From the IMG/VR virus record IMGVR_UViG_3300022200_000019, positions 1-64,000 of that record: a stretch of DNA of 64,000 nt; one strand, given 5' to 3'. Made by a program: the position numbers and the translations under genes. Within the stretch, counting starts at the first letter, position 1; each line of letters begins with the position of its first letter. This document shows, in pieces, positions 1 to 64,000 of the stretch. The notes below the pieces were generated by a model. The model made no database searches, had not been told where the DNA came from, and saw nothing but the letters and a program-made list of their open reading frames with translations.

Positions 1-64
1 ACATCATCAGCATTAAAAAGTTGGCGGGGCTTTAATCTAAGTTGCAATTTGGAGATTATATAAA

Positions 65-1255
65 ATGTCACAAGAACTATTAGAAAGCCGTTGGAGCGAG
101 ACCAAAGAAGCCCTACTAGAAGGCCTAGCTGGTTCTCGCCGCAACACCATGGCAGCAGTATTAGAAAATACTCGCGGCCATTTAACAGAAAGTGCAACCG
201 CAGGTGCAACCGCATCTGGTAACGTTGCTACACTTAACCGTGTAATTTTACCAGTTATCCGCCGTGTAATGCCAACCGTTATTGCTAACGAAATTGTTGG
301 TGTTCAGCCAATGACTGGTCCAGTAGGTCAGATCCACACTCTACGTGTGCGTTACGCTACTACAATGAACGACACTTCAGGTACTAACACTGATACCACA
401 GCAGGCGAAGAAGCTCTAAGCCCATTCAAGATTGCTACTGCATATTCTGCTGGTACTGGTGCTACCCAAGCTGATTACCGTGGTGGTCCAACAGCTACTC
501 TAGAAGGTACTGGCGGCCGTTCAATCAGCGTACAAATTCTAAAGCAAACAGTCGAAGCTCGTACACGTAAGTTACAAGCTCGCTGGACTTTCGAAGCTGC
601 ACAAGATGCACAAGCAATGCATGGTCTAGATGTTGAAGCAGAAATCATGGCTGCACTAGCTCAAGAAATCACTGCTGAAATCGACCAGGAAATCCTATAC
701 AGCCTACGTTCATTAGCTGCACAGGACTTCACATACAACCAAGCCACTGTTAGTGGTACTGCAACTTTCGTTGGTGATGAGCACGCAGCTCTAGCAGTTC
801 TAATGAACCGTGCTGCTAACCAAATCGCTCAACGTACACGTCGCGGTGCTGGTAACTGGGCAGTTGTAAGCCCAGCAGCACTAACTGTTCTACAGAGTGC
901 TACTACTTCAGCATTTGCTCGTACTACTGAAGGTGCTTTTGAAGCTCCGACTAACACTAAGTTTGTTGGTACACTAAACAGCGCAATGAAGGTATACGTT
1001 GACAGCTATGCTAGCGACACCCAAGCTGTACTAGTTGGCTATAAAGGTTCTTCAGAAGCAGACGCAGCAGCGTTCTACTGCCCATACATTCCATTGATGA
1101 GCAGCGGCGTTGTACTAGATCCACAAAACTTCGAACCAGTTGTGAGCTTCATGACTCGTTACGGATATGTTGAACTAAGCAACACTGCTTCTTCGCTAGG
1201 TAACGCAGGCGACTACGTCAGCGAAATCGGCGTAAGCAACCTATCGTTCAGCTAA
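65..1255 (+). CDS. gp23: Major capsid protein (T4 gp23 family)
   Basis: VILPVIRRVMPTVIANEIVGVQPMTGPVGQIHTLRVRY, TRKLQARWTFEAAQD and FYCPYIPL...FMTRYG motifs; AGGA-like RBS upstream; LTE|S probable prohead-protease site near residue 43. Confidence 0.97.
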   Translation: MSQELLESRWSETKEALLEGLAGSRRNTMAAVLENTRGHLTESATAGATASGNVATLNRVILPVIRRVMPTVIANEIVGVQPMTGPVGQIHTLRVRYATTMNDTSGTNTDTTAGEEALSPFKIATAYSAGTGATQADYRGGPTATLEGTGGRSISVQILKQTVEARTRKLQARWTFEAAQDAQAMHGLDVEAEIMAALAQEITAEIDQEILYSLRSLAAQDFTYNQATVSGTATFVGDEHAALAVLMNRAANQIAQRTRRGAGNWAVVSPAALTVLQSATTSAFARTTEGAFEAPTNTKFVGTLNSAMKVYVDSYASDTQAVLVGYKGSSEADAAAFYCPYIPLMSSGVVLDPQNFEPVVSFMTRYGYVELSNTASSLGNAGDYVSEIGVSNLSFS

Positions 1256-1274
1256 TAGTTTTACTATTACTAAC

Positions 1275-1300
1275 AAAAAAGCCCCGCAAGGGGCTTTTTT
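1275..1300. terminator. Bidirectional intrinsic terminator after gp23
   Basis: AAAAAAGCCCC-GCAA-GGGGCTTTTTT, GNRA loop, A/T tracts on both sides. Confidence 0.92.
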
Positions 1301-1313
1301 ATTGAGTGTACAT

Positions 1314-1321
1314 CATAAATA
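1314..1321 (+). promoter_or_regulatory. T4-like late promoter box (CATAAATA)
   Basis: Variant of TATAAATA upstream of a structural gene; the TAAATA core recurs before many late genes in this window. Confidence 0.7.
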
Positions 1322-1393
1322 ATATTGTTCATAGTAACTTATGCAGTTTTGCCACTGCGTATGGCCTAGAACGTCACATTAAGGAGAAAACAA

Positions 1394-2029
1394 ATGGCAA
1401 GAGCATTAAAAACACAAAAAACCAACACAGTTGATTCTGGTTTTCCATGGGTTGATCTGTACAATATTGGCGTAGTTGGTGGTAACACTGCATTAACTGG
1501 TGCACAAATCAAAACTCGCGTTAAAATTGGTTCTGCTTCTGAAGCAGACGGTTACATTATTCGTCAGAAAGGTGCCAAGAAGTTTTTGGTAACTGACGCC
1601 GCTAGCGTAAGTGCTGGTAGCTTTGTTGTCGGCCAATCATATATCGTTTTGACAGCAGGCAATACTGATTTCCAGGCAATTGGCGCTGATGCATCCTATG
1701 CAGCAGGTACAATTTTTACTGCAACTGGCGCTGGTACTGGTACTGGCACAGCAGCTCGCGTGGGCACATGTGTGCTGAGCGATCTGGCAGATGGTAGCTT
1801 GACCGCAGATACCATGACTGTGTCTGTTATTGAAACAGATTCAGGTGTAATTCGTCTGGCACGTATCAGCAACAAATGGGGCGTCGGCTTCGATGGTGTA
1901 CAACGTGCATTATCATTCACTGACTTTGCTGATTCATCCGTGGGCACACAAGCTGAAACTATTAAATCAGGTACCAAAGATCTGTACGTGGAAATCGTTC
2001 AGGTTGATAACGATTATACCTGGGGTTAA
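1394..2029 (+). CDS. Hypothetical virion (possibly head-associated) protein
   Basis: Strong RBS (AAGGAGAA), late box, lies directly after gp23; contains a Gly/Thr-rich SAGSFVVGQSY...TATGAGTGTGTA segment. Confidence 0.6.
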   Translation: MARALKTQKTNTVDSGFPWVDLYNIGVVGGNTALTGAQIKTRVKIGSASEADGYIIRQKGAKKFLVTDAASVSAGSFVVGQSYIVLTAGNTDFQAIGADASYAAGTIFTATGAGTGTGTAARVGTCVLSDLADGSLTADTMTVSVIETDSGVIRLARISNKWGVGFDGVQRALSFTDFADSSVGTQAETIKSGTKDLYVEIVQVDNDYTWG

Positions 2030-2102
2030 TATTTAATTAACGTTAAGATAATTTTACTTGACTAATATCCCTCTAAGATACATACACTTAGAGGGATTTT
2101 TT

Positions 2103-2678
2103 ATGACTGCATTTGTGCTTGGCAACGGCGTTAGCCGAAAAGGGATTAATTTATACAAACTGGAAAATCACGGTGATATCTACGGATGCAATGCTCTGTA
2201 TCGTGAGTTTACACCAACTGTGTTAGTAGCAACTGATCCAGGAATTAGTCGTGCAATTCAGGAATCTGGATACGCACAAAATAACAGATTTTATACACGT
2301 CGACCATTTTCAGACAGTGGCGCACACGCATTGGATGCCAAATACAAAGGCATGAGCAGTGGCCCCAACGCTGTTAATCTGGCTGTGAAAGACAGCCACA
2401 AACAGATATTTTTGTTGGGATTTGATTTTGGCAGTGTTAATGGCTTGTTTAACAATGTTTACGCAGACACCGAATTCTATAAAAAATCCACAGATAAGCC
2501 CACATTTGGTGGAAATTGGATGAATCAGATCAAACAAATCATGCACGAAAATCCAGACGTAATTTTTACCAGAGTGGTCAATGGTTACAGTCAACAATTT
2601 AACATTGATTGGAAGAGTTGCCGAAATTACACCGAGATACCAGTGGACCAGTTTCAGGATGAGTATAAATACACATAA
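2103..2678 (+). CDS. MptE/Maf (DUF115)-like protein, possible glycosyltransferase
   Basis: Start refined to ATG 2103 (GAGGG RBS). Motifs AFVLGNGVSR, IYGCNALY, VATD, SSGPNAVNLA and IFLLGFD match the GNGxS...GCN...LLGFD pattern of the DUF115/Maf/sialyltransferase-like fold. Confidence 0.6.
   Translation: MTAFVLGNGVSRKGINLYKLENHGDIYGCNALYREFTPTVLVATDPGISRAIQESGYAQNNRFYTRRPFSDSGAHALDAKYKGMSSGPNAVNLAVKDSHKQIFLLGFDFGSVNGLFNNVYADTEFYKKSTDKPTFGGNWMNQIKQIMHENPDVIFTRVVNGYSQQFNIDWKSCRNYTEIPVDQFQDEYKYT
2664..2671 (+). promoter_or_regulatory. T4-like late promoter, perfect TATAAATA
   Basis: Exact T4 consensus, followed by an AAAGGA RBS and the 2691 ATG that begins the structural run. Confidence 0.8.
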
Positions 2679-2690
2679 AGGAACTAATCT

Positions 2691-3386
2691 ATGTCGCTCA
2701 CAGTTAAACGTATCACTGGTGATTATGAAATTCAGACAGTTAATCTGGCTGGTAGTACTGAAAACCAGATTATATTTACAACAGACCAAGTGTTAATTCG
2801 CGGTGATTTACAAGTTACTGGAGATTATAACACAACGACAGTTACTGAAAGTAACCTTTCACTAAAAGACAGATTTATTTTACTTAATGAAGGTGAAACA
2901 GGATCAGGTGTAAGTGCTGGAACATATTCAGGCATTGAAGTTGACCGTGGCAGTTTGGATAAATCTGTTTTTTATTTTAATGAAACCACAGACAAATGGG
3001 TTATTGGCACGGTTAACACATCAACTGGTACTGTAACTGAAATTGGCGATGTATTGACTACTGGTGCTGGTGGCGGGTTAACAGATGTAGTTGATGATAT
3101 TACTCCACAACTGGGTGGTGATTTAGATGTTAACAGTCAATCAATTGTTTCGGTATCTAACGGCGACATTGTGCTTGCTCCAGATGGTACCGGTACTGTC
3201 AAGATTGAAAGCACAGAACTAGCATTTGATAAACTAGCAAGCGATCCAACCGCACAAGCAGATTATAACTTGCTGTACCACAAAACAGAAGGTTCTGGCG
3301 GAACTGGTTTATATTTTAAAACGAGTTCAACTGCCGACGAACTTGTATCAAAAGCAAAAGCAATCGTTTACGGTATTATTTTTTAA
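2691..3386 (+). CDS. Virion structural protein (tail/baseplate-associated)
   Basis: Carries the TTTV..S.L...D..I.LN...G....GIE..RG......F.ETTDKW module shared with the fibres, plus PQLGGDLDVN. Confidence 0.65.
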   Translation: MSLTVKRITGDYEIQTVNLAGSTENQIIFTTDQVLIRGDLQVTGDYNTTTVTESNLSLKDRFILLNEGETGSGVSAGTYSGIEVDRGSLDKSVFYFNETTDKWVIGTVNTSTGTVTEIGDVLTTGAGGGLTDVVDDITPQLGGDLDVNSQSIVSVSNGDIVLAPDGTGTVKIESTELAFDKLASDPTAQADYNLLYHKTEGSGGTGLYFKTSSTADELVSKAKAIVYGIIF

Positions 3387-3396
3387 GGATTAAACA

Positions 3397-3714
3397 ATGG
3401 CAATAACAACAGCAACAGTAGCACAAACTACCCCAGCCGCAGTTTACACAAGCAGCGGTAATACTGCTGTAACATGGGCAACATTTACAAATTATATTGG
3501 TTCAGCGGCAACCTTAACACTACATATTGTTCCAAATGGTGGCAGCGCAACAGATCAAAACATGATTTTAGACGCAGAATCTATTGTAGCAGGTGATACA
3601 TTAAATTTGTATACAGCCGGCGAAAAGATTTTACTTGAAAGCGGCGATGCAATTTATGCTGCTTCAGATACCGCTACCGCAGTTAACGCAGTTTTTAGCT
3701 ATACGAGTATCTAA
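3397..3714 (+). CDS. Small beta-rich structural protein
   Basis: RBS AAGGA; operon context; Thr/Ala-rich. Confidence 0.55.
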   Translation: MAITTATVAQTTPAAVYTSSGNTAVTWATFTNYIGSAATLTLHIVPNGGSATDQNMILDAESIVAGDTLNLYTAGEKILLESGDAIYAASDTATAVNAVFSYTSI

Positions 3715-3719
3715 TTAAC

Positions 3720-4136
3720 GTGCCAATTGGACAGTTTCTCAAAAATAGACGAACTGGTAACTCTAGACAGGTTGTAATTCCGTCTGGGCCTGGTTCTGAC
3801 AGACCAGATGAACCTATTTTTGGTAGTTTTAGATTTAATACAACAGCAGGTACACTAGAAGTATTTGACGGGAGTGCCTTTAAGTTGCTTGCTGTTGAAG
3901 GATTAACAAATGTTGTAGTTGACGACTTTACAGGTGATGGATCAACAGTAGTGTTTGGATCAATGACAAATACTGTAACCAGCGCAACAGATGTTCTAGT
4001 ATTTGTTGGCGGCGTGTATCAAATACCAACTACAAATTACACAGTTGACGGTAGTTACGATATTACGTTTACTACTGCTATTCCAAATAGTGTGCCAATT
4101 AACATTATTCATAACTTGAACTCAACGACGGTATAA
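3720..4136 (+). CDS. Baseplate/tail accessory structural protein
   Basis: G.FRFNTT.G.LEVFDG and FTGDGST..F...VLVFVGGVYQ.P...YTV.G...ITF modules, also present in the 6690 and 13481 proteins. Confidence 0.6.
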   Translation: MPIGQFLKNRRTGNSRQVVIPSGPGSDRPDEPIFGSFRFNTTAGTLEVFDGSAFKLLAVEGLTNVVVDDFTGDGSTVVFGSMTNTVTSATDVLVFVGGVYQIPTTNYTVDGSYDITFTTAIPNSVPINIIHNLNSTTV

Positions 4137-4137
4137 T

Positions 4138-6690
4138 ATGGCTATTAATAGAATTACCGCAGCAATGCTAGGCACTACAAACTTAGAACAAAGTGACTAC
4201 ATTCTAGCGACTGACGGCAGCGGTAATTTATACTGGACTGATGTAGGTTCTGTGTCAACAGGACACGACATTACGCTAGGAGATCCATCAGATACGTCTC
4301 TATTCCCTCCAGGAGCAATTAATAATTGGCAAAATTCAACAGTTGTTACGGATGCAATCGACGACTTAAATGAATTAGCAGCAAACATAATAAACAATAC
4401 TGCTGTTGCTAATGTTGATTTTACTGCAAGTCCGACAGCAGGCGGTGCAGGAACAGCAGTTACATTAACTATTACGGCTAATGGCAATCCAGACAGATAT
4501 ACAATTAACTGGGGTGATGGAACTACAACAACCGGAACTGCTAACAGCACACCAACACATACATATTCGTCAAATGCCGGATCACCGTATGCTGTAACTG
4601 TTACAGCATATAATTCAAATGGAACTGGTACAGGAAGTTCTGTAAGTAAAGAACGTGATGATTATGTTATTATTTACACGGCAGATCCTGTAGTGAGTTA
4701 TGATTTTTATAGAACTCCTACGGGTGGCACAGCACTAAGTGGAAACAATTTATATGTTATCGAAGGCGAAAGTCTATACCTTGATAACAACACAACTAAT
4801 ATTGGTGCTGCTACCGTTGATTATTCAATGGCATGGGGTGACAGCAGCGCAGATTCTAGTATTGTTTCTGATTCTGCTGCTGGTGGCACAGCAGGCGCAC
4901 GCTTACAACATACATGGGGAGCAGGAACTAGTTCAGGTAACGGAAAAGACACTACACAATTAACATTAAACAGCCACAACACCGCAGATCCTGCTGTAAT
5001 ACCTACTAGTAACACAGTACGTTTAAAAGTATACGCAAGCAATCCAACTGCTCCGTATGGTTTAACGGAAACTTCAATTGGATATTCAGGATCTGTTGGG
5101 ATTAATCCAAGATTGGCAGTAGGATTCACTGATAATACATCTGTTGCAATATATTCAGCAGGCGATGATGTTAATCGTACAGTAGCGACTACTGGTGATA
5201 TTGAATCTACTGTGACAACATCGTATACATACAATCCAGAATCTGGAACATTGAGTGCTAAAGTTAATGGAAATACAGATGGCTCAGTTATATTATCAGC
5301 ATCATTAACACCAGTTACCAACACGAGTCTTGTTATCACAGAAGTTGCTGATTATAACCTGTTAGATAGTTACGGAAATAGTGTATCGTTTGATAATAGC
5401 ATTTACTATCCAGGTGCATTTTCTGGATTCAAAGCAAAAGTATCAAAAACCGCTAGTAGCATTTCAGTTGGTGTGAACAGTTTTCAAATAACACACTCAG
5501 CAGGCGAGTCAACAGATCCTGTTGGGTTTGTTAAAGATGACTTAACAGCAATACCTACTGTAGATATTAGCAATGCTACATTAACAGAAAATGTCAGTGG
5601 GACTTATCGATATATTTCAGGAATCCCGTATTATAATAGTGGAAGTCCTAGTTTAACATTATCGGGTATTTTAATTTCAAACTTAGTTGGACAATGCTAC
5701 ACTAACCAAGCAAGTATTGTTGAAGTTAATGATGGAACTAATCAAGAAGGTACATCGGCAAACGCTGTTGTTGAGTCTTTTTACAGTTATGCAAATATTG
5801 ACGGTGCAACGACTATGCTATCAGGAGGTATTCCAAAGGTTAACATTGGAACTTCAACACCATATGCTATCGGTAACTTAACAATACCCATTACGTCAAG
5901 TACAGTTAGAACAGTAAGTCGTGTTAAAGTGTTAGCAAAAAATGTTAACGGAACAACTGATTACACTGACGATTTAGCGGTTAATGTACAAGTTCATAAA
6001 TCATCACAATCAGGCGTTAACGAGATCTCTATCCCTGTATCAGTTGACTTAGGTAACGGAGTATATGTAGATAACGGTGTACGAATTTTTGATTTCAACG
6101 CTGCTAGTACCAACACACCAGCGGTTAGTAACGCTATAAATTATTATACGAATAATGTGTATACTGAACTAAGTGATCCGGGCGTTGCTGGAACTAAAGA
6201 AGCAACTGTTAGACTTGGAGTACTAAAGCATGACACTACGGACTATAGCACAAATTATTTACCAGTAGGTCCGGATAGAAGTGCAGATACAGGAACACAA
6301 TATTTTACATTTGCTTTCCGTAGACAAGCAGTAGCGAACTTTTCGGTAAGAATCGTATCGTCCACTGGCATTTCGGGATGCTGGATTGCTGCACCTAATA
6401 CTGCAATCGATAATACATCGACGCTAAACGGATGGTTAGATTGTAGCACACAATATGCTGGTTCAGGAATTCCTGGTGCTGACACAAATAGTGGCGGTAA
6501 TGGTAGCAATGGCTGTGCTTTAACTGGAGCAGATAGAATTATTGCTGGCAGTAGTTTAAATACCTACTACACAATGACATTAGGAACAGAAAACATGAGC
6601 AACTCTACAGGTAACGTAGTTCTTGTTCGTATTGCGTTGAGTAGCGGAGAAAGCATTACCGCTTTAGAAGTAGCAGAGGGTAACAATTAA
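4138..6690 (+). CDS. PKD/Ig-like domain-containing virion protein
   Basis: Two PKD signatures (YTINWGDG...PTHTY and YSMAWGDS...LQHTW); Ser/Thr-rich. Confidence 0.7.
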   Translation: MAINRITAAMLGTTNLEQSDYILATDGSGNLYWTDVGSVSTGHDITLGDPSDTSLFPPGAINNWQNSTVVTDAIDDLNELAANIINNTAVANVDFTASPTAGGAGTAVTLTITANGNPDRYTINWGDGTTTTGTANSTPTHTYSSNAGSPYAVTVTAYNSNGTGTGSSVSKERDDYVIIYTADPVVSYDFYRTPTGGTALSGNNLYVIEGESLYLDNNTTNIGAATVDYSMAWGDSSADSSIVSDSAAGGTAGARLQHTWGAGTSSGNGKDTTQLTLNSHNTADPAVIPTSNTVRLKVYASNPTAPYGLTETSIGYSGSVGINPRLAVGFTDNTSVAIYSAGDDVNRTVATTGDIESTVTTSYTYNPESGTLSAKVNGNTDGSVILSASLTPVTNTSLVITEVADYNLLDSYGNSVSFDNSIYYPGAFSGFKAKVSKTASSISVGVNSFQITHSAGESTDPVGFVKDDLTAIPTVDISNATLTENVSGTYRYISGIPYYNSGSPSLTLSGILISNLVGQCYTNQASIVEVNDGTNQEGTSANAVVESFYSYANIDGATTMLSGGIPKVNIGTSTPYAIGNLTIPITSSTVRTVSRVKVLAKNVNGTTDYTDDLAVNVQVHKSSQSGVNEISIPVSVDLGNGVYVDNGVRIFDFNAASTNTPAVSNAINYYTNNVYTELSDPGVAGTKEATVRLGVLKHDTTDYSTNYLPVGPDRSADTGTQYFTFAFRRQAVANFSVRIVSSTGISGCWIAAPNTAIDNTSTLNGWLDCSTQYAGSGIPGADTNSGGNGSNGCALTGADRIIAGSSLNTYYTMTLGTENMSNSTGNVVLVRIALSSGESITALEVAEGNN

Positions 6691-9600
6691 TGGCAATTTC
6701 AGACAACCAAAAAGTTGACTATTTGTGGAAAAAGTTAGGTTACTCTGCTACAAAGACAGATACTAATGCTAACAAACTTGGTCCAAACGAAGCTATTCCA
6801 TCACCGTTGTTATTACGCGGTGACAATGTATGGGCAAATTCTGCTGACATTCCAACAGTTATGCCAGCAAGCTCAGCCGGTGTTGTTACTGTATATCCAA
6901 CAAGTGCACCACAAGAATGCACAATGGATAACACAGCAACAACAAACAGAACATGGAAAACTGGTTTAATAGATTGGATCCCGCCGGAGTTTGGATCTAC
7001 ATATCAAGTAAAAGTTTATATTTACACTAGTGGAGATGCAGCAAACGCAGCCGCTAGTGGTACACAAGTGTTTGCAACGGGTTCAGGAAATAATGATGAG
7101 TGGTTCTTTGACTATCAGTCGGGTGTTTTACATTTTATTGGCAGTAGCCTTCCTAACGGTGTTAGTTTTACAGGCAAATCAGTATACGTGTCTGGATCTC
7201 GTTACACTGGCGACAAAGGTGTAAGTTTAACTGGCGATTTTGTTTTTACGAATAATGAAATATCATTAGACCCAGACAATATTATTGTACTAGATACAAC
7301 AACTGGCTTAGTTATACCTACTGGTTCTAGTTTGCAACGTCCTGCTTCTGCTCCAGTAGGTACAATAAGATTTAATACCAATAACGGAAGTCATGAATAT
7401 TGGGACGGAACAGATTGGGTTATACTAAATGATCCGTTAGCAGGATTTGCGGTACAGGAAATTACAGGAGACGGGTCAACTACTAGCTTTACTCTTGACG
7501 CTGAAGTAAATAATGCATCAACTCTTGTAGTAACAATTGGCGGTGTGGTTCAAACCCCAGGACAAGGTTACACTTTAAGCGGTACAACAACTATTGTGTT
7601 TGCAGAAGCTCCGATTGCAACGGACGAAGTTGCTATCCGATTCTTTGGTAGTACTAGAAATGTTTATGTATCAGCATTGTTAAGTCCAAACTGGACTACG
7701 GAAGTTGCTGCAAACGACGCTAACGTTGCAATTAATATTAATAGCAGCAGTATTCTAACTGTTTCAGAAACTGAGACTACACTTGTTGGTGATTTCCTTC
7801 CGGCAGTAAACGAAGTATATGATCTTGGTAGTAGCACGTATAAGTGGAAAGATTTACACCTATCGGGAAATTCGATCTACCTAGGCGATCTAATATTAAA
7901 AGATAATGGCGACGGCACCTTTGGAATTTATAACAATAGCGATGGTTCCGAAGCGTCGATTACTATTACATCTGAAGATGCAGAAAAATGGACTACAGCT
8001 AGAACAATTACTGTCGATGGCGCAGTTACTGGTAGTGTTACACTCGACGGCAGCAGCAATGTTACATTAACAACAACATTAAATTTATCTGGAGCACCTA
8101 CTGCCCCAACAGCAACCGCAGGAACAAATACAACACAAATTGCAACAACGGCGTTTGTAACAACTGCGGTAGACACAGCAATTACAAATCTATTAGATGA
8201 TGCACCAGGTGTGTTAGACACATTAAATGAGTTAGCAGCAGCAATTGGTGACGATGCTAACTTTATAGGAACAATTAACGACAATATTGACTCTAAACTA
8301 AGTTTATCCGGCGGCACAATGACCGGCAACATTGATATGGGGTCTCATAGTTTAACTGGATTACCAGCACCGTTGTCATCAACAGACGCTGCAACTAAAT
8401 CATATGTGGATGCTGCACTATCCAGTACATTGTCAAGCGGTGAGATTGTTCTAGGTACAAATACCACTGGTAACTTCGTTTCAGTTATTACAGCCGGCGA
8501 AGGCATTGACGTTAGCGGAACATCGGGCGTATCGGCAGAAGTTGTTATTTCTGCCGAAGATGCAACAGCAACAAACAAAGGTATTGCAAGTTTTAACGTA
8601 AGCGATTTTACTGTTACTGACGGTAATGTAACTCTAGTTGAAGATAGATTATATGACTTAGTTGGTGAAGTATTCACCGGAAACTCAGTTGAAGGCATTA
8701 TTACTACATTCAATGATGCAACTGAAAAAGTTGACATATCGGTAACTGACTTTGATATTACACTAACAGGCGACATAACTGGTTCTACTTCTGTAACAAA
8801 TTTTGGGTCAAACATTGTAATCAACACAACATCAAACGCAATCGTTGGTATTACAGTACAAGATGATTATGTTGATTTAGGTGATTCTGGAACAGTTAAT
8901 ACGCTAAGTTTTAACGGTGACAACATTACACTTGTTCGTTCAGGTAATACTGTTACTGTTGAAGTAGATGCTGGTTTAACTGAATCAGATGTTCGAGACA
9001 CAATAGGTAATACTGTTAAAGGAACTATTCGAGATCCGGACACTGAAGTTGAAACTGAGTCAGGTATTACTGTAAATTATGATTACGAAAACAATACTGT
9101 TGAATTAGGTGTTAGAGAATTTGACATTACGCTAGTTGGTGACATCACAGGTTCAGGTACTGTATCAAGACTGCAAGACGTAACAATTACTACAGTTGCT
9201 GACTTTATTGCTGGTATTACGGTACAAGATGATAACGTTGATCTTGGGTCTGCTGGAACTGTTAACACTTTAAGTTTTGACGGTAGTAATATTGTTGCTA
9301 CACGCAATGGCGACAAAGTTAATATTAGTATTCCAACTGGGTTAACTGAAGATGACGTTCGCGACACAATCGGTGCAACTGTTAAAGGAACAGTTAGAGA
9401 CCCAGAAACAGCACTTGAAACTGAAACTGGTATTACTGTAAACTATAACTCGGAAAATAATACAGTTGAATTAGGCGTTAGAGAATTTGATATTAACTTA
9501 TCAGGAGCGGTAACCGGTAGTGCAACAGTATCAAGATTACAAGATGTAACTATTATTACAGATACTGATGCAATTGAAGGCTTAACTGTTACTAAGAACA

Positions 9601-10484
9601 GTACAGCAGTTGGATCAATAGAGCAAATTAAATCTCTAAATTTCGTTGGTGCTAACTTAGAAGTAGGAGTTAGCAATACAGATTCATCTGTACTTGACAT
9701 TGCGGTTACTGGTATTGTTGACGAAAACTCAATTGTAGATATCATTAGACCTAAACTTGCTGGTGACCACGACGGTGTAACTGTAACATACGATAATTAT
9801 AACCGCGTTTTTGATATTGCAGTTGATCCAATTACTGTAACGCTTGCTGGTGCAGTTACTGGATCTGGTACAATTACTTTTGATGGTTCGGGAACAGACA
9901 GTACACTAAACATTAATACAGCACTTGGTGGCGGAACTGCTGAAATTAGTGTTTCCGACGAATATGAAACACAAGGTACTGTATCGTCAATTAACTTTGT
10001 AGGTGGCGGCATTACTACAGCAGTAAGTTTAGATGGAACAACAGCAACAGTTTACGTTCCAAACTCACCTGCTAATGAACCGTTCCTAACAGTTGAAGCA
10101 GGAAGTGAAAATGTTCCTAATGCAAGACGTTTAGTAGCAGGCACTGGCATTAGTATTACAGATGGTGGAGCTGGTAGAACATTAACAATTAGTGCTGCAA
10201 GCGACGCAATTTTAGCAAGAAGCCAAATAGCACAAGATGACACACTAGTTGGACAACAAATTGAACTGAATTTTAAAGGTAGTCGGTTTGTACAGCCAGT
10301 TATTGAAGATGACGGCGACAATGATAGAATAAATATAACTATCTACGATATTAAGGAATATTGGTTTAGATCTGATTTTGATTGTGGTTATCTAACTGAT
10401 GATGAAGGTGCTATATTAAATATGGGCAATGATCTAAAGAAAGGTATCTTTGAAACTAAACCAGATCTAGGTTCGATATCATAA
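6690..10484 (+). CDS. Large tail fibre/baseplate structural protein with internal repeats
   Basis: 1264 aa; LDTLNELAAAIGDDANF, APTAPTA..GTNTTQIATTAFV and DAATKSYVD fibre motifs; 122-aa tandem repeat. Confidence 0.75.
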   Translation: MAISDNQKVDYLWKKLGYSATKTDTNANKLGPNEAIPSPLLLRGDNVWANSADIPTVMPASSAGVVTVYPTSAPQECTMDNTATTNRTWKTGLIDWIPPEFGSTYQVKVYIYTSGDAANAAASGTQVFATGSGNNDEWFFDYQSGVLHFIGSSLPNGVSFTGKSVYVSGSRYTGDKGVSLTGDFVFTNNEISLDPDNIIVLDTTTGLVIPTGSSLQRPASAPVGTIRFNTNNGSHEYWDGTDWVILNDPLAGFAVQEITGDGSTTSFTLDAEVNNASTLVVTIGGVVQTPGQGYTLSGTTTIVFAEAPIATDEVAIRFFGSTRNVYVSALLSPNWTTEVAANDANVAININSSSILTVSETETTLVGDFLPAVNEVYDLGSSTYKWKDLHLSGNSIYLGDLILKDNGDGTFGIYNNSDGSEASITITSEDAEKWTTARTITVDGAVTGSVTLDGSSNVTLTTTLNLSGAPTAPTATAGTNTTQIATTAFVTTAVDTAITNLLDDAPGVLDTLNELAAAIGDDANFIGTINDNIDSKLSLSGGTMTGNIDMGSHSLTGLPAPLSSTDAATKSYVDAALSSTLSSGEIVLGTNTTGNFVSVITAGEGIDVSGTSGVSAEVVISAEDATATNKGIASFNVSDFTVTDGNVTLVEDRLYDLVGEVFTGNSVEGIITTFNDATEKVDISVTDFDITLTGDITGSTSVTNFGSNIVINTTSNAIVGITVQDDYVDLGDSGTVNTLSFNGDNITLVRSGNTVTVEVDAGLTESDVRDTIGNTVKGTIRDPDTEVETESGITVNYDYENNTVELGVREFDITLVGDITGSGTVSRLQDVTITTVADFIAGITVQDDNVDLGSAGTVNTLSFDGSNIVATRNGDKVNISIPTGLTEDDVRDTIGATVKGTVRDPETALETETGITVNYNSENNTVELGVREFDINLSGAVTGSATVSRLQDVTIITDTDAIEGLTVTKNSTAVGSIEQIKSLNFVGANLEVGVSNTDSSVLDIAVTGIVDENSIVDIIRPKLAGDHDGVTVTYDNYNRVFDIAVDPITVTLAGAVTGSGTITFDGSGTDSTLNINTALGGGTAEISVSDEYETQGTVSSINFVGGGITTAVSLDGTTATVYVPNSPANEPFLTVEAGSENVPNARRLVAGTGISITDGGAGRTLTISAASDAILARSQIAQDDTLVGQQIELNFKGSRFVQPVIEDDGDNDRINITIYDIKEYWFRSDFDCGYLTDDEGAILNMGNDLKKGIFETKPDLGSIS
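8847..9578 (+). repeat. Two tandem 366-nt (122-aa) repeats
   Basis: GITVQDD..DLG..GTVNTLSF.G...DVRDTIG.TVKGT.RDP...ETE.GITVNY..ENNTVELGVREFDI starting at 8847 and 9213. Confidence 0.9.
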
Positions 10485-10494
10485 CAGGATTAAC

Positions 10495-13371
10495 ATGGCA
10501 AGTCAATTACAATTTAGAAGAGGCACAGATTTAGAGCATGATGCGTTTACTGGTGCAGAAGCTGAAATTACAGTAAACACAACTAATAAAAGTGCTCATG
10601 TACACGATGGCGTAACAGCCGGTGGTATTGAACTAGCTCGTGCCGATTTAAATAATATCGATGATGCTACATTCTTAGCAAAAGCAGTAGCAGCAGGTGT
10701 CGAAGCAAGTGGTAGCGGATCCGCAACAGCAACCGTTACTAATATTACAAATGCAAATCCTGCTGTTGTAACCACATTGACTGCCCATGATTTTGCGGAA
10801 AACGCACAAGTAACATTTGTAGATGTTACTGGTATGACCGAAGTCAACGGTGTTGCGTTTTATATTGATGTACTGACTGCGACAACATTTGCGTTATACA
10901 CTGATGTAACATTATCAACAACATATAATGCAATTGCAAACAATTCATATTCTAGTGGAGGCACGGCTACTGCCAGTGCGCCAATTGGTGCCCCATCTAC
11001 AGCAGCATATGTTACTGTAGGTAACAATTCTACATTACCGAACGAGCGAGCATTAACTGCTGGTAACGGTATTACTATTACTGACGGCGGTGCCGGCGGC
11101 GGAATTAGTGTTGCTGCTAAACTTTCAGCAACTGTTCCAAGTAATTTAGGTTCAGCAGCCGCAGGCGTTTCGACTAACATTGCTCGTGCCGATCACGTAC
11201 ATGCTATGCCATCTGCTAGCGACGTAGGGGCTGTACCAACTGCCAGAACCGTTTCGGCAGGATCGGGTTTAAGCGGCGGAGGCGCATTAAGTTCAAACAT
11301 TACTTTAGCGTTAGACGCAGATATTGGTGATTTGGGCGATGTTACTATAACTTCGGCAGCCAATGGCGACATTTTAATTTATAACTCAGCAACTTCCGCC
11401 TGGGAAAATAGTTCAGCACTTGCTCGATTAACAGTTGAAAGTGCCGATTCTACAGTAGGTACAGCATTGGCTATCACTACGTTGAACTTTACCGGTACCG
11501 CAGTCACAGATGGCTCTGTTGTAGTATCTGCCGAAGCAGGCAATAACTCTCAAGTAAATGTTAATATTCCTCGCATTTATACAGAAGAACAAATTCAAGA
11601 TATTGTCGGCGCAATGGTATCAGGCAATACCGAAAGCGGTGTTACTGTAACATACGATGATGCTAGTGGTAAACTAAATTTTGGAAATGACTCATTTGAT
11701 TTGTCATTATCCGGAGATGTTCAAGGTACTGCAACAATTGACCATACTGGTAATGTATCAATGACTACTACTATTTCTGCAGATTCTGTTGCTCTTGGAA
11801 CAGACACAACAGGCAATTATGTGTCAACACTAACTGCTGGTACTGGACTAAGTTTAACAAATGCCGCAGCTGGCGCAGAAGGCGCACAGTATACTATCGC
11901 ATTAAATTTAGATGGTAATACTAGCTTATCTGAATTTGTTGCTGATACTGTTGGTAGTATGGTTACATCTAATACAGAATCTGGAATTAGTGTAACTTAT
12001 CAAGATACTGATAATACATTAGACTTTGATGTTGCTGATTTTACTATTACCTTAACTGGTGATGTTACTGGTACCGGAACAGTTACTAATTTAGGTAACG
12101 TATCGTTTGCAACACAAGTAGCCAATGATTCAATTGCACTAGGTACAAAAACTACTGGTAACTACGTTGCTACATTAACAGCAGGCTCTGGAGTTTCTAT
12201 AACAAATGGTGCCGCTGGTCTAGAAGGATCAGCGTATACAATTGCGCTAGATTTAGGCGGCGCTAGTGGTCTTGATGAATATATTTCCGATACTATCGGT
12301 ACAATGGTTACATCTAACACTGAATCAGGAATTAGTGTAACTTACCAAGACGCTGATAATACATTAGATTTTGACGTTGCTGACTTTACTATTACCTTAG
12401 GTGGTGACTTATCGGGCAATGTTACTATTACTAATTTAGCTAGTGCTACGCTTACTGCTCAAATTGCGGCTGATGCAGTAGAACTAGGTACTAATACTAC
12501 TGGTAACTATGTTAAATCTATTTCAAACGGATCGTATATTACTGGCGCAGGAGCATCTGAAGGTGCAGAAATTACACTAGCAGTTGATGCTACTTCTGCT
12601 AACACAGCAAGTAAAATTGTTGCACGTGATGCATCAGGAAACTTTAGTGCTGGAACTATTACTGCAAACTTAACAGGGACAGCAACATTAGTTAACTGTA
12701 CAGCAAATAATACAACCAATGAATCTGTTTACATTGCGTTTGTTGACGGTGCAACTGGTTCGCAAGGCATTGAAACGGACACGAATTTAGTATATAACCC
12801 AAGCACTAATACATTAACTGTTGACAATTTTGCAGGTACAGCAACGTTAGTTAACTGTACGGCAAACAATACAGCTAATGAAACAACCTATATTACTTTT
12901 GTTGATGGTGCAACTGGCTCACAAGGGTTAGAAACTGACACTGGATTAACATATAATCCAAGCACAGGATCATTAACAGCAACCGAATTTAACGGTACTG
13001 CAACATCTGCAGAGTATGCTGACTTAGCAGAAAGATACTTAGCAGATGACAATTATCAAGCAGGCACAGTTATTGCAGTCGGAGGCGAAGCAGAAGTTAC
13101 AGCAGCACACGCAGGTATCGCACATTCAGTACTAGGTGTCGTTTCAGAGAATCCTGCTTACTTAATGAATAGCACCTTAGAAAATGGCCTAGCTATTGCG
13201 CTTAAAGGACGTGTAAAAGTATTGGTGTTAGGCGAGGTAAATAAAGGTGATAGACTAGTACCATCGACTAGTGCAGGCTATGCTGTTGCTAATAACGACC
13301 GTAATGCTTGGTCATTTGCCATAGCACTAGAAAACAGCTCTACAGGCATTGTAGAAGCAGTTATACTTTAG
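10495..13371 (+). CDS. Tail fibre with C-terminal peptidase-G2-type intramolecular chaperone
   Basis: N-terminal QLQFRRGT motif; FCCH-like segment ITNANPAVVTT...HDF...VTGMTEVNG; C-terminal YADLAERY...GTV...GG...GVVSENPAYLMN...ALKGRV. Confidence 0.78.
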   Translation: MASQLQFRRGTDLEHDAFTGAEAEITVNTTNKSAHVHDGVTAGGIELARADLNNIDDATFLAKAVAAGVEASGSGSATATVTNITNANPAVVTTLTAHDFAENAQVTFVDVTGMTEVNGVAFYIDVLTATTFALYTDVTLSTTYNAIANNSYSSGGTATASAPIGAPSTAAYVTVGNNSTLPNERALTAGNGITITDGGAGGGISVAAKLSATVPSNLGSAAAGVSTNIARADHVHAMPSASDVGAVPTARTVSAGSGLSGGGALSSNITLALDADIGDLGDVTITSAANGDILIYNSATSAWENSSALARLTVESADSTVGTALAITTLNFTGTAVTDGSVVVSAEAGNNSQVNVNIPRIYTEEQIQDIVGAMVSGNTESGVTVTYDDASGKLNFGNDSFDLSLSGDVQGTATIDHTGNVSMTTTISADSVALGTDTTGNYVSTLTAGTGLSLTNAAAGAEGAQYTIALNLDGNTSLSEFVADTVGSMVTSNTESGISVTYQDTDNTLDFDVADFTITLTGDVTGTGTVTNLGNVSFATQVANDSIALGTKTTGNYVATLTAGSGVSITNGAAGLEGSAYTIALDLGGASGLDEYISDTIGTMVTSNTESGISVTYQDADNTLDFDVADFTITLGGDLSGNVTITNLASATLTAQIAADAVELGTNTTGNYVKSISNGSYITGAGASEGAEITLAVDATSANTASKIVARDASGNFSAGTITANLTGTATLVNCTANNTTNESVYIAFVDGATGSQGIETDTNLVYNPSTNTLTVDNFAGTATLVNCTANNTANETTYITFVDGATGSQGLETDTGLTYNPSTGSLTATEFNGTATSAEYADLAERYLADDNYQAGTVIAVGGEAEVTAAHAGIAHSVLGVVSENPAYLMNSTLENGLAIALKGRVKVLVLGEVNKGDRLVPSTSAGYAVANNDRNAWSFAIALENSSTGIVEAVIL
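11614..12510 (+). repeat. Three tandem 345-nt (115-aa) repeats, third partial
   Basis: MV(S/T).NTESG(V/I).VTY.D starts at 11614, 11959 and 12304, a constant 345-nt period. Confidence 0.9.
12679..12996 (+). repeat. Two tandem 159-nt (53-aa) repeats
   Basis: TATLVNCTANNT.NE..YI.FVDGATGSQG.ETDT.L.YNPST at 12679 and 12838. Confidence 0.9.
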
Positions 13372-13431
13372 TAAAATACTCAATTACCTTATTAAAAATA
13401 AGGGCTTACACCTTTTTTATCTCCTTTTTAC

Positions 13432-13439
13432 GATAAATA
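13432..13439 (+). promoter_or_regulatory. Late promoter box (GATAAATA)
   Basis: TAAATA core in the intergenic region before the 2384-aa fibre gene. Confidence 0.65.
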
Positions 13440-13480
13440 CTTTTGCTTTAATTAAGGCAATCTATAGGGGATAATACAAC

Positions 13481-16400
13481 ATGGCTATTACACGTATTAA
13501 GAATAACCAGATTACCGACCTAACGATCACCGCGGCAAAACTTGCCAACAATACGATCACAGCAGGTAAACTGGAAGACAACTTAACTTATGGATCTAAC
13601 TTAACAATTACTGGTAATTTAACAGTTAACGGTGCTTCAACTACCGTTAACTCAACTACCGTTGCTGTTGACGATCCTATTTTGCTTTTAGCTCCTGATC
13701 AAGCCGGCGCAGGCGCCTTAGATATTGGTTTCATCGGTGAACGTGGAACTGATACAAACGTCGCGTTTGTTTGGGACGAAAGTGCAGACAAGTTTGTAGC
13801 TGCTCTAACTTCAAGTGCAGATTCAAGCTCAACAATCACAGTCAGCAGCTATGCTGATATGCAAGTTAACGATTTAGACTTAGCAGCATTAACTGCTACT
13901 GGTAACGCTTCAATTGGTGGTACACTAGGCGTAACTGGCGCAACTACACTAACTGGCGCATTAGCTGCTAACGGTGGTATTACTGTTGACACATCAAACT
14001 TTACTGTTGACGGTTCAACTGGTGCTGTTACTACAGCGTCAACTATCACTGCTACTGGTGCTATTTCTTCAAGCGCAGGCGTTTCTGGTACAACTGGTAC
14101 ATTCAGCAGCAACGTTTCAGCAGGTGGCACACTAGCTTCAACTGGTGATTTTAGTGTTAACACTAATAAGTTTACTGTAGCTTCTGCTTCAGGCAACACT
14201 AGCATTGCTGGTACACTAGGTGTAACTGGTAATACAACAATTGGCGGTACACTAGGCATCACTGGCGAAACTACACTAGCTTCTGCTATTGTTAGTGATT
14301 TAACTGCTGGACGTGTTGTACTAGCTGGTACAGCAGGTGCTCTAGAAGATAACAACAACCTACAATTTGATGGATCAGAGCTAGGCATTACTGGTTCTAT
14401 TGACGTTTCATCTAACGTTGTTATTGGTGGTAACTTAACTGTTAACGGTACAACTACTACTGTTAACTCAACTGTTGTTACAATTGATGACACAATCTTC
14501 ACACTAGGTGGTGATTCAGCTCCAGCTAGCGATGACGATAAAGACCGTGGTATTTCATTCCACTGGCACAACGGCACAGCAGCTAAGTACGGCTTCTTTG
14601 GTTATGATGACTCACTAGGTGAGTTTGTATTCATCCAAGACGGTTCAGAAACTGCTGGTGTAATGTCAGCTTCATCTGGACTAGGTAGTGCTGCTTTTGG
14701 TAGCATGCGTGTTACAGACCTAACAAATGGTCGTGTACTACTAGCTGGTGCTTCTGGTGAAATTGCTGATTCAGGTAACTTAACATTTAATGGTTCTGCA
14801 TTATCTGTTACTGGTACTGCTACAATTTCTAGCAATGCTACAGTTAACGGCAACTTAGACGTTAACGGCGCAACCACAATGGGTAACCTAACTATTGACG
14901 GTACTTCAACTGTTGATATGGGTGCTAACCGTGTTACTAATGTTGCGACTCCGACTGCAACAAGCGATGCAGCTACTAAAGCATATGTTGACCAAGAAGT
15001 TAGTGCTGGTGGTTCTGTTCTAAAGATTTCTGGCGATACTGGAACTGATAGCGTAACTACTGGTGCTGCTAATGACACATTAGCGTTCTCAGGTACTGCT
15101 AACGAAATTGTAACTGCTGTTACTGATAACACCGTTACAGTCAGCTTACCAGATAATGTTACAATTGGTAACAACCTATCTGTTACTACTGACGCTTCAG
15201 TTAGCGGCGCATTGACTGTTACTGGTGCTACTACAGCATCTACAATTGATGCTTCGGGCGCAGTTGGTGTTGATGGTAACTTTGATGTTAATACTAACAA
15301 GTTTACTGTTGCTGCTGCTACAGGTAACACAACAGTTGCTGGTACACTAGGCGTAACTGGTGCTACTACAATGAGTTCTGTTACTACAACTGGTAACGTA
15401 ACTGTTGGTGGTAACTTAACAGTTTCTGGTACAACAACCACAGTTAACTCAACAACTGTTACAGTTGACGATCCAATCTTCACCCTAGGCGGCGACACAG
15501 CTCCTGCTTCGGATGATAACAAGGACCGTGGTATTGAGTTTAACTACCACAATGGCACAGCCGCTAAGGTTGGCTTCTTTGGTTGGGACGACAGCGCAGG
15601 TGAATTTGTATTCATTTCTGACGCAACTAACGTTGCAGAAGTAATGTCAGGTAGCTTAGGTAATGCTGCTTTTGGTTCAGCTCGTGTTGACGATCTAACA
15701 CAAAACCGTTTAGTAATTGTTGGTGCTTCAGGTGAACTAGCAGACAACAGTAACTTAACTTACTCAAGCGATCGTTTAACTGTTGCTGGTACCAATGGTA
15801 TTAGTGTTTCTAACGCAGCAATCCTATCAGGTAACACTGAAGTAGGTGGTACTTTCCAAGTTACTGGTGCTACATCATTAAATGGTAATGTAACACTAGG
15901 CGACGCAGGTGCTGACGCTGTTACTGTTACTGGTACTGCTACATTTGCTCAGCCAGCTGATTTTGACGGTGGTTTCACTGTTGCTGGTTCGCAAACAATT
16001 AACGTAGGTTCTAACCGCATCCAAGCTGTTGCTACTCCAAGTGCTGGCACTGACGCAGTTAACAAATCATACGTTGATAACCTACTAAGTGCAGGTTTTG
16101 ACATTAGCGACGGTACTGACAGCCAAACAATTTCACAAGGAGATACCTTTATTATTAACGGTACTCCAAGCGAGGTTAACGTTGCTGTAAGTGCTACTGA
16201 TACACTAACAATTGGCCTACCAGACAGCGTTACTATTAGCGACGCATTAACTGTTACTGGTGCTGCTACTGTTGGTACAACACTAGGCGTAACTGGTGCT
16301 ACTACACTAAGCTCAACTTTAGCTGCTGGTAACACTACTATTACTGGTACACTAAGCACTTCTGGTGCTGCTACACTAAACTCAGCATCTGTTACTAACA

Positions 16401-19400
16401 ATGCTACAGTTGGTGGTACACTAGGTGTAACTGGTGCTACAGGTATTGATGGCAACTTTGACATTAACACTAACAAGTTTACAGTCAACGCTACTTCAGG
16501 TAACACAGCGATTGCTGGTACATTAGGTGTAACTGGTGCTACTACATTAAGCAGCACATTAGGTGTAACTGGTAATACAACAGTTGGTGGTACATTAGGT
16601 GTAACTGGCGAATCAACATTAGCTTCAGCTACAGTATCAGATCTAACTGCTGGACGTGTTGTACTAGCTGGCACAGCAGGTGCAATTGAAGACTCAGGTA
16701 ACTTAACATTCAATGGTACTGAACTAGGTGTTACTGGTACATTAGATGTTTCTTCGGACGCATCAGTAGGCGGTAACCTAAGCGTTACAGGTAATACTAC
16801 AATTAGTGGTAACCTAACAGTTTCTGGTACAACTACTACTGTTAACTCAACCGTTGTTGAAGTTGCTGACCCAATTATGACAATTGGTGATGATGCTTCA
16901 GATGATAACTTAGACCGTGGTCTAAAATTCAAATGGCATAACGGTACTGCTGCTAAGGCTGGCTTCTTTGGTTATGATGAGTCAACTGGCGAGTTTGTAT
17001 TCATCGAAGACGCAACTGATACAGCAAGTGTAATGAGTGGTTCACTAGGTGCTGCGGCATTTGGTACAATGCGTGTAGCTGATTTAACAGATAACCGCGT
17101 ACTATTAGCCGGTGCTTCGGGTGAAATTGAAGATTCAGGTAACTTGACATTTGACGGTTCTGCTTTAGCAGTAACTGGCACAGCATCGATTAGCAGCAAT
17201 GCAACAGTCGGTGGTACATTAGGTGTTACAGGTGAATCAACTCTGGCAAGTGCTACAGTATCCGATTTAACATCAGGTCGTGTTGTACTAGCTGGCACAG
17301 CCGGATCACTAGAAGATTCAGGTAACTTAACATTTAATGGTACACTACTTTCTGTAACTGGTAACGCTTCTACAAGCGGTAACATTACAGCAGGCGGTAC
17401 TTTAAGTGTAACTGGCACTTCAACATTCACTGGCGCTGTAACTGCTTCTAGCAATGCTACAGTCGGTGGCACTTTAGACGTAACTGGTGCTACATCATTA
17501 AGCAACACATTAACTGTTTCTGGTGCTACTGCGCTAAACGGTGGCTTAACAATGGACACCAACAAGTTTACTGTTGCTGACACAACTGGTAACGTTGCTA
17601 CTGCTGGTACATTAGATGTAACTGGTGCTACGACATTAACTGGTTTACTAACAGCTAACGGTGGTATTACTGCTGATTCTGGAGTATTCACAGTTGCTGA
17701 CACAACTGGTAATGTACACACAGGTGGCACATTAAATGCTGATGGCGCTGCTACACTAGGTTCAACACTAGGCGTTACAGGTGCTACTACATTAAGCAGC
17801 ACGTTAGCTGTAACTGGTGCTACAACACTAACAGGTGCTTTAACTGCTAATGGCACAGTAAGTTTAGACGATGCTGTTGTTATTAACGAAAGTGGTGCTG
17901 ATGTAGACTTCCGTGTTGAAGGCTCTACTAACGCTAACATGTTAATTGTTGACGCTGGTACAGACTCTGTATTAATTGGAACAGCTACTCCAGTAACTGA
18001 CGCTTCATTTGTAATTGGTACTACTGACTCGTTCATGCTACCAGTTGGTTCAAACGCAGAACGTCCAGCAACTGGTGTTCAAGGTATGTTCCGTTTCAAC
18101 AACATCTCAACCACTCCAGAATACTATGATGGTTCTAAGTGGACACAGATGTCAACTGAATTCACTGTTATTGCTTCAGAAACATTTAACGGTGACGGGG
18201 CAACTACTGCGTTTACACTACAAAGCAGTCAAACAACTGCTAGCACAATTGTTAGCATCAACGGTGTTGTTCAGCTACCAACTACAGCATACGCTGTAAG
18301 CGGCACTACATTAACATTTACTGAAGCTCCTGCTACAGGCGACGTTATTGAAGTACGTGAACTAACTACCACTGAAACTGTTGTTAGCCTATCTAACACA
18401 GCTGGTACAGCAACAATTGAATGCTCTGAAGCTAACAGCAACATCGCAGTTGATTGCGGTACAATGACTATTAATGGTAACTTAGTTGCTACTGGTAGCA
18501 TTACTGCTAACGGCGACCTAGCATTTGGTGACGCTAACACTGATAGCATTACATTTAACGCTGACGTTGCTTCAAGCATCCTTCCAGATGTTGACGCAAC
18601 TTATAACTTAGGTTCAAGCAGCGCCAAGTGGAACAATGTATATGGTGTGAATGTTACAGCAACAGGTACTACTACAGTAGCTGATCTAACTGTTGGCGCA
18701 GGCTCAACAATTAGCATGGGCAGCAACAAGATCACTGGCGTAGCAGCTCCAACTGCTTCAACTGACGCAGCTACTAAGGGTTATGTTGATGGTCTACTAA
18801 GTGCTGGTACTGACATTTTCTCAATGGCAGGCGATACTGGTACAGCAAGCACAATGCAAACAGGTGATACTATTACTATCTCAGGTGGTACTGGTTTATC
18901 TTCTGCTTCAACTGCTGATACAATCACAATCAACCTAGATAACAGTGGTGTAACTGCTGGTTCTTATGGTAGTTCAACTGCTATTCCAACCTTCACAGTT
19001 AACGCACAAGGTCAAATCACTGCTGCTGGTACAACATCGATTAGTTCAGACATGTCTATTGCAGCTGACGCAGGCACAGGTGGCCCAATTACAGTTGGCA
19101 CAGACACGTTTACTATCGCTGGTGGTACTAACGTTAATACTTCGGTATTTGGTGATACTATTACTGTTAACTTAGATGCTAGCCCAAGCGTTACTAACCT
19201 AACTGCTAGTGGTACAATCACTGGTGCGTTAAGCGGCAACGTAACTGGTAACGTTACAGGTAACTTAACTGGTAATGTAACATCAACTGGTACATCATCA
19301 TTTGGTACGGTATCAACTAGCGGTAATTTAACTGTTGGCGGTACGTTAAACTCAGACGACATTACAGCTTCAACTGTAACTGTTTCTGGTAACGCTACTA

Positions 19401-20635
19401 TTACTGGTAACTTAACAGTACAAGGTACTACAACTACTGTTAACTCTAACACAGTTAACATTGGTGACTCAATTATCACTCTAAACAGTGACGAAGCTGG
19501 TGCTCCGTCGCAAAACGGCGGCTTTGAAATTGAGCGTGGTACTTCAACTAATGTTAGCCTAGTATGGGATGAAACAAATGATAAGTGGACAGTAGGTTCA
19601 CAAACATTTGTTGCTTCAACATTTGAAGGTGCTTTAACTGGTAACGTAACTGGTAACGTAACTGGTAACGTAACTGGTTCTTCTGGTTCGTGTACTGGTA
19701 ACGCTACAACAGCATCAGCACTACAAACTGCACGCACTATCGCATTAAGTGGTGACGTAAGCGGTTCTGTTAGCTTTGATGGTTCAGCGAATGCTACTAT
19801 TACTGCTACTGTTGCTAACGACAGCCACACACACGCAAGTTCAACTATTAGCGACTTCTCAGAAGCCGTTCAAGACGTTGCTGGTGCTATGTGGTCAACT
19901 AACACTGAATCAGGTGTTAGTGTTGTTTACCAGGACATTGACGGTACACTAGACATTGATGTAAATGACTTTACAATTACATTAAGCGGTGACGTAACTG
20001 GTTCTGGTACAGTAACTAACCTAGGTAACGTTAGCATTACAACTACTGTTGCTGCTAACTCTGTTGCGCTAGGTACTGACACAACTGGTAACTATGTTGC
20101 TAGTGGTGCTACATCAGGTAACGGTATTAGCGGTTCAGTAAGCAGCGAAGGTGGTACATTTACTGTAACATCAAACGCTACTTCTGCTAACACAGCAAGT
20201 ACTATTGTATTCCGTGATGCTAGCGGCAACTTCTCAGCAGGTACTATTACTGGTACAGCTACTACAGCACAATACGCTGACTTGGCAGAAATTTACTCAG
20301 CAGACGCTGAAATTGAGCCAGGTACTGTTGTATGCTTTGGTGGTGACGCAGAAGTAACTACTTGTAACCACGATATGGATCGTAAGGTAGCAGGTGTTGT
20401 TTCTACTAACCCAGCATACTTAATGAACAGTGAAGCAGACGGTGTTGCTGTAGCACTAACAGGTCGTGTTCCTTGTAAGGTAACTGGCACAATCCGTAAG
20501 GGTGATATGCTAGTATCAGCAGGTAACGGCATGGCACGTGCTGAAGAGAATCCAGCTATGGGTTCGGTTATTGGTAAGGCACTAGAAAACAGCGAAGGTG
20601 ATAACATCATTGAAGTTGTTGTAGGTCGCTTATAA
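13481..20635 (+). CDS. Giant tail fibre (2384 aa) with C-terminal peptidase-G2-type chaperone
   Basis: Extreme G/T/S/A/V bias, repeated GTLGVTGATTL units and several repeated larger modules; C-terminal YADLAEIY...VSTNPAYLMN...ALTGRVPCKV.G...KGD.LV...IGKALE. Confidence 0.8.
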   Translation: MAITRIKNNQITDLTITAAKLANNTITAGKLEDNLTYGSNLTITGNLTVNGASTTVNSTTVAVDDPILLLAPDQAGAGALDIGFIGERGTDTNVAFVWDESADKFVAALTSSADSSSTITVSSYADMQVNDLDLAALTATGNASIGGTLGVTGATTLTGALAANGGITVDTSNFTVDGSTGAVTTASTITATGAISSSAGVSGTTGTFSSNVSAGGTLASTGDFSVNTNKFTVASASGNTSIAGTLGVTGNTTIGGTLGITGETTLASAIVSDLTAGRVVLAGTAGALEDNNNLQFDGSELGITGSIDVSSNVVIGGNLTVNGTTTTVNSTVVTIDDTIFTLGGDSAPASDDDKDRGISFHWHNGTAAKYGFFGYDDSLGEFVFIQDGSETAGVMSASSGLGSAAFGSMRVTDLTNGRVLLAGASGEIADSGNLTFNGSALSVTGTATISSNATVNGNLDVNGATTMGNLTIDGTSTVDMGANRVTNVATPTATSDAATKAYVDQEVSAGGSVLKISGDTGTDSVTTGAANDTLAFSGTANEIVTAVTDNTVTVSLPDNVTIGNNLSVTTDASVSGALTVTGATTASTIDASGAVGVDGNFDVNTNKFTVAAATGNTTVAGTLGVTGATTMSSVTTTGNVTVGGNLTVSGTTTTVNSTTVTVDDPIFTLGGDTAPASDDNKDRGIEFNYHNGTAAKVGFFGWDDSAGEFVFISDATNVAEVMSGSLGNAAFGSARVDDLTQNRLVIVGASGELADNSNLTYSSDRLTVAGTNGISVSNAAILSGNTEVGGTFQVTGATSLNGNVTLGDAGADAVTVTGTATFAQPADFDGGFTVAGSQTINVGSNRIQAVATPSAGTDAVNKSYVDNLLSAGFDISDGTDSQTISQGDTFIINGTPSEVNVAVSATDTLTIGLPDSVTISDALTVTGAATVGTTLGVTGATTLSSTLAAGNTTITGTLSTSGAATLNSASVTNNATVGGTLGVTGATGIDGNFDINTNKFTVNATSGNTAIAGTLGVTGATTLSSTLGVTGNTTVGGTLGVTGESTLASATVSDLTAGRVVLAGTAGAIEDSGNLTFNGTELGVTGTLDVSSDASVGGNLSVTGNTTISGNLTVSGTTTTVNSTVVEVADPIMTIGDDASDDNLDRGLKFKWHNGTAAKAGFFGYDESTGEFVFIEDATDTASVMSGSLGAAAFGTMRVADLTDNRVLLAGASGEIEDSGNLTFDGSALAVTGTASISSNATVGGTLGVTGESTLASATVSDLTSGRVVLAGTAGSLEDSGNLTFNGTLLSVTGNASTSGNITAGGTLSVTGTSTFTGAVTASSNATVGGTLDVTGATSLSNTLTVSGATALNGGLTMDTNKFTVADTTGNVATAGTLDVTGATTLTGLLTANGGITADSGVFTVADTTGNVHTGGTLNADGAATLGSTLGVTGATTLSSTLAVTGATTLTGALTANGTVSLDDAVVINESGADVDFRVEGSTNANMLIVDAGTDSVLIGTATPVTDASFVIGTTDSFMLPVGSNAERPATGVQGMFRFNNISTTPEYYDGSKWTQMSTEFTVIASETFNGDGATTAFTLQSSQTTASTIVSINGVVQLPTTAYAVSGTTLTFTEAPATGDVIEVRELTTTETVVSLSNTAGTATIECSEANSNIAVDCGTMTINGNLVATGSITANGDLAFGDANTDSITFNADVASSILPDVDATYNLGSSSAKWNNVYGVNVTATGTTTVADLTVGAGSTISMGSNKITGVAAPTASTDAATKGYVDGLLSAGTDIFSMAGDTGTASTMQTGDTITISGGTGLSSASTADTITINLDNSGVTAGSYGSSTAIPTFTVNAQGQITAAGTTSISSDMSIAADAGTGGPITVGTDTFTIAGGTNVNTSVFGDTITVNLDASPSVTNLTASGTITGALSGNVTGNVTGNLTGNVTSTGTSSFGTVSTSGNLTVGGTLNSDDITASTVTVSGNATITGNLTVQGTTTTVNSNTVNIGDSIITLNSDEAGAPSQNGGFEIERGTSTNVSLVWDETNDKWTVGSQTFVASTFEGALTGNVTGNVTGNVTGSSGSCTGNATTASALQTARTIALSGDVSGSVSFDGSANATITATVANDSHTHASSTISDFSEAVQDVAGAMWSTNTESGVSVVYQDIDGTLDIDVNDFTITLSGDVTGSGTVTNLGNVSITTTVAANSVALGTDTTGNYVASGATSGNGISGSVSSEGGTFTVTSNATSANTASTIVFRDASGNFSAGTITGTATTAQYADLAEIYSADAEIEPGTVVCFGGDAEVTTCNHDMDRKVAGVVSTNPAYLMNSEADGVAVALTGRVPCKVTGTIRKGDMLVSAGNGMARAEENPAMGSVIGKALENSEGDNIIEVVVGRL
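19637..19678 (+). repeat. Perfect 12-nt in-frame tandem repeat (ACTGGTAACGTA x3 + ACTGGT), encoding TGNV
   Basis: Read directly from the sequence. Confidence 0.9.
20051..20248 (+). repeat. 66-aa module also present at 23005-23202 in another fibre gene
   Basis: AANSVALGTDTTGNYVA(S/A)GATSGNG...SNAT(S/N)ANTASTIVFRDASGNFSAGTI; 64 of 66 residues identical. Confidence 0.92.
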
Positions 20636-20656
20636 TCCTTTAGGGTTATAATACCA

Positions 20657-20688
20657 AAAAAGAAAGGGCGGAAACGCCCTTTCTTTTT
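20657..20688. terminator. Bidirectional intrinsic terminator
   Basis: AAAAAGAAAGGGCG-GAAA-CGCCCTTTCTTTTT. Confidence 0.92.
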
Positions 20689-20714
20689 GACTAAAATTTC
20701 TAATCACATAACCA

Positions 20715-20722
20715 GATAAATA
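20715..20722 (+). promoter_or_regulatory. Late promoter box (GATAAATA)
   Basis: After the terminator and before the 20744 ATG. Confidence 0.65.
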
Positions 20723-20743
20723 TGTAAAAAGGTAAAGAATACA

Positions 20744-21643
20744 ATGGGCTTAACTAGACCAAGACTTGGACAATTCCAAACTACTACAACAGCATTCGAT
20801 GACGCTATTATTGTATTAAACAATAACGCTAGTAATGCTGATAATAATACAAAAGATATTGGTATTGTATTTGAACGTGGGGCTGACCAGAATCAGGTTT
20901 TTCTATGGGACGAGTCTGCTGACGAATTTATTTTAGCTAGTTCAAACGAACAAGGCTCAACGTCCGGCGATGTAACGTTAATCGGGTACGCAAATCTACA
21001 TATTAATAATCTAATTGCTGAAGGCAGTATTACAATGAAGGGTAATGTTGTCCTCGGTGACGCAGTTACCGATACAGTTACATTCAATGGAGCATATACA
21101 TTCCCTAGTGCTGACGGAAGTGCCAATCAAGTACTAGCAACAGACGGTGCTGGCAACTTGAGTTTTGTTAATGTAGCCACAACATTAGATGCTGTTACTA
21201 CCAACGGTGCCACAACAACAAACGCTATTAGCACTGGCGCTATTACTGTTAGCGGTAATATTGTTCCGAGCGCAAACGAAACATATAGCTTAGGTACTCC
21301 AACAAATAGATTCTCTACACTACACGTTGCTCAAAGCACAGTATATTTAGGCGAAACAGCACTTAGTATTGTAAGTGGAGAGTTATATGTAGATGGAAAT
21401 CCTGTCGCTGGCGCAGGTGACGCTTGGCCAGGATATGATGGCGATTATGATTTAGCAAAAGCACTAGCACAAACAACTTCCGAAACTCCGTTTGAGGAAG
21501 GCGGTGAAGATCCATTTGGTGTTGTACTAACACTTGTGTTTGACAACATGGACCCAGGTGGGCAAATTATTACATATGATTTAGCCGGCACATACGCAAG
21601 CGGCACAGCAACCGGAAGCCCTGAGGCTTACTTGGGCGCATAA
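20744..21643 (+). CDS. Virion structural protein (fibre-related)
   Basis: DIGIVFERG...FLWDESADEF module; YTFPSADGSANQVLATDGAGNLSF and IVPSANETYSLGTPTNRF fibre motifs. Confidence 0.65.
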   Translation: MGLTRPRLGQFQTTTTAFDDAIIVLNNNASNADNNTKDIGIVFERGADQNQVFLWDESADEFILASSNEQGSTSGDVTLIGYANLHINNLIAEGSITMKGNVVLGDAVTDTVTFNGAYTFPSADGSANQVLATDGAGNLSFVNVATTLDAVTTNGATTTNAISTGAITVSGNIVPSANETYSLGTPTNRFSTLHVAQSTVYLGETALSIVSGELYVDGNPVAGAGDAWPGYDGDYDLAKALAQTTSETPFEEGGEDPFGVVLTLVFDNMDPGGQIITYDLAGTYASGTATGSPEAYLGA

Positions 21644-21646
21644 ATA
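21639..21646 (+). promoter_or_regulatory. Late promoter box (CATAAATA) overlapping the upstream stop codon
   Basis: Followed by an AGGA RBS and the 21670 ATG. Confidence 0.55.
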
Positions 21647-21669
21647 TAGATATCAAACAGGATTAGGAA

Positions 21670-23874
21670 ATGCCTACAGTACTACAATTAAGACGTGGAA
21701 CAACCGCACAAAACAACGCTTTCACTGGCTCCGCTGGCGAGCTTACATTCAACACATCAACTGGTGCATTAAGAGCGCACGATGGAACAACAGCAGGCGG
21801 TGCTGAGATGCTCGTTAATACTGGTAGTAACGCAAATATTTCCCAATCAGTTACATTAACTGGTGCAGTCACTGGTTCGGGTACTATTACTAATCTTGGC
21901 GATTTAACTATTGCTACAACTGCTACAAATGACCCAACTATTACACTAGCAGGTGATTTAACTGGTAGTTGCACACTAACTAACTTAGGAAATGCTACAT
22001 TAACAGCAACTATTGCTGCTAACTCAGTAGCACTTGGCACTGATACTACTGGTAATTATATGTCTAACATTTCTGCTGGTACCGGAATTAGTGTAAGCCA
22101 CACACCAGGCGAAGGATCAACAGGAACTATAGCATTATCACATCTAGGGATTCAATCACTAAGTGATCCTCTAGCTGATAGGATTTTAATGTGGGACAGT
22201 AGCGCAGGCGCAAGTGCTTGGTTAACTGTCGGATCAAATCTAACATTATCAGGAACTACATTAAGTGCCGACACACAAGCACCTGTTGCTGGTACCGGGA
22301 TTAGCGTATCCGGAACAACAGTTTCGTTAGGAACATCAGGAGTAACTGCCGGGAGTTACGGTAGTTCAAGTGCTGTTCCTGTATTAACTGTTGACGCATA
22401 TGGACGTATCACTAGCGCAAGTACAGCAAGTATTACAACTGACTTATCCATTGCTAGCGACTTAGGCACTGGCACAATTAGTTTAGCTAGTGAAACAATG
22501 ACAGTTACAGGCGGCACTAACGCTAATACGAGCATTAGTGGGAACACAATTACAGTAAATGTTGATTCAAGCCCGAGTTTTGGCGGCAATGTTACTATTG
22601 CTGGTAACTTAACAGTAAACGGTACTGTAACCACAGTAGCTACAACAAATACAACAATTAGCGATAGCTTAATTGAATTAAATTCGGGCGCAGCTTCAAA
22701 CGCAAGCGACTTAGGTATTGTAATGGAACGTGGTTTAACTGGAGATAATGCATTTATTGGGTGGGACGAATCCGCTGATAAGTTTATTGTAGGTACAACA
22801 ACAGCAACAGGATCAAGTACAGGCGATTTAGTTATTACTGCTGCTAACCTAACTGTAGCAACTCCTGTTGCTAGCACAGACGCAGCGACCAAAGGATATG
22901 TTGATTCTGCTGTTTCAACAAGTCCTGTAATTACATTAGCAGGCGATTTATCAGGAAGTTGTACATTAACTAACCTAGGAAGTGCTACGTTAACAGCAAC
23001 AATCGCTGCCAACTCAGTAGCATTAGGTACTGATACAACTGGTAATTATGTAGCAGCAGGCGCCACATCTGGCAACGGTATTTCAGGATCTGTAAGCAGC
23101 GAAGGTGGCACGTTTACTGTAACGTCAAATGCCACTAACGCAAATACAGCGAGTACTATTGTATTCCGTGATGCGTCAGGTAATTTCTCAGCAGGTACTA
23201 TTAGTGCTAATTTAACAGGTAATGTTACAGGTAATGTTACAGGTAATGTTACAGGTAGTTCAGGCTCATGCACAGGAAATGCTGCTACAGCAACAAATGC
23301 AACTAATGCTGCAAACGTACAAGTTGATGCTGATAATCTTACAAATGCTACCCACTACATCACTTTCTCGGGTGCTGCAACTGGTAACAACCGTCTAAAC
23401 AGCGATACAGGGTTAACATATAACCCATCAACAAATACATTATCAACTAGTATTTTTTCTGGTACGTCAACAACAGCGAGATATGCTGACTTGGCTGAAA
23501 ATTACATAGCAGATGAAGCATATTCCGCTGGTACTGTTGTAGCATTTGGTGGTGATGCAGAAGTTACAGTTGCTAACACATTTGCTTCGCGCAACACAGC
23601 AGGTGTAGTATCAACTAATCCAGCACACTTAATGAATTCGGAGTTAACTGGAGACACAGTAGTAGCATTAGCACTAGCAGGACGTGTTCCGTGTCGTGTA
23701 GTTGGTGTAGTACGTAAAGGCGACTTAATGGTTGCTTCAAATACTCCGGGGTGTGCTATAGCATGGGGAGAAGAATTACGCGATCCGCCAGCAGGCTCTA
23801 TTATTGGCAAAGCACTTGAAGATAAATCAGGTCAAGGTGAAGGAATTATCGAAGTAGTTGTTGGTGTACGATGA
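21670..23874 (+). CDS. Tail fibre with C-terminal peptidase-G2-type chaperone
   Basis: N-terminal VLQLRRGTTAQNNAFTG..GEL; C-terminal YADLAENY...VVSTNPAHLMN...ALAGRVPCRV. Confidence 0.78.
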   Translation: MPTVLQLRRGTTAQNNAFTGSAGELTFNTSTGALRAHDGTTAGGAEMLVNTGSNANISQSVTLTGAVTGSGTITNLGDLTIATTATNDPTITLAGDLTGSCTLTNLGNATLTATIAANSVALGTDTTGNYMSNISAGTGISVSHTPGEGSTGTIALSHLGIQSLSDPLADRILMWDSSAGASAWLTVGSNLTLSGTTLSADTQAPVAGTGISVSGTTVSLGTSGVTAGSYGSSSAVPVLTVDAYGRITSASTASITTDLSIASDLGTGTISLASETMTVTGGTNANTSISGNTITVNVDSSPSFGGNVTIAGNLTVNGTVTTVATTNTTISDSLIELNSGAASNASDLGIVMERGLTGDNAFIGWDESADKFIVGTTTATGSSTGDLVITAANLTVATPVASTDAATKGYVDSAVSTSPVITLAGDLSGSCTLTNLGSATLTATIAANSVALGTDTTGNYVAAGATSGNGISGSVSSEGGTFTVTSNATNANTASTIVFRDASGNFSAGTISANLTGNVTGNVTGNVTGSSGSCTGNAATATNATNAANVQVDADNLTNATHYITFSGAATGNNRLNSDTGLTYNPSTNTLSTSIFSGTSTTARYADLAENYIADEAYSAGTVVAFGGDAEVTVANTFASRNTAGVVSTNPAHLMNSELTGDTVVALALAGRVPCRVVGVVRKGDLMVASNTPGCAIAWGEELRDPPAGSIIGKALEDKSGQGEGIIEVVVGVR
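23215..23256 (+). repeat. Perfect 12-nt in-frame tandem repeat (ACAGGTAATGTT x3 + ACAGGT), encoding TGNV
   Basis: Read directly from the sequence. Confidence 0.9.
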
Positions 23875-24542
23875 TTGAAGAACAGTACAGAACAGAGTAC
23901 GAAGGCGAATTTGTAGTAACTGGTATTCACTACAAAAACGGTAAAAAAGAACAAACACGTGAGTGGATCGATAATCCACTTGAACTCAAATCAATTTCTG
24001 GACGTGCAGTATGCGTTAGTGACGGATTAACGGTTGATGATTTTAACTTGTCAAGATTAATGGCACGTCACGGACTGTTAAACACATTAGCACTACACGT
24101 ATACGGAACCAATAAATTATATCAAAAATTCCACCCAAACTTTCACGTAACGTTTGACAAAGAAGACTTAGAAGATTTAGTAGCACAAAACTTAACAGAA
24201 GAAATAATGGTATATACTAATACCAGCAACTGTTTAAAATACCCTGGTGAGTTCTTTATTATCCCTTATGGTATTAAAAGTACAAGCGAAGCGATTGCTG
24301 CTTGGTTAGCATGCTTTGATGGGCATAAAGAAATTTATCTATTAGGATACGATCAATACACTAGAGATTCTACGCGACGCACTAAGCTAATTGACTCTGT
24401 TGAACGAGTTATTAAAGCGTATAGTTCAACTAAGTTTATTCATGTTATTAGAAGCGGTGAAACACCCGATGAATGGCGTCAGCACCTAAATGTAAAAACA
24501 ATGACTAGACCGGAATTTATTAGTCATTGCGATATTTCATAA
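23871..24542 (+). CDS. Divergent paralogue of the 2103 MptE/Maf-like protein
   Basis: YGTNKLYQKFHPNFHVTFD aligns with YGCNALYREFTPTVLVATD; AAWLACFDGHKEIYLLGYD aligns with AVNLAVKDSHKQIFLLGFD. Confidence 0.6.
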   Translation: MIEEQYRTEYEGEFVVTGIHYKNGKKEQTREWIDNPLELKSISGRAVCVSDGLTVDDFNLSRLMARHGLLNTLALHVYGTNKLYQKFHPNFHVTFDKEDLEDLVAQNLTEEIMVYTNTSNCLKYPGEFFIIPYGIKSTSEAIAAWLACFDGHKEIYLLGYDQYTRDSTRRTKLIDSVERVIKAYSSTKFIHVIRSGETPDEWRQHLNVKTMTRPEFISHCDIS

Positions 24543-24970
24543 CTGTACAATTTTTCCACAGTTTCGATTTTATTATAGATATCTTCGATATTAATAGTAG
24601 CCCAAAGTCCCGGATGTAGAGGCTTTGGAATAATTCCTTTGTCAATCCACGAATATCCTAAGTGTTCGTCGTTGAGTTTTGGAATAAATTCGTCTGTTAC
24701 TAAGCAAAAGAATGTGTGGTATATAAAATGATTATTAGGTCCTGTAAACTGTTCAATAGGAACAAGTTTAATATACTCTGGTAAACTGCCCATTTCTTCA
24801 GAGCATTCGCGAGTAATAGTATCTAATAATGCTTCGCCATTTTCAACCTTGCCGCCAGGTAACCCCCAATGATAAGGATGTTTAGGATCATTACGCATTA
24901 AGTACAAATAACGTTGTGTGTTATAGGCGTAGAACCAAATACCTACTGCGTTTAGATCACCAGTGACCAT
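24524..24970 (-). CDS. NUDIX hydrolase
   Basis: Nudix box WGLPGGKVENGEALLDTITRECSEEMG; LNDEHLGYSW...PLHPG. Confidence 0.92.
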   Translation of the reverse strand: MVTGDLNAVGIWFYAYNTQRYLYLMRNDPKHPYHWGLPGGKVENGEALLDTITRECSEEMGSLPEYIKLVPIEQFTGPNNHFIYHTFFCLVTDEFIPKLNDEHLGYSWIDKGIIPKPLHPGLWATINIEDIYNKIETVEKLYSYEISQ

Positions 24971-26370
24971 TTGCCTCCCTGATACAACCCTTCATAACTG
25001 CGTACCCACACAGAACCATCCCATTTATATTGTAAACTGGTGGTCAAATTGGTAACATATTCTATTGATGCAGTAGTACTAGCATCAAAAACTACTGACC
25101 ATTGTGATCCGTTGTATTCAATGATATCATTGATGCCAGCAATTAATTCCTGATCATCTGTGCTTTTCCATGCTTGTGCCATGGGTGGAACAGTGGATCT
25201 ATCGTCAGAATCAGCACCATAACCAATGCTGTCTGTTAACAAATATCTCTGACCAACTGTGGCTACTGGCAGTTCTGCACCAGGGCCACTACGTTGTGGA
25301 TCGATGACAGCGTTAACTGGGGCTAGTGTGTTTGCAGGAAGCGTATCTTCGTCAACTGTGAACAGCATAATGCGATCATCAGTTGGATGATAAGCAACAG
25401 TACCTACAATCTCAATATCGTTAGTGTCATTTTCTAACCGAATTTGACTAATACCATCGCGTAACTTACCGTATTCTTCAACAACAGCGTGCCATAATAT
25501 AATGCTGTCGTCTTGCGTACTTAAACTTCCTAAATCTGTATTTGCTTCGTCTACGGCACTTGATTTTAGTACTTGCAATTGATTACCAATTAACAATACT
25601 TGATACCCATGCGGAGTAACTTGCAAACGAGTACCTAATAACAAATCATCGTTTTCTAATATGCTATTAGTATTACCGTTAGCATCAAATACACTGGCAA
25701 TGACTTTGTGAATAACACCAAGTTTAGTAACTTTAGCAGGCATACTGATCCATATTGGAAGAGTAAACGTTAGCGTCATAATATCAATTGGTTCATCATT
25801 GCCAACCGGAACGGTACGAGATGTATAGTTAATATCGTTAAGTTCAACAACAGTTAAACTAGTCCAATCAATATAATTATCAGTGCTTTGTATTTCTAAA
25901 CTTGGATTGAACATTGGAGAAATTTGTTCAAACAACTGCCATTTTTGATTTGTGTTTGTGGTCCAAATGTCTAACTTGATAGTTACATCATATGGAACTG
26001 GCATATGACGTTTAACAGTAAACGCATTGCCTTGCGTAGTTTCATAAGTTTCTGTGTCTGCATCCCAAGAACGCTGACGATAACTACGTGTGTCTACATG
26101 ATATGGTTCTTGCACACGTTCTCTTGCGTATTTTAATCCACTTACATAAAAACTCATCATCGGCGCACTAGGCATTGAATTAGCACTATTGTTTTGAATA
26201 ATGTTCTGAGCTTGGCGAGAAGCATCACCATAACGAATAGGAACTGTTAAGTAGGTTGGATTACCTGAGTCATCTTTGCCGTACTCTACTTGGAATCCCG
26301 AGAAGATTCTTGTAAATTGTAGCAAAAATCTACGTAATTGTTCGTCGTAGAAGAAATCAACTTGTGCCAT
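24952..26370 (-). CDS. gp15: Tail completion / sheath stabiliser (gp15-like) with C-terminal extension
   Basis: FFYDEQLRRFLLQF.RIFS, VPIRYGD, MPVPYDV.IKLDIWT.N..QK.QL.EQI.P.FNPS. Confidence 0.75.
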   Translation of the reverse strand: MAQVDFFYDEQLRRFLLQFTRIFSGFQVEYGKDDSGNPTYLTVPIRYGDASRQAQNIIQNNSANSMPSAPMMSFYVSGLKYARERVQEPYHVDTRSYRQRSWDADTETYETTQGNAFTVKRHMPVPYDVTIKLDIWTTNTNQKWQLFEQISPMFNPSLEIQSTDNYIDWTSLTVVELNDINYTSRTVPVGNDEPIDIMTLTFTLPIWISMPAKVTKLGVIHKVIASVFDANGNTNSILENDDLLLGTRLQVTPHGYQVLLIGNQLQVLKSSAVDEANTDLGSLSTQDDSIILWHAVVEEYGKLRDGISQIRLENDTNDIEIVGTVAYHPTDDRIMLFTVDEDTLPANTLAPVNAVIDPQRSGPGAELPVATVGQRYLLTDSIGYGADSDDRSTVPPMAQAWKSTDDQELIAGINDIIEYNGSQWSVVFDASTTASIEYVTNLTTSLQYKWDGSVWVRSYEGLYQGGKWSLVI

Positions 26371-27569
26371 TAGTTATCCGCCTCTGGTCGTAGCAAATCG
26401 CTTAGACTTTGTTTGCTTGGAATATTACCACGATCAGTTGTAGCTACTGTAGCATTGTTATTAACAAATGAACTACGTTGCGTAGTATTGTCATTGTTTA
26501 AGTAACTCATTTCAGTTCTTACATTATCTTCTACTTTCACCCAACGTGCTCCGTCATATCTAAATAATCTATTTGGATGATAATCCAAACGTAAACAATA
26601 GTCACCACTTCTTGCGTTAATTGGAAAACTAACTCCTGGTGTAACAGGCAAACCGTTTGGTGGCATTGTGTTGCCAGTTAAGTATCCAACCAGATATCCA
26701 TCAGATGTTGGGGACACCAAACTGCGGTCTGCTCTGACTGCACCCAGGTCTGCTGTTAACAATGAATTATCAGCACTGATACCTGTGCCATCCTCGGGTT
26801 CACCGTCGCTGCCATAAGGAGCAACATAAAACTTACTAACATCATATCCTGCTAGCGGAACTTCTACTTCTGCTTGGGCAAGAATTGCATCATTGATATC
26901 TTTGTTCTTATTGTATGTAGTTAGGTAATCGGTAAGGTCGCCAGTTTCGTTGCCCTTCTCATTGGTGTAGCCATCTAAAATATCTTTGTATTCTTGTGCG
27001 CCCACCATTGGAACTGCTTTAACACGCCAAATGTGCGGCATCCAGGTTTTACTAAAGCCTTCACTAGCAAATGATGCATCCTGAATAACATAAAATTTTG
27101 GCATTCCAATTGGAATATTGGAATCCAGTGGATGAAAATCTTTTAAATTGGGAACCTCAATAACATCGCCTGACATTAGTTTACGACCAACAGTATCAAT
27201 CATATCATTATAATGAAATGTTACAAAGATAGTATCGTTTTGAATGAATAATCCAAACTGACTTAGGTTAAAGTCAATGTCCTGTACATTGTACACACCC
27301 CGCAACCGATAAATAGATTCATCATAATCACGATCTCTGTTTTCCAGTGTAAACAAATCCTCAATAAACAATGGGTCGGTTTCTGAATACACAGGTCTGG
27401 TAACATCATAATTACTGGATTCTGATGAATAATCACCAGACACCTTTGGGCCCAGATACTTATGAATATAAATATCAAGTCCACCAACTGTATACTGCTC
27501 TGAGATCACACTGTCTAGATACTTGTAATCGTTGCGTTTTTCAGGAGACCATAAACTTAATCTTGGCAT
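26370..27569 (-). CDS. gp14: Neck / head-completion protein (gp14-like)
   Basis: FNLSQFGLFIQNDTIFVTFH...GDVIEVP; position in the neck-gene cluster next to gp15 and gp13. Confidence 0.65.
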   Translation of the reverse strand: MPRLSLWSPEKRNDYKYLDSVISEQYTVGGLDIYIHKYLGPKVSGDYSSESSNYDVTRPVYSETDPLFIEDLFTLENRDRDYDESIYRLRGVYNVQDIDFNLSQFGLFIQNDTIFVTFHYNDMIDTVGRKLMSGDVIEVPNLKDFHPLDSNIPIGMPKFYVIQDASFASEGFSKTWMPHIWRVKAVPMVGAQEYKDILDGYTNEKGNETGDLTDYLTTYNKNKDINDAILAQAEVEVPLAGYDVSKFYVAPYGSDGEPEDGTGISADNSLLTADLGAVRADRSLVSPTSDGYLVGYLTGNTMPPNGLPVTPGVSFPINARSGDYCLRLDYHPNRLFRYDGARWVKVEDNVRTEMSYLNNDNTTQRSSFVNNNATVATTDRGNIPSKQSLSDLLRPEADN

Positions 27570-27641
27570 ATTAAATAATCTTTATATGTTGTAATTTAAC
27601 CACAATAAGTACATTTTATGAACTCACGGCAAATTTTTATG

Positions 27642-27649
27642 TATTTATC
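27642..27649 (-). promoter_or_regulatory. Late promoter box (GATAAATA) for the gp14-gp15-NUDIX operon
   Basis: Minus-strand TAAATA core upstream of 27569. Confidence 0.6.
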
Positions 27650-27662
27650 CGCTTTGACTAGG

Positions 27663-27691
27663 TTGACAACATTGGTTCAGGGCTCTATAAT
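27663..27691 (+). promoter_or_regulatory. Host sigma70-type promoter, perfect consensus
   Basis: TTGACA (27663)-17 nt-TATAAT (27686); AGGAG RBS follows. Confidence 0.9.
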
Positions 27692-27720
27692 AAGCAGATA
27701 CTAACAAATAGGAGTTAGCA

Positions 27721-28845
27721 ATGGCCCGTAAGCCTCAAAGCAACAAAATCAAGGCAGCAGCCGCAGAAGCCAAATATGTAGGACAAGAGCCTACTTGGGC
27801 AGAACAGCCTGCTGAAGAAAGTCGCACATCAGCATTAGTTACTGCTATGAACTGGTACAACTATACTTGTGATAGCAAACAAGCCAAGCAAATGATGCTG
27901 GATTACTTCAAAGAGCAAGGCAAAGCCGATGCTTATAAAGTGATTAAAGGCACCGCAGATGCGAAGCTCACTAACACAGTGGGTTGGTTGTGTCGTATGA
28001 GCAATCAAGGGCTAGAGCTTAACGAAAACGAAGTTGAACGCATCAATTTTGAAGTGGAACGTCACGTAAACGATGCTCCGGAAGTTGAAGAAACAAAGGA
28101 AGAAGCAAAGCCCAAAGGTCCCACTATTCAGGAACGTATGCTTGAAAAGGCAAACGAAGCAGCAGGCGAGCTCGAAGGGCTACTAGACAACTTTATTCTC
28201 AATGGATGTAAGCCAGTTAAGGGCGAAAATCCTATTGATGTACTAAAAGTTGCTAACATCCTGCCGCAGCATATTTCAGTAATCACTGATATATGGGAAG
28301 CAAAGCTCGCTGAATTCCGTGCAGCACACGACGGTGACGAAGAAGTTGTTGAGTACTATGCTAATTACGGTAAGATTGAACTGCGCAACCTTGTAAAGTT
28401 TGCCGAACAAGTAATCGCTGACGCACTGAGTTATGTACAGTTTAAGAAGGTTGCCAAGACTCCGCGCCGTAAAAAGCCAGTTCCGCCTGAGAAAGTAGTA
28501 GCAAAACTCAAATATATGAAGGAATTTGGTGATATCAAGTCAGAGAAGCCTGTGAAAATTCTTGGTGCTAAGGAAATGTTTGTGTACAACACTAAGAATC
28601 GCAAGCTACAATACTATGTAGCAGACCAGCACTCAGGTGGGTTATACGTGAAGAACAATGCTATTATTGGTTATGACCCGACTCAAAGCGTTATGAAGAC
28701 GCTTCGTAAACCAGATGAGCAGATTAAAGAGCTTACAAAAGCAAGTAAACCTAACAGCCGTAAGTTCTTCAAAGATATTAAAGCAGTAGAATCTAAACTA
28801 AATGGACGTTTCAATGGGAACCTTGTTATCATTCGAATCCACTAA
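27721..28845 (+). CDS. Hypothetical early protein
   Basis: 374 aa, strong RBS and sigma70 promoter; basic C-terminal part (KLKY...GAKEMFVYNTKNRKLQYY); no function recognised. Confidence 0.6.
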   Translation: MARKPQSNKIKAAAAEAKYVGQEPTWAEQPAEESRTSALVTAMNWYNYTCDSKQAKQMMLDYFKEQGKADAYKVIKGTADAKLTNTVGWLCRMSNQGLELNENEVERINFEVERHVNDAPEVEETKEEAKPKGPTIQERMLEKANEAAGELEGLLDNFILNGCKPVKGENPIDVLKVANILPQHISVITDIWEAKLAEFRAAHDGDEEVVEYYANYGKIELRNLVKFAEQVIADALSYVQFKKVAKTPRRKKPVPPEKVVAKLKYMKEFGDIKSEKPVKILGAKEMFVYNTKNRKLQYYVADQHSGGLYVKNNAIIGYDPTQSVMKTLRKPDEQIKELTKASKPNSRKFFKDIKAVESKLNGRFNGNLVIIRIH

Positions 28846-29620
28846 TCCAATAATTGTATTTTATCCAACATTTGCTGGTGGAAAATTTATAGGAAACTGT
28901 CTATCTTTGAGCAAAAATGTTCTGCCAATGAAAAAAGATTGTGCTCTGTATCTTATGGAACATCCAACAGATTACTTGTATCGTTTAAAATGTATTATGC
29001 AAACAATACCTCCTAAAGATAATATGGATCAATGGAGGGATGGAATCGAATTTGGTGATACTGAATTTTATGGAATAGATTTTTTAGATCGTTGGCTATC
29101 TGGCAAGTTAGATAATACACATATTTTAAATAATCTTTTAAAGAAAGAGTTTAATTTTCTTATTACAGCACATGGAAATGGACATGGCTTGTCCCAAGTT
29201 GCAAAAATATTACAAAATAGCACAATTTTAATTTTATATAACTATCAAGATTTTTATAATATTTCTCTTTCGCTAAAAGGAGGTAATTTAAGTATTGATT
29301 ATTTAGGTAATTATAGAAAAGAAAAATACGAAGACGTGCTAGCTGGGCCTTCGTGGCCGTCCTGGAGTGAATTTAACAAATCATTATTTAATGTGCAATT
29401 TCTTAGCAAAAGTTATGATCATGTTAAGCAAGAAATTGACTATTTCTATGGAGGCGGAAACATTAAAAACAAAATTGTTGGATTTGATATGTCAACAATT
29501 TTTGATCAACAGTTATTTCTGAAAGAAATGCAATTATTATACACTAATATGGGGTATGATGATTTTAATGAAAAGATATTAAAAATTTTCTGGGAATCTT
29601 ACATAGCCCTTCATACTTAA
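28802..29620 (+). CDS. AT-rich cargo gene, possibly sulfotransferase/P-loop-like
   Basis: N-terminal IIVFYPTFAGGKFIGNCL resembles a PAPS-binding loop; GPSWPSWSEF motif. Both candidate ATGs (28802, 28814) overlap the upstream gene, so the start is uncertain. Confidence 0.35.
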   Translation: MDVSMGTLLSFESTNPIIVFYPTFAGGKFIGNCLSLSKNVLPMKKDCALYLMEHPTDYLYRLKCIMQTIPPKDNMDQWRDGIEFGDTEFYGIDFLDRWLSGKLDNTHILNNLLKKEFNFLITAHGNGHGLSQVAKILQNSTILILYNYQDFYNISLSLKGGNLSIDYLGNYRKEKYEDVLAGPSWPSWSEFNKSLFNVQFLSKSYDHVKQEIDYFYGGGNIKNKIVGFDMSTIFDQQLFLKEMQLLYTNMGYDDFNEKILKIFWESYIALHT

Positions 29621-29625
29621 TTTGC

Positions 29626-29633
29626 ACTAAATA
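29626..29633 (+). promoter_or_regulatory. Late promoter box (ACTAAATA)
   Basis: Upstream of gp13, followed by AGGA RBS. Confidence 0.55.
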
Positions 29634-29657
29634 GTGTAATAAGGATGGACAGGACAT

Positions 29658-30410
29658 ATGAGTTTAGATTCTCTAAAGCAAGATCTCTTTAAATACGTTG
29701 GATTAAGATTAGGCGATGGCATTATCGACATCGAACTTGATCCAGAACATTATGAGATCGCTTACCAAGAAGCACTTGGTATTTTTAGACAACGATCGCA
29801 GGCTAGCACGGAAGAAAGCTATGCGTTTTTAACACTCCAGGAAGGACAGGATACTTACACACTACCACAAGAGGTAACACATGTCCGTCAAATTTTCAGA
29901 CGTACTCTGGGGGACGCTACTGGCCCTTATAGTACTAGCTTTGACCCATTTAGCCAGGCTACTCTTAACGTCTACCTTCTAAACTACACTTATGCAGGTG
30001 GTTTAGCTACCTTTGAAATGTATTCACAGTACGTTGAACTTGCAATGCGTATGTTTGGCGGGTTTATGAACTACACATTCAATCCTGTAACAAAACAACT
30101 TCGTGTTGTGCGCGACCCAAAAGGCACAGGTGAAGAAATTCTACTTTGGGTATACAATGCTAAACCAGAAGTAACATTGCTACAAGACTATCAAACATCA
30201 CAGTGGATCAAGGACTATACTACTGCTGCCGCTAAAGTTATTATTGGGCAAGCACGTGAAAAATTTGCTAGTATTGCTGGTCCACAAGGTGGCTCTGCAT
30301 TAAATGGTTCTCAAATGAAGCAAGAAGGTATGTCCGAAAAGCAAGCATTGCTTGATGATTTGCGCAATTATGTAGATGGTTCACAACCAATTACATTCGT
30401 AATAGGATAA
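29658..30410 (+). CDS. gp13: Neck protein (gp13-like head-tail adaptor)
   Basis: LRLG..IIDIELDPEH...A, YTFNPVTKQLR, WIKDYT.A..K.IIGQAR.KF.SI.GPQGG..LNG. Confidence 0.82.
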   Translation: MSLDSLKQDLFKYVGLRLGDGIIDIELDPEHYEIAYQEALGIFRQRSQASTEESYAFLTLQEGQDTYTLPQEVTHVRQIFRRTLGDATGPYSTSFDPFSQATLNVYLLNYTYAGGLATFEMYSQYVELAMRMFGGFMNYTFNPVTKQLRVVRDPKGTGEEILLWVYNAKPEVTLLQDYQTSQWIKDYTTAAAKVIIGQAREKFASIAGPQGGSALNGSQMKQEGMSEKQALLDDLRNYVDGSQPITFVIG

Positions 30411-30414
30411 TAAG

Positions 30415-30882
30415 ATGCGAGCAGGCGAATTTATTCCTAAAGACGAACCGGATATATTAATTCGTATGCGCGATTTAATAAAGCGTATACAAACGATTAA
30501 AAATCCAGAACTAAAGGATAAACTACTACAACTAACTGCGTCTGTTAGAACTATGTCCGATATCGACATGATAGACAGCGCATTGTACAAGTTTGGCGTA
30601 AAAGAACTTAACGAACACGAAATGGTTTGGAGTCGTTCTAAAACTACAACACGCGGTGGTAAAGCAAAACTAAAATGGCGTTGTACTTCTGGCAAGCGTA
30701 AAGGACGTATTGTTCCTTCTGTTTCAGATTGCGACAAGCCAATTGACGTAGCCAAGCGTGAAAAAATGAAGCGCACAAGAGCGCAAACTTACAAACAACA
30801 AGCCCGCAGAAGCGAGCGTTCGAAACGTATTAACACAGCAAGCAGACTGATTCGTGCTTTAAATAAAGCACGCAAAGGTTGA
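30415..30882 (+). CDS. Basic putative prohead-core protein
   Basis: LNE protease-type motif followed by a very K/R-rich C-terminus (KWRCTSGKRKGRIV...KRINTASRLIRALNK), reminiscent of T4 gp68-type core proteins (inference). Confidence 0.45.
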   Translation: MRAGEFIPKDEPDILIRMRDLIKRIQTIKNPELKDKLLQLTASVRTMSDIDMIDSALYKFGVKELNEHEMVWSRSKTTTRGGKAKLKWRCTSGKRKGRIVPSVSDCDKPIDVAKREKMKRTRAQTYKQQARRSERSKRINTASRLIRALNKARKG

Positions 30883-30907
30883 CAACTACTTAACACTCTA
30901 CTATAAT
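30879..30907 (+). promoter_or_regulatory. Host sigma70-type promoter, perfect consensus
   Basis: TTGACA (30879)-17 nt-TATAAT (30902); the GTG start at 30914 sits at the expected +1. Confidence 0.9.
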
Positions 30908-30913
30908 ACCAGT

Positions 30914-31675
30914 GTGAACACAGATAAAAAAATTGTTCTTGTTTGGCCACCTAGTCTTGGCGGAAGCTGGGTTAGCCACACAATACACAAAATGCAAGAT
31001 GACAACAATACTGCATTCGATCAAGACAGTTATCATATGCGTATTTTTGATTCTGCTCCTAGGGAAAAAGGACTAAGCTGTGCGCATTATTATAATGCAA
31101 CACATAAGTTAGAGGTTCAAAGTATTCACAAGAATAACATCCTAAAAGTTTTATCAACACCGTATCCTTTTAATCACTATATTAATAAGGCACATAAAAT
31201 TGTTTTAAATGCCGAAATTTTAGATTATAATGTGTGCGACAAAACGTTAATAGAACAGTTCCACGAGCTTACTGACCATGCCTGGTACATATTAGATGAT
31301 GAATTTTATAAAGAAACATACTATCAAAACTACGACGTTGACTATCAACTAATTTTTACTAATCCTGTGGAATTTTTTGATACTATTTTTGAGTGGTACG
31401 CAGATCATAATATTCCCATTAAAAAAGATTATTCTATAATTGATACGATGGTTAATCAGTATAAACAAACATTATTGAACCCAACCGAGATATACGCAAA
31501 TTACCAAAATTTAATATGGCTTGCGTGGTGTCATGCTATATGTCTGCGTGATAGCATTGTTATAGATATAAACATTGACAACTCATGTACTTTATCGCAG
31601 ATATCAGATATTTTTAAGCTGCGTAGCGAATATTTTGAACAACAAACCAAAGATTTAATTTTTTATTGGGATTAA
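30914..31675 (+). CDS. AT-rich cargo gene, possibly sulfotransferase/P-loop-like
   Basis: IVLVWPPSLGGSWVSHTI resembles the N-terminus of the 28802 ORF. Confidence 0.35.
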   Translation: MNTDKKIVLVWPPSLGGSWVSHTIHKMQDDNNTAFDQDSYHMRIFDSAPREKGLSCAHYYNATHKLEVQSIHKNNILKVLSTPYPFNHYINKAHKIVLNAEILDYNVCDKTLIEQFHELTDHAWYILDDEFYKETYYQNYDVDYQLIFTNPVEFFDTIFEWYADHNIPIKKDYSIIDTMVNQYKQTLLNPTEIYANYQNLIWLAWCHAICLRDSIVIDINIDNSCTLSQISDIFKLRSEYFEQQTKDLIFYWD

Positions 31676-31677
31676 TT

Positions 31678-32199
31678 GTGGACTTAATGCTGGATATTGA
31701 AACTCTAGGTTCTGCACCTGACTCTGTGATTCTTACGATCGCGGCGTGTGCTTTTGATCCATTTTCCGGAACCATCTACGATAAGCATGCAATGTACCGT
31801 CGTATTGATACTGAATGTCAGGACGATAGAAGTATTGATGATCTAACTGTTGAATGGTGGGCAAAACAAAGTTTAGAAGCACAAGAAGAAGCGTTTGGAG
31901 AGCATGATCGTATTCCACTAGAAGATGCCCTTCAGGAACTCAGCAATTTGATCTGGAAATCAAATATTACCTGGGCCAATGGTATATCGTTTGATATTAC
32001 TATTTTGGAAAACGCATTCAAGAGTTATGGGATGCGATTGCCCTGGCAGTACTATAATGTTCTGGATGCCAGAACAGTCTATCGAATGAACCCAGATCAT
32101 GAACGTCTGGGAAACAGTCACCATGCATTCGAGGATGTTATTTTACAGATTAGTTTATTGCAACGTACTTTTAAAAAACTGGGTATCAAAAATCTCTGA
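31678..32199 (+). CDS. DEDDh 3'-5' exonuclease (DnaQ-like)
   Basis: LMLDIETL, WANGISFDITIL, VLDARTV, SHHAFEDVILQ; start refined to GTG 31678. Confidence 0.88.
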   Translation: MDLMLDIETLGSAPDSVILTIAACAFDPFSGTIYDKHAMYRRIDTECQDDRSIDDLTVEWWAKQSLEAQEEAFGEHDRIPLEDALQELSNLIWKSNITWANGISFDITILENAFKSYGMRLPWQYYNVLDARTVYRMNPDHERLGNSHHAFEDVILQISLLQRTFKKLGIKNL

Positions 32200-32533
32200 T
32201 CAGATCCCCTTGTTTCCAGGGCGATTCGCTCTTATCAATTTCCACAACACAATTTAAACAAACACTACGCAGATTTGTGATTGTAGCATCGTTTAAATCG
32301 CCGTTGATATGAAACACCACAGTTTGTGATGCATACTTGGCCTTGAATCCACACAAGTCACAGGTTAATTTTTTCTGATATCCTGTTTGTTTCCATCTGG
32401 GCACAAACGGTTTTTTTCTTTTCCCCTGGCGATGACATGCTCCACACTTGGATCGATAGTGTGGTACTCCATCTTTGTGGTAATTTACAGCACATACCTG
32501 CTTTCCACACACTGAACACATGGGTCTTTTCAT
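32186..32533 (-). CDS. Zinc-finger / degenerate HNH-like protein
   Basis: CSVC...CGAC, then CDLCGF...VFHINGDLND....NLRSVCLNC; start refined to ATG 32533 (late box + 5 nt). Confidence 0.65.
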   Translation of the reverse strand: MKRPMCSVCGKQVCAVNYHKDGVPHYRSKCGACHRQGKRKKPFVPRWKQTGYQKKLTCDLCGFKAKYASQTVVFHINGDLNDATITNLRSVCLNCVVEIDKSESPWKQGDLIRDF

Positions 32534-32538
32534 GTGTT

Positions 32539-32546
32539 TATTTAGC
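32539..32546 (-). promoter_or_regulatory. Late box GCTAAATA, 5 nt before the ATG (leaderless)
   Basis: GCTAAATA-AACAC-ATG, no SD. Confidence 0.65.
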
Positions 32547-32594
32547 ATAAGGCCTTTGCAAAGCCTTGGTAACCGTGCTTTTTACAGTGTATTC

Positions 32595-32602
32595 AATAAA
32601 TA
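32595..32602 (+). promoter_or_regulatory. Late promoter box (AATAAATA) for gp18
   Basis: Followed by GAGGA RBS and ATG 32637. Confidence 0.6.
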
Positions 32603-32636
32603 GATATAACAACAATTTATTGTGAGGACAAACAAA

Positions 32637-35600
32637 ATGGCATTAATTTCTCCAGGCGTTGAAGTTTCGATTGTCGATGAAAGCGCATACCGTTCATCTG
32701 CTACAAACAGCGTTCCTTTTATTCTAATTGCTACAGCACAGAATAAAGTTAACGCAGCAGGCACAGGTGTTGCTGCTGGTACACTTGCTTCAAATGCTAA
32801 CGCTACTTATTTAATTTCAAGCCAACGAGAGCTTGTAAACACTTTTGGTAATCCGTTCTTCTATAACACTACCTCTGGTACACCAATCAATGGTTATGAA
32901 CTAAACGAATATGGATTATTGGCAGCATACTCAGTACTGGGAGTCAGCAACCGTGCATATGTACAGCGTGTTGATGTTGATTTGGCTGAATTGGCTGCTA
33001 GTTTAACTCGTCCAACTGGTGCGCCATCGACTGGAACTTGGTGGTTAGACACTACCGAAAGCACGTGGGGGATTTTTGAATGGAATGCAACTACTAATAC
33101 ATTTGCAAACAAAACTCCAATTGTAATTACCAATACATCTGATCTTACCGCAGGGGTTCCTAATTCCAGCATTGGAACAGTAGGATCGTACGCAGTAGTA
33201 GCTACTAATGTGAACAATCCAGTATACTATAAAAATATCAGCAACAATTGGGTGTTGGTTGGCAGTGATGATTGGAAAAATAGTGTTCCAGCAGTTAGCG
33301 GATCAACCGCTTCACCATCACTTGTGGCAGGTGAAACAGTTACACTTAACGGAACCACAGTTACATTAAGTGGCACAACTGTATCAAGTTTTGCAAGTGA
33401 TATTAACAGTGCTGGTATTTCTGGCATCACAGCAGCAGTAGTTAGTAATAAACTTGTGATTTATGTGGCAGATTTATATGTAACTGGTACAGAAAGTGAC
33501 AGTTCTGAAGATCACAGCGTAGTATTAGCCGATACGTCAGGAACCCCATTTGCAGATTGTGGTATCACTGTTGGCACATACAATGCACCAACATTGCAGT
33601 ACAGCACGCACGCAGTAATCCCACGTTGGAGAAGTTCAGATACTACTCCTAGACCTACTGGAAGTGTTTGGGCTAAAACCACAAATGTTAACAGCGGTGC
33701 AAATTTAAGTGTTAAGAGATATGATGCTACAGTTGGTACTTTTGTGAGCCAAAGCGTACCATTGTATGCAAATGATGCTGCTGCAAACTATGCATTAGAT
33801 GCTAGTGGCGGCGGTACAAACATCTCTGCAAACAGCACTTATGCAGAATATGATGTAACAAACAACAACAGTGCGCTAGTTAAAATTTATCAGCGCCAAG
33901 CAAGTGGAAACACAGTTGTTACTGGTAGCAGCACTAGTCCCACGTTTACTAATGGTGAAACATTTAGAATTAGTGCAAGCGTTGCGGGCAGTACTAGTAT
34001 GAGTACTCCTGTGTTAGCAACACTTGGTGGAACCACTGCATCTGATTTTGTCGCGGCAGTGTTAGCAGCTAATGTAGCTAACGTAACAGCAACGGTGTTA
34101 ACTTCAGGAGCAGTTAGAATTACCCATACACAAGGTGGTGTAATCCATCTGTGGGAAGAGTCAGGAACACCTGTTGCTGATGCTGGCATCACAACCAGTG
34201 TTGACGGGGTTCGTGTTCTGTATGAAGATGGTACCAATGTAGGATTGGTACTAAGCAATTGGGTTCCTCTGGAAAACCCAGATGGCACAGCATACTCTGC
34301 TAATAGCACAGCACCAGGACAAGATCCAACAGACGGCACTTACTGGTATTACAGTGCTATTGATGAAGTGGACATCATGATCAACGACAATGGTTCTTGG
34401 AAGGGTTATTTAAATGTAACCAACGATGTTCGTGGATTTGATTTATCTAATACCGATAGTTATGGCCCACAAGTCAGCGCAACAGCACCAACCACGCAAA
34501 GCACGGCTAGTGGTGGTGGAGCACTTGAATATGGTGATTTGTGGATTGACACATCAGATTTAGAAAATTATCCGTTAATTAAACGTTGGGAAAACGTCGA
34601 TGGATTAGATCAATGGGTATTAATTGACAATACAGATCAAACCACAAGCAATGGTGTTATATTTGCAGATGCACGCTGGGCAGCAAATGGGTCAACTGAT
34701 CCTGTAACTGATAGCATTCCAGATATTGCTGCAACATTATTGTCTAGTAATTATGTTGATATTGATTGTCCAAGCGCAGCATTGTATCCAGATGGAACAC
34801 TATTGTTCAATACTCGCCGTTCAGGTTATAATGTTAAAGCATTTAGATCAAACTACTTTAATTCAACTGATTTCCCAAATGATGCGTTGCCAACCATCAA
34901 GGATGCCTGGGTAACTGCTAGCGGAAACAAAAATGATGGCAGCCCGTACATGGGCCGTCAAGCACAACGTAGTATTATTATCGAAGCGATGAGAAGTGGA
35001 ATTGACTCAAATACTGAGATCCGTGAAGAACAGAGAGCGTTTAATCTAATTTCTGCACCAGGGTATCCTGAGCTGATTTCAAACATGGTGGCATTAAACA
35101 ATGACAGAAACAATACTGCTTTTGTTGTTGGTGATACCCCACTTCGCTTAGATGATAGTGGAAGTAGCTTAATTGGTTGGGCCACCAATAACGGTGGTGA
35201 AGGTGTTAGCACTGCTGATGGACTAGCAAATAATGATCCATATCTGGGTGTTTTCTACCCAAGTGGACAAACAAATGATCTGAGTGGTAACACAGTAGTA
35301 GTGCCTGCAAGTCATATGATGATTCGCACAATTGTACGCAATGACGAGATTGGTTATCCATGGTTAGCACCGGCTGGTGTACGACGCGGTACAATTGATA
35401 ATGTCAACGCACTAGGATATGTAAATGCACAGACTGGCGCATTTGTACAAATTGCAAACCGCAACAGTGTCCGCGATACACTTTACGAAAATAACGTTAA
35501 CCCGTTAACCTTTATTCCTGGATCGGGATTGGTTAACTATGGTAACAAGACCACACAAAGCGGAACAGCGTTGGATCGTATTAATGTAGCTCGATTGGTT

Positions 35601-35894
35601 GCATTTGTTCGTCAACAGGTTGAATCAATTGGTAAAGGATATATTTTCGAACCAAATGATAAAATTACACGTGACGAAATCAAGAATCAGATCGAAGGTT
35701 TGATGAACGATCTAGTTGCAAAACGTGGTATTTACGATTACCTGGTTGTGTGTGATGAATCAAATAACACACCGAGCAGAATCGATCGTAATGAACTTTA
35801 CGTGGACATTGCTATCGAGCCAGTTAAAGCCGTGGAATTTGTGTACATTCCAGTACGCATCAAGAACACTGGCGAGATTTCAGCAGGTTTATAA
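32637..35894 (+). CDS. gp18: Tail sheath protein (gp18), enlarged
   Basis: MALISPGVEVSIVDES, ELVNTFGNP, WLAPAGVRRG, RDTLYENNVNPL, LDRINVARL, YIFEPND..TR, EPVKAVEFVYIP; start refined to ATG 32637. Confidence 0.96.
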   Translation: MALISPGVEVSIVDESAYRSSATNSVPFILIATAQNKVNAAGTGVAAGTLASNANATYLISSQRELVNTFGNPFFYNTTSGTPINGYELNEYGLLAAYSVLGVSNRAYVQRVDVDLAELAASLTRPTGAPSTGTWWLDTTESTWGIFEWNATTNTFANKTPIVITNTSDLTAGVPNSSIGTVGSYAVVATNVNNPVYYKNISNNWVLVGSDDWKNSVPAVSGSTASPSLVAGETVTLNGTTVTLSGTTVSSFASDINSAGISGITAAVVSNKLVIYVADLYVTGTESDSSEDHSVVLADTSGTPFADCGITVGTYNAPTLQYSTHAVIPRWRSSDTTPRPTGSVWAKTTNVNSGANLSVKRYDATVGTFVSQSVPLYANDAAANYALDASGGGTNISANSTYAEYDVTNNNSALVKIYQRQASGNTVVTGSSTSPTFTNGETFRISASVAGSTSMSTPVLATLGGTTASDFVAAVLAANVANVTATVLTSGAVRITHTQGGVIHLWEESGTPVADAGITTSVDGVRVLYEDGTNVGLVLSNWVPLENPDGTAYSANSTAPGQDPTDGTYWYYSAIDEVDIMINDNGSWKGYLNVTNDVRGFDLSNTDSYGPQVSATAPTTQSTASGGGALEYGDLWIDTSDLENYPLIKRWENVDGLDQWVLIDNTDQTTSNGVIFADARWAANGSTDPVTDSIPDIAATLLSSNYVDIDCPSAALYPDGTLLFNTRRSGYNVKAFRSNYFNSTDFPNDALPTIKDAWVTASGNKNDGSPYMGRQAQRSIIIEAMRSGIDSNTEIREEQRAFNLISAPGYPELISNMVALNNDRNNTAFVVGDTPLRLDDSGSSLIGWATNNGGEGVSTADGLANNDPYLGVFYPSGQTNDLSGNTVVVPASHMMIRTIVRNDEIGYPWLAPAGVRRGTIDNVNALGYVNAQTGAFVQIANRNSVRDTLYENNVNPLTFIPGSGLVNYGNKTTQSGTALDRINVARLVAFVRQQVESIGKGYIFEPNDKITRDEIKNQIEGLMNDLVAKRGIYDYLVVCDESNNTPSRIDRNELYVDIAIEPVKAVEFVYIPVRIKNTGEISAGL

Positions 35895-35921
35895 TAGAAT
35901 AAATTATTATAATAACTTTAT

Positions 35922-35949
35922 AAGGGGCCTTAAATGGCCCCTTTTTTTT
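35922..35949 (+). terminator. Intrinsic terminator after gp18
   Basis: AAGGGGCC-TTAAAT-GGCCCCTT followed by a T-run. Confidence 0.88.
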
Positions 35950-35963
35950 GTTTGGGTGATTTG

Positions 35964-35971
35964 CATAAATA
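35964..35971 (+). promoter_or_regulatory. Late promoter box (CATAAATA) for the tail tube gene
   Basis: Followed by AGGAG RBS and ATG 36003. Confidence 0.7.
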
Positions 35972-36002
35972 ATAGCATATACTTTAATTAGGAGAAACAA
36001 AA

Positions 36003-36620
36003 ATGGCGGTTTCATCATTAACAAGAATGACAGTGCCTTTATCGAGCGATCAATCAAGCTCGACCCAAGGTCTATTAATGCCAAAACTAAAATATCGCTT
36101 TCGCGTTATTTTTGAAAACTTTGGTGTATCAACACCACGTACAGAATTAACAAAACAAGTAATTGACTTTGCTCGACCAAGCGTAAGTTTTGATGATATG
36201 ACAATTGATATCTACAACTCAAAAGTACGTTTAGCCGGTAAGCATACTTGGGATGACACTACAGTTAACTTACGTGACGATGCAGGCGGTAATGTGCAAA
36301 AACTAGTTGGCGAACAACTACAGAAACAATTTGACTTTATGGAAATGAGTTCAGCAAGTTCTGGTATTGATTACAAGTTCATTACACGTTGTGAAATCCT
36401 AGACGGCGGTAATGGTGCTAACGAACCAACTGTGTTAGAAACTTGGGAACTTTATGGTTGCTACTTAACCAGCGTTAACTATAACGATTTAGCATATAGC
36501 GAAAGTGCCCCGGTTACAATGGGCCTAAACATCCGCTTTGATAACGCACTACAAACTCCGCTAGAAACTGGATTAGGTGTAAACGTAGGACGCACACTGG
36601 GCACAGTAATCACTGGTTAA
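36003..36620 (+). CDS. gp19: Tail tube protein (gp19 family)
   Basis: PKLKYRFRV, RPSVSF...YNSKV.LAGKHTW, WELYGCY, LAY.ES.PV...L.IRFDNA. Confidence 0.9.
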   Translation: MAVSSLTRMTVPLSSDQSSSTQGLLMPKLKYRFRVIFENFGVSTPRTELTKQVIDFARPSVSFDDMTIDIYNSKVRLAGKHTWDDTTVNLRDDAGGNVQKLVGEQLQKQFDFMEMSSASSGIDYKFITRCEILDGGNGANEPTVLETWELYGCYLTSVNYNDLAYSESAPVTMGLNIRFDNALQTPLETGLGVNVGRTLGTVITG

Positions 36621-36626
36621 TAACCC

Positions 36627-38021
36627 ATGTCATTTGGTAGTCAACTGAGCAGCATCTTTGGTGGATTCACCAAAGGATTATACCAAGGGCTGGTCGGTAC
36701 CGATACGGTCAAAGATTATAAACACGCTAGTAAGACGTTCTTGTCGGACGGCTATTCACTTGCGCCACAAACCAAATTTCTTTATCATGTTTATTTTAAT
36801 CTAAACACAGCACAAATAACTGGTTTAAGAAATTCCATGGGATCCGCCAAGGATCTCAGTCAATTGGGGATGATGGTCAAGACCGCTGAACTTCCGTCTT
36901 ATTCTATAGAAGTTGACACATTAAATCAGTACAATCGAAAGCGATATGTGCAACAAAAAATAACCTATAGACCAGTCACAATTTCATTTCATGATGACGG
37001 TAGTGATTTAATTCGTAGTATGTGGTATAACTATTATACCTATTATTTCTCAGACGCCAGACACAGTTATGATGGTATTAGCACAGGAAACAGCACTGGT
37101 AACCTGAGTAACGGGCCATTTGATTTTAATCGCAGAGACATCTATGATGATTTACGCAGCGTACATGAATGGGGGTACAATGCTGAAAGTGAGACTGGTG
37201 GTTATAAACCAAATTTCTTCAGAGATATCAGAATTTACGGATTAAACAGGGGCAACTTTGTGGAATACACTCTGATTAATCCGATTATCACTGATTGGAA
37301 TCACGATACTTTTGACTATGCCGATGGTGGTGGAACCATGACCAATCGAATGACACTGCAATATGAAACAGTTAAGTACCGTCGTGGAAAGATTGGAACG
37401 CCTGGTGACAGTGAAGTGCGTGGATGGGGCGACGATGCTAATTATGACAGCAGTCCAAGTAAACTGAGCCAGGGCGGAAGCACTACAAGCATCTTTGGTC
37501 AGGGCGGGTTACTGGATGCTGGTGCTAGTGTTATTTCTGATTTACAAAATGGAAACCCACTGGGTGCAATATTAACTGCTGGGCGGTCATATGAAACATT
37601 TAAAGATGCTGATCTAGGGAGCATATTAGCTGAAGAAGGCATACAACAAATCGTCACACAAGGCACAGTATTGGCGCAAAATCAGACCGTACAAAACAGT
37701 GTGTCAAATTTTATTTTTTCTAAACCAGATAGCAGCCTAACTGGATCAACACCACTGGGTAGTTCTACCACACAAAGCAATAGTGGATTTACTAGCGCAA
37801 CAAACTGGGTCAATCCAAATCTGTCTCCGCCGCCAGTAAACACAGGCGGATCGTTGTATGCATCGCAGCCAGTTGCAAAACCCTGGAAAAACCCAAATCT
37901 ACCAGTGTCTGATGCATCATTACGAGCGACATCGGTACCAGCCGACGTTTCCAGCAATGGTCAGGTTGCAAGTTATTCCATGCAAACTAATGCATCAGGA
38001 ACAACAAAACGGATTGATTAA
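36627..38021 (+). CDS. gp19-like tail tube / baseplate tube-initiator protein
   Basis: VKTAELPSY...TLNQYNRKR.VQ.KITY.PV.ISFHDD; LINP.IT.W.HD.FDY...L.YETV.Y. Confidence 0.7.
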   Translation: MSFGSQLSSIFGGFTKGLYQGLVGTDTVKDYKHASKTFLSDGYSLAPQTKFLYHVYFNLNTAQITGLRNSMGSAKDLSQLGMMVKTAELPSYSIEVDTLNQYNRKRYVQQKITYRPVTISFHDDGSDLIRSMWYNYYTYYFSDARHSYDGISTGNSTGNLSNGPFDFNRRDIYDDLRSVHEWGYNAESETGGYKPNFFRDIRIYGLNRGNFVEYTLINPIITDWNHDTFDYADGGGTMTNRMTLQYETVKYRRGKIGTPGDSEVRGWGDDANYDSSPSKLSQGGSTTSIFGQGGLLDAGASVISDLQNGNPLGAILTAGRSYETFKDADLGSILAEEGIQQIVTQGTVLAQNQTVQNSVSNFIFSKPDSSLTGSTPLGSSTTQSNSGFTSATNWVNPNLSPPPVNTGGSLYASQPVAKPWKNPNLPVSDASLRATSVPADVSSNGQVASYSMQTNASGTTKRID

Positions 38022-38023
38022 CG

Positions 38024-38380
38024 ATGTCAAGTATCAATGTACAAAAATCATCACAACAGACTAAAATTTATGACAAATATTATAATGTGGAGTTTGTGAT
38101 ATCCACACAAGAATATGACATTGTGTATGCATATTTTAAAAAAGTCATGAATGAAGATGAAGAAGTGGCTAAGAATTTTACAGCTAGCATCTTTAAGTTG
38201 TCAAAAGATACTGGTGTTAGTGCGCTAACTTATTTGGAAAATCTTAAAGGCCAAGACGCAGTTCAGCTAAGTTTAACCATGACATATTATTTAAATCAGG
38301 TTCGTTCAAATTCAACACTGCTGGGTGTTGGACAAATAATAACACCTAATTTTTATGCAGCACGCAATGTAGTGAGCTGA
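38024..38380 (+). CDS. Hypothetical protein
   Basis: 118-aa ORF tightly packed in the tail/packaging operon. Confidence 0.55.
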   Translation: MSSINVQKSSQQTKIYDKYYNVEFVISTQEYDIVYAYFKKVMNEDEEVAKNFTASIFKLSKDTGVSALTYLENLKGQDAVQLSLTMTYYLNQVRSNSTLLGVGQIITPNFYAARNVVS

Positions 38381-38381
38381 C

Positions 38382-38810
38382 ATGGCACGAACTAAATTCT
38401 CACAAGGAGTTTACGAAGTTCGCAATGCTAACAAGTATGTGGGCAAAGGCAAACCACGCTATCGCAGCAGTTGGGAACTTTCATTCATGCATTTTTGTGA
38501 CAATAATGAACATATTTTACAATGGGCAAGCGAAGCCATTAGTATTCCATATCGCAATCCACTAACCGGAAAAGCTACACAATATGTTCCAGACTTTTTT
38601 GTTTTGTATCGAACAAAAAACAACAAACAAGTAGCTGAACTAATTGAAATTAAGCCCAAAGCACAATCCATGATAACTGAAAAACAAAACGCCAATCAAC
38701 GTGCTGTGGTGGCAGTAAATCACGCCAAATGGGAAGCTGCACGTGCCTGGTGTAAACGAAATAAGTTGATTTTTCGTGTAATTACTGAAGACCAGATCTT
38801 CCACCGCTAA
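38382..38810 (+). CDS. gp4: Head completion nuclease (gp4, TnsA-N-like)
   Basis: YRSSWE..FM.FCD.N..IL.W.SE.I.IPY.NP..GK...YVPDF...LIEIKP. Confidence 0.92.
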   Translation: MARTKFSQGVYEVRNANKYVGKGKPRYRSSWELSFMHFCDNNEHILQWASEAISIPYRNPLTGKATQYVPDFFVLYRTKNNKQVAELIEIKPKAQSMITEKQNANQRAVVAVNHAKWEAARAWCKRNKLIFRVITEDQIFHR

Positions 38811-38813
38811 ATA
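38806..38813 (+). promoter_or_regulatory. Late box GCTAAATA, 5 nt before the ATG (leaderless)
   Basis: GCTAAATA-TTTTC-ATG(38819), no SD. Confidence 0.65.
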
Positions 38814-38818
38814 TTTTC

Positions 38819-39304
38819 ATGACTCGTAAACTCGAAGAACTTTTTGACTTGCCCTCAGCGTCTGCTGATGAAGAAGTAGACATTGTTAACGAACCTGAAG
38901 AATCATTTGGTGTTACACAAACATATGAAGGGTATAGCAATCTAGAAAAGATTGATGCTGCGCTGCCTGCTGTTAAAAATCTCGAAGCAAGCGACAAAGA
39001 AATGGATCAACTTGCTGAAACAGCGATGAAAACATATCAAGACTTAGTTGATTTGGGTATGAATGTTGAAGCACGCTTTAGTTCAGAAATCTTCAGTGTG
39101 GCAAGCTCATTACTTGGGCACGCTATAACTGCTAAAACTGCCAAAATGAACAAGAAACTTAAAATGATTGATCTGCAATTAAAGAAAGCAAAACTAGACG
39201 CAGACAGGGGCGATGCTGAAAGCGAGACAGCAAGTGGTCACGTATTAGATCGTAACGAACTTCTTGAAAAACTATTGAATCCAAATAAGAACAATGACGC
39301 ATAA
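38819..39304 (+). CDS. Putative terminase small subunit (gp16-like)
   Basis: Helical core (EIFSVASSLL..AITAK..K..KKLKMIDLQLKK); size and position next to gp4 fit; assignment is an inference. Confidence 0.5.
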   Translation: MTRKLEELFDLPSASADEEVDIVNEPEESFGVTQTYEGYSNLEKIDAALPAVKNLEASDKEMDQLAETAMKTYQDLVDLGMNVEARFSSEIFSVASSLLGHAITAKTAKMNKKLKMIDLQLKKAKLDADRGDAESETASGHVLDRNELLEKLLNPNKNNDA

Positions 39305-39307
39305 ATA
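39300..39307 (+). promoter_or_regulatory. Late promoter box (CATAAATA)
   Basis: Followed by AGGAG RBS and ATG 39331. Confidence 0.65.
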
Positions 39308-39330
39308 TACTTAACTCAGGAGTTAAGTAA

Positions 39331-39885
39331 ATGCGCTCGCTATCAGAATTTTTAACAGAATCAAAAAAATCATACACTTATCGTATTAAAATTGCAGGTG
39401 ATCTGCCCAAAGAACATGTGGATTCACTTAAAAAACTTTTTGCAAAGTTTGATATGACCAACATGAGTGATATTAAAAAAACACCAGTAATGAAATGTCC
39501 ATATGATTTCCCAGATATGGAAAACGAGTCAGTAAATATCATGGACGTTACTTTTGATTATCCAGCAAGTTCGCTACAATTACAGGAACTCATGCAGCCA
39601 TTGGGTATAAACCCAAATCGCGTCAAAATCATGAGTAATACCTTTGCAGATAGCATTGATATTGAAGCTGAATCAAAAGAACATGAAGGTGCCTTGCTTG
39701 ATGATGCAACGCTTCCTGAAACTACAGCAGAGCAAAAAGCGGCCGGCGAAGAATATGCCAAACCTGGCGAGCAACGTGCATCTGAAATGGAAACACGTGA
39801 ATATGAGTTCTCTGCTCCAAAAACACCTCGAGCTCAGACCACAAGTGATTTACCACAAGGCACAAAAAGCCCCATGGGGAGTTAA
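39331..39885 (+). CDS. Putative internal head protein
   Basis: Begins MRSLSEFLTE|S, a T4-type prohead-protease motif. Confidence 0.45.
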   Translation: MRSLSEFLTESKKSYTYRIKIAGDLPKEHVDSLKKLFAKFDMTNMSDIKKTPVMKCPYDFPDMENESVNIMDVTFDYPASSLQLQELMQPLGINPNRVKIMSNTFADSIDIEAESKEHEGALLDDATLPETTAEQKAAGEEYAKPGEQRASEMETREYEFSAPKTPRAQTTSDLPQGTKSPMGS

Positions 39886-39890
39886 TTACA

Positions 39891-41105
39891 ATGGATTTAT
39901 ATAACATCATGGAAAACATCAGAAGAGTAATGGAGGCTCCTGACGAATATTGCAAACGCCGTATGAATCATGTGCCCTTGCCAATTGATGAATATAAGTA
40001 TGATCCTATTCGCAAATACATGGAAACTCCTGTGCCAGAAGGCTCAAACCACTGGAAGCCAGATTGTGATAATTTAAAATGGGTCCCAGCAACAAAAGAA
40101 GCTTCTGATTGGTATTATGAAGCAGAAGAACACTTAGCCGCCAGAAGTGCAAAATTAAGGCACGGTATGTTAGCTAATCTCAAAAGCACAGAAAAATGGA
40201 GTGTGATGTATCTACAACTACTTGATGCAATTAATGAAAATCCTAAAGCTAGAAAATGGTATAATCAGTATGATGTTGGACAGATAATCGATATTATTAA
40301 ACGAACTGCGCAAGCTGTTGCTGAGATATATGTGCAGGCCTTGGAGAAAAAAGAAATCACCGGTGGTGAAGTGATAGAAGCACCTAACTATCGAGATTAT
40401 TGGGTGGCTGAGGAAGAATTACTAAATCAGATGCTAGAAGATCTAATGTTTGTTATACCATCTCCTGAAGATGTTGCGAGACAACATGGTAGTACTACAA
40501 AAAAACCTACCAAAAATGAAGATATAAATGAGACTGCCATTGTATTTTCTGATGCCAACGGACATCATTTAAAAAATGCTGATGGCGAAATAGTTCAGAG
40601 TTTTGATAAAACACCTGAAGGTTTGCGTGCAGCACGGAATGCCCTGTATGCAAACTATAATGTTTTAAGCATGGAAAAACCCAAGGAAAGCACCATGAAC
40701 GAATATGAAGAAAAATATAACAATGCTCTTAATGAGTCATTAACCATTAACACTACTGCTGGCACAGATCAATCAGACACAGTTAATGTTACAGCCACTG
40801 ATGAAGATGCACACACGCTGGTTGCCATTCTTAAAGCAGCAGGGTTGCCATACAAAGAACAAGAAGCCAGACTAATGGCAACAACACCATGCGGTGCAGA
40901 AATGGGCGAACAAGTTGAAGAAGAGTACGCCAATACTCCCAACAATGCAAATGATTACGCCAGCACAGATACCCTATTAAAAATTCAGGGAGGACTAAAC
41001 CGAGAAAAGAAACAGTTTAGACGCGAATACCCTGGTGACAATCCAATGGCTGTGACTGAAGAAAACTTGATGCGTGGTCTTTGGGACTTATATAAAAAGG
41101 TGTAA
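39891..41105 (+). CDS. Putative internal head protein
   Basis: Acidic; several (V/I/L/M)xE motifs (VME|A, INE|T, LNE|S, VEE|E, VTE|E). Confidence 0.4.
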   Translation: MDLYNIMENIRRVMEAPDEYCKRRMNHVPLPIDEYKYDPIRKYMETPVPEGSNHWKPDCDNLKWVPATKEASDWYYEAEEHLAARSAKLRHGMLANLKSTEKWSVMYLQLLDAINENPKARKWYNQYDVGQIIDIIKRTAQAVAEIYVQALEKKEITGGEVIEAPNYRDYWVAEEELLNQMLEDLMFVIPSPEDVARQHGSTTKKPTKNEDINETAIVFSDANGHHLKNADGEIVQSFDKTPEGLRAARNALYANYNVLSMEKPKESTMNEYEEKYNNALNESLTINTTAGTDQSDTVNVTATDEDAHTLVAILKAAGLPYKEQEARLMATTPCGAEMGEQVEEEYANTPNNANDYASTDTLLKIQGGLNREKKQFRREYPGDNPMAVTEENLMRGLWDLYKKV

Positions 41106-41107
41106 AC

Positions 41108-41551
41108 ATGACAGAAGCAGACATTCTTAAAAGATATCAGGATATCATTTCCAGAGACTATATGCTAACTGAGAACCCATATAATGTTGTGGAGGGTTAT
41201 AACAACAAGCGTGAAGCACAAGCATATCTGGTTAAAGTATACAAAGAAAATGACTATGATATGCCTTATGATGAGTGGCTTGATGATATTCGTGCAGGAG
41301 GCTACTCACCTGCACTCACCAAAGCGGTTAATGCTATTGATACTATCAAAGAAGCCACAGATGAGAAGCGTTATTGGGTAACTGTTGGCATGATGATGTA
41401 TGCTGATAACGACGAAGCAATAGTTGAAAAAGCAGAAGCATTTGCGAGTGATCTTAGAGCAAAGCAAGATAATCGTGCTACTGTAATGAGTGTATATGAA
41501 AATCCGTTTGGTTCTTTGACAGATCGTAAAGTAATGGATAAAGGCGATTAA
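41108..41551 (+). CDS. Hypothetical (putative internal head) protein
   Basis: LTE|N, VVE|G and IKE|A motifs; same operon. Confidence 0.4.
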   Translation: MTEADILKRYQDIISRDYMLTENPYNVVEGYNNKREAQAYLVKVYKENDYDMPYDEWLDDIRAGGYSPALTKAVNAIDTIKEATDEKRYWVTVGMMMYADNDEAIVEKAEAFASDLRAKQDNRATVMSVYENPFGSLTDRKVMDKGD

Positions 41552-42543
41552 TGAAAAAACTCGCTGATTACATTTTGAATTCACAAAAACCACGCATTAA
41601 TGATAGCGTGATTATCAACGTCAACAATGAATATGTAATCGAAAGCAAAGTCACAGATGTATCAGATCGTATTACCATTGTAATGGATGCTGCAACAAAA
41701 GAATTATTAAAGCATGCACAAGCAAACCCGGTTAATGAAGGATCTGTTGTAGACTTTGATCGAATTGGTCGTTATAGCGCATGGGGACGTGCATTATTAC
41801 AGGTATTGAAATACTCTAATAACCCTAAGATCATGGATAAACACACAACGGATAATGACGTTGTTCTTGTTATACGTGATAATATCTTAAATCAAATACT
41901 AGAAAAAGAGACAGACGGAAAAATTACTTCTAATCAGATTGCCATGTATGCAAAAGCAATTCCAGAATTAGATTATCAGTGGGCACCTAAAAACAAACAG
42001 CACGTAATCACAATGCCTCGTGATTTAAAACTAGTATCGTTATCAAAACCAGATAAAACCAATGAAAATGAATTAACATTTGAAAATAATACATGGCATT
42101 TGAATATCTGGACCAGCAAACCAGTTAGCAAGATTGTTTCTGAAATCAAGCAACAACTAAACAATGTTTTGTTAGAGACTAACCAAAGAGCACCCAAATC
42201 AGGAAAACGTGTGGGTAACATGCCATTAAATTATTGGGAAGCGAACCCCGGATCAGTATACACTGCTGACAAGTATTATGATATGTATCGTGCCAGCATG
42301 ATTATTGGACGGTTACCTGAAGATCCAGGTGATCTGGATGTATACAGTTGGATCAACAATGCGCCAATGATGGTTACATATACTCCTGAGGAGCTTGAAA
42401 TGGCTAAAACAGCATTTAAGTTTATGGGAATTCCAATGAGGACGCACGTACCCCCAGGCAGTGACGAACCAGATGCTGTAAATAAAGTGTCACCATTTAA
42501 ACCATTTAAAGGATATAAAGGCGCTCAGCGTCGTTCTAAATAA
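41551..42543 (+). CDS. Hypothetical (putative internal head) protein
   Basis: VNE|G and LLE|T motifs; C-terminal DEPDAVNKVSPFKPFKGY segment. Confidence 0.4.
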   Translation: MKKLADYILNSQKPRINDSVIINVNNEYVIESKVTDVSDRITIVMDAATKELLKHAQANPVNEGSVVDFDRIGRYSAWGRALLQVLKYSNNPKIMDKHTTDNDVVLVIRDNILNQILEKETDGKITSNQIAMYAKAIPELDYQWAPKNKQHVITMPRDLKLVSLSKPDKTNENELTFENNTWHLNIWTSKPVSKIVSEIKQQLNNVLLETNQRAPKSGKRVGNMPLNYWEANPGSVYTADKYYDMYRASMIIGRLPEDPGDLDVYSWINNAPMMVTYTPEELEMAKTAFKFMGIPMRTHVPPGSDEPDAVNKVSPFKPFKGYKGAQRRSK

Positions 42544-42551
42544 GTATTTGC

Positions 42552-43691
42552 ATGAGCAAAACCTACTGTGCTGCTCCCTGGCACGGCCTTCACATCAATT
42601 CATTCGGAAATGTAAAAACCTGCTGCGCAGGCGATCCTAACATATTTGGTGATCTAAATACACAGAGTATTCAAGATATTCTGTTTGGTGAAAAAATGCA
42701 AGAATTACGTGCTACTCTTAGAGAAGGTCGTATGCATGAGCAATACTGCTACAATTGTATTCAAGCAGAACGATATGGTCGTAGCGAAAGATACTGGCAC
42801 AACGAGGTAAGCAAAGACTTCGATTGTTCACAAGCAGAGTTAGATTACCACCGACCCGTTCTAGTTGATGTTCGCTGGAATATTACCTGCAATCAGAGTT
42901 GTAATTACTGTGGGGATAAATGTAGTTCAAAATGGGCAGCATTAAACGGTATTCCGTTTAAATCGCAGGTGCGTCCTTATTATCAACAAGTGCATGATTA
43001 TTTAGAGCAGTATCAGGTTTGGATGCGAGAGATAGCACTGGTCGGTGGTGAACCTTTGTTGTTACCAGAAAATGAGCGACTATTAGACATTGTGCCAGAT
43101 GGTGTTACTATTACTGTTATTACTAATTTTAGTGTAGAGCTATCCGATAATAAAATATTTGAAAAACTATCAAACCGCAAGAATGTTGGCTGGAGTTTGA
43201 GTTTTGACAACATAGGCAAACGTTATGAATATGTCAGATACGGTGGCAAATTTGCACAGCTAGAACGTAATATAGAATCACTCAAGCCTTTATTTAACCA
43301 AGGCCACTGGGCCGGTATTCATGCAGTATACAATTTATATAATTGCACACATCTAAATGAATTTACTGATTGGGCAAAAAGTCACAATCTATCAATACAA
43401 TGGCAAAGCCTATATCAACCAGAATGTCTAGATCCACTAAAGCACAACAATGAAGTTAGAAAGCTAGCACACACAGAACTCGAACAACTATTAAAAAGAA
43501 CAGATTTAACCGATAGCGAGCGCAACTTCTTTGAAACAGCACTAAATAATTTTAACAGTGCTGAAGAACAAGACGAGTCAGCAAAGCTCGCACAGCACGT
43601 AAATGATATAGAGACACTATATCACTCCGATAAAGCAGGCCAATTTCATAAGTTGTGGCCTGAACTGGTTTGTGCCTTAGGACCATTATAG
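42552..43691 (+). CDS. Radical SAM protein with N-terminal auxiliary Fe-S (SPASM/twitch-like) region
   Basis: CNQSCNYC (CxxxCxxC), GGEPLL; N-terminal CAAPW...TCC...CYNC. Confidence 0.92.
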   Translation: MSKTYCAAPWHGLHINSFGNVKTCCAGDPNIFGDLNTQSIQDILFGEKMQELRATLREGRMHEQYCYNCIQAERYGRSERYWHNEVSKDFDCSQAELDYHRPVLVDVRWNITCNQSCNYCGDKCSSKWAALNGIPFKSQVRPYYQQVHDYLEQYQVWMREIALVGGEPLLLPENERLLDIVPDGVTITVITNFSVELSDNKIFEKLSNRKNVGWSLSFDNIGKRYEYVRYGGKFAQLERNIESLKPLFNQGHWAGIHAVYNLYNCTHLNEFTDWAKSHNLSIQWQSLYQPECLDPLKHNNEVRKLAHTELEQLLKRTDLTDSERNFFETALNNFNSAEEQDESAKLAQHVNDIETLYHSDKAGQFHKLWPELVCALGPL

Positions 43692-43770
43692 GCACGGCTT
43701 GTGGCAAAATCCACAGGCGTCTGGTGCTAGCTACCCAGAAGCAACTCTCGCTACCATTGCTTTTAAAGTG
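43672..43770 (+). ncRNA. Candidate structured RNA (four consecutive hairpins)
   Basis: GTGCCT/AGGCAC, GCTTGTGG/CCACAGGC, TCTGG/CCAGA and AGCAA/TTGCT stems; GCTACC occurs twice; GC-richer than flanks; followed by a terminator. Confidence 0.4.
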
Positions 43771-43773
43771 AGG

Positions 43774-43796
43774 AGCCCGTGAAAACGGGCTTTTTT
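43774..43796. terminator. Intrinsic terminator between convergent genes
   Basis: AGCCCGT-GAAA-ACGGGCT followed by TTTTT. Confidence 0.9.
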
Positions 43797-44337
43797 ATCG
43801 CTGATTAACGACAATAGGATCTTGTTCTAGATTTAAATATTGCGCCCAGGAAGGGTGGTTAATGCGAAGTTGTGTTTTACGTATTGAATTTGCCAATTGA
43901 TAGTAGTCTGGTGTAAACGGAGCACGTTTAGGTTTAATCAATTTGTCGCTTTTGTCCCAATTGCATGGTTTACAAGCAGTTACACAATTATCCCATTCTG
44001 TTTTGCCGCCCATGCTTTTGGGAACAACATGATCAATGGTTAGTTGCGCTGGTACAAATGTGTCGCCGCAATATTGACACTGGAACATGTCACGAACATA
44101 CAGATTTGTTCTACTAAATGTTTTTGTTTTGCGTTTAGTATAACCGCTCTTTAGTGCAATTACACTAGGAACACGCATGACAGTTTTTTGGCTATGAACC
44201 GCCCAATCATCGTACCACTCTAGTACATGAACTTTTTCTAAAAACAAGAGTTTAACTGCTTGCTGCCAGTGAACAGCACTAAGTGGGATATAACTTAATG
44301 GTTGGTAATCTGGACCTAAAACTAATGTGTGAGCCAT
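43795..44337 (-). CDS. HNH endonuclease
   Basis: CQYCG...LTIDHVVPKSMGGKTEWDNCVTACKPCNWDK. Confidence 0.93.
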   Translation of the reverse strand: MAHTLVLGPDYQPLSYIPLSAVHWQQAVKLLFLEKVHVLEWYDDWAVHSQKTVMRVPSVIALKSGYTKRKTKTFSRTNLYVRDMFQCQYCGDTFVPAQLTIDHVVPKSMGGKTEWDNCVTACKPCNWDKSDKLIKPKRAPFTPDYYQLANSIRKTQLRINHPSWAQYLNLEQDPIVVNQR

Positions 44338-44341
44338 CGTT

Positions 44342-44357
44342 GTATTTAATTAAATAC
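44342..44357. promoter_or_regulatory. Perfect 16-bp palindrome forming back-to-back late boxes for HNH (-) and gp17 (+)
   Basis: GTATTTAATTAAATAC carries ATTAAATA on both strands; the minus copy is 5 nt before the HNH ATG. Confidence 0.7.
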
Positions 44358-44376
44358 GTTATTAAGGTATCAGAAT

Positions 44377-45942
44377 ATGTCCAAGAGTCTTGACGGAGTA
44401 CTTACAAAACGTGCCCATATAAGGATGAATTATACTCCTGAACAAATACAGGAGTTTGCAAAATGTGCTGATCCAGTATCTGGCCCATTTTATTTCATGG
44501 ACAATTTTTTCCACATTCAGCATCCTACCAAGGGCAAGATGAACTATCATCCGTTTGAATATCAGAAACACCTGATCGACACCTATCATAATTACAGATT
44601 TAGTATTAGCCTGATGCCCAGACAAACTGGCAAAAGCACCAGCGCAGCGGGTTACTTGTTGTGGTACGGTATGTTTAAACCTGATTCGACTATTCTTATT
44701 GCTGCACACAAATACGCTGGAGCACAGGAAATTATGCAGCGTATTCGTTATGCGTATGAATTGTGTCCAGATCATATACGTGCAGGTGTAACTTCATACA
44801 ACAAGGGATCAATTGAGTTTGATAATGGATCGCGCATTGTGGCGCAAGCAACTACAGAAAATACTGGACGTGGTATGAGTATTACACTACTTTACGCAGA
44901 TGAATTTGCATTTGTGCGGCCTACTATTGCAAAAGAATTCTGGACTAGTATTTCACCAACACTTGCAACAGGCGGTAAGGCTATTATTACAAGTACGCCT
45001 AACTCGGACGAAGACCAATTTGCACTAATTTGGAAACAGGCAAATAAAACTGAGGATGAGTTTGGCAATGAAACAGAGCTGGGCATTAATGGGTTTCGTG
45101 CATACAGAGCTCACTGGAGTGAACATCCAGACAGAGACGAAAAATGGGCAGCAGAAGAACGTGGGCGCATTGGTGAAGAACGATTCCGACGCGAGCATGA
45201 ATGTGAATTCATTATCAACGATGAGACTCTTATTAATGCTACAACACTGGTAGATCTGGAAGGTACAGAACCAGTGCGCAAGACAGGACAAGTTCGCTGG
45301 TATGATGAAGTTAAGAAAAATCACATATATGTGGTTGCACTGGATCCCAGCCTGGGCACAGGAGGCGATCCTGCTGCAATACAAGTTTTTGATGCAAATA
45401 CCACTGTGCAGGTTGCAGAATGGAAACATAACAAAACACCTATTCCAACACAGATACGTATTCTCAACGATATTGTAAAAGCAATTTACGAAAAAACACA
45501 AGACGGTACGAGCATTTATTACTCAATTGAAAATAACACAATTGGCGAAGCAGCACTTATTAGTTTAGCAGAGTTTGGTGAAGACAACTTCCCAGGTATG
45601 ATGTTAAGTGAACCTAAATCAGCAGGAACAGGAAGACGTTTCCGCAAAGGATTTAATACTACTAACAAATCTAAAATTTCTGCCTGCGCTAAACTTAAAA
45701 ACTTAGTTGAAACTAAGAAAATGATAGTAAACAGCAAAAGTCTTATTTCTGAATTTAAGACGTTTGTAGCACATGGTACAAGTTATGCTGCTAAAATTGG
45801 CGAAACTGACGATTTAGTAATGGCAACTGTTCTTGCTGTGCGTATGATGCAAGTACTTCAAAACTATCATGCAGAACTTAACACACAAATTGCTGATTTT
45901 GGTGATGAAGAAATTCCCCCTATGCCATTTATAATGTTTTGA
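44377..45942 (+). CDS. gp17: Terminase large subunit
   Basis: Walker A PRQTGKST, Walker B LLYADEFAF, ITSTPN, nuclease ALDPSLGTGGD and DDLVMA; no intein seen. Confidence 0.98.
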   Translation: MSKSLDGVLTKRAHIRMNYTPEQIQEFAKCADPVSGPFYFMDNFFHIQHPTKGKMNYHPFEYQKHLIDTYHNYRFSISLMPRQTGKSTSAAGYLLWYGMFKPDSTILIAAHKYAGAQEIMQRIRYAYELCPDHIRAGVTSYNKGSIEFDNGSRIVAQATTENTGRGMSITLLYADEFAFVRPTIAKEFWTSISPTLATGGKAIITSTPNSDEDQFALIWKQANKTEDEFGNETELGINGFRAYRAHWSEHPDRDEKWAAEERGRIGEERFRREHECEFIINDETLINATTLVDLEGTEPVRKTGQVRWYDEVKKNHIYVVALDPSLGTGGDPAAIQVFDANTTVQVAEWKHNKTPIPTQIRILNDIVKAIYEKTQDGTSIYYSIENNTIGEAALISLAEFGEDNFPGMMLSEPKSAGTGRRFRKGFNTTNKSKISACAKLKNLVETKKMIVNSKSLISEFKTFVAHGTSYAAKIGETDDLVMATVLAVRMMQVLQNYHAELNTQIADFGDEEIPPMPFIMF

Positions 45943-45943
45943 A

Positions 45944-45951
45944 CATAAATA
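45944..45951 (+). promoter_or_regulatory. Late promoter box (CATAAATA)
   Basis: Immediately after the gp17 stop, before ATG 45973. Confidence 0.65.
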
Positions 45952-45972
45952 CGACATTAACGCAGAAGAATT

Positions 45973-48900
45973 ATGGATAGCACAGCAACAAATCTCTTTA
46001 ATTTACTTGTAAGTCGCGATTACACAGTTAAAACGTTAACTAGTCAAGGTAAGCCAGAAGTTAATCCTGGCGATGCTGAAATGTTCTCGTTTGACTTTGA
46101 AACAGCTCGCAATAACTACGGAACAGTGGTTATTTTGCTGGATGACGAAAGTAATTTTGAAGTATATTATGGCGACAATGTTGGTAAAAACATGGAAGCC
46201 GAGGACAAAGATGCTTGGTACGATTTTTTAAATCAACTAAAAACATTCGCCACACGTAATTTATTAACCTTTACATTAAAGAATCTAAATAAGTTAAAAT
46301 ATAGCATGCAAGGTATGGCTGCTATTAACGAAGGTTTATTTGAAGGATGGAGCGGAACTAAACGCACTAGCTACAATGATAAACCAGGAACAACTCGCTT
46401 AAAAATTGTTCATAGTCGAGAACTAGGTGAAGGCGAACAGCGTTTTCGTAATATTGAAAAATTATACGTTGAAAATACCGAAGGCGAGCGTTTTAAGTTA
46501 CCATTTACTACCTTAGTAGGCGGACGTGCAATGGCTCGTCACGTTGCTGAAGGTGGTACACCATACGATGTGTTTGGACAACACATTACAGATATGGTGC
46601 GCGAGGCCAATATTCTAAGTAAATTTGTAAGAACAACACGAGCAATTACTGAAGATGATGCTGAACAATATGAAGTTGTTACAGCAGGGCGAGATCGCTA
46701 TCAAACAGTACGTAGTAGATTAAAGAGCCTGGCTGGAAAACGTAGATATCATGCATATAAAGAATCCTGGGATCCTGCTATACTAGAACAAGACAGTGCT
46801 ATCGTTGATGCACTCCGGGGATCATTTATTACAACATCTGTGCCAGCACAGATTGAAGAAGCACTTCCGTACATCGCACAAAACATTCAATCAACCGACA
46901 CCAAGGAATCAACTATGAAAGAATTTAATCAATTTGCCAATTGGGCAGAAACTGTAACTGAAGGCACCTGGGCTATTCCAGATGACGAAGCTAAAATTAA
47001 AAAATTAAAAGAAATTCTAGCAAAACCACTACCAGTTGGTGTTGACGCAATGAATGCTACCGGCGTTCTATATGATATTATTGGTGATGATGAATTGTTT
47101 GATAGTTTAGCAGCATTGGCAGAAGATGATCCAGAAGCAGATGCTCGTCCAGTAATTGAACATTGGCTTGAGATATATACCGATTCTTATCCGGGTTTAG
47201 AAGATTTAGCAGATCGTGTACTTGGTGGAAATGATGAATTGGAATTCGACGAGGCTGCGGATGTTGGTGCACGTGGAATGAACAAATATGGAATGAGTGC
47301 TATTAAAACAGCGCAAGGTTTCTTTGCACTATTAAATGGTAAGGTAGTAGCTGGTCCATTTGATAGTATTGAAGAACTAAAAGCATATCAAGAAGAAGAA
47401 TTAAACAAAGATGTTAACGAGCAATTAGACATCGATACAGGAAAAGAACAGCGTAAACAAGAACGTGATGCAATGTTAGAAATGAGTGCATGGCGTAAAC
47501 TAGCTGGCATGCAAGAAAAAGTTTATGAAGATTTTACTGCGTTCCAGGAACCAACCACTGTAAACGAAACACAATTTAGCGATACTCCATTGCGTGATCG
47601 AGAAGATTACCTAGAAAAAAGTAAAGCACTATATGATTTACTACGCGATCCAAGTTTATTTGATGACGAAGAAGCACAACAAGCAATCCAACAGCGCATT
47701 CTACGTTTAAATGACGAAGCACGTGAGATGGGATTAATTGAAATGTCCGAATCAGAATATGCTTCAAAATTAGAACAAGACATTTTAGAAGATTGGGGTT
47801 CGAGTGATTGGTCTGCTGCTGTTAAGATGTTTAAAGAATATCTAGATCAAGGCATGAGTATTATTGATGCAGCAGAGTGGGTTGTGGAACATTTTGAAGA
47901 TTATGGTGAAGACGGTGAACCAGCATTTACAGCACAACAACTGATTCATGTCGCCGCTGCTAGAGATCCTGAAATTGAAGAATTAGTTGCAGGTTTTTAT
48001 CGTTTATTTGCTGAACGTGATGTTAAAGAAGCAAACGCTAGCGATCTAGGCAAAGAAGGTGTTGATTGGTTTGCTCCTGCAGACACAGAACCATACGATC
48101 CAGAACGCGATGATCCACGTGATGATCCTAATTATGGTTTTGACCGCAAGCCAACTAAACCACAGCCAACAATTGCGCCAGGTGCAAAAAAGACACAAGA
48201 GGCTAACGCCGGTAAATTTGGCGCAGCAGACGGTAACGAAGAAGAAGCAGAACAAATCGTTCCCGGCGAAAACAACGCAGAAGTAGAAAAAATCGAAGAA
48301 GCACCAGGCGATGAACAATTGCCACCGGGGTATTCTCGTGTAGGTCCTAGAGGTGTTTTAGTAGGTCCGTCGGGTAATTTATCAAATTGGAGAGATCCAA
48401 ACATGGATCCAGACTACTGGGCCAGAGATAACATGACCAAGTACGACATGGATGCTGATAATGAATGGGATGAAATTGAGAACTGGTTAACTAGCGGTTC
48501 ATATAAGGCAGGCAACGATCTTCGTAGATCAATGATGCTTAAGAAGTACGGACTAGATCAAGGAGTCACTCCAGAAAAACTAGCAAAAGCAAGAGAGAAA
48601 GCAGATGCTATTAAAAAAGCAGCACAAGATAAAGAAGACAAATTTTATAAAGATATGGAAATTGCTCGTATCTTAGGACGCGATGCAGGTTCTACAGCAG
48701 ACTATGAAAGAAACCGTGCTGAAACAGAAAAAGAACTTGCTGGTATTAGAAAGAACGCTGGACTAGCTACTTCTATTAAAGCAACACCATTAAATACCTT
48801 AAACAAAGATGGTTCTAAAGGTTCTGTTAACGTAGGCCAAGGCTGGAGCGATCAGATGGACATTGATGATTTAGATCGTGTAAGTGCTAAGTACAGCACC

Positions 48901-49662
48901 AGTCCTTCTTCAGATCAAACCGCAGCATTAGCACACCAAGAGCGTGACTTTGCTCCAGGTAGCGATGAAGCGTGGGATCAATACGTAGCGAAGCACGGTA
49001 GCAAGAACAAAGTTCCAACTACCAGAAAGATGGGTATGGACGTAATGGATCTTGGGCTAAAAGGCGAAAGCAAAGAAGCTCAACAGAAAAAGGTTAGTGA
49101 AGCGGGTAAGCCAGATTTCTTAGACTTAGACAAGGACGGTGATAAAAAAGAGCCAATGAAGCAAGCTGCTCGAGACGCTGAAAAGAAAGGTGATAAAGAA
49201 CTCGATGAACGCTCGTTAACAAAAGGCGAGGAAAAGAAACGCGAAAAATATGTTAAGGGTATGAAGAAATCAAAAGCAGACTTCAAAAAGCGTTACGGTA
49301 AGCGTGGCGAAGAAGTAATGTACGCAACTGCTACCAAGATGGCAAAAGAAGGTGAAGGCGAAACTTCCGGAGGAACAAACGTGTACGGTAAAGGAATTTA
49401 TGAAAGTTTAACAGAACTTGAAAACGATTTAGACTTAGAGCTAGGTCATGGCATTACTGCTACTAGTCAGTTAGATAACAAACCGGTTGATTTAATTGAA
49501 CCGGAAGAAGTTGGCACAACTGATATTGCTGTAGTAGCACCAATTGAAGAACCTAAAGAAAAGAACTTAGGCGATAAGATCGCCGATAAAGGCGCAGAAC
49601 TAAGCGCACAAATTGATGCCGCACTAGCGGATATTAAACGATTAGCGGGAATGGGCAACTAA
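45973..49662 (+). CDS. Large acidic putative internal head / prohead-core polyprotein
   Basis: 1229 aa; many hydrophobic-x-Glu motifs separating short cassettes; DFLDLDKDGDKKEPMK segment. Confidence 0.5.
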   Translation: MDSTATNLFNLLVSRDYTVKTLTSQGKPEVNPGDAEMFSFDFETARNNYGTVVILLDDESNFEVYYGDNVGKNMEAEDKDAWYDFLNQLKTFATRNLLTFTLKNLNKLKYSMQGMAAINEGLFEGWSGTKRTSYNDKPGTTRLKIVHSRELGEGEQRFRNIEKLYVENTEGERFKLPFTTLVGGRAMARHVAEGGTPYDVFGQHITDMVREANILSKFVRTTRAITEDDAEQYEVVTAGRDRYQTVRSRLKSLAGKRRYHAYKESWDPAILEQDSAIVDALRGSFITTSVPAQIEEALPYIAQNIQSTDTKESTMKEFNQFANWAETVTEGTWAIPDDEAKIKKLKEILAKPLPVGVDAMNATGVLYDIIGDDELFDSLAALAEDDPEADARPVIEHWLEIYTDSYPGLEDLADRVLGGNDELEFDEAADVGARGMNKYGMSAIKTAQGFFALLNGKVVAGPFDSIEELKAYQEEELNKDVNEQLDIDTGKEQRKQERDAMLEMSAWRKLAGMQEKVYEDFTAFQEPTTVNETQFSDTPLRDREDYLEKSKALYDLLRDPSLFDDEEAQQAIQQRILRLNDEAREMGLIEMSESEYASKLEQDILEDWGSSDWSAAVKMFKEYLDQGMSIIDAAEWVVEHFEDYGEDGEPAFTAQQLIHVAAARDPEIEELVAGFYRLFAERDVKEANASDLGKEGVDWFAPADTEPYDPERDDPRDDPNYGFDRKPTKPQPTIAPGAKKTQEANAGKFGAADGNEEEAEQIVPGENNAEVEKIEEAPGDEQLPPGYSRVGPRGVLVGPSGNLSNWRDPNMDPDYWARDNMTKYDMDADNEWDEIENWLTSGSYKAGNDLRRSMMLKKYGLDQGVTPEKLAKAREKADAIKKAAQDKEDKFYKDMEIARILGRDAGSTADYERNRAETEKELAGIRKNAGLATSIKATPLNTLNKDGSKGSVNVGQGWSDQMDIDDLDRVSAKYSTSPSSDQTAALAHQERDFAPGSDEAWDQYVAKHGSKNKVPTTRKMGMDVMDLGLKGESKEAQQKKVSEAGKPDFLDLDKDGDKKEPMKQAARDAEKKGDKELDERSLTKGEEKKREKYVKGMKKSKADFKKRYGKRGEEVMYATATKMAKEGEGETSGGTNVYGKGIYESLTELENDLDLELGHGITATSQLDNKPVDLIEPEEVGTTDIAVVAPIEEPKEKNLGDKIADKGAELSAQIDAALADIKRLAGMGN

Positions 49663-49688
49663 GCTCAAGCGATATACGCTAAAACACA

Positions 49689-49711
49689 ACGGGCCCAATG
49701 GGCCCGTTTTT
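49689..49711 (+). terminator. Intrinsic terminator
   Basis: ACGGGCCC-AAT-GGGCCCGT followed by TTTT. Confidence 0.88.
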
Positions 49712-49712
49712 C

Positions 49713-49720
49713 GTTAAATA
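49713..49720 (+). promoter_or_regulatory. Late box GTTAAATA, 5 nt before the ATG (leaderless)
   Basis: GTTAAATA-ATTTT-ATG(49726), no SD. Confidence 0.6.
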
Positions 49721-49725
49721 ATTTT

Positions 49726-50595
49726 ATGCATGCAGTAGCACTTATAAACTATCCAGGACATTTCTTATCAACACTGGGAACCATTAAAAATTTCCTGGAA
49801 ATAACCAAATGGCGACCGCCTTGGTATATTTTTGTAGATGATCTAGGACCACAGTGGGAAGCCTGGCCAGATTATCTAAACGATCTAAAATCAGCAATTG
49901 ATTTAAACTTTCCCAATCTAAATCCAACCTATATTTTATTCTCAGAATTTGAATTCCCCTATGTGTGGGATGGATGGTTAAGGCAGCAAATGGTAAAACT
50001 TAATCTGGATAGATTCTTACCAGGAGATCTTTGGTATGTAACAGACGGAGATGTTGTCTGTGAAAGGTTAATCAGCGCCAACGAAATACCATATAACTAT
50101 CAAACAACACATAATCCTCTTATTAACGCACAACAGTATACATATATTAAGCATATGCTAGGCATAGATGAAAAATTAAAATTACACAACGAAGATGTAT
50201 ATACACACCACATTCCAGTGCGTTGGGTTAGCCGAGATGATTTGCACGGACTTTACAGACATGTATCAGATACGGTGGGCAATGACGCAAATATTGCGCA
50301 TTTTAATCTAATGCGCGAAGAATGTATCATAGGTTATGGTCCAACATCCGAACATATGAGCATGACAGAATGGGACTTGCTAGAAACCTGGCGAATATTA
50401 ATAGATGGCCAAACATCCAATTTTCGATATTGGGTTATCGACGATGGCGCAGTGCCCAGACAAAACGTACCGGTTACACGCTTAAAGACATTTTTTGGCA
50501 CAGATCGGGACTTTTCTCAAGAATATTTTGAAAAACAAGGATTACAGGTGCCTACAGACGCATGGGAAAAGGTTTGTGAAATTTCTCGCACATAA
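49726..50595 (+). CDS. GT-A-like protein (DUF6492-like)
   Basis: GWLRQQMVKL signature followed by a DxD-like motif (WYVTDGD). Confidence 0.6.
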   Translation: MHAVALINYPGHFLSTLGTIKNFLEITKWRPPWYIFVDDLGPQWEAWPDYLNDLKSAIDLNFPNLNPTYILFSEFEFPYVWDGWLRQQMVKLNLDRFLPGDLWYVTDGDVVCERLISANEIPYNYQTTHNPLINAQQYTYIKHMLGIDEKLKLHNEDVYTHHIPVRWVSRDDLHGLYRHVSDTVGNDANIAHFNLMREECIIGYGPTSEHMSMTEWDLLETWRILIDGQTSNFRYWVIDDGAVPRQNVPVTRLKTFFGTDRDFSQEYFEKQGLQVPTDAWEKVCEISRT

Positions 50596-50610
50596 TTTAC
50601 CGTTTTCTAG

Positions 50611-50640
50611 TTGACTTACTAAATACTTTTGTGTTATACT
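50611..50640 (+). promoter_or_regulatory. Sigma70-type promoter for gp32, with an embedded late box
   Basis: TTGACT-18 nt-TATACT; CTAAATA lies inside the spacer. Confidence 0.7.
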
Positions 50641-50687
50641 TACTTGGTAAGTGTAGCAATTTTTGTTTGTTTTAGTAAAAACATTCT

Positions 50688-50733
50688 AGGCATACACTTA
50701 GGCATAAGGTAAAAAACATAGGCATAAGGCATA
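50688..50733 (+). repeat. Four AGGCATA copies in the gp32 5' leader
   Basis: Copies at 50688, 50700, 50720 and 50727; the last abuts the AGGAG RBS. Confidence 0.85.
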
Positions 50734-50746
50734 AGGAGATAATACT

Positions 50747-51706
50747 ATGGCATCTTTAGCAGATATTCGTGCCCGACTAGCAGCACAAGAAAACAAGGCT
50801 AGTGGTTCAACTTTCCAAGGCGACAACGCCATTTATCCACACTGGAACATTGCAGAAGGCGAAACCGCAACTGTTCGCTTCCTTCCAGATGGTGACACAT
50901 CTAATCCGTTCTTTTGGGTTGAACGCCAAATGATTCGTTTGCCATTTAACGGCGTGGTAGGCGGAGATAACAAGCAGGTTGTTGTGTCAGTGCCCTGCGT
51001 AGAAATGTGGAACGAAACGTGTCCGATTTTGACAGAAGTTCGTGCTTGGTTCAAGGATCCTTCGCTAGAAGATATGGGTCGCAAATATTGGAAGAAGCGT
51101 AGTTACTTGTTCCAGGGTTTTGTACACACTAATCCAATGGAAGACGACAAGACACCTGAGAATCCAATTCGTCGGTTCATTATTTCACCGCAAATCTTTA
51201 CCACTATTAAGGCATCACTAATGGATCCTGATATGGAAGAATTGCCAACTGATTACAATAATGGACTTGACTTCCGCATTACTAAGACCACAAAGGGTGG
51301 TTATGCTGATTATTCAACTTCAAGTTGGGCTCGTAAGGAATCTGCACTTAATGCAGACGAAATGGAAGCGATTGAAAAGTATGGCTTATTTGATCTCAAA
51401 TCGTTCCTTCCTAACAAGCCGGGCGACATTGAGTTGAAGGTTATGGCCGAAATGTTTGAAGCATCGGTTGATGGCAAGGCATATGATCCGGATAAGTGGG
51501 GGTCTTATTTCAAACCAGCAGGCATGAACTTCGGTGATTCAGAAACAGCAGCACCCAAAGCAGCACCTGCGGCAGTTGAAGCACCGTTTGAAACTGCTCC
51601 ACAAGCAGCACCTGTAGTAGAACCTAAGGTAGAAGCAGCGCCAGCAGCGGGTGCAGACAAGGCACAAGACATCCTTGCTATGATCCGCGCACGGCAGTCC
51701 TCATAA
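50747..51706 (+). CDS. gp32: Single-stranded DNA-binding protein
   Basis: VRFLPDGD, CP I..EV..WF, KKRSYLFQGFV, IRRFII.PQIF, G.DF.I.KT.KGGYADYSTS.W. Confidence 0.93.
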   Translation: MASLADIRARLAAQENKASGSTFQGDNAIYPHWNIAEGETATVRFLPDGDTSNPFFWVERQMIRLPFNGVVGGDNKQVVVSVPCVEMWNETCPILTEVRAWFKDPSLEDMGRKYWKKRSYLFQGFVHTNPMEDDKTPENPIRRFIISPQIFTTIKASLMDPDMEELPTDYNNGLDFRITKTTKGGYADYSTSSWARKESALNADEMEAIEKYGLFDLKSFLPNKPGDIELKVMAEMFEASVDGKAYDPDKWGSYFKPAGMNFGDSETAAPKAAPAAVEAPFETAPQAAPVVEPKVEAAPAAGADKAQDILAMIRARQSS

Positions 51707-51720
51707 TTTAAGGGTACAAT

Positions 51721-51760
51721 ACTCAACACCCGAGGAAGACCTCGGGTGTTGAGTCCTTTT
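51721..51760 (+). terminator. Perfect 15-bp inverted repeat, probable terminator after gp32
   Basis: ACTCAACACCCGAGG-AAGA-CCTCGGGTGTTGAGT then CCTTTT. Confidence 0.75.
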
Positions 51761-51794
51761 TAATCCAGACTACTCTAGTAAAAATTTTTCATAT

Positions 51795-52730
51795 ATGATC
51801 ATTATCAACAATTACGGCAAGTTAATTGTAAAATCTAACAAATATCTCATAGGAGATCATCTTGGTGGTTTTGATCAAAATTTGCATTCGACTGTATTAG
51901 ATCAGGTTATTAGTTTAGCAATTGATAATAATATCGGCTCAATTTATACTGCGTATGTATTTCCTGATAATTTTAAAATAAAAAATATTAAATTCAAATA
52001 TTTAGAACGGTTAATTGGTGGTAACGGTTGGGAAGATCTCCGGAACTATAATATACATCCTGAAATTGAGTATAAGAATTTTATTTGTAGCTTTAATGGA
52101 TCAGATCATGTTAGCAGACAATTATTATCTTCTATACTAAACAACCAAGGTCATTTCAATCCAAAATACTCTAGTAAAAATTTTGCATATGATAACGATT
52201 GGGTAACATCTCATTTGGAAAACTTAAACTTAACAGATATTGAAATTCAATTATATTCTAGGTTTTTTGTTAATAACGATGAATTTAACAGCTCGGTATA
52301 TTCTTTTGGACACGTGCAATACGATCATAAAAACAATATCTATAATCTAGAAGATAAGTTAACAGGTAGTTTTTTACATATTGTAAGCGAATCAATGGCT
52401 ACAAGTTATTATCCGTTTGTAACTGAAAAATTTTTATATAGTATTGTGACACGAGGATTGTTTTTAGCATATGCGCACCCAGGCTGGCATGCACATATTG
52501 AAAAATATTATGGATTTAAATTATACAACACTATTTTTGATTACTCGTTTGATACAATAAAAAATCCAGTTAAACGTTTGATTAGATTAATAGAGACAGT
52601 ATCAAAATTTTCAACACTATCTGTAGATGATTGGAAAGATTTATATCATATGGAACAGGATAATATTGAATATAATTACGATCATTATTTTAGCGGTAGA
52701 TACAAAGAACATCTTGCACAATTTGAATAG
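51795..52730 (+). CDS. AT-rich cargo gene, GT-B-like (GT10 fucosyltransferase-like C-terminal motif)
   Basis: FLHIVSES...PFVTEKFLYSIV...FLAY...YGFKLY..IFDYSFD. Confidence 0.5.
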   Translation: MIIINNYGKLIVKSNKYLIGDHLGGFDQNLHSTVLDQVISLAIDNNIGSIYTAYVFPDNFKIKNIKFKYLERLIGGNGWEDLRNYNIHPEIEYKNFICSFNGSDHVSRQLLSSILNNQGHFNPKYSSKNFAYDNDWVTSHLENLNLTDIEIQLYSRFFVNNDEFNSSVYSFGHVQYDHKNNIYNLEDKLTGSFLHIVSESMATSYYPFVTEKFLYSIVTRGLFLAYAHPGWHAHIEKYYGFKLYNTIFDYSFDTIKNPVKRLIRLIETVSKFSTLSVDDWKDLYHMEQDNIEYNYDHYFSGRYKEHLAQFE

Positions 52731-52764
52731 ATCGTTTATAATATAATTTTTAAAAGGATAAATT

Positions 52765-53895
52765 ATGGCAAAACCATTTGACGTGAGCAAATTCCGCAAA
52801 GACATTACAAAAAGTATCGATGGACTTAGCATTGGTTTTAATGACCCAACTGATTGGGTATCTACAGGCAACTATGCCTTAAACTACCTTATCTCCGGTG
52901 ACTTCCACAGGGGTGTGCCAATGGGTAAGGTTACTGTGTTTGCAGGTGAATCGGGCGCAGGTAAATCATACTTTGTGTCTGGTAATATTGCTAAACATGC
53001 CCAACAACAGGGTATTTTTGTAGTAATGATTGACACAGAGAATGCACTCGACGAGCAATGGCTACACGCATTAGGTGTTGATACTAGTGAAGATAAACTA
53101 CTGAAACTTAGCATGAGCATGATCGATGATGTTGCTAAGACTATTTCGATGTTTATGAAGGATTATAAATCAATGCCTGAAGAAGAACGTCCTAAGGTAT
53201 TGTTTATTATTGACTCGCTAGGTATGTTGTTAACGCCAACTGATGTTGACCAGTTTGAAAAAGGTGATATGAAGGGTGATTTAGGCCGTAAGCCTAAGGC
53301 ACTTACTGCACTTGTGCGCAACACCGTAAACATGATTGGTGCTTACAACGTAGGTTTGGTAGCAACCAATCACACATACGCATCGCAAGATATGTTTGAT
53401 CCAGATGATAAAATTTCAGGTGGTCAAGGATTTATCTACGCATCGTCAATTGTAGTAGCAATGCGTAAACTAAAGCTCAAAGAAGACGAAGATGGTAATA
53501 AGACTTCTGACGTACATGGCATTCGCGCTGCATGTAAGGTTATGAAGACTCGCTACGCAAAACCATTTGAAGCAGTACAAGTTAAGATCCCGTATGAGAC
53601 TGGTATGAATCCATATTCTGGATTAGTCGATTTGGCTGAAAAGAAAGGTTTGTTAACCAAGTCTGGCAACCGTTTGCGTTTTGTAGAACGTAGTACGGGC
53701 GAAGAGGTACTTGCGTTTCGTAAAGCGTGGGAAAACAACGATGATGGAATTCTTGATAGACTCATGCAAGATTTTTCTTTTGTGGAAGAGCAGATAAGTA
53801 GCCAAGAAGCAAACATTACAGACAATGTCGCAGATCATGTTGTTGAAGAAGATGTTGCTGATTCACTAGGAGTACAAAAAGATTATGAGTCCTGA
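52765..53895 (+). CDS. uvsX: RecA-like recombinase
   Basis: STGNYALNYLISG, Walker A GESGAGKS, IDTENALD, IIDSLGML, ATNHTYASQDMF, SGGQGFIYASSIV. Confidence 0.96.
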   Translation: MAKPFDVSKFRKDITKSIDGLSIGFNDPTDWVSTGNYALNYLISGDFHRGVPMGKVTVFAGESGAGKSYFVSGNIAKHAQQQGIFVVMIDTENALDEQWLHALGVDTSEDKLLKLSMSMIDDVAKTISMFMKDYKSMPEEERPKVLFIIDSLGMLLTPTDVDQFEKGDMKGDLGRKPKALTALVRNTVNMIGAYNVGLVATNHTYASQDMFDPDDKISGGQGFIYASSIVVAMRKLKLKEDEDGNKTSDVHGIRAACKVMKTRYAKPFEAVQVKIPYETGMNPYSGLVDLAEKKGLLTKSGNRLRFVERSTGEEVLAFRKAWENNDDGILDRLMQDFSFVEEQISSQEANITDNVADHVVEEDVADSLGVQKDYES

Positions 53896-54127
53896 TATGG
53901 CTATGGAAATTTGGGAAGCATTACGCTCGCATATTAGCGGCGGCTTCCAACAAGCAGCTGATGATTTTGCAGCCGTGTTAATTGAAAACGGTATGAATGC
54001 CAGCGATATTGCTGCTGTTGCACAAGATAGTTATGTTATCAAAAGTCTTGCCGAATATGCTGATGAAGAATTGGTGTATGAAGAAGATGATAATGATGAT
54101 TATGAATTTTACGAAGACGACGGATAA
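53885..54127 (+). CDS. Small protein with a highly acidic C-terminus
   Basis: 80 aa, overlaps the uvsX stop; ends EELVYEEDDNDDYEFYEDDG. Confidence 0.6.
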   Translation: MSPDMAMEIWEALRSHISGGFQQAADDFAAVLIENGMNASDIAAVAQDSYVIKSLAEYADEELVYEEDDNDDYEFYEDDG

Positions 54128-54133
54128 TTATTA

Positions 54134-55381
54134 ATGGAAGAAAATCACTTCTTTCCAATAGCATCTAATACGGCATGTCAATTAAAATGGGTTTGGAATA
54201 CACTATATTTAAACTCGGGTAAAAGTTTTTCTTGTCATCGCACTGGTGGTACTATTCTTACAGAAGATAATTTTGATAATTTTCATAATACTTCAGTATT
54301 ACTTTCAGATAGAAAAAATATGCTCAACGGGAAGTGGCCTACACAAAGTTGTTCATATTGCCGACAGATCGAAGAACAAGGCGGTGTAAGTGATCGTATA
54401 CGCCAATGGTCGATACCGTATAAGGTTCCTCAAGAACTGGAAAAAAATCCAACTGCAATATCAGTTACTCCAACTGTACTAGAGGTATATTTTAGCAATG
54501 TTTGTAATATGGGGTGCCTGTACTGTACCTCGCAATTAAGTTCAGTTATTGAGGCCGAAAATACAAAATTTGGTGATTTTTTAAAAGGAACGGTTAAATT
54601 AGTTAATCATTCAAATCAATATCAAAAGTTACTACCGTTGTTTTGGAAATGGTTAGACAAGCACGGTCAAAACTTGTATAGATTAAACATTTTAGGAGGA
54701 GAGCCTTTTTTCCAACAAGAATTTAATACTTTACTTGAATATTTAACAGCTAACCCAATGCCAGAATGCGAACTCAACGTAGTAACAAATCTTAAAATTT
54801 CAAAGGTACAATTAGAAAAAATTGTACAGATATTTAGAACATTGCTTAAAAATAGGCATATAAGACGTGTTGATATCACATGCAGTATTGATTGCTGGGG
54901 CCCAGAACAAGAATATGTTAGATACGGAATGAATTTACAACAGTGGGAAGAAAATTTTAATTATTTGTTAACAAAAAAATGGCTAACATTAAATATCAAC
55001 CAAACAATATCACCATTAACAATTAAAACTATGCCTGAACTTTTAAGAAAACTGCGTAAGTGGAGACAAGAAAGAAAAATAGGTCATTGGTTTTCTGGAG
55101 TATCTCCGCAACCTGATTATTTAAAAGTTAATGTCCTCGGTGGCGATGTATTTGATCAAGACTTTAACGAAATTTTATACTTGATGCCAGATAATAACAA
55201 CGAAGATCGGTTAGCTAAAAAGTATATGGAAGGTATCTATAAAGAAACACATTCAACCGGTATAGTTCCTGATTTAGTTAATGATCTGTTCATTTTTCTT
55301 AATGAAAAAGATAGACGCAGAAATACAAATTGGCGAGATATCTTTCCTTGGTTAATTGACTTTGAAAATAAAATAAAATAA
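54134..55381 (+). CDS. Radical SAM protein, same family as 42552
   Basis: CNMGCLYC, GGEPFF, SID.WG...EYVRYG; N-terminal ACQLKW...SCH...CSYC. Confidence 0.92.
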   Translation: MEENHFFPIASNTACQLKWVWNTLYLNSGKSFSCHRTGGTILTEDNFDNFHNTSVLLSDRKNMLNGKWPTQSCSYCRQIEEQGGVSDRIRQWSIPYKVPQELEKNPTAISVTPTVLEVYFSNVCNMGCLYCTSQLSSVIEAENTKFGDFLKGTVKLVNHSNQYQKLLPLFWKWLDKHGQNLYRLNILGGEPFFQQEFNTLLEYLTANPMPECELNVVTNLKISKVQLEKIVQIFRTLLKNRHIRRVDITCSIDCWGPEQEYVRYGMNLQQWEENFNYLLTKKWLTLNINQTISPLTIKTMPELLRKLRKWRQERKIGHWFSGVSPQPDYLKVNVLGGDVFDQDFNEILYLMPDNNNEDRLAKKYMEGIYKETHSTGIVPDLVNDLFIFLNEKDRRRNTNWRDIFPWLIDFENKIK

Positions 55382-55390
55382 AATATATAC

Positions 55391-55843
55391 ATGTGGTATA
55401 ACAAAGTAACACAAGATCTTTCTCAACTTCCTCAATTTATTGATTATTATAACGATGAATTGCAGGAAGCTAAACGAGAAGTTCGTATCGGCGGTAATGT
55501 AGAACAAAACATTAAGTTATTGCCCGGTGTTACAGAACATCGGTTTAATCAGCTTCAGGAAATTGAAGCAGTATTAAATTATCTCAATATTGAGCTACGC
55601 AAAATCAGACGCCGGCATTTTCAGAAGTATTTAGAAGGTTATGCACGAGCATTAACAAGTCGCGATGCTGAAAAGTATGTTGACGGCGAAGCTGAAGTAA
55701 TTGACATGGAAATGTTAATCAATGAGGTAGCATTATTGCGTAATCGTTGGTTAGGTATCATGAAAGGTCTCGAAACCAAGCAGTGGCAGATGGGACATAT
55801 TGTTAAACTTCGAACAGCTGGAATGGAGGACGTAAGTGTTTAA
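55391..55843 (+). CDS. uvsY: Recombination mediator
   Basis: Y.EGY.RALTSRDAEKYVDGE.EV...NEVALLRN.WLGIMKGL..KQWQ.GHIVKLRTAG. Confidence 0.85.
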   Translation: MWYNKVTQDLSQLPQFIDYYNDELQEAKREVRIGGNVEQNIKLLPGVTEHRFNQLQEIEAVLNYLNIELRKIRRRHFQKYLEGYARALTSRDAEKYVDGEAEVIDMEMLINEVALLRNRWLGIMKGLETKQWQMGHIVKLRTAGMEDVSV

Positions 55844-56591
55844 AAACGATCAAGAAGCACACGAGCATGCACTTGAAACATTAAATCTATTGTGGCAATA
55901 CAGTAGTTTTATGGAAAGCGTTGATACTTTAGCTGACATGGGTTGTGGCAACGGGTTTGATTTAGAATGGTGGGCTAATGCTTATATCTTAGATGATGAT
56001 GATAACGAAATTCCGTTAAACATTAAATGCACTGGTGTCGACTTAAAACCAGATTTGCCAATGGCAAAACAATATAAAAATGTTGTATATGAACGCAGAG
56101 ATTTTGAAACGTACTCGCTAAACAAAGAACAAAAAGGATTTGATGTTATTTGGTGCAATAACGCATTTCAATATGCAATCAATCCATTAGAAACACTTAG
56201 AACATGGTATGATTTAATGACCGACGGTGCTATGTTGTGTATAACAGTACCATCTACAACAGAAATTGAGTTTAATAGGCATAGAATTTCACAACATGAC
56301 TATTCATATTATCATTACACTCCTGTCAGTTTAATGCATATGCTGGCAGTCTCTGGGTTCGATTGTGCATTTATGAAAAAGGACGTTACTGAACCCTGGA
56401 TTAGAGCTGTGGTATACAAATCAGATATTAATCCAATGGATCCAAAAACTACCCGTTGGTATGATTTAGCAGAAACTGGGCTGCTTCCAGAAAGTGCTGT
56501 TAAGTGTATTAATTCTTATGGATATCTTAGACAACAAGATCTTGTACTTGAATGGTTAGACCGTAGTCTTCGCTGGCTTGGTGAAGATTAA
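55836..56591 (+). CDS. Class I SAM-dependent methyltransferase
   Basis: LADMGCGNG motif I; TGVDL; FDVIWC.NAFQY...P. Confidence 0.9.
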   Translation: MFKNDQEAHEHALETLNLLWQYSSFMESVDTLADMGCGNGFDLEWWANAYILDDDDNEIPLNIKCTGVDLKPDLPMAKQYKNVVYERRDFETYSLNKEQKGFDVIWCNNAFQYAINPLETLRTWYDLMTDGAMLCITVPSTTEIEFNRHRISQHDYSYYHYTPVSLMHMLAVSGFDCAFMKKDVTEPWIRAVVYKSDINPMDPKTTRWYDLAETGLLPESAVKCINSYGYLRQQDLVLEWLDRSLRWLGED

Positions 56592-56609
56592 ATCGTAAAC
56601 TACGCATAT

Positions 56610-56617
56610 AATAAATA
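56610..56617 (+). promoter_or_regulatory. Late box AATAAATA, 5 nt before the pseudogene ATG
   Basis: AATAAATA-CTACA-ATG(56623). Confidence 0.6.
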
Positions 56618-56622
56618 CTACA

Positions 56623-56775
56623 ATGAAAATTGTAGTAGTCACCGGGGCGTTAGCCCTATCTACAGAGAACATACCCGCTAGCTACAAGCAGCAAAAGCGT
56701 TAGCGCATACTTAAATGTGAGCGTTAATACTGATGATTGTTTTGTTAGCGAAAGTAAGTGGATTGTACGGTAATC
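56623..56775 (+). pseudogene. Decayed cytidylyltransferase (HIGH-motif, RfaE-C/TagD-like)
   Basis: MKIVVVTG, frameshift, PIYREHTR*LQAAKAL, frameshift, AYLNVSVNTDDCFVS; mirrors the family pattern MKIVxxTGGFDPxHxGHxxYLxAAKxLGDxLxVGVNSDxW. Confidence 0.75.
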
Positions 56776-56803
56776 GCTGCAAAGAAAAAGATAAAGGAAG
56801 ATT

Positions 56804-57487
56804 ATGAAACCAATTCCTATTTTTATTGGGTACGACCCACGAGAAGCAATAGCATATCACACATGCGCTAATTCAATTATTAGACACGCAAGTAAACCAG
56901 TGTCAATTATTCCATTGGCATTGAACTTGTTTGATGATTATAAAGAAACGCACACGGACGGAAGCAATCACTTCATCTACAGTAGATTCCTTGTTCCGCA
57001 TTTAATGGATTATCAAGGATGGGCAATCTTTATGGACGGTGATATGATTGTGCGTGATGACATTGTTAAACTATGGGAATTACGTGAGATGGACAAAGAC
57101 GTAATGGTAGTTAAACATGATTACAAAACACGTATGGAAACAAAGTATCTTGGTGCTAAGAACGAAGACTATCCTCGCAAGAACTGGTCGAGCGTTATTC
57201 TTTGGAATTGTAATAGTCACCCTAATAGGATTTTAAAGCCAAAGTATATTCAAAATTCAACTGGCTCACACTTGCATCGTTTTAGCTGGATTAAAGACGA
57301 GCGGATAGGCGAACTGCCAGCAGAGTGGAATTGGCTTCCGGATGAATATGGAGAGAATCCAGATGCTAAATTGTTGCATTACACATTAGGTACACCAAGT
57401 TTTCACGAATTTGCCAATACACCAATGGGTAGTGAATGGCATCGTGAACGTATTTTAACCGAGTATTGCGAACAGCACGGTTTATGA
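56804..57487 (+). CDS. Glycosyltransferase (GT-A, GT8-like)
   Basis: IFIGYDPRE, FIYSRFLVP, AIFMDGD (DxD), YPRKNWSSV.LWNC, LP.EWNWL, LLHYTLGTP. Confidence 0.88.
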   Translation: MKPIPIFIGYDPREAIAYHTCANSIIRHASKPVSIIPLALNLFDDYKETHTDGSNHFIYSRFLVPHLMDYQGWAIFMDGDMIVRDDIVKLWELREMDKDVMVVKHDYKTRMETKYLGAKNEDYPRKNWSSVILWNCNSHPNRILKPKYIQNSTGSHLHRFSWIKDERIGELPAEWNWLPDEYGENPDAKLLHYTLGTPSFHEFANTPMGSEWHRERILTEYCEQHGL

Positions 57488-57981
57488 TCTTAAAAATTGA
57501 GTTTGGCTGCGGAGAAACTCCGCACAAAGAAGACTTTAAAACTTGCGATATACGAAATTTGCCAGGAATTGATTTTGTTTGCGCTGCATGGGATATTAAC
57601 AAGTATGTTCCTCCAAATTCAGTAAGTGAGATATATTCGAGACATTTCTTTGAACATTTAACGTTTACTCAAGGCCAAACAGTATTAGATGCCTGGTACG
57701 AAATCTTAATGTCAGGTGGCACAATCGAAATGAGCGTGCCTAACATGTTATATCACCTACATCAATGGATAGATTCTCGCAACGATCCTAAAAAGTTTGC
57801 TCATGCTCTTGCTGGGATATGGGGTTGGCAGCGCGGTGAATTCAACGACGTGTGGGATGTACACAAAAGTGGGTATGATGAACAATCTCTATACGAGTTA
57901 TTGAAAAATCATAAGTTTCAAAATATTGAAATCTGGACTTCAAAAAAATCTAAACATTTACATTGTAAATGTTCAAAATAA
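57484..57981 (+). CDS. SAM-dependent methyltransferase (type 11-like)
   Basis: Start refined to ATG 57484; KIEFGCG, CDIR, SEIYSRHFFEHL, L..GG.IE.SVP. Confidence 0.85.
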   Translation: MILKIEFGCGETPHKEDFKTCDIRNLPGIDFVCAAWDINKYVPPNSVSEIYSRHFFEHLTFTQGQTVLDAWYEILMSGGTIEMSVPNMLYHLHQWIDSRNDPKKFAHALAGIWGWQRGEFNDVWDVHKSGYDEQSLYELLKNHKFQNIEIWTSKKSKHLHCKCSK

Positions 57982-57996
57982 TAAAAAGAAAATACA

Positions 57997-59112
57997 ATGT
58001 CTAATCTTAGATTTCAAGCAATTGATGGTGTTTTCAGGTCGCATGTTCCCTTGCCAGATATGGAGTGTGTTGAATTTGTAACCAATGAAAGATCATTGTC
58101 GGGACCAATACCTGATGTGTATTTGCAATACAACATCGGAGAGTCTAAATTTGCAAAACGCTTCCGTAATATTTACAGTAGAATATATCATAGCGGCAAG
58201 CCCTGGATAGTAGTTGAAGAGGCTGCATTTAGAAAAGGCACAAATTCAAAACTGCCGTATTACCGATGGAGTTGGTTTTCATACTATAATGATTCTGGTA
58301 TACATTATATGCCGGATAGCCCTGGCGATAGATGGGATCAAATCCAACAAGAAAACGGAATTGAGATTTTTCCCTGGGAGTCACGAGGAGATAATATACT
58401 GTTTATGATGCAGCGTCCTATGGATACTAGTCTGGCTCCAATGGAGCAGAAATACGGCACCTACGCCAAATTTGTCGAACACAGTTTACATAAAATACGA
58501 GCTAATACCGACAGACCTATACGTATTAGGATGCATCCGTTGCGATGGGTTCAACAGATGGCATTCTTGCAACCGATTTTAGATCAAATTAAAGATTGTA
58601 CCATTAGTGAGCATAGTATACGCATTGATGCCGACGGTGTAGCTAGTGGTGGTAATAGTTTGTATAAAGATTTTGATTCTGCTTGGGCTGTAGTAGGGGC
58701 TAATTCAAATAGTCTGACAGAAAGTGTATGTTATGGCATACCAACATGGACGTTAGATTCTAGTGCTATGGCCTGGCCAGTAGCGAATAAACATCTGCAT
58801 CTCATTGAATCTCCAAACTTTCCATGTCGGCAACAATGGTTAAACAATATGGGGTATACCCAATGGCGTGTAGATGAAATTAAACATGGCGATCCATTAG
58901 TGCATTTGATGCAATGGTATCCAAAAGTTGTTGAATTGCGCAAACAAAGAGTTGATTGGTTGATCATACAAGAAAAATTAAGATTTTACCATGACGCCTT
59001 AAATATGTTTTTGAACGATAATCATCCTTGGCCTATTAAGAAGGATTTTAAGGCACATATCGATACTGTTACTCGACGAATGTTAAAAAAATCTAATAAG
59101 AATAAACCATGA
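57997..59112 (+). CDS. KpsS/Capsule_synth-like GT-B protein (paralogue 1)
   Basis: TDRPIRIRMHP; AWAVVGANSNSLTESVCYGIP; QWL..MGYTQW..DEI. Confidence 0.6.
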   Translation: MSNLRFQAIDGVFRSHVPLPDMECVEFVTNERSLSGPIPDVYLQYNIGESKFAKRFRNIYSRIYHSGKPWIVVEEAAFRKGTNSKLPYYRWSWFSYYNDSGIHYMPDSPGDRWDQIQQENGIEIFPWESRGDNILFMMQRPMDTSLAPMEQKYGTYAKFVEHSLHKIRANTDRPIRIRMHPLRWVQQMAFLQPILDQIKDCTISEHSIRIDADGVASGGNSLYKDFDSAWAVVGANSNSLTESVCYGIPTWTLDSSAMAWPVANKHLHLIESPNFPCRQQWLNNMGYTQWRVDEIKHGDPLVHLMQWYPKVVELRKQRVDWLIIQEKLRFYHDALNMFLNDNHPWPIKKDFKAHIDTVTRRMLKKSNKNKP

Positions 59113-60524
59113 TATCAAACTTATCAAAAAATATAAAGCATCTTTGGCTAATTGAAATTGACGGCACCATATTAAAATATAATAGTTTATTACGCACCAA
59201 TGATAAGTTATTGCCAGGAGTCAAAGAGTTCTGGCAGAGCATTCCGTCAAACGATATTATTTTTTTACTCAGTACTAGACATGAGCAGTATCGAGATGAA
59301 ACATTGAATTTTTTATCTGAGCAAGGTCTGCGGTTTGATCATGCTATTTTTGGCCTTCCGCCGGGAGAGCGCATTTTAATCAGTAATATAAAGCCAAATG
59401 CTTTATTTAAAAATGCGTTAGCATTTGATGTTCTACGTAACGCAGGGTTCGATGACAACACGTTTGAATCTAATACTACGATAATAAGCCAAAAAGATCT
59501 TAAAAAATTAGCTAAAAAAGAAGCGCAAATTCAGAAAATGGAAGCATTGGCAGAACGTATTGAAAATGCTGAACAAAACATTGATATCGAAGACTTAAAT
59601 TATTCTAAAGAACATCGTAATTTGTTTAGTCATATTGTAGACTTTGTGAAAAATCCTAAAGACGTTGATGATTTAGAACTTATTATTAACAAATTAGAAA
59701 GTATGCATTCTGATATACAGTTAGTAGGATTAAGTGAACCAGAAGATGTAACAGCAAACGCAAGACGTAAAGGAATAACAGTGGACCCAATTGTAGAAAA
59801 TTTTGTACTAGGCGCCGCCGGGCGTATTGGCACATGGGATGGCGATGCTGACAACATTAATAATCCTATCGCATTGCGTAGTATTGCTAAACGCAAGCAA
59901 ATGAAGGCTTGTTTAGAAACCGGAAGAGATTTTTATTATATTGACACCGGTTATTTTGGTAATGGTAAAAGTAAAAAATATCATAGAGTTACACGTAATG
60001 CAATGCAGTGGTTAGGCGAAATTGAAGATCGCCCTAGCGATCGCTGGGAGGAAACTGGCGAAAAGTTAAAAAAACATACTCCAGGTAGTAAAATTTTACT
60101 CTGCCCGCCTAGCCAAAAAGCGTTAAAATACTGGGATATTGATCTCAGTGAATGGTTAGAAGAAACAATTAATAATATTAGAAACAACACTGATAGAGAA
60201 ATAATAATTAGAACTAAGCCAACCAGAACCGAGCGTATTACTACTAATACTATGGAACAGGCGCTTGCTGACGATGTACATTGTATGGTAACATTTAATA
60301 GCATCGCAGCCGTTGAGAGTTTAATGAATGGTAAACCAGTGTTTACAATGGGCCCTAATGCTGCGCATCATCTAAGTAACCAAGATTTATCTAATATCGA
60401 AAATCCTTTTATGCCTGATCAAGACCAAGTCTATAATCTGGTAAAATGCTTGGCATACCATCAATTTACTGTGCCTGAATTACGCAATGGGTTTGCTTGG
60501 GCAATGTTAAATGGAAAGGCATAA
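59109..60524 (+). CDS. Fusion: degenerate HAD-like domain + KpsS/Capsule_synth-like domain (paralogue 2)
   Basis: N-terminal LIEIDGTIL...LLPGVKEF...LSTR...RFDHAIFGLPPGERILI; C-terminal TDREIIIRTKP, CMVTFNSIAAVESLMNGKP, LAYHQFT..EL..G.AW. Confidence 0.6.
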   Translation: MISNLSKNIKHLWLIEIDGTILKYNSLLRTNDKLLPGVKEFWQSIPSNDIIFLLSTRHEQYRDETLNFLSEQGLRFDHAIFGLPPGERILISNIKPNALFKNALAFDVLRNAGFDDNTFESNTTIISQKDLKKLAKKEAQIQKMEALAERIENAEQNIDIEDLNYSKEHRNLFSHIVDFVKNPKDVDDLELIINKLESMHSDIQLVGLSEPEDVTANARRKGITVDPIVENFVLGAAGRIGTWDGDADNINNPIALRSIAKRKQMKACLETGRDFYYIDTGYFGNGKSKKYHRVTRNAMQWLGEIEDRPSDRWEETGEKLKKHTPGSKILLCPPSQKALKYWDIDLSEWLEETINNIRNNTDREIIIRTKPTRTERITTNTMEQALADDVHCMVTFNSIAAVESLMNGKPVFTMGPNAAHHLSNQDLSNIENPFMPDQDQVYNLVKCLAYHQFTVPELRNGFAWAMLNGKA

Positions 60525-61472
60525 ATGAACACAGTTGCAGTATATGTAAGCGGCGTTCCTGCTAAAACGAAACATACCGAAAAGCGAGAGCTATTGCATC
60601 GTTTTGGCCGAGGTGTTAAACGAGCTGGGGATAAATTAAAAATCGTTGACGGATTTCAGGTGTTAGATGCTGACATAGCGGTAATTCAGGGCTGGATCGG
60701 TATGAAAATTGGCGCACACTTAAAATTGCGTGAAACAGTAATTAATTATCAACGACAACGCGGTAAGCACACACTTGTTATTGATAGAAATTTATTTGGA
60801 TTTTTAAATCCAAATAACAGAGATCAATACTTGTGTTATAGTTTAGATGGCATTTTTCCAACAACTGGTTTTTATTTTAATACTCGTATTGACAAGCAAC
60901 GGTGGGAATCTATTAAACGTAATTACGGATTTACAGAACGTCCTTGGAAACAAGGAGATAATATTTTAATTACATTACAACGTAATCATGGGTGGAGTAT
61001 GGGACAGCAGCTTAGTGTTCAAGATTGGTTAAACAAAATTGTTCCCGAAATACGTCAATACACAGATCGACCAATTGTTATACGACCACATCCTGGCGAT
61101 GAGAAAACAATAAGAACACTTCGAATAACTGACAGGAATTGGAGATTTAGTAGCGAAGCGGATATCCGAGGAGATTTTGAGAATGCCTGGGCAACAGTAA
61201 CATATAACTCAAGCCCAGGAGCCGCTAGTTTAATTTGGGGTGTTCCAGCTTTTGTAACAGATCCTGAACCAGAAAGAAGTCAATCTTATCCATGGGCAAG
61301 TGCTGATTTGTCAACCATTGCGCAACCTTATATGCCAGACCGCAGACAATTTTATAATATAATTAGCCAGAGTCATTTTAATAACAACGAAATCGAATCA
61401 GGAGAAGCGTGGGCATTTATGAGGGAGAGATTAGCCGATGCTCCTAAAACACCAATCACTCCAATTCGTTAA
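60525..61472 (+). CDS. KpsS/Capsule_synth-like GT-B protein (paralogue 3)
   Basis: TDRPIVIRPHP; AWATVTYNSSPGAASLIWGVP; SQSHF...EI.SG.AW. Confidence 0.6.
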   Translation: MNTVAVYVSGVPAKTKHTEKRELLHRFGRGVKRAGDKLKIVDGFQVLDADIAVIQGWIGMKIGAHLKLRETVINYQRQRGKHTLVIDRNLFGFLNPNNRDQYLCYSLDGIFPTTGFYFNTRIDKQRWESIKRNYGFTERPWKQGDNILITLQRNHGWSMGQQLSVQDWLNKIVPEIRQYTDRPIVIRPHPGDEKTIRTLRITDRNWRFSSEADIRGDFENAWATVTYNSSPGAASLIWGVPAFVTDPEPERSQSYPWASADLSTIAQPYMPDRRQFYNIISQSHFNNNEIESGEAWAFMRERLADAPKTPITPIR

Positions 61473-61475
61473 CTA

Positions 61476-62042
61476 TTAAATATATTTGGTGTTAACAAAA
61501 CATAGCCCGCTATTAAGTACCCAGGCTTTTTTCTTTTTCTTTAAATTCATAGTAGTTGCCTGTTTAACCTGGGCTGTTAGATCACTGTTAAATTCTAACC
61601 CATAATCACTGAAAGTTTTAATCCAATATTCTGCTGGTTTTAGATTAACGTGATGATATCCGTTTGGGTCTTGGCTATACGTCATTGTAACATATTTTGC
61701 TTGTTGAAATGCTGGCATGTACATGGGAACATATTCTTCATGTACATGCTCTACAAATTCGCAACTCCATGCTAAATCAAATTCTTCGTTAATTGGTGCT
61801 GGGCCTGAGGTAAAATCATGTAAGATAAATGACTCCGCAGGCGAACGGTTGATAGTGAAATCACCATCGACTCCAATAGCGTATAAATCCATTTCTTGAG
61901 CCAAATTTACCATTCCGCCTGGACCACAGCCGATGTCCAACATTGATTTAATGTTAAACGTAGATTTAAAAAATTCTAATGTACCAACATCTAAATGTGT
62001 TTTATTTTGATGCCCACCTAAATGTTTAGGAAGTTCTTTCAT
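61476..62042 (-). CDS. Class I SAM-dependent methyltransferase
   Basis: MLDIGCGPG, GVDGD, FDLAWSCEFVEHV, GYHHVN. Confidence 0.9.
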   Translation of the reverse strand: MKELPKHLGGHQNKTHLDVGTLEFFKSTFNIKSMLDIGCGPGGMVNLAQEMDLYAIGVDGDFTINRSPAESFILHDFTSGPAPINEEFDLAWSCEFVEHVHEEYVPMYMPAFQQAKYVTMTYSQDPNGYHHVNLKPAEYWIKTFSDYGLEFNSDLTAQVKQATTMNLKKKKKAWVLNSGLCFVNTKYI

Positions 62043-62664
62043 TACAATACTTTATCCATTGGTCTTTAGTGATATCAAGATACCAAGCACGCAGTGGTTT
62101 TCCAACCTTCTCACCATTGGGTCGTTGATTTGAAAACCACGCAAATCCTTTCTCAAGTAACCATGATGTCGCCCACCGATCTCGTTTTGCAGTCCAGTTC
62201 ATTTTCATAAACACTCGATTAGTGTAATTAAAGATATCGTTTAAGAAATATTCCCAATCGCCTGCGTCTTTGTCAAATGCTCGGTCAAATTCGGTGCGAG
62301 TGGCAAAAATAATGTCATAGTGTTTTGGTAGATTCATCGGAGTTTGTGGATGAATCCATAATTCGTATCGATTAACACCTAATAAATCACAACATTCTTT
62401 AAATAATCCGTCTTGTACATCAGTACAATCGCATTCGATTCCTCGTTCACGCAAAATAGCAGCAAGGACGCCAATTCCTGCTCCTATATCTAGCGCAGTT
62501 TTAACATTATCAATTCCGCCGTTTCTACTGTTAGCATAGTCAACAACATGTTGTTTTTCTTCATAATACCAATCCCATTTACGTCCGTATTTTGCTCCTG
62601 ACTGATATTTGTCAACTTCAAAACATCTTTTGATAACCGCTTGTTTATAATCGTCAAGTGTCAT
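62026..62664 (-). CDS. Class I SAM-dependent methyltransferase
   Basis: ALDIGAGIG, CTDV, YDIIFA. Confidence 0.8.
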   Translation of the reverse strand: MTLDDYKQAVIKRCFEVDKYQSGAKYGRKWDWYYEEKQHVVDYANSRNGGIDNVKTALDIGAGIGVLAAILRERGIECDCTDVQDGLFKECCDLLGVNRYELWIHPQTPMNLPKHYDIIFATRTEFDRAFDKDAGDWEYFLNDIFNYTNRVFMKMNWTAKRDRWATSWLLEKGFAWFSNQRPNGEKVGKPLRAWYLDITKDQWIKYCNERTS

Positions 62665-62671
62665 GATGACT

Positions 62672-62679
62672 TATTTATT
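62672..62679 (-). promoter_or_regulatory. Late box AATAAATA, 7 nt before the 62664 ATG
   Basis: AATAAATA-AGTCATC-ATG on the minus strand, no SD. Confidence 0.45.
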
Positions 62680-63481
62680 GCCAATAAGGTTCTGCTCGGT
62701 TGACCTTGAGATCTTTTGCCTTGCTACGACCAAGTTCTTTGCGTTTACCTTTTAAATGATCCAGATACGCACCCCACTCGGTATTAATGAGTGGATGCCC
62801 TTCACCACCGTCTAAATGTGCTGACCAATCCTGGTTGTGCATTTCAGGCATACGTCCTCGAACAATATCAAAAACATAACTATCATGCCACTCTTTAAGT
62901 GTAAAGATACCGTTTTCTGCATCTTCGTACATATGTTCAAAGTTTTCTAAAAACTTACTAGCATTTGCATGTTCTAAATTTATTGCGTATAAACCGCATT
63001 CGGTATACTTTTTGCCACGACCTAAATAACTCATATCATATTGTTCAGGAATCAAGCGTTTGATCGTCTGCATTGAAATTGGACTGTGGCAATAGTTATC
63101 GCCGTCCATCCATACAAGAATTCCATCCTTCACTTCTTCAGCACACGCAAAAATGGCATATACCTTGTGAGCAAATCTAATGGCATCCCATTTAAATGCT
63201 TTTTTGCCATCTTTGCGGTCTGTTCTTGAAGGATCGGTATCATTATGCCCAGTAGCACGAGGATCATTCTTCCAGCGTTCTTTAAACGCCACAAGTTTTG
63301 GACTTGCTGTATTTAAATTTCTAACAATCAAATTGGGTGCGCTTTCTGCAACATCAAAGCCTTCTGCGTACACATAGAGTGCAATTTCAGATGGCCAATT
63401 TTGGAGAAATGATTGAACCATACGCTTTCCATATAAGTCATATCCGTTTTTGTTAAATGTAGTAACTACTGTATATTGCAT
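62675..63481 (-). CDS. Glycosyltransferase-like protein (GT-A, DxD)
   Basis: VVTTF...GY..YG.RMV.SF, KWDAIRFAHKVYAI, LVWMDGD, ECG.YAIN, EWHDSYVFD..R, DHLKG.RK. Confidence 0.75.
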   Translation of the reverse strand: MQYTVVTTFNKNGYDLYGKRMVQSFLQNWPSEIALYVYAEGFDVAESAPNLIVRNLNTASPKLVAFKERWKNDPRATGHNDTDPSRTDRKDGKKAFKWDAIRFAHKVYAIFACAEEVKDGILVWMDGDNYCHSPISMQTIKRLIPEQYDMSYLGRGKKYTECGLYAINLEHANASKFLENFEHMYEDAENGIFTLKEWHDSYVFDIVRGRMPEMHNQDWSAHLDGGEGHPLINTEWGAYLDHLKGKRKELGRSKAKDLKVNRAEPYWQ

Positions 63482-63487
63482 AATTAA

Positions 63488-63495
63488 TATTTATA
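63488..63495 (-). promoter_or_regulatory. Perfect TATAAATA late box, 6 nt before the 63481 ATG
   Basis: TATAAATA-TTAATT-ATG on the minus strand, no SD. Confidence 0.7.
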
Positions 63496-64000
63496 TGGCG
63501 CAAAAGAGCATAGCATACTTTCCAAAACAGGTCGCACTCAATGGTTCTGGTGTACTCAAAGATTTTTTAAAAGGTGCGATTAAACACGGAATAGTTCCTG
63601 TGGAAAATAGCATGGATGCTGATTATGCTGTGATATGGTCTGTGCTCTGGAACGGCAAGATGACTGCAAACCAGCGTGTATATGAGCATTACAGGCATTT
63701 CAATAAACCGGTATTTGTAATTGATGTGGGCGCACTGCATCGTGAAGTTACTTGGAAAGTGGCACTCAATAACATCAATGCACACGGTTACTATGGTCAT
63801 GAACTGAATTTAGATCCAGATCGTCCGAAAACTCTGGGAATTAGTTTACGAACTCAAACCCGCAACAACGGCAAAATTTTAATTGCCGCGCAGCACCGCA
63901 GGAGCCAACAAGTCAAAGATGTTAACATTGAACAATGGACCAATCAGATGTACAATAAAATTACATCAATTACTGATCGACCAGTGGTAATACGCCCACA
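63495..64000 (+). CDS. KpsS/Capsule_synth-like protein (paralogue 4), runs off the window end; absent from the ORF track
   Basis: Open from ATG 63495 to the end: MAQKSIAYFP...DYAVIWSVLW.G.M..NQ.VY...IDVG.L.R...KILIAAQH...TDRPVVIRP. Confidence 0.7.
   Translation, partial: MAQKSIAYFPKQVALNGSGVLKDFLKGAIKHGIVPVENSMDADYAVIWSVLWNGKMTANQRVYEHYRHFNKPVFVIDVGALHREVTWKVALNNINAHGYYGHELNLDPDRPKTLGISLRTQTRNNGKILIAAQHRRSQQVKDVNIEQWTNQMYNKITSITDRPVVIRP

What the first reader, a model, noticed from the sequence alone, without database searches (positions are those of the whole stretch)
55836..64000. Late-expressed phage glycan-building locus: candidate virion or host-surface glycosylation system
Seen: ten intact genes plus one pseudogene in about 8 kb: two GT-A glycosyltransferases, four KpsS-like GT-B paralogues, four SAM methyltransferases and a cytidylyltransferase relic. 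T4-type late boxes precede three of them (56610, 62672, 63488). Known: KpsS/KpsC are CMP-Kdo-dependent transferases; HIGH-motif cytidylyltransferases activate sugars or polyols; T4 DNA glucosyltransferases act on replicating DNA. Inference: late timing and enzyme mix point to a methylated oligosaccharide put on virion proteins (the Ser/Thr-rich fibres) or on the host envelope, rather than DNA hypermodification.
Basis: partly seen in the sequence, partly recalled or inferred. Interest (0 to 1): 0.8.

Follow-up and report, generated by a model that had tools for sequence, protein, structure and literature searches.

The report
Late phage glycan-building gene island
An uncultured estuarine T4-like jumbo phage carries a variable island of soluble sugar-transferring and methylating enzymes, including four relatives of bacterial Kdo (acidic sugar) transferases, behind the same promoter-like motif as its structural genes; it most likely decorates the virus particle, but the target is untested.

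Summary
Window 55836-64000 holds two GT-A glycosyltransferases, four paralogues with the fold of retaining Kdo transferases (KpsC/WbbB/KrkA), two firm and two probable SAM methyltransferases, and a decayed nucleotidyltransferase start.

- **Extent:** the window is the first 64 kb of a 212,917-bp JGI contig. The island runs on to about 65.1 kb, completing the fourth paralogue and adding a third GT-A.
- **Catalytic motifs:** only the 371-aa paralogue keeps both motifs of retaining Kdo transferases, QXXXD and (K/R)XHP. Two others keep only RXHP, and the HAD-fused one keeps neither.
- **Timing:** exact TATAAATA is not enriched. Its core ATAAATA sits almost only in front of structural-module genes and at three island sites, so late expression is a reasonable inference.
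- **Context:** all island proteins are predicted soluble. No export genes and no base-hydroxymethylating or DNA-methylating genes were found among the genes annotated nearby. Gene content differs between close relatives. A related cassette in Caulobacter phage CcrSC lies between tail-fibre and lysis genes.

Best reading: late cytoplasmic assembly of a methylated, probably ulosonic-acid-containing oligosaccharide on virion proteins (about 0.45). Host-envelope remodelling and DNA hypermodification remain open. I rate it a new variant of a known kind.

The parts
55836..56591 (+). Class I SAM methyltransferase, 251 aa. It overlaps the end of the UvsY-like gene and is conserved in all relatives examined.
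   Evidence: Pfam Methyltransf_12, _31, _23 and _11 above cut-off. Orthologues are 48-61% identical in L001 and L003.
56611..56617 (+). Late-type promoter-like box (AATAAATA), five bases before the ATG of the relic.
   Evidence: L001 has the same box, five bases and an ATG in front of its intact nucleotidyltransferase gene.
56623..56770 (+). Decayed 5' remnant of a nucleotidyltransferase-cupin gene: a 26-codon ORF plus one frame-shifted piece. The rest of the gene is deleted.
   Evidence: Collinear weak matches to residues 3-9 and 25-44 of L001:7559-8329. That protein is RfaE-domain-II-like plus a cupin.
56804..57487 (+). GT-A glycosyltransferase of family GT8, 227 aa, with a DGD motif.
   Evidence: Pfam PF01501 at 31.9 bits against a cut-off of 24.3, and phrog_28018 at 2.5e-39. 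Homologues occur in Pelagibacter phage Mosig, Caulobacter phages and Synechococcus phage S-SCSM2R.
57484..57981 (+). Probable small SAM methyltransferase. JGI aa from the ATG at 57484; the ORF from the TTG at 57466 gives 171 aa.
   Evidence: Methyltransf_23 at E 0.0067 over the whole domain, and a PHROG methyltransferase at 3e-4. Gene call.
57997..59112 (+). Paralogue class A, 371 aa. It has the Kdo-transferase-like fold and carries both QRPMD (QXXXD) and RMHP ((K/R)XHP).
   Evidence: AF2 pLDDT 90; best PDB matches are KpsC, KrkA and WbbB. Q139, D143, R178 and H180 are invariant in 69 of 69 homologues.
59109..60524 (+). Paralogue class B, 471 aa. The N-terminal HAD-like domain reads EIDGT where L003 reads DVDGT. 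The C-terminal transferase-like domain lacks both QXXXD and HP.
60525..61472 (+). Paralogue class C, 315 aa. It has RPHP, but QRNHG stands in place of QXXXD.
   Evidence: More than 1,138 metagenome homologues, none with a Pfam domain. AF2 pLDDT 92; best PDB matches are KpsC, WbbB and KrkA at E 4e-8 to 1e-5. A profile aligns its RPHPG to the RAHPG of WbbB.
61476..62042 (-). SAM methyltransferase, 188 aa. Absent from relatives L001 and L003.
   Evidence: Methyltransf_11 at 22.0 bits against a cut-off of 21.2, and Methyltransf_23 at 1.6e-5. No counterpart found in L001 or L003.
62026..62664 (-). Probable SAM methyltransferase, 212 aa, with a DIGAGIG motif. Absent from L001 and L003.
   Evidence: Four methyltransferase Pfam families below threshold on the same stretch, and PrmA at E 0.0038.
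62672..62678 (-). Late-type promoter-like box (AATAAATA), seven bases before the ATG of the 212-aa gene.
62675..63481 (-). GT-A-like nucleotide-sugar transferase, 268 aa, with a DGD motif.
   Evidence: Atlas feature and structure neighbours are viral Nucleotid_trans, GT8 and DXD families. Orthologues are 72% identical in L003 and 38% in L001.
63488..63495 (-). Exact TATAAATA in the 13-bp gap between divergent genes, six bases before the ATG of the 268-aa gene.
   Evidence: The same box occurs in L003.
63495..64000 (+). Paralogue class D, cut by the window end. The full gene is 278 aa and runs to contig position 64331. It has QHRRS and, in orthologues, RPHP.

Best explanation
**Shown by tool results**
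- The region is a hypervariable glycan-assembly island of a T4-like jumbo phage.
- It encodes only soluble enzymes: three GT-A transferases with DXD motifs (one lies just past the window), four Kdo-transferase-like paralogues, and two firm plus two probable SAM methyltransferases within the window (a further weak candidate lies past its end).
- The enzyme folds, the catalytic motifs, the conserved position in related phages and the differences in gene content between relatives are all shown.

**Inferred mechanism**
- The genes are transcribed late, from ATAAATA-type boxes shared with the structural genes.
- In the cytoplasm the enzymes build a short oligosaccharide step by step on newly made virion proteins. 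Fibres and the long tail-tube extension are candidate acceptors.
- The GT-A enzymes add NDP-hexose-type sugars.
- The RXHP-bearing paralogues add CMP-activated ulosonic acids, most simply host CMP-Kdo. The 371-aa enzyme would use a covalent Asp143 intermediate.
- The methyltransferases O-methylate the sugars.

The timing, the donor sugars and the virion acceptor are all inferred, not shown.
For: - **Identity:** Pfam GT8. Fold matches to KpsC, WbbB and KrkA for two paralogues. QXXXD and RXHP are invariant in 69 of 69 class A homologues. These are the motifs that define retaining Kdo transferases (PMC12887879). Among 116 family representatives, 12 hit Capsule_synth and 1 hits a polysialyltransferase family.
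- **Late timing:** the ATAAATA core occurs 16 times, with 12 directly upstream of same-strand starts. Nine lie in intergenic sequence against 2.1 +/- 1.5 in shuffles. The ten copies outside the island that sit before gene starts all lie in structural-gene blocks, including the tail sheath, a 2,384-aa structural protein and a fibre. The box is conserved in L001 and L003.
- **Cytoplasmic, with no export:** no hydrophobic segment reaches 1.6 in any island protein, and no transporter, flippase or polyprenyl-phosphate transferase was found.
- **Surface-antigen-like variation:** close relatives swap in a sulfotransferase, a kinase-nucleotidyltransferase, oxygenase-like genes and extra methyltransferases on a conserved backbone.
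- **Related cassette in a late module:** in Caulobacter phage CcrSC the paralogue, the GT8-like gene and an FkbM methyltransferase lie between tail-fibre genes and the lysozyme gene.
- **Viral relatives:** structural relatives are multi-copy in Tetraselmis virus 1.
Against: - No expression or chemical data exist.
- The island sits between UvsY and a DEAD-box helicase, which is a DNA-metabolism neighbourhood.
- The three island boxes lie only 5-7 bases from the ATG. They would give near-leaderless mRNAs and may not be promoters. The plus-strand genes could instead be read through from the sigma-70-like promoter upstream of UvsX.
- Three of the four paralogues lack the Asp nucleophile, and one also lacks the His, so their donors and even their activity are uncertain.
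- TM-scores to the solved enzymes are only 0.4-0.5.
- Ser/Thr richness of the fibres is not specific.
- In Pelagibacter phage Mosig the related cassette follows ribonucleotide reductase and RuvC genes, not structural genes.
Confidence: 0.45

Rival explanations
1. Host-envelope remodelling. The soluble transferases act at the inner face of the host membrane on LPS core or capsule-linker intermediates. They would add Kdo-like and hexose residues and methyl groups, altering the surface of the infected cell, for example to block superinfection or to help release.
For: The closest characterised relatives all work on envelope glycans. KpsC and KpsS act on a lipid acceptor, WbbB on O-antigen, GT8 enzymes on the LPS core, and RfaE-like enzymes on heptose activation. 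Those enzymes are also peripheral proteins without membrane spans. Authors of cyanophage genomes interpret comparable gene sets this way (PMC12801897). A GT8 homologue lies three genes from kdsB and kdsA in S-SCSM2R.
Against: No priming transferase, flippase, polymerase, ligase or ABC exporter was found in the island or among the genes annotated in its flanks. Late expression in a lytic jumbo phage leaves little time for a changed surface to matter. The CcrSC cassette sits inside the tail and lysis module.
Confidence: 0.2
2. DNA hypermodification. The transferases build a sugar chain on hydroxymethylated pyrimidines of phage DNA to evade host nucleases.
For: The island lies among recombination and replication genes: gp32-like, UvsX, UvsY and a helicase. 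Pyle et al. (bioRxiv 10.1101/2023.12.21.572611) showed mono- to trisaccharides of hexose, HexNAc and heptose on 5hmC. They describe GT8-like secondary transferases related to WaaJ and WaaO, and discuss Kdo as a bulky donor. L001 carries a faint 2OG-Fe(II) oxygenase hit.
Against: No thymidylate-synthase-like hydroxymethylase, TET/JBP dioxygenase or DNA methyltransferase family was seen. This covers the nearest upstream genes (from 49726) and about 19 kb downstream, or within 10 kb in relatives. Pyle et al. report that such pathways usually cluster. The methyltransferases are of the small-molecule class I type. Seven transferases plus sugar methylation far exceeds any known DNA glycan. The late-type boxes fit poorly with modification of replicating DNA. 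The oxygenase hit is to the prolyl-hydroxylase-like PF13640, not to Tet_JBP.
Confidence: 0.15
3. Another acceptor, or a partly decaying island. The enzymes would make a soluble or lipid-linked glycoconjugate, or modify a non-structural protein. Some members would be non-catalytic remnants.
For: The nucleotidyltransferase is reduced to a relic. The HAD nucleophile is Glu instead of Asp in this phage but Asp in L003. Class B lacks both catalytic motifs.
Against: All other genes are intact. The same proteins recur on 10-15 contigs, and class B and class C are conserved across distant phages. The backbone order is conserved, which argues for selection.
Confidence: 0.1

Closest known systems
Retaining beta-Kdo transferases KpsC/KpsS (GT107), WbbB (GT99) and KrkA (GT140)
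   Same: They are the best PDB fold matches for both modelled paralogues. Class A carries QXXXD and (K/R)XHP with Asp-to-His spacing of 37 residues, against 33-34 in WbbB and KrkA. A profile aligns the phage RPHPG to the RAHPG of WbbB.
   Different: Sequence identity is 9-15% and TM-scores are only 0.4-0.5. No window protein reaches the Pfam PF05159 threshold. Classes C and D replace the nucleophilic Asp with Gly or Ser, and class B also lacks the His. There are no kps export genes and no sign of a lipid acceptor. The genes are phage-encoded and multi-copy.
Virion glycosylation in mycobacteriophages (Freeman et al. 2023, known to me and as summarised in PMC12619734)
   Same: Phage-encoded cytoplasmic glycosyltransferases decorate capsid and tail-tube subunits. 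The proposed late timing matches.
   Different: The transferase families and the host envelope type differ. Those genes lie next to the structural genes. Nothing here has been shown chemically.
Autonomous glycosylation machinery of giant viruses (chloroviruses, Megavirinae, Tetraselmis virus 1)
   Same: Multiple virus-encoded soluble transferases work with sugar methyltransferases, and gene sets are clade-specific. Tetraselmis virus 1 has at least four structural relatives of the paralogues, two of them annotated as capsule polysaccharide biosynthesis proteins. Its host's theca contains Kdo and 5-O-methyl-Kdo (Becker et al. 1989, cited in PMC3355719).
   Different: These are eukaryotic viruses. 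The link to methylated Kdo is an analogy only.
Phage DNA sugar-hypermodification gene clusters (Pyle et al., bioRxiv 10.1101/2023.12.21.572611)
   Same: They use GT8-like secondary transferases and LPS-type donors, and lie near DNA-metabolism genes.
   Different: No C5-methyltransferase, 5mYOX or thymidylate-synthase-like partner was found nearby. This island has many more transferases, small-molecule-type methyltransferases and late-type boxes.
Glycan cassettes of Pelagibacter phage Mosig, Caulobacter Bertelyvirus phages and Synechococcus phage S-SCSM2R
   Same: Homologous GT8 genes are 26-47% identical. In Mosig and CcrSC a class B-like paralogue lies next to the GT8 gene. Methyltransferases and a sulfotransferase accompany them.
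   Different: Those cassettes are smaller, hold one paralogue rather than four, and are unstudied and mostly annotated as hypothetical.

Membership tests
Retaining Kdo transferases (GT99/GT107/GT140) | Two-Rossmann GT-B-like fold resembling KpsC, WbbB and KrkA | tested here: met
   Foldseek top hits for the class C and class A models have probability 1.0 and E 4e-8 to 1e-4. TM-scores are only 0.4-0.5.
Retaining Kdo transferases (GT99/GT107/GT140) | QXXXD motif with the nucleophilic Asp | tested here: inconclusive
   Met only in class A: QRPMD, with Q139 and D143 invariant in 69 of 69 homologues. Not met in class B (CPPSQK), class C (QRNHG) or class D (QHRRS).
Retaining Kdo transferases (GT99/GT107/GT140) | (K/R)XHP motif that binds CMP | tested here: inconclusive
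   Met in class A (RMHP), class C (RPHP) and class D (RPHP in full-length orthologues). Not met in class B (RTKP).
Retaining Kdo transferases (GT99/GT107/GT140) | Use of CMP-beta-Kdo with retention of configuration through a covalent Asp adduct | not testable with these tools
   This needs an enzyme assay or intact-mass measurement of an Asp-to-Cys variant, as described in PMC12887879.
Pfam PF05159 Capsule_synth (KpsS/KpsC) | Score above the gathering threshold of 20 bits | tested here: not met
   Of the window's paralogues only the 471-aa protein hits it, at E 0.14 (12 bits); two homologues in L001 and L003 score alike. Of 116 family representatives, 12 match at E up to 0.01 (best 1.4e-6). 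One, P0260, scores 24 bits, above the threshold.
GT8 (Pfam PF01501) | Score above the gathering threshold, and a DXD motif | tested here: met
   31.9 bits against 24.3 for 56804-57487. DGD is present in the translation.
Class I SAM methyltransferases | Pfam match above threshold, with a glycine-rich motif I | tested here: inconclusive
   Met for the 251-aa protein and narrowly for the 188-aa protein. The 165/171-aa and 212-aa proteins score only below threshold.
T4-type late promoter | TATAAATA about 6-7 bases upstream of the transcript start, read by a gp55-type factor | tested here: inconclusive
   The exact octamer is not enriched (3 against 6.7 expected). The ATAAATA core is strongly tied to the starts of structural genes. 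Neither a gp55 homologue nor transcript ends were examined.
HAD phosphatase | DxDxT motif I with a nucleophilic Asp | tested here: not met
   The window protein reads EIDGT, while the L003 orthologue reads DVDGT. The HAD-like fold is supported by the Atlas and by weak Pfam hits.
Phage 5hmC/5hmU sugar-hypermodification cluster | A neighbouring thymidylate-synthase-like hydroxymethylase, or a C5-methyltransferase with a 5mYOX dioxygenase | tested here: not met
   No such Pfam family was found among the nearest upstream genes (from 49726) or about 19 kb downstream, or within 10 kb in L001 and L003-L005. The rest of the genome was not examined.

The most novel reading that the evidence does not exclude
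The phage coats its own tail or fibre proteins with an O-methylated oligosaccharide that contains Kdo or another ulosonic acid. The glycan is built entirely in the cytoplasm by phage enzymes from host CMP-sugars. The paralogues that lack the Asp nucleophile would then be new mechanistic classes of CMP-ulosonic-acid transferase. This would be the first acidic-sugar virion glycosylation system in a phage of Gram-negative bacteria. It would also give a function to a family of at least 4,395 unannotated 50%-identity protein clusters, apparently mostly viral.
Probability: 0.3. Interest if true: 0.8.

Novelty: new variant of a known kind. Interest (0 to 1): 0.55.

Why it matters
Virus-encoded glycosylation is established for giant viruses and for a few mycobacteriophages. 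For phages of Gram-negative bacteria it is essentially unexplored.

- **A large unannotated family:** the Kdo/sialyl-transferase-like proteins here belong to a family with 4,395 representatives at E up to 0.001 in a library clustered at 50% identity. The window's own members reach no curated Pfam threshold, and only about a quarter of the 116 family representatives scanned matched any Pfam family.
- **A surface-antigen-like pattern:** if the island decorates virions, it would explain why its gene content changes between otherwise near-identical phages. That would make it a candidate surface-variation system that could affect host range and environmental persistence.
- **A mechanistic question:** the paralogues that keep the CMP-binding motif but lack the nucleophile are natural test cases for how this enzyme fold changes mechanism.

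Tried and rejected
- **Nucleotide similarity:** megablast of the island and of 20 kb of structural genes against 50,697 phage records found nothing.
- **Direct family scans of the paralogues:** Pfam, PHROGs and NCBIfam gave nothing at normal thresholds. Sequence searches of PDB gave only an E 0.37 hit to WbbB for class C and nothing for class A.
- **S-SCSM2R ORFs 262 and 263:** I tested whether these two ORFs, which lie between the GT8 homologue and kdsB, are paralogues of the family. They are not (hhalign probability below 1%).
- **The three GT-A-like proteins and the DUF6492-like protein at 49726-50595:** they show no pairwise BLASTP similarity to each other.
- **The 'moraphage' paper (PMC12619734):** it concerns a different lineage.
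- **Walking along the contig:** this was meant to look for base-modification genes. It gave only proteins without Pfam hits and was stopped after about 19 kb.
- **Tools and papers not available:** The Freeman et al. 2023 paper is not held.
- **Ser/Thr richness of fibres:** considered as acceptor evidence and rejected as non-specific.

Full report
**Source and setting**

The window is positions 1-64000 of JGI metagenome contig Ga0196901_1000001, which is 212,917 bp long (sample 3300022200). The reverse complement of locus L009 matches window 52675-64000 exactly. The phage is an uncultured T4-like jumbo myovirus.

- Its UvsX (52765-53895) is 64-68% identical to those of Agrobacterium phage Atu_ph07, Vibrio phage 2.275.O, Pectobacterium phage CBB and Cronobacter phage GAP32.
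- No phage record shares nucleotide similarity with it.
- Upstream of the finding lie tail fibres, a 2,384-aa structural protein, tail sheath, tail tube and terminase.
- These are followed by a gp32-like protein, UvsX, a twitch-domain radical SAM protein and a UvsY-like protein.
- Downstream, past the window end, a DEAD-box helicase follows.

**Checking the observation**

- *GT-A enzymes.* The 227-aa protein passes the Pfam GT8 threshold. The 268-aa minus-strand protein has no Pfam hit, but the Atlas places it among viral nucleotide-diphospho-sugar transferases by both features and predicted structure. Both carry a DGD motif.
- *Methyltransferases.* Two are firm or borderline-firm (251 aa and 188 aa). 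Two are only probable (165/171 aa and 212 aa).
- *Paralogues.* Four proteins are paralogous, with BLASTP E-values of 1e-18, 8e-18 and 2e-6. The fourth is cut by the window end but is an intact 278-aa gene in the contig.
- *Extent.* A third GT-A-like gene of 261 aa follows at contig 64301-65086. A weak methyltransferase candidate lies at 66861-67556. The island therefore extends beyond the finding.
- *Relic.* The 212-bp gap at 56592-56803 holds a 26-codon ORF and a frame-shifted piece. Both align collinearly with the N-terminus of the 256-aa gene that fills this slot in relative L001. That protein is closest to RfaE domain II (heptose-1-phosphate adenylyltransferase) and next to glycerol-3-phosphate cytidylyltransferase, and it is fused to a cupin. 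'Nucleotidyltransferase relic' is therefore the better name. The match statistics are weak. The shared position and the shared box, five bases and ATG make it credible.

**What the paralogues are**

None of the window's four paralogues reaches a curated family threshold.

- AF2 models of the 315-aa and 371-aa proteins (pLDDT 92 and 90) have as best PDB matches only retaining Kdo transferases: KpsC (GT107), WbbB (GT99) and KrkA (GT140). UDP-GlcNAc 2-epimerases and a polysialyltransferase follow. TM-scores are modest, at 0.4-0.5.
- A recent paper defines the conserved elements of these enzymes as a QXXXD motif (nucleophilic Asp, carboxylate-binding Gln) and a (K/R)XHP CMP-binding motif shared with sialyltransferases (PMC12887879).
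- The paralogues fall into four classes:

| Class | Protein | QXXXD position | (K/R)XHP position |
|---|---|---|---|
| A | 371 aa | QRPMD | RMHP |
| B | 471 aa | CPPSQK (absent) | RTKP (absent) |
| C | 315 aa | QRNHG (Asp lost) | RPHP |
| D | 278 aa | QHRRS (Asp lost) | RPHP |

- In class A, all four key residues are invariant in 69 of 69 homologues.
- A profile of class A finds 4,395 representatives at E up to 0.001 in a library clustered at 50% identity.
- Of 116 of these representatives, 74 carry both motifs and about 20 carry the class C pattern. Twelve hit Pfam Capsule_synth, 14 hit DUF6716 and one hits a polysialyltransferase family.
- The L003 class A homologue weakly matches NCBIfam's 'surface carbohydrate biosynthesis protein' and 'BFO_1060 family glycosyltransferase'.
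Only one of the four proteins meets the catalytic definition.
- Class B has an N-terminal HAD-like domain. Its nucleophile position is Glu in this phage but Asp in L003.

**Comparative anatomy**

Related contigs keep a common backbone. After UvsY come the 251-aa methyltransferase, GT8, class B, class C, the minus-strand GT-A, class D and the third GT-A (L001 from a 336,973-bp contig, and L003-L005).

- Variable genes are inserted between backbone genes. L003 adds a sulfotransferase, a class A paralogue, and a 501-aa nucleotidyltransferase-kinase. L001 adds two unknown genes, an oxygenase-like gene, a methyltransferase and the intact nucleotidyltransferase-cupin.
- This window is unique among those examined in having the two minus-strand methyltransferases.
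- Outside this lineage, a GT8 gene next to a class B-like paralogue recurs with methyltransferases in two cultured phages. In Pelagibacter phage Mosig it follows ribonucleotide reductase and RuvC genes. In Caulobacter phage CcrSC and its kin it lies between tail-fibre genes and the lysozyme gene.
- A GT8 homologue in Synechococcus phage S-SCSM2R lies three genes from kdsB and kdsA.

**Timing**

- Exact TATAAATA occurs three times against 6.7 expected.
- The core ATAAATA occurs 16 times, and 12 copies lie directly upstream of a same-strand start.
- Nine copies lie in the 2.7% of the window that is intergenic, against 2.1 +/- 1.5 in composition-matched shuffles.
- Outside the island, the copies before gene starts all lie in structural-gene blocks, 20-73 bases from the ATG.
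- The gp32-like, UvsX and UvsY genes lack the motif. UvsX and two other genes have sigma-70-like promoters instead.
- The three island boxes lie only 5-7 bases from an ATG and have no Shine-Dalgarno sequence, which implies near-leaderless transcripts if they are real promoters. L001 shows the same arrangement at its nucleotidyltransferase gene, and L003 at the minus-strand GT-A gene.
- Late expression is thus a supported inference, not a shown fact.

**Target**

- All island proteins are predicted soluble.
- No export or priming genes were found in the island or among the genes annotated in its flanks.
- No thymidylate-synthase-like, TET/JBP or DNA-methyltransferase family was found among the nearest upstream genes (from 49726) or within about 19 kb downstream.
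- These points, the shared late motif, the surface-antigen-like variation and the CcrSC arrangement favour virion proteins as the acceptor. I put this at about 0.45.
- Host-envelope remodelling (about 0.2) is suggested by what all the closest characterised enzymes do.
- DNA hypermodification (about 0.15) is kept alive by the DNA-metabolism neighbourhood and by the demonstration that phage GT8-like and LPS-derived transferases glycosylate 5hmC (bioRxiv 10.1101/2023.12.21.572611).
- Another acceptor, or partial decay of the island, takes about 0.1.

**Novelty and verdict**

Phage and giant-virus glycan gene sets are known, so this is not a new category. No paper describing this island or its Kdo-transferase-like family turned up in the seven literature searches. 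Several features make it a new variant worth experimental follow-up:
- the fourfold paralogy with graded loss of catalytic motifs;
- the late-type boxes;
- the hypervariable gene content in a jumbo phage.

Structural relatives are multi-copy in Tetraselmis virus 1. Its host's wall contains Kdo and 5-O-methyl-Kdo (reference cited in PMC3355719). This is an analogy that makes a methylated ulosonic-acid glycan chemically plausible.

Noticed in passing
window 54134-55381 (+): A 415-aa radical SAM protein of NCBIfam family N_Twi_rSAM (227 bits against a cut-off of 170) sits between UvsX and UvsY. A weak viperin-family hit lies on the same domain. The gene is present in L003-L005 (93% identical in L003) but absent from L001. 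Function unknown.
   Followed up: partly
window-wide; for example 13433, 20716, 21640, 32596, 35965, 39301, 45945: ATAAATA, usually preceded by C, G or A rather than T, marks the starts of structural-gene blocks 20-42 bases before the ATG. It looks like this phage's late promoter core. The island copies lie only 5-7 bases from the ATG, which suggests leaderless late mRNAs.
   Followed up: partly
window 59109-59510 (N-terminus of the 471-aa protein): HAD motif I reads EIDGT in this phage and DVDGT in the L003 orthologue. The nucleophilic Asp is therefore replaced in the same genome that has lost the nucleotidyltransferase. This may reflect loss of one sugar-activation branch.
   Followed up: partly
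window 50700-50736 (+): Three exact copies of AGGCATAAGG lie within 37 bases just upstream of the gp32-like gene. They are the only copies in the window. They may form a regulatory operator.
   Followed up: no
window 36627-38021 (+): The tail tube homologue is 464 aa, far longer than typical T4-type tubes. It has a Ser/Thr/Pro-rich C-terminal extension from about residue 350, which makes it a candidate glycan acceptor by analogy with mycobacteriophage tail tubes.
   Followed up: no
window 10495-13371, 13481-20635, 21670-23874 (+): Three large fibre or structural proteins share the same C-terminal module (phrog_22593 and phrog_19602). One of them is 2,384 aa long.
   Followed up: no
window 49726-50595 (+): A 289-aa protein scores just below the threshold of DUF6492 (21.8 bits against 22.9). 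It follows a 1,229-aa virion structural protein and a strong hairpin at 49688-49708. It might be a further sugar-transferase-like gene outside the island.
   Followed up: partly
window 27640-27720 and 30850-30913 (+): Near-consensus sigma-70 promoters (TTGACA, 17 bases, TATAAT) lie upstream of 27721 and 30914. This contrasts with the ATAAATA boxes of the structural genes.
   Followed up: no
window 53885-54127 (+): An 80-aa protein with 22 acidic and 2 basic residues lies between UvsX and the radical SAM gene. It is conserved in relatives, at 36% identity in L001.
   Followed up: no
window 24524-24970 (-) and 31666-32199 (+): A NUDIX hydrolase and an Rv2179c-like 3'-5' exoribonuclease are encoded among the tail genes.
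   Followed up: no
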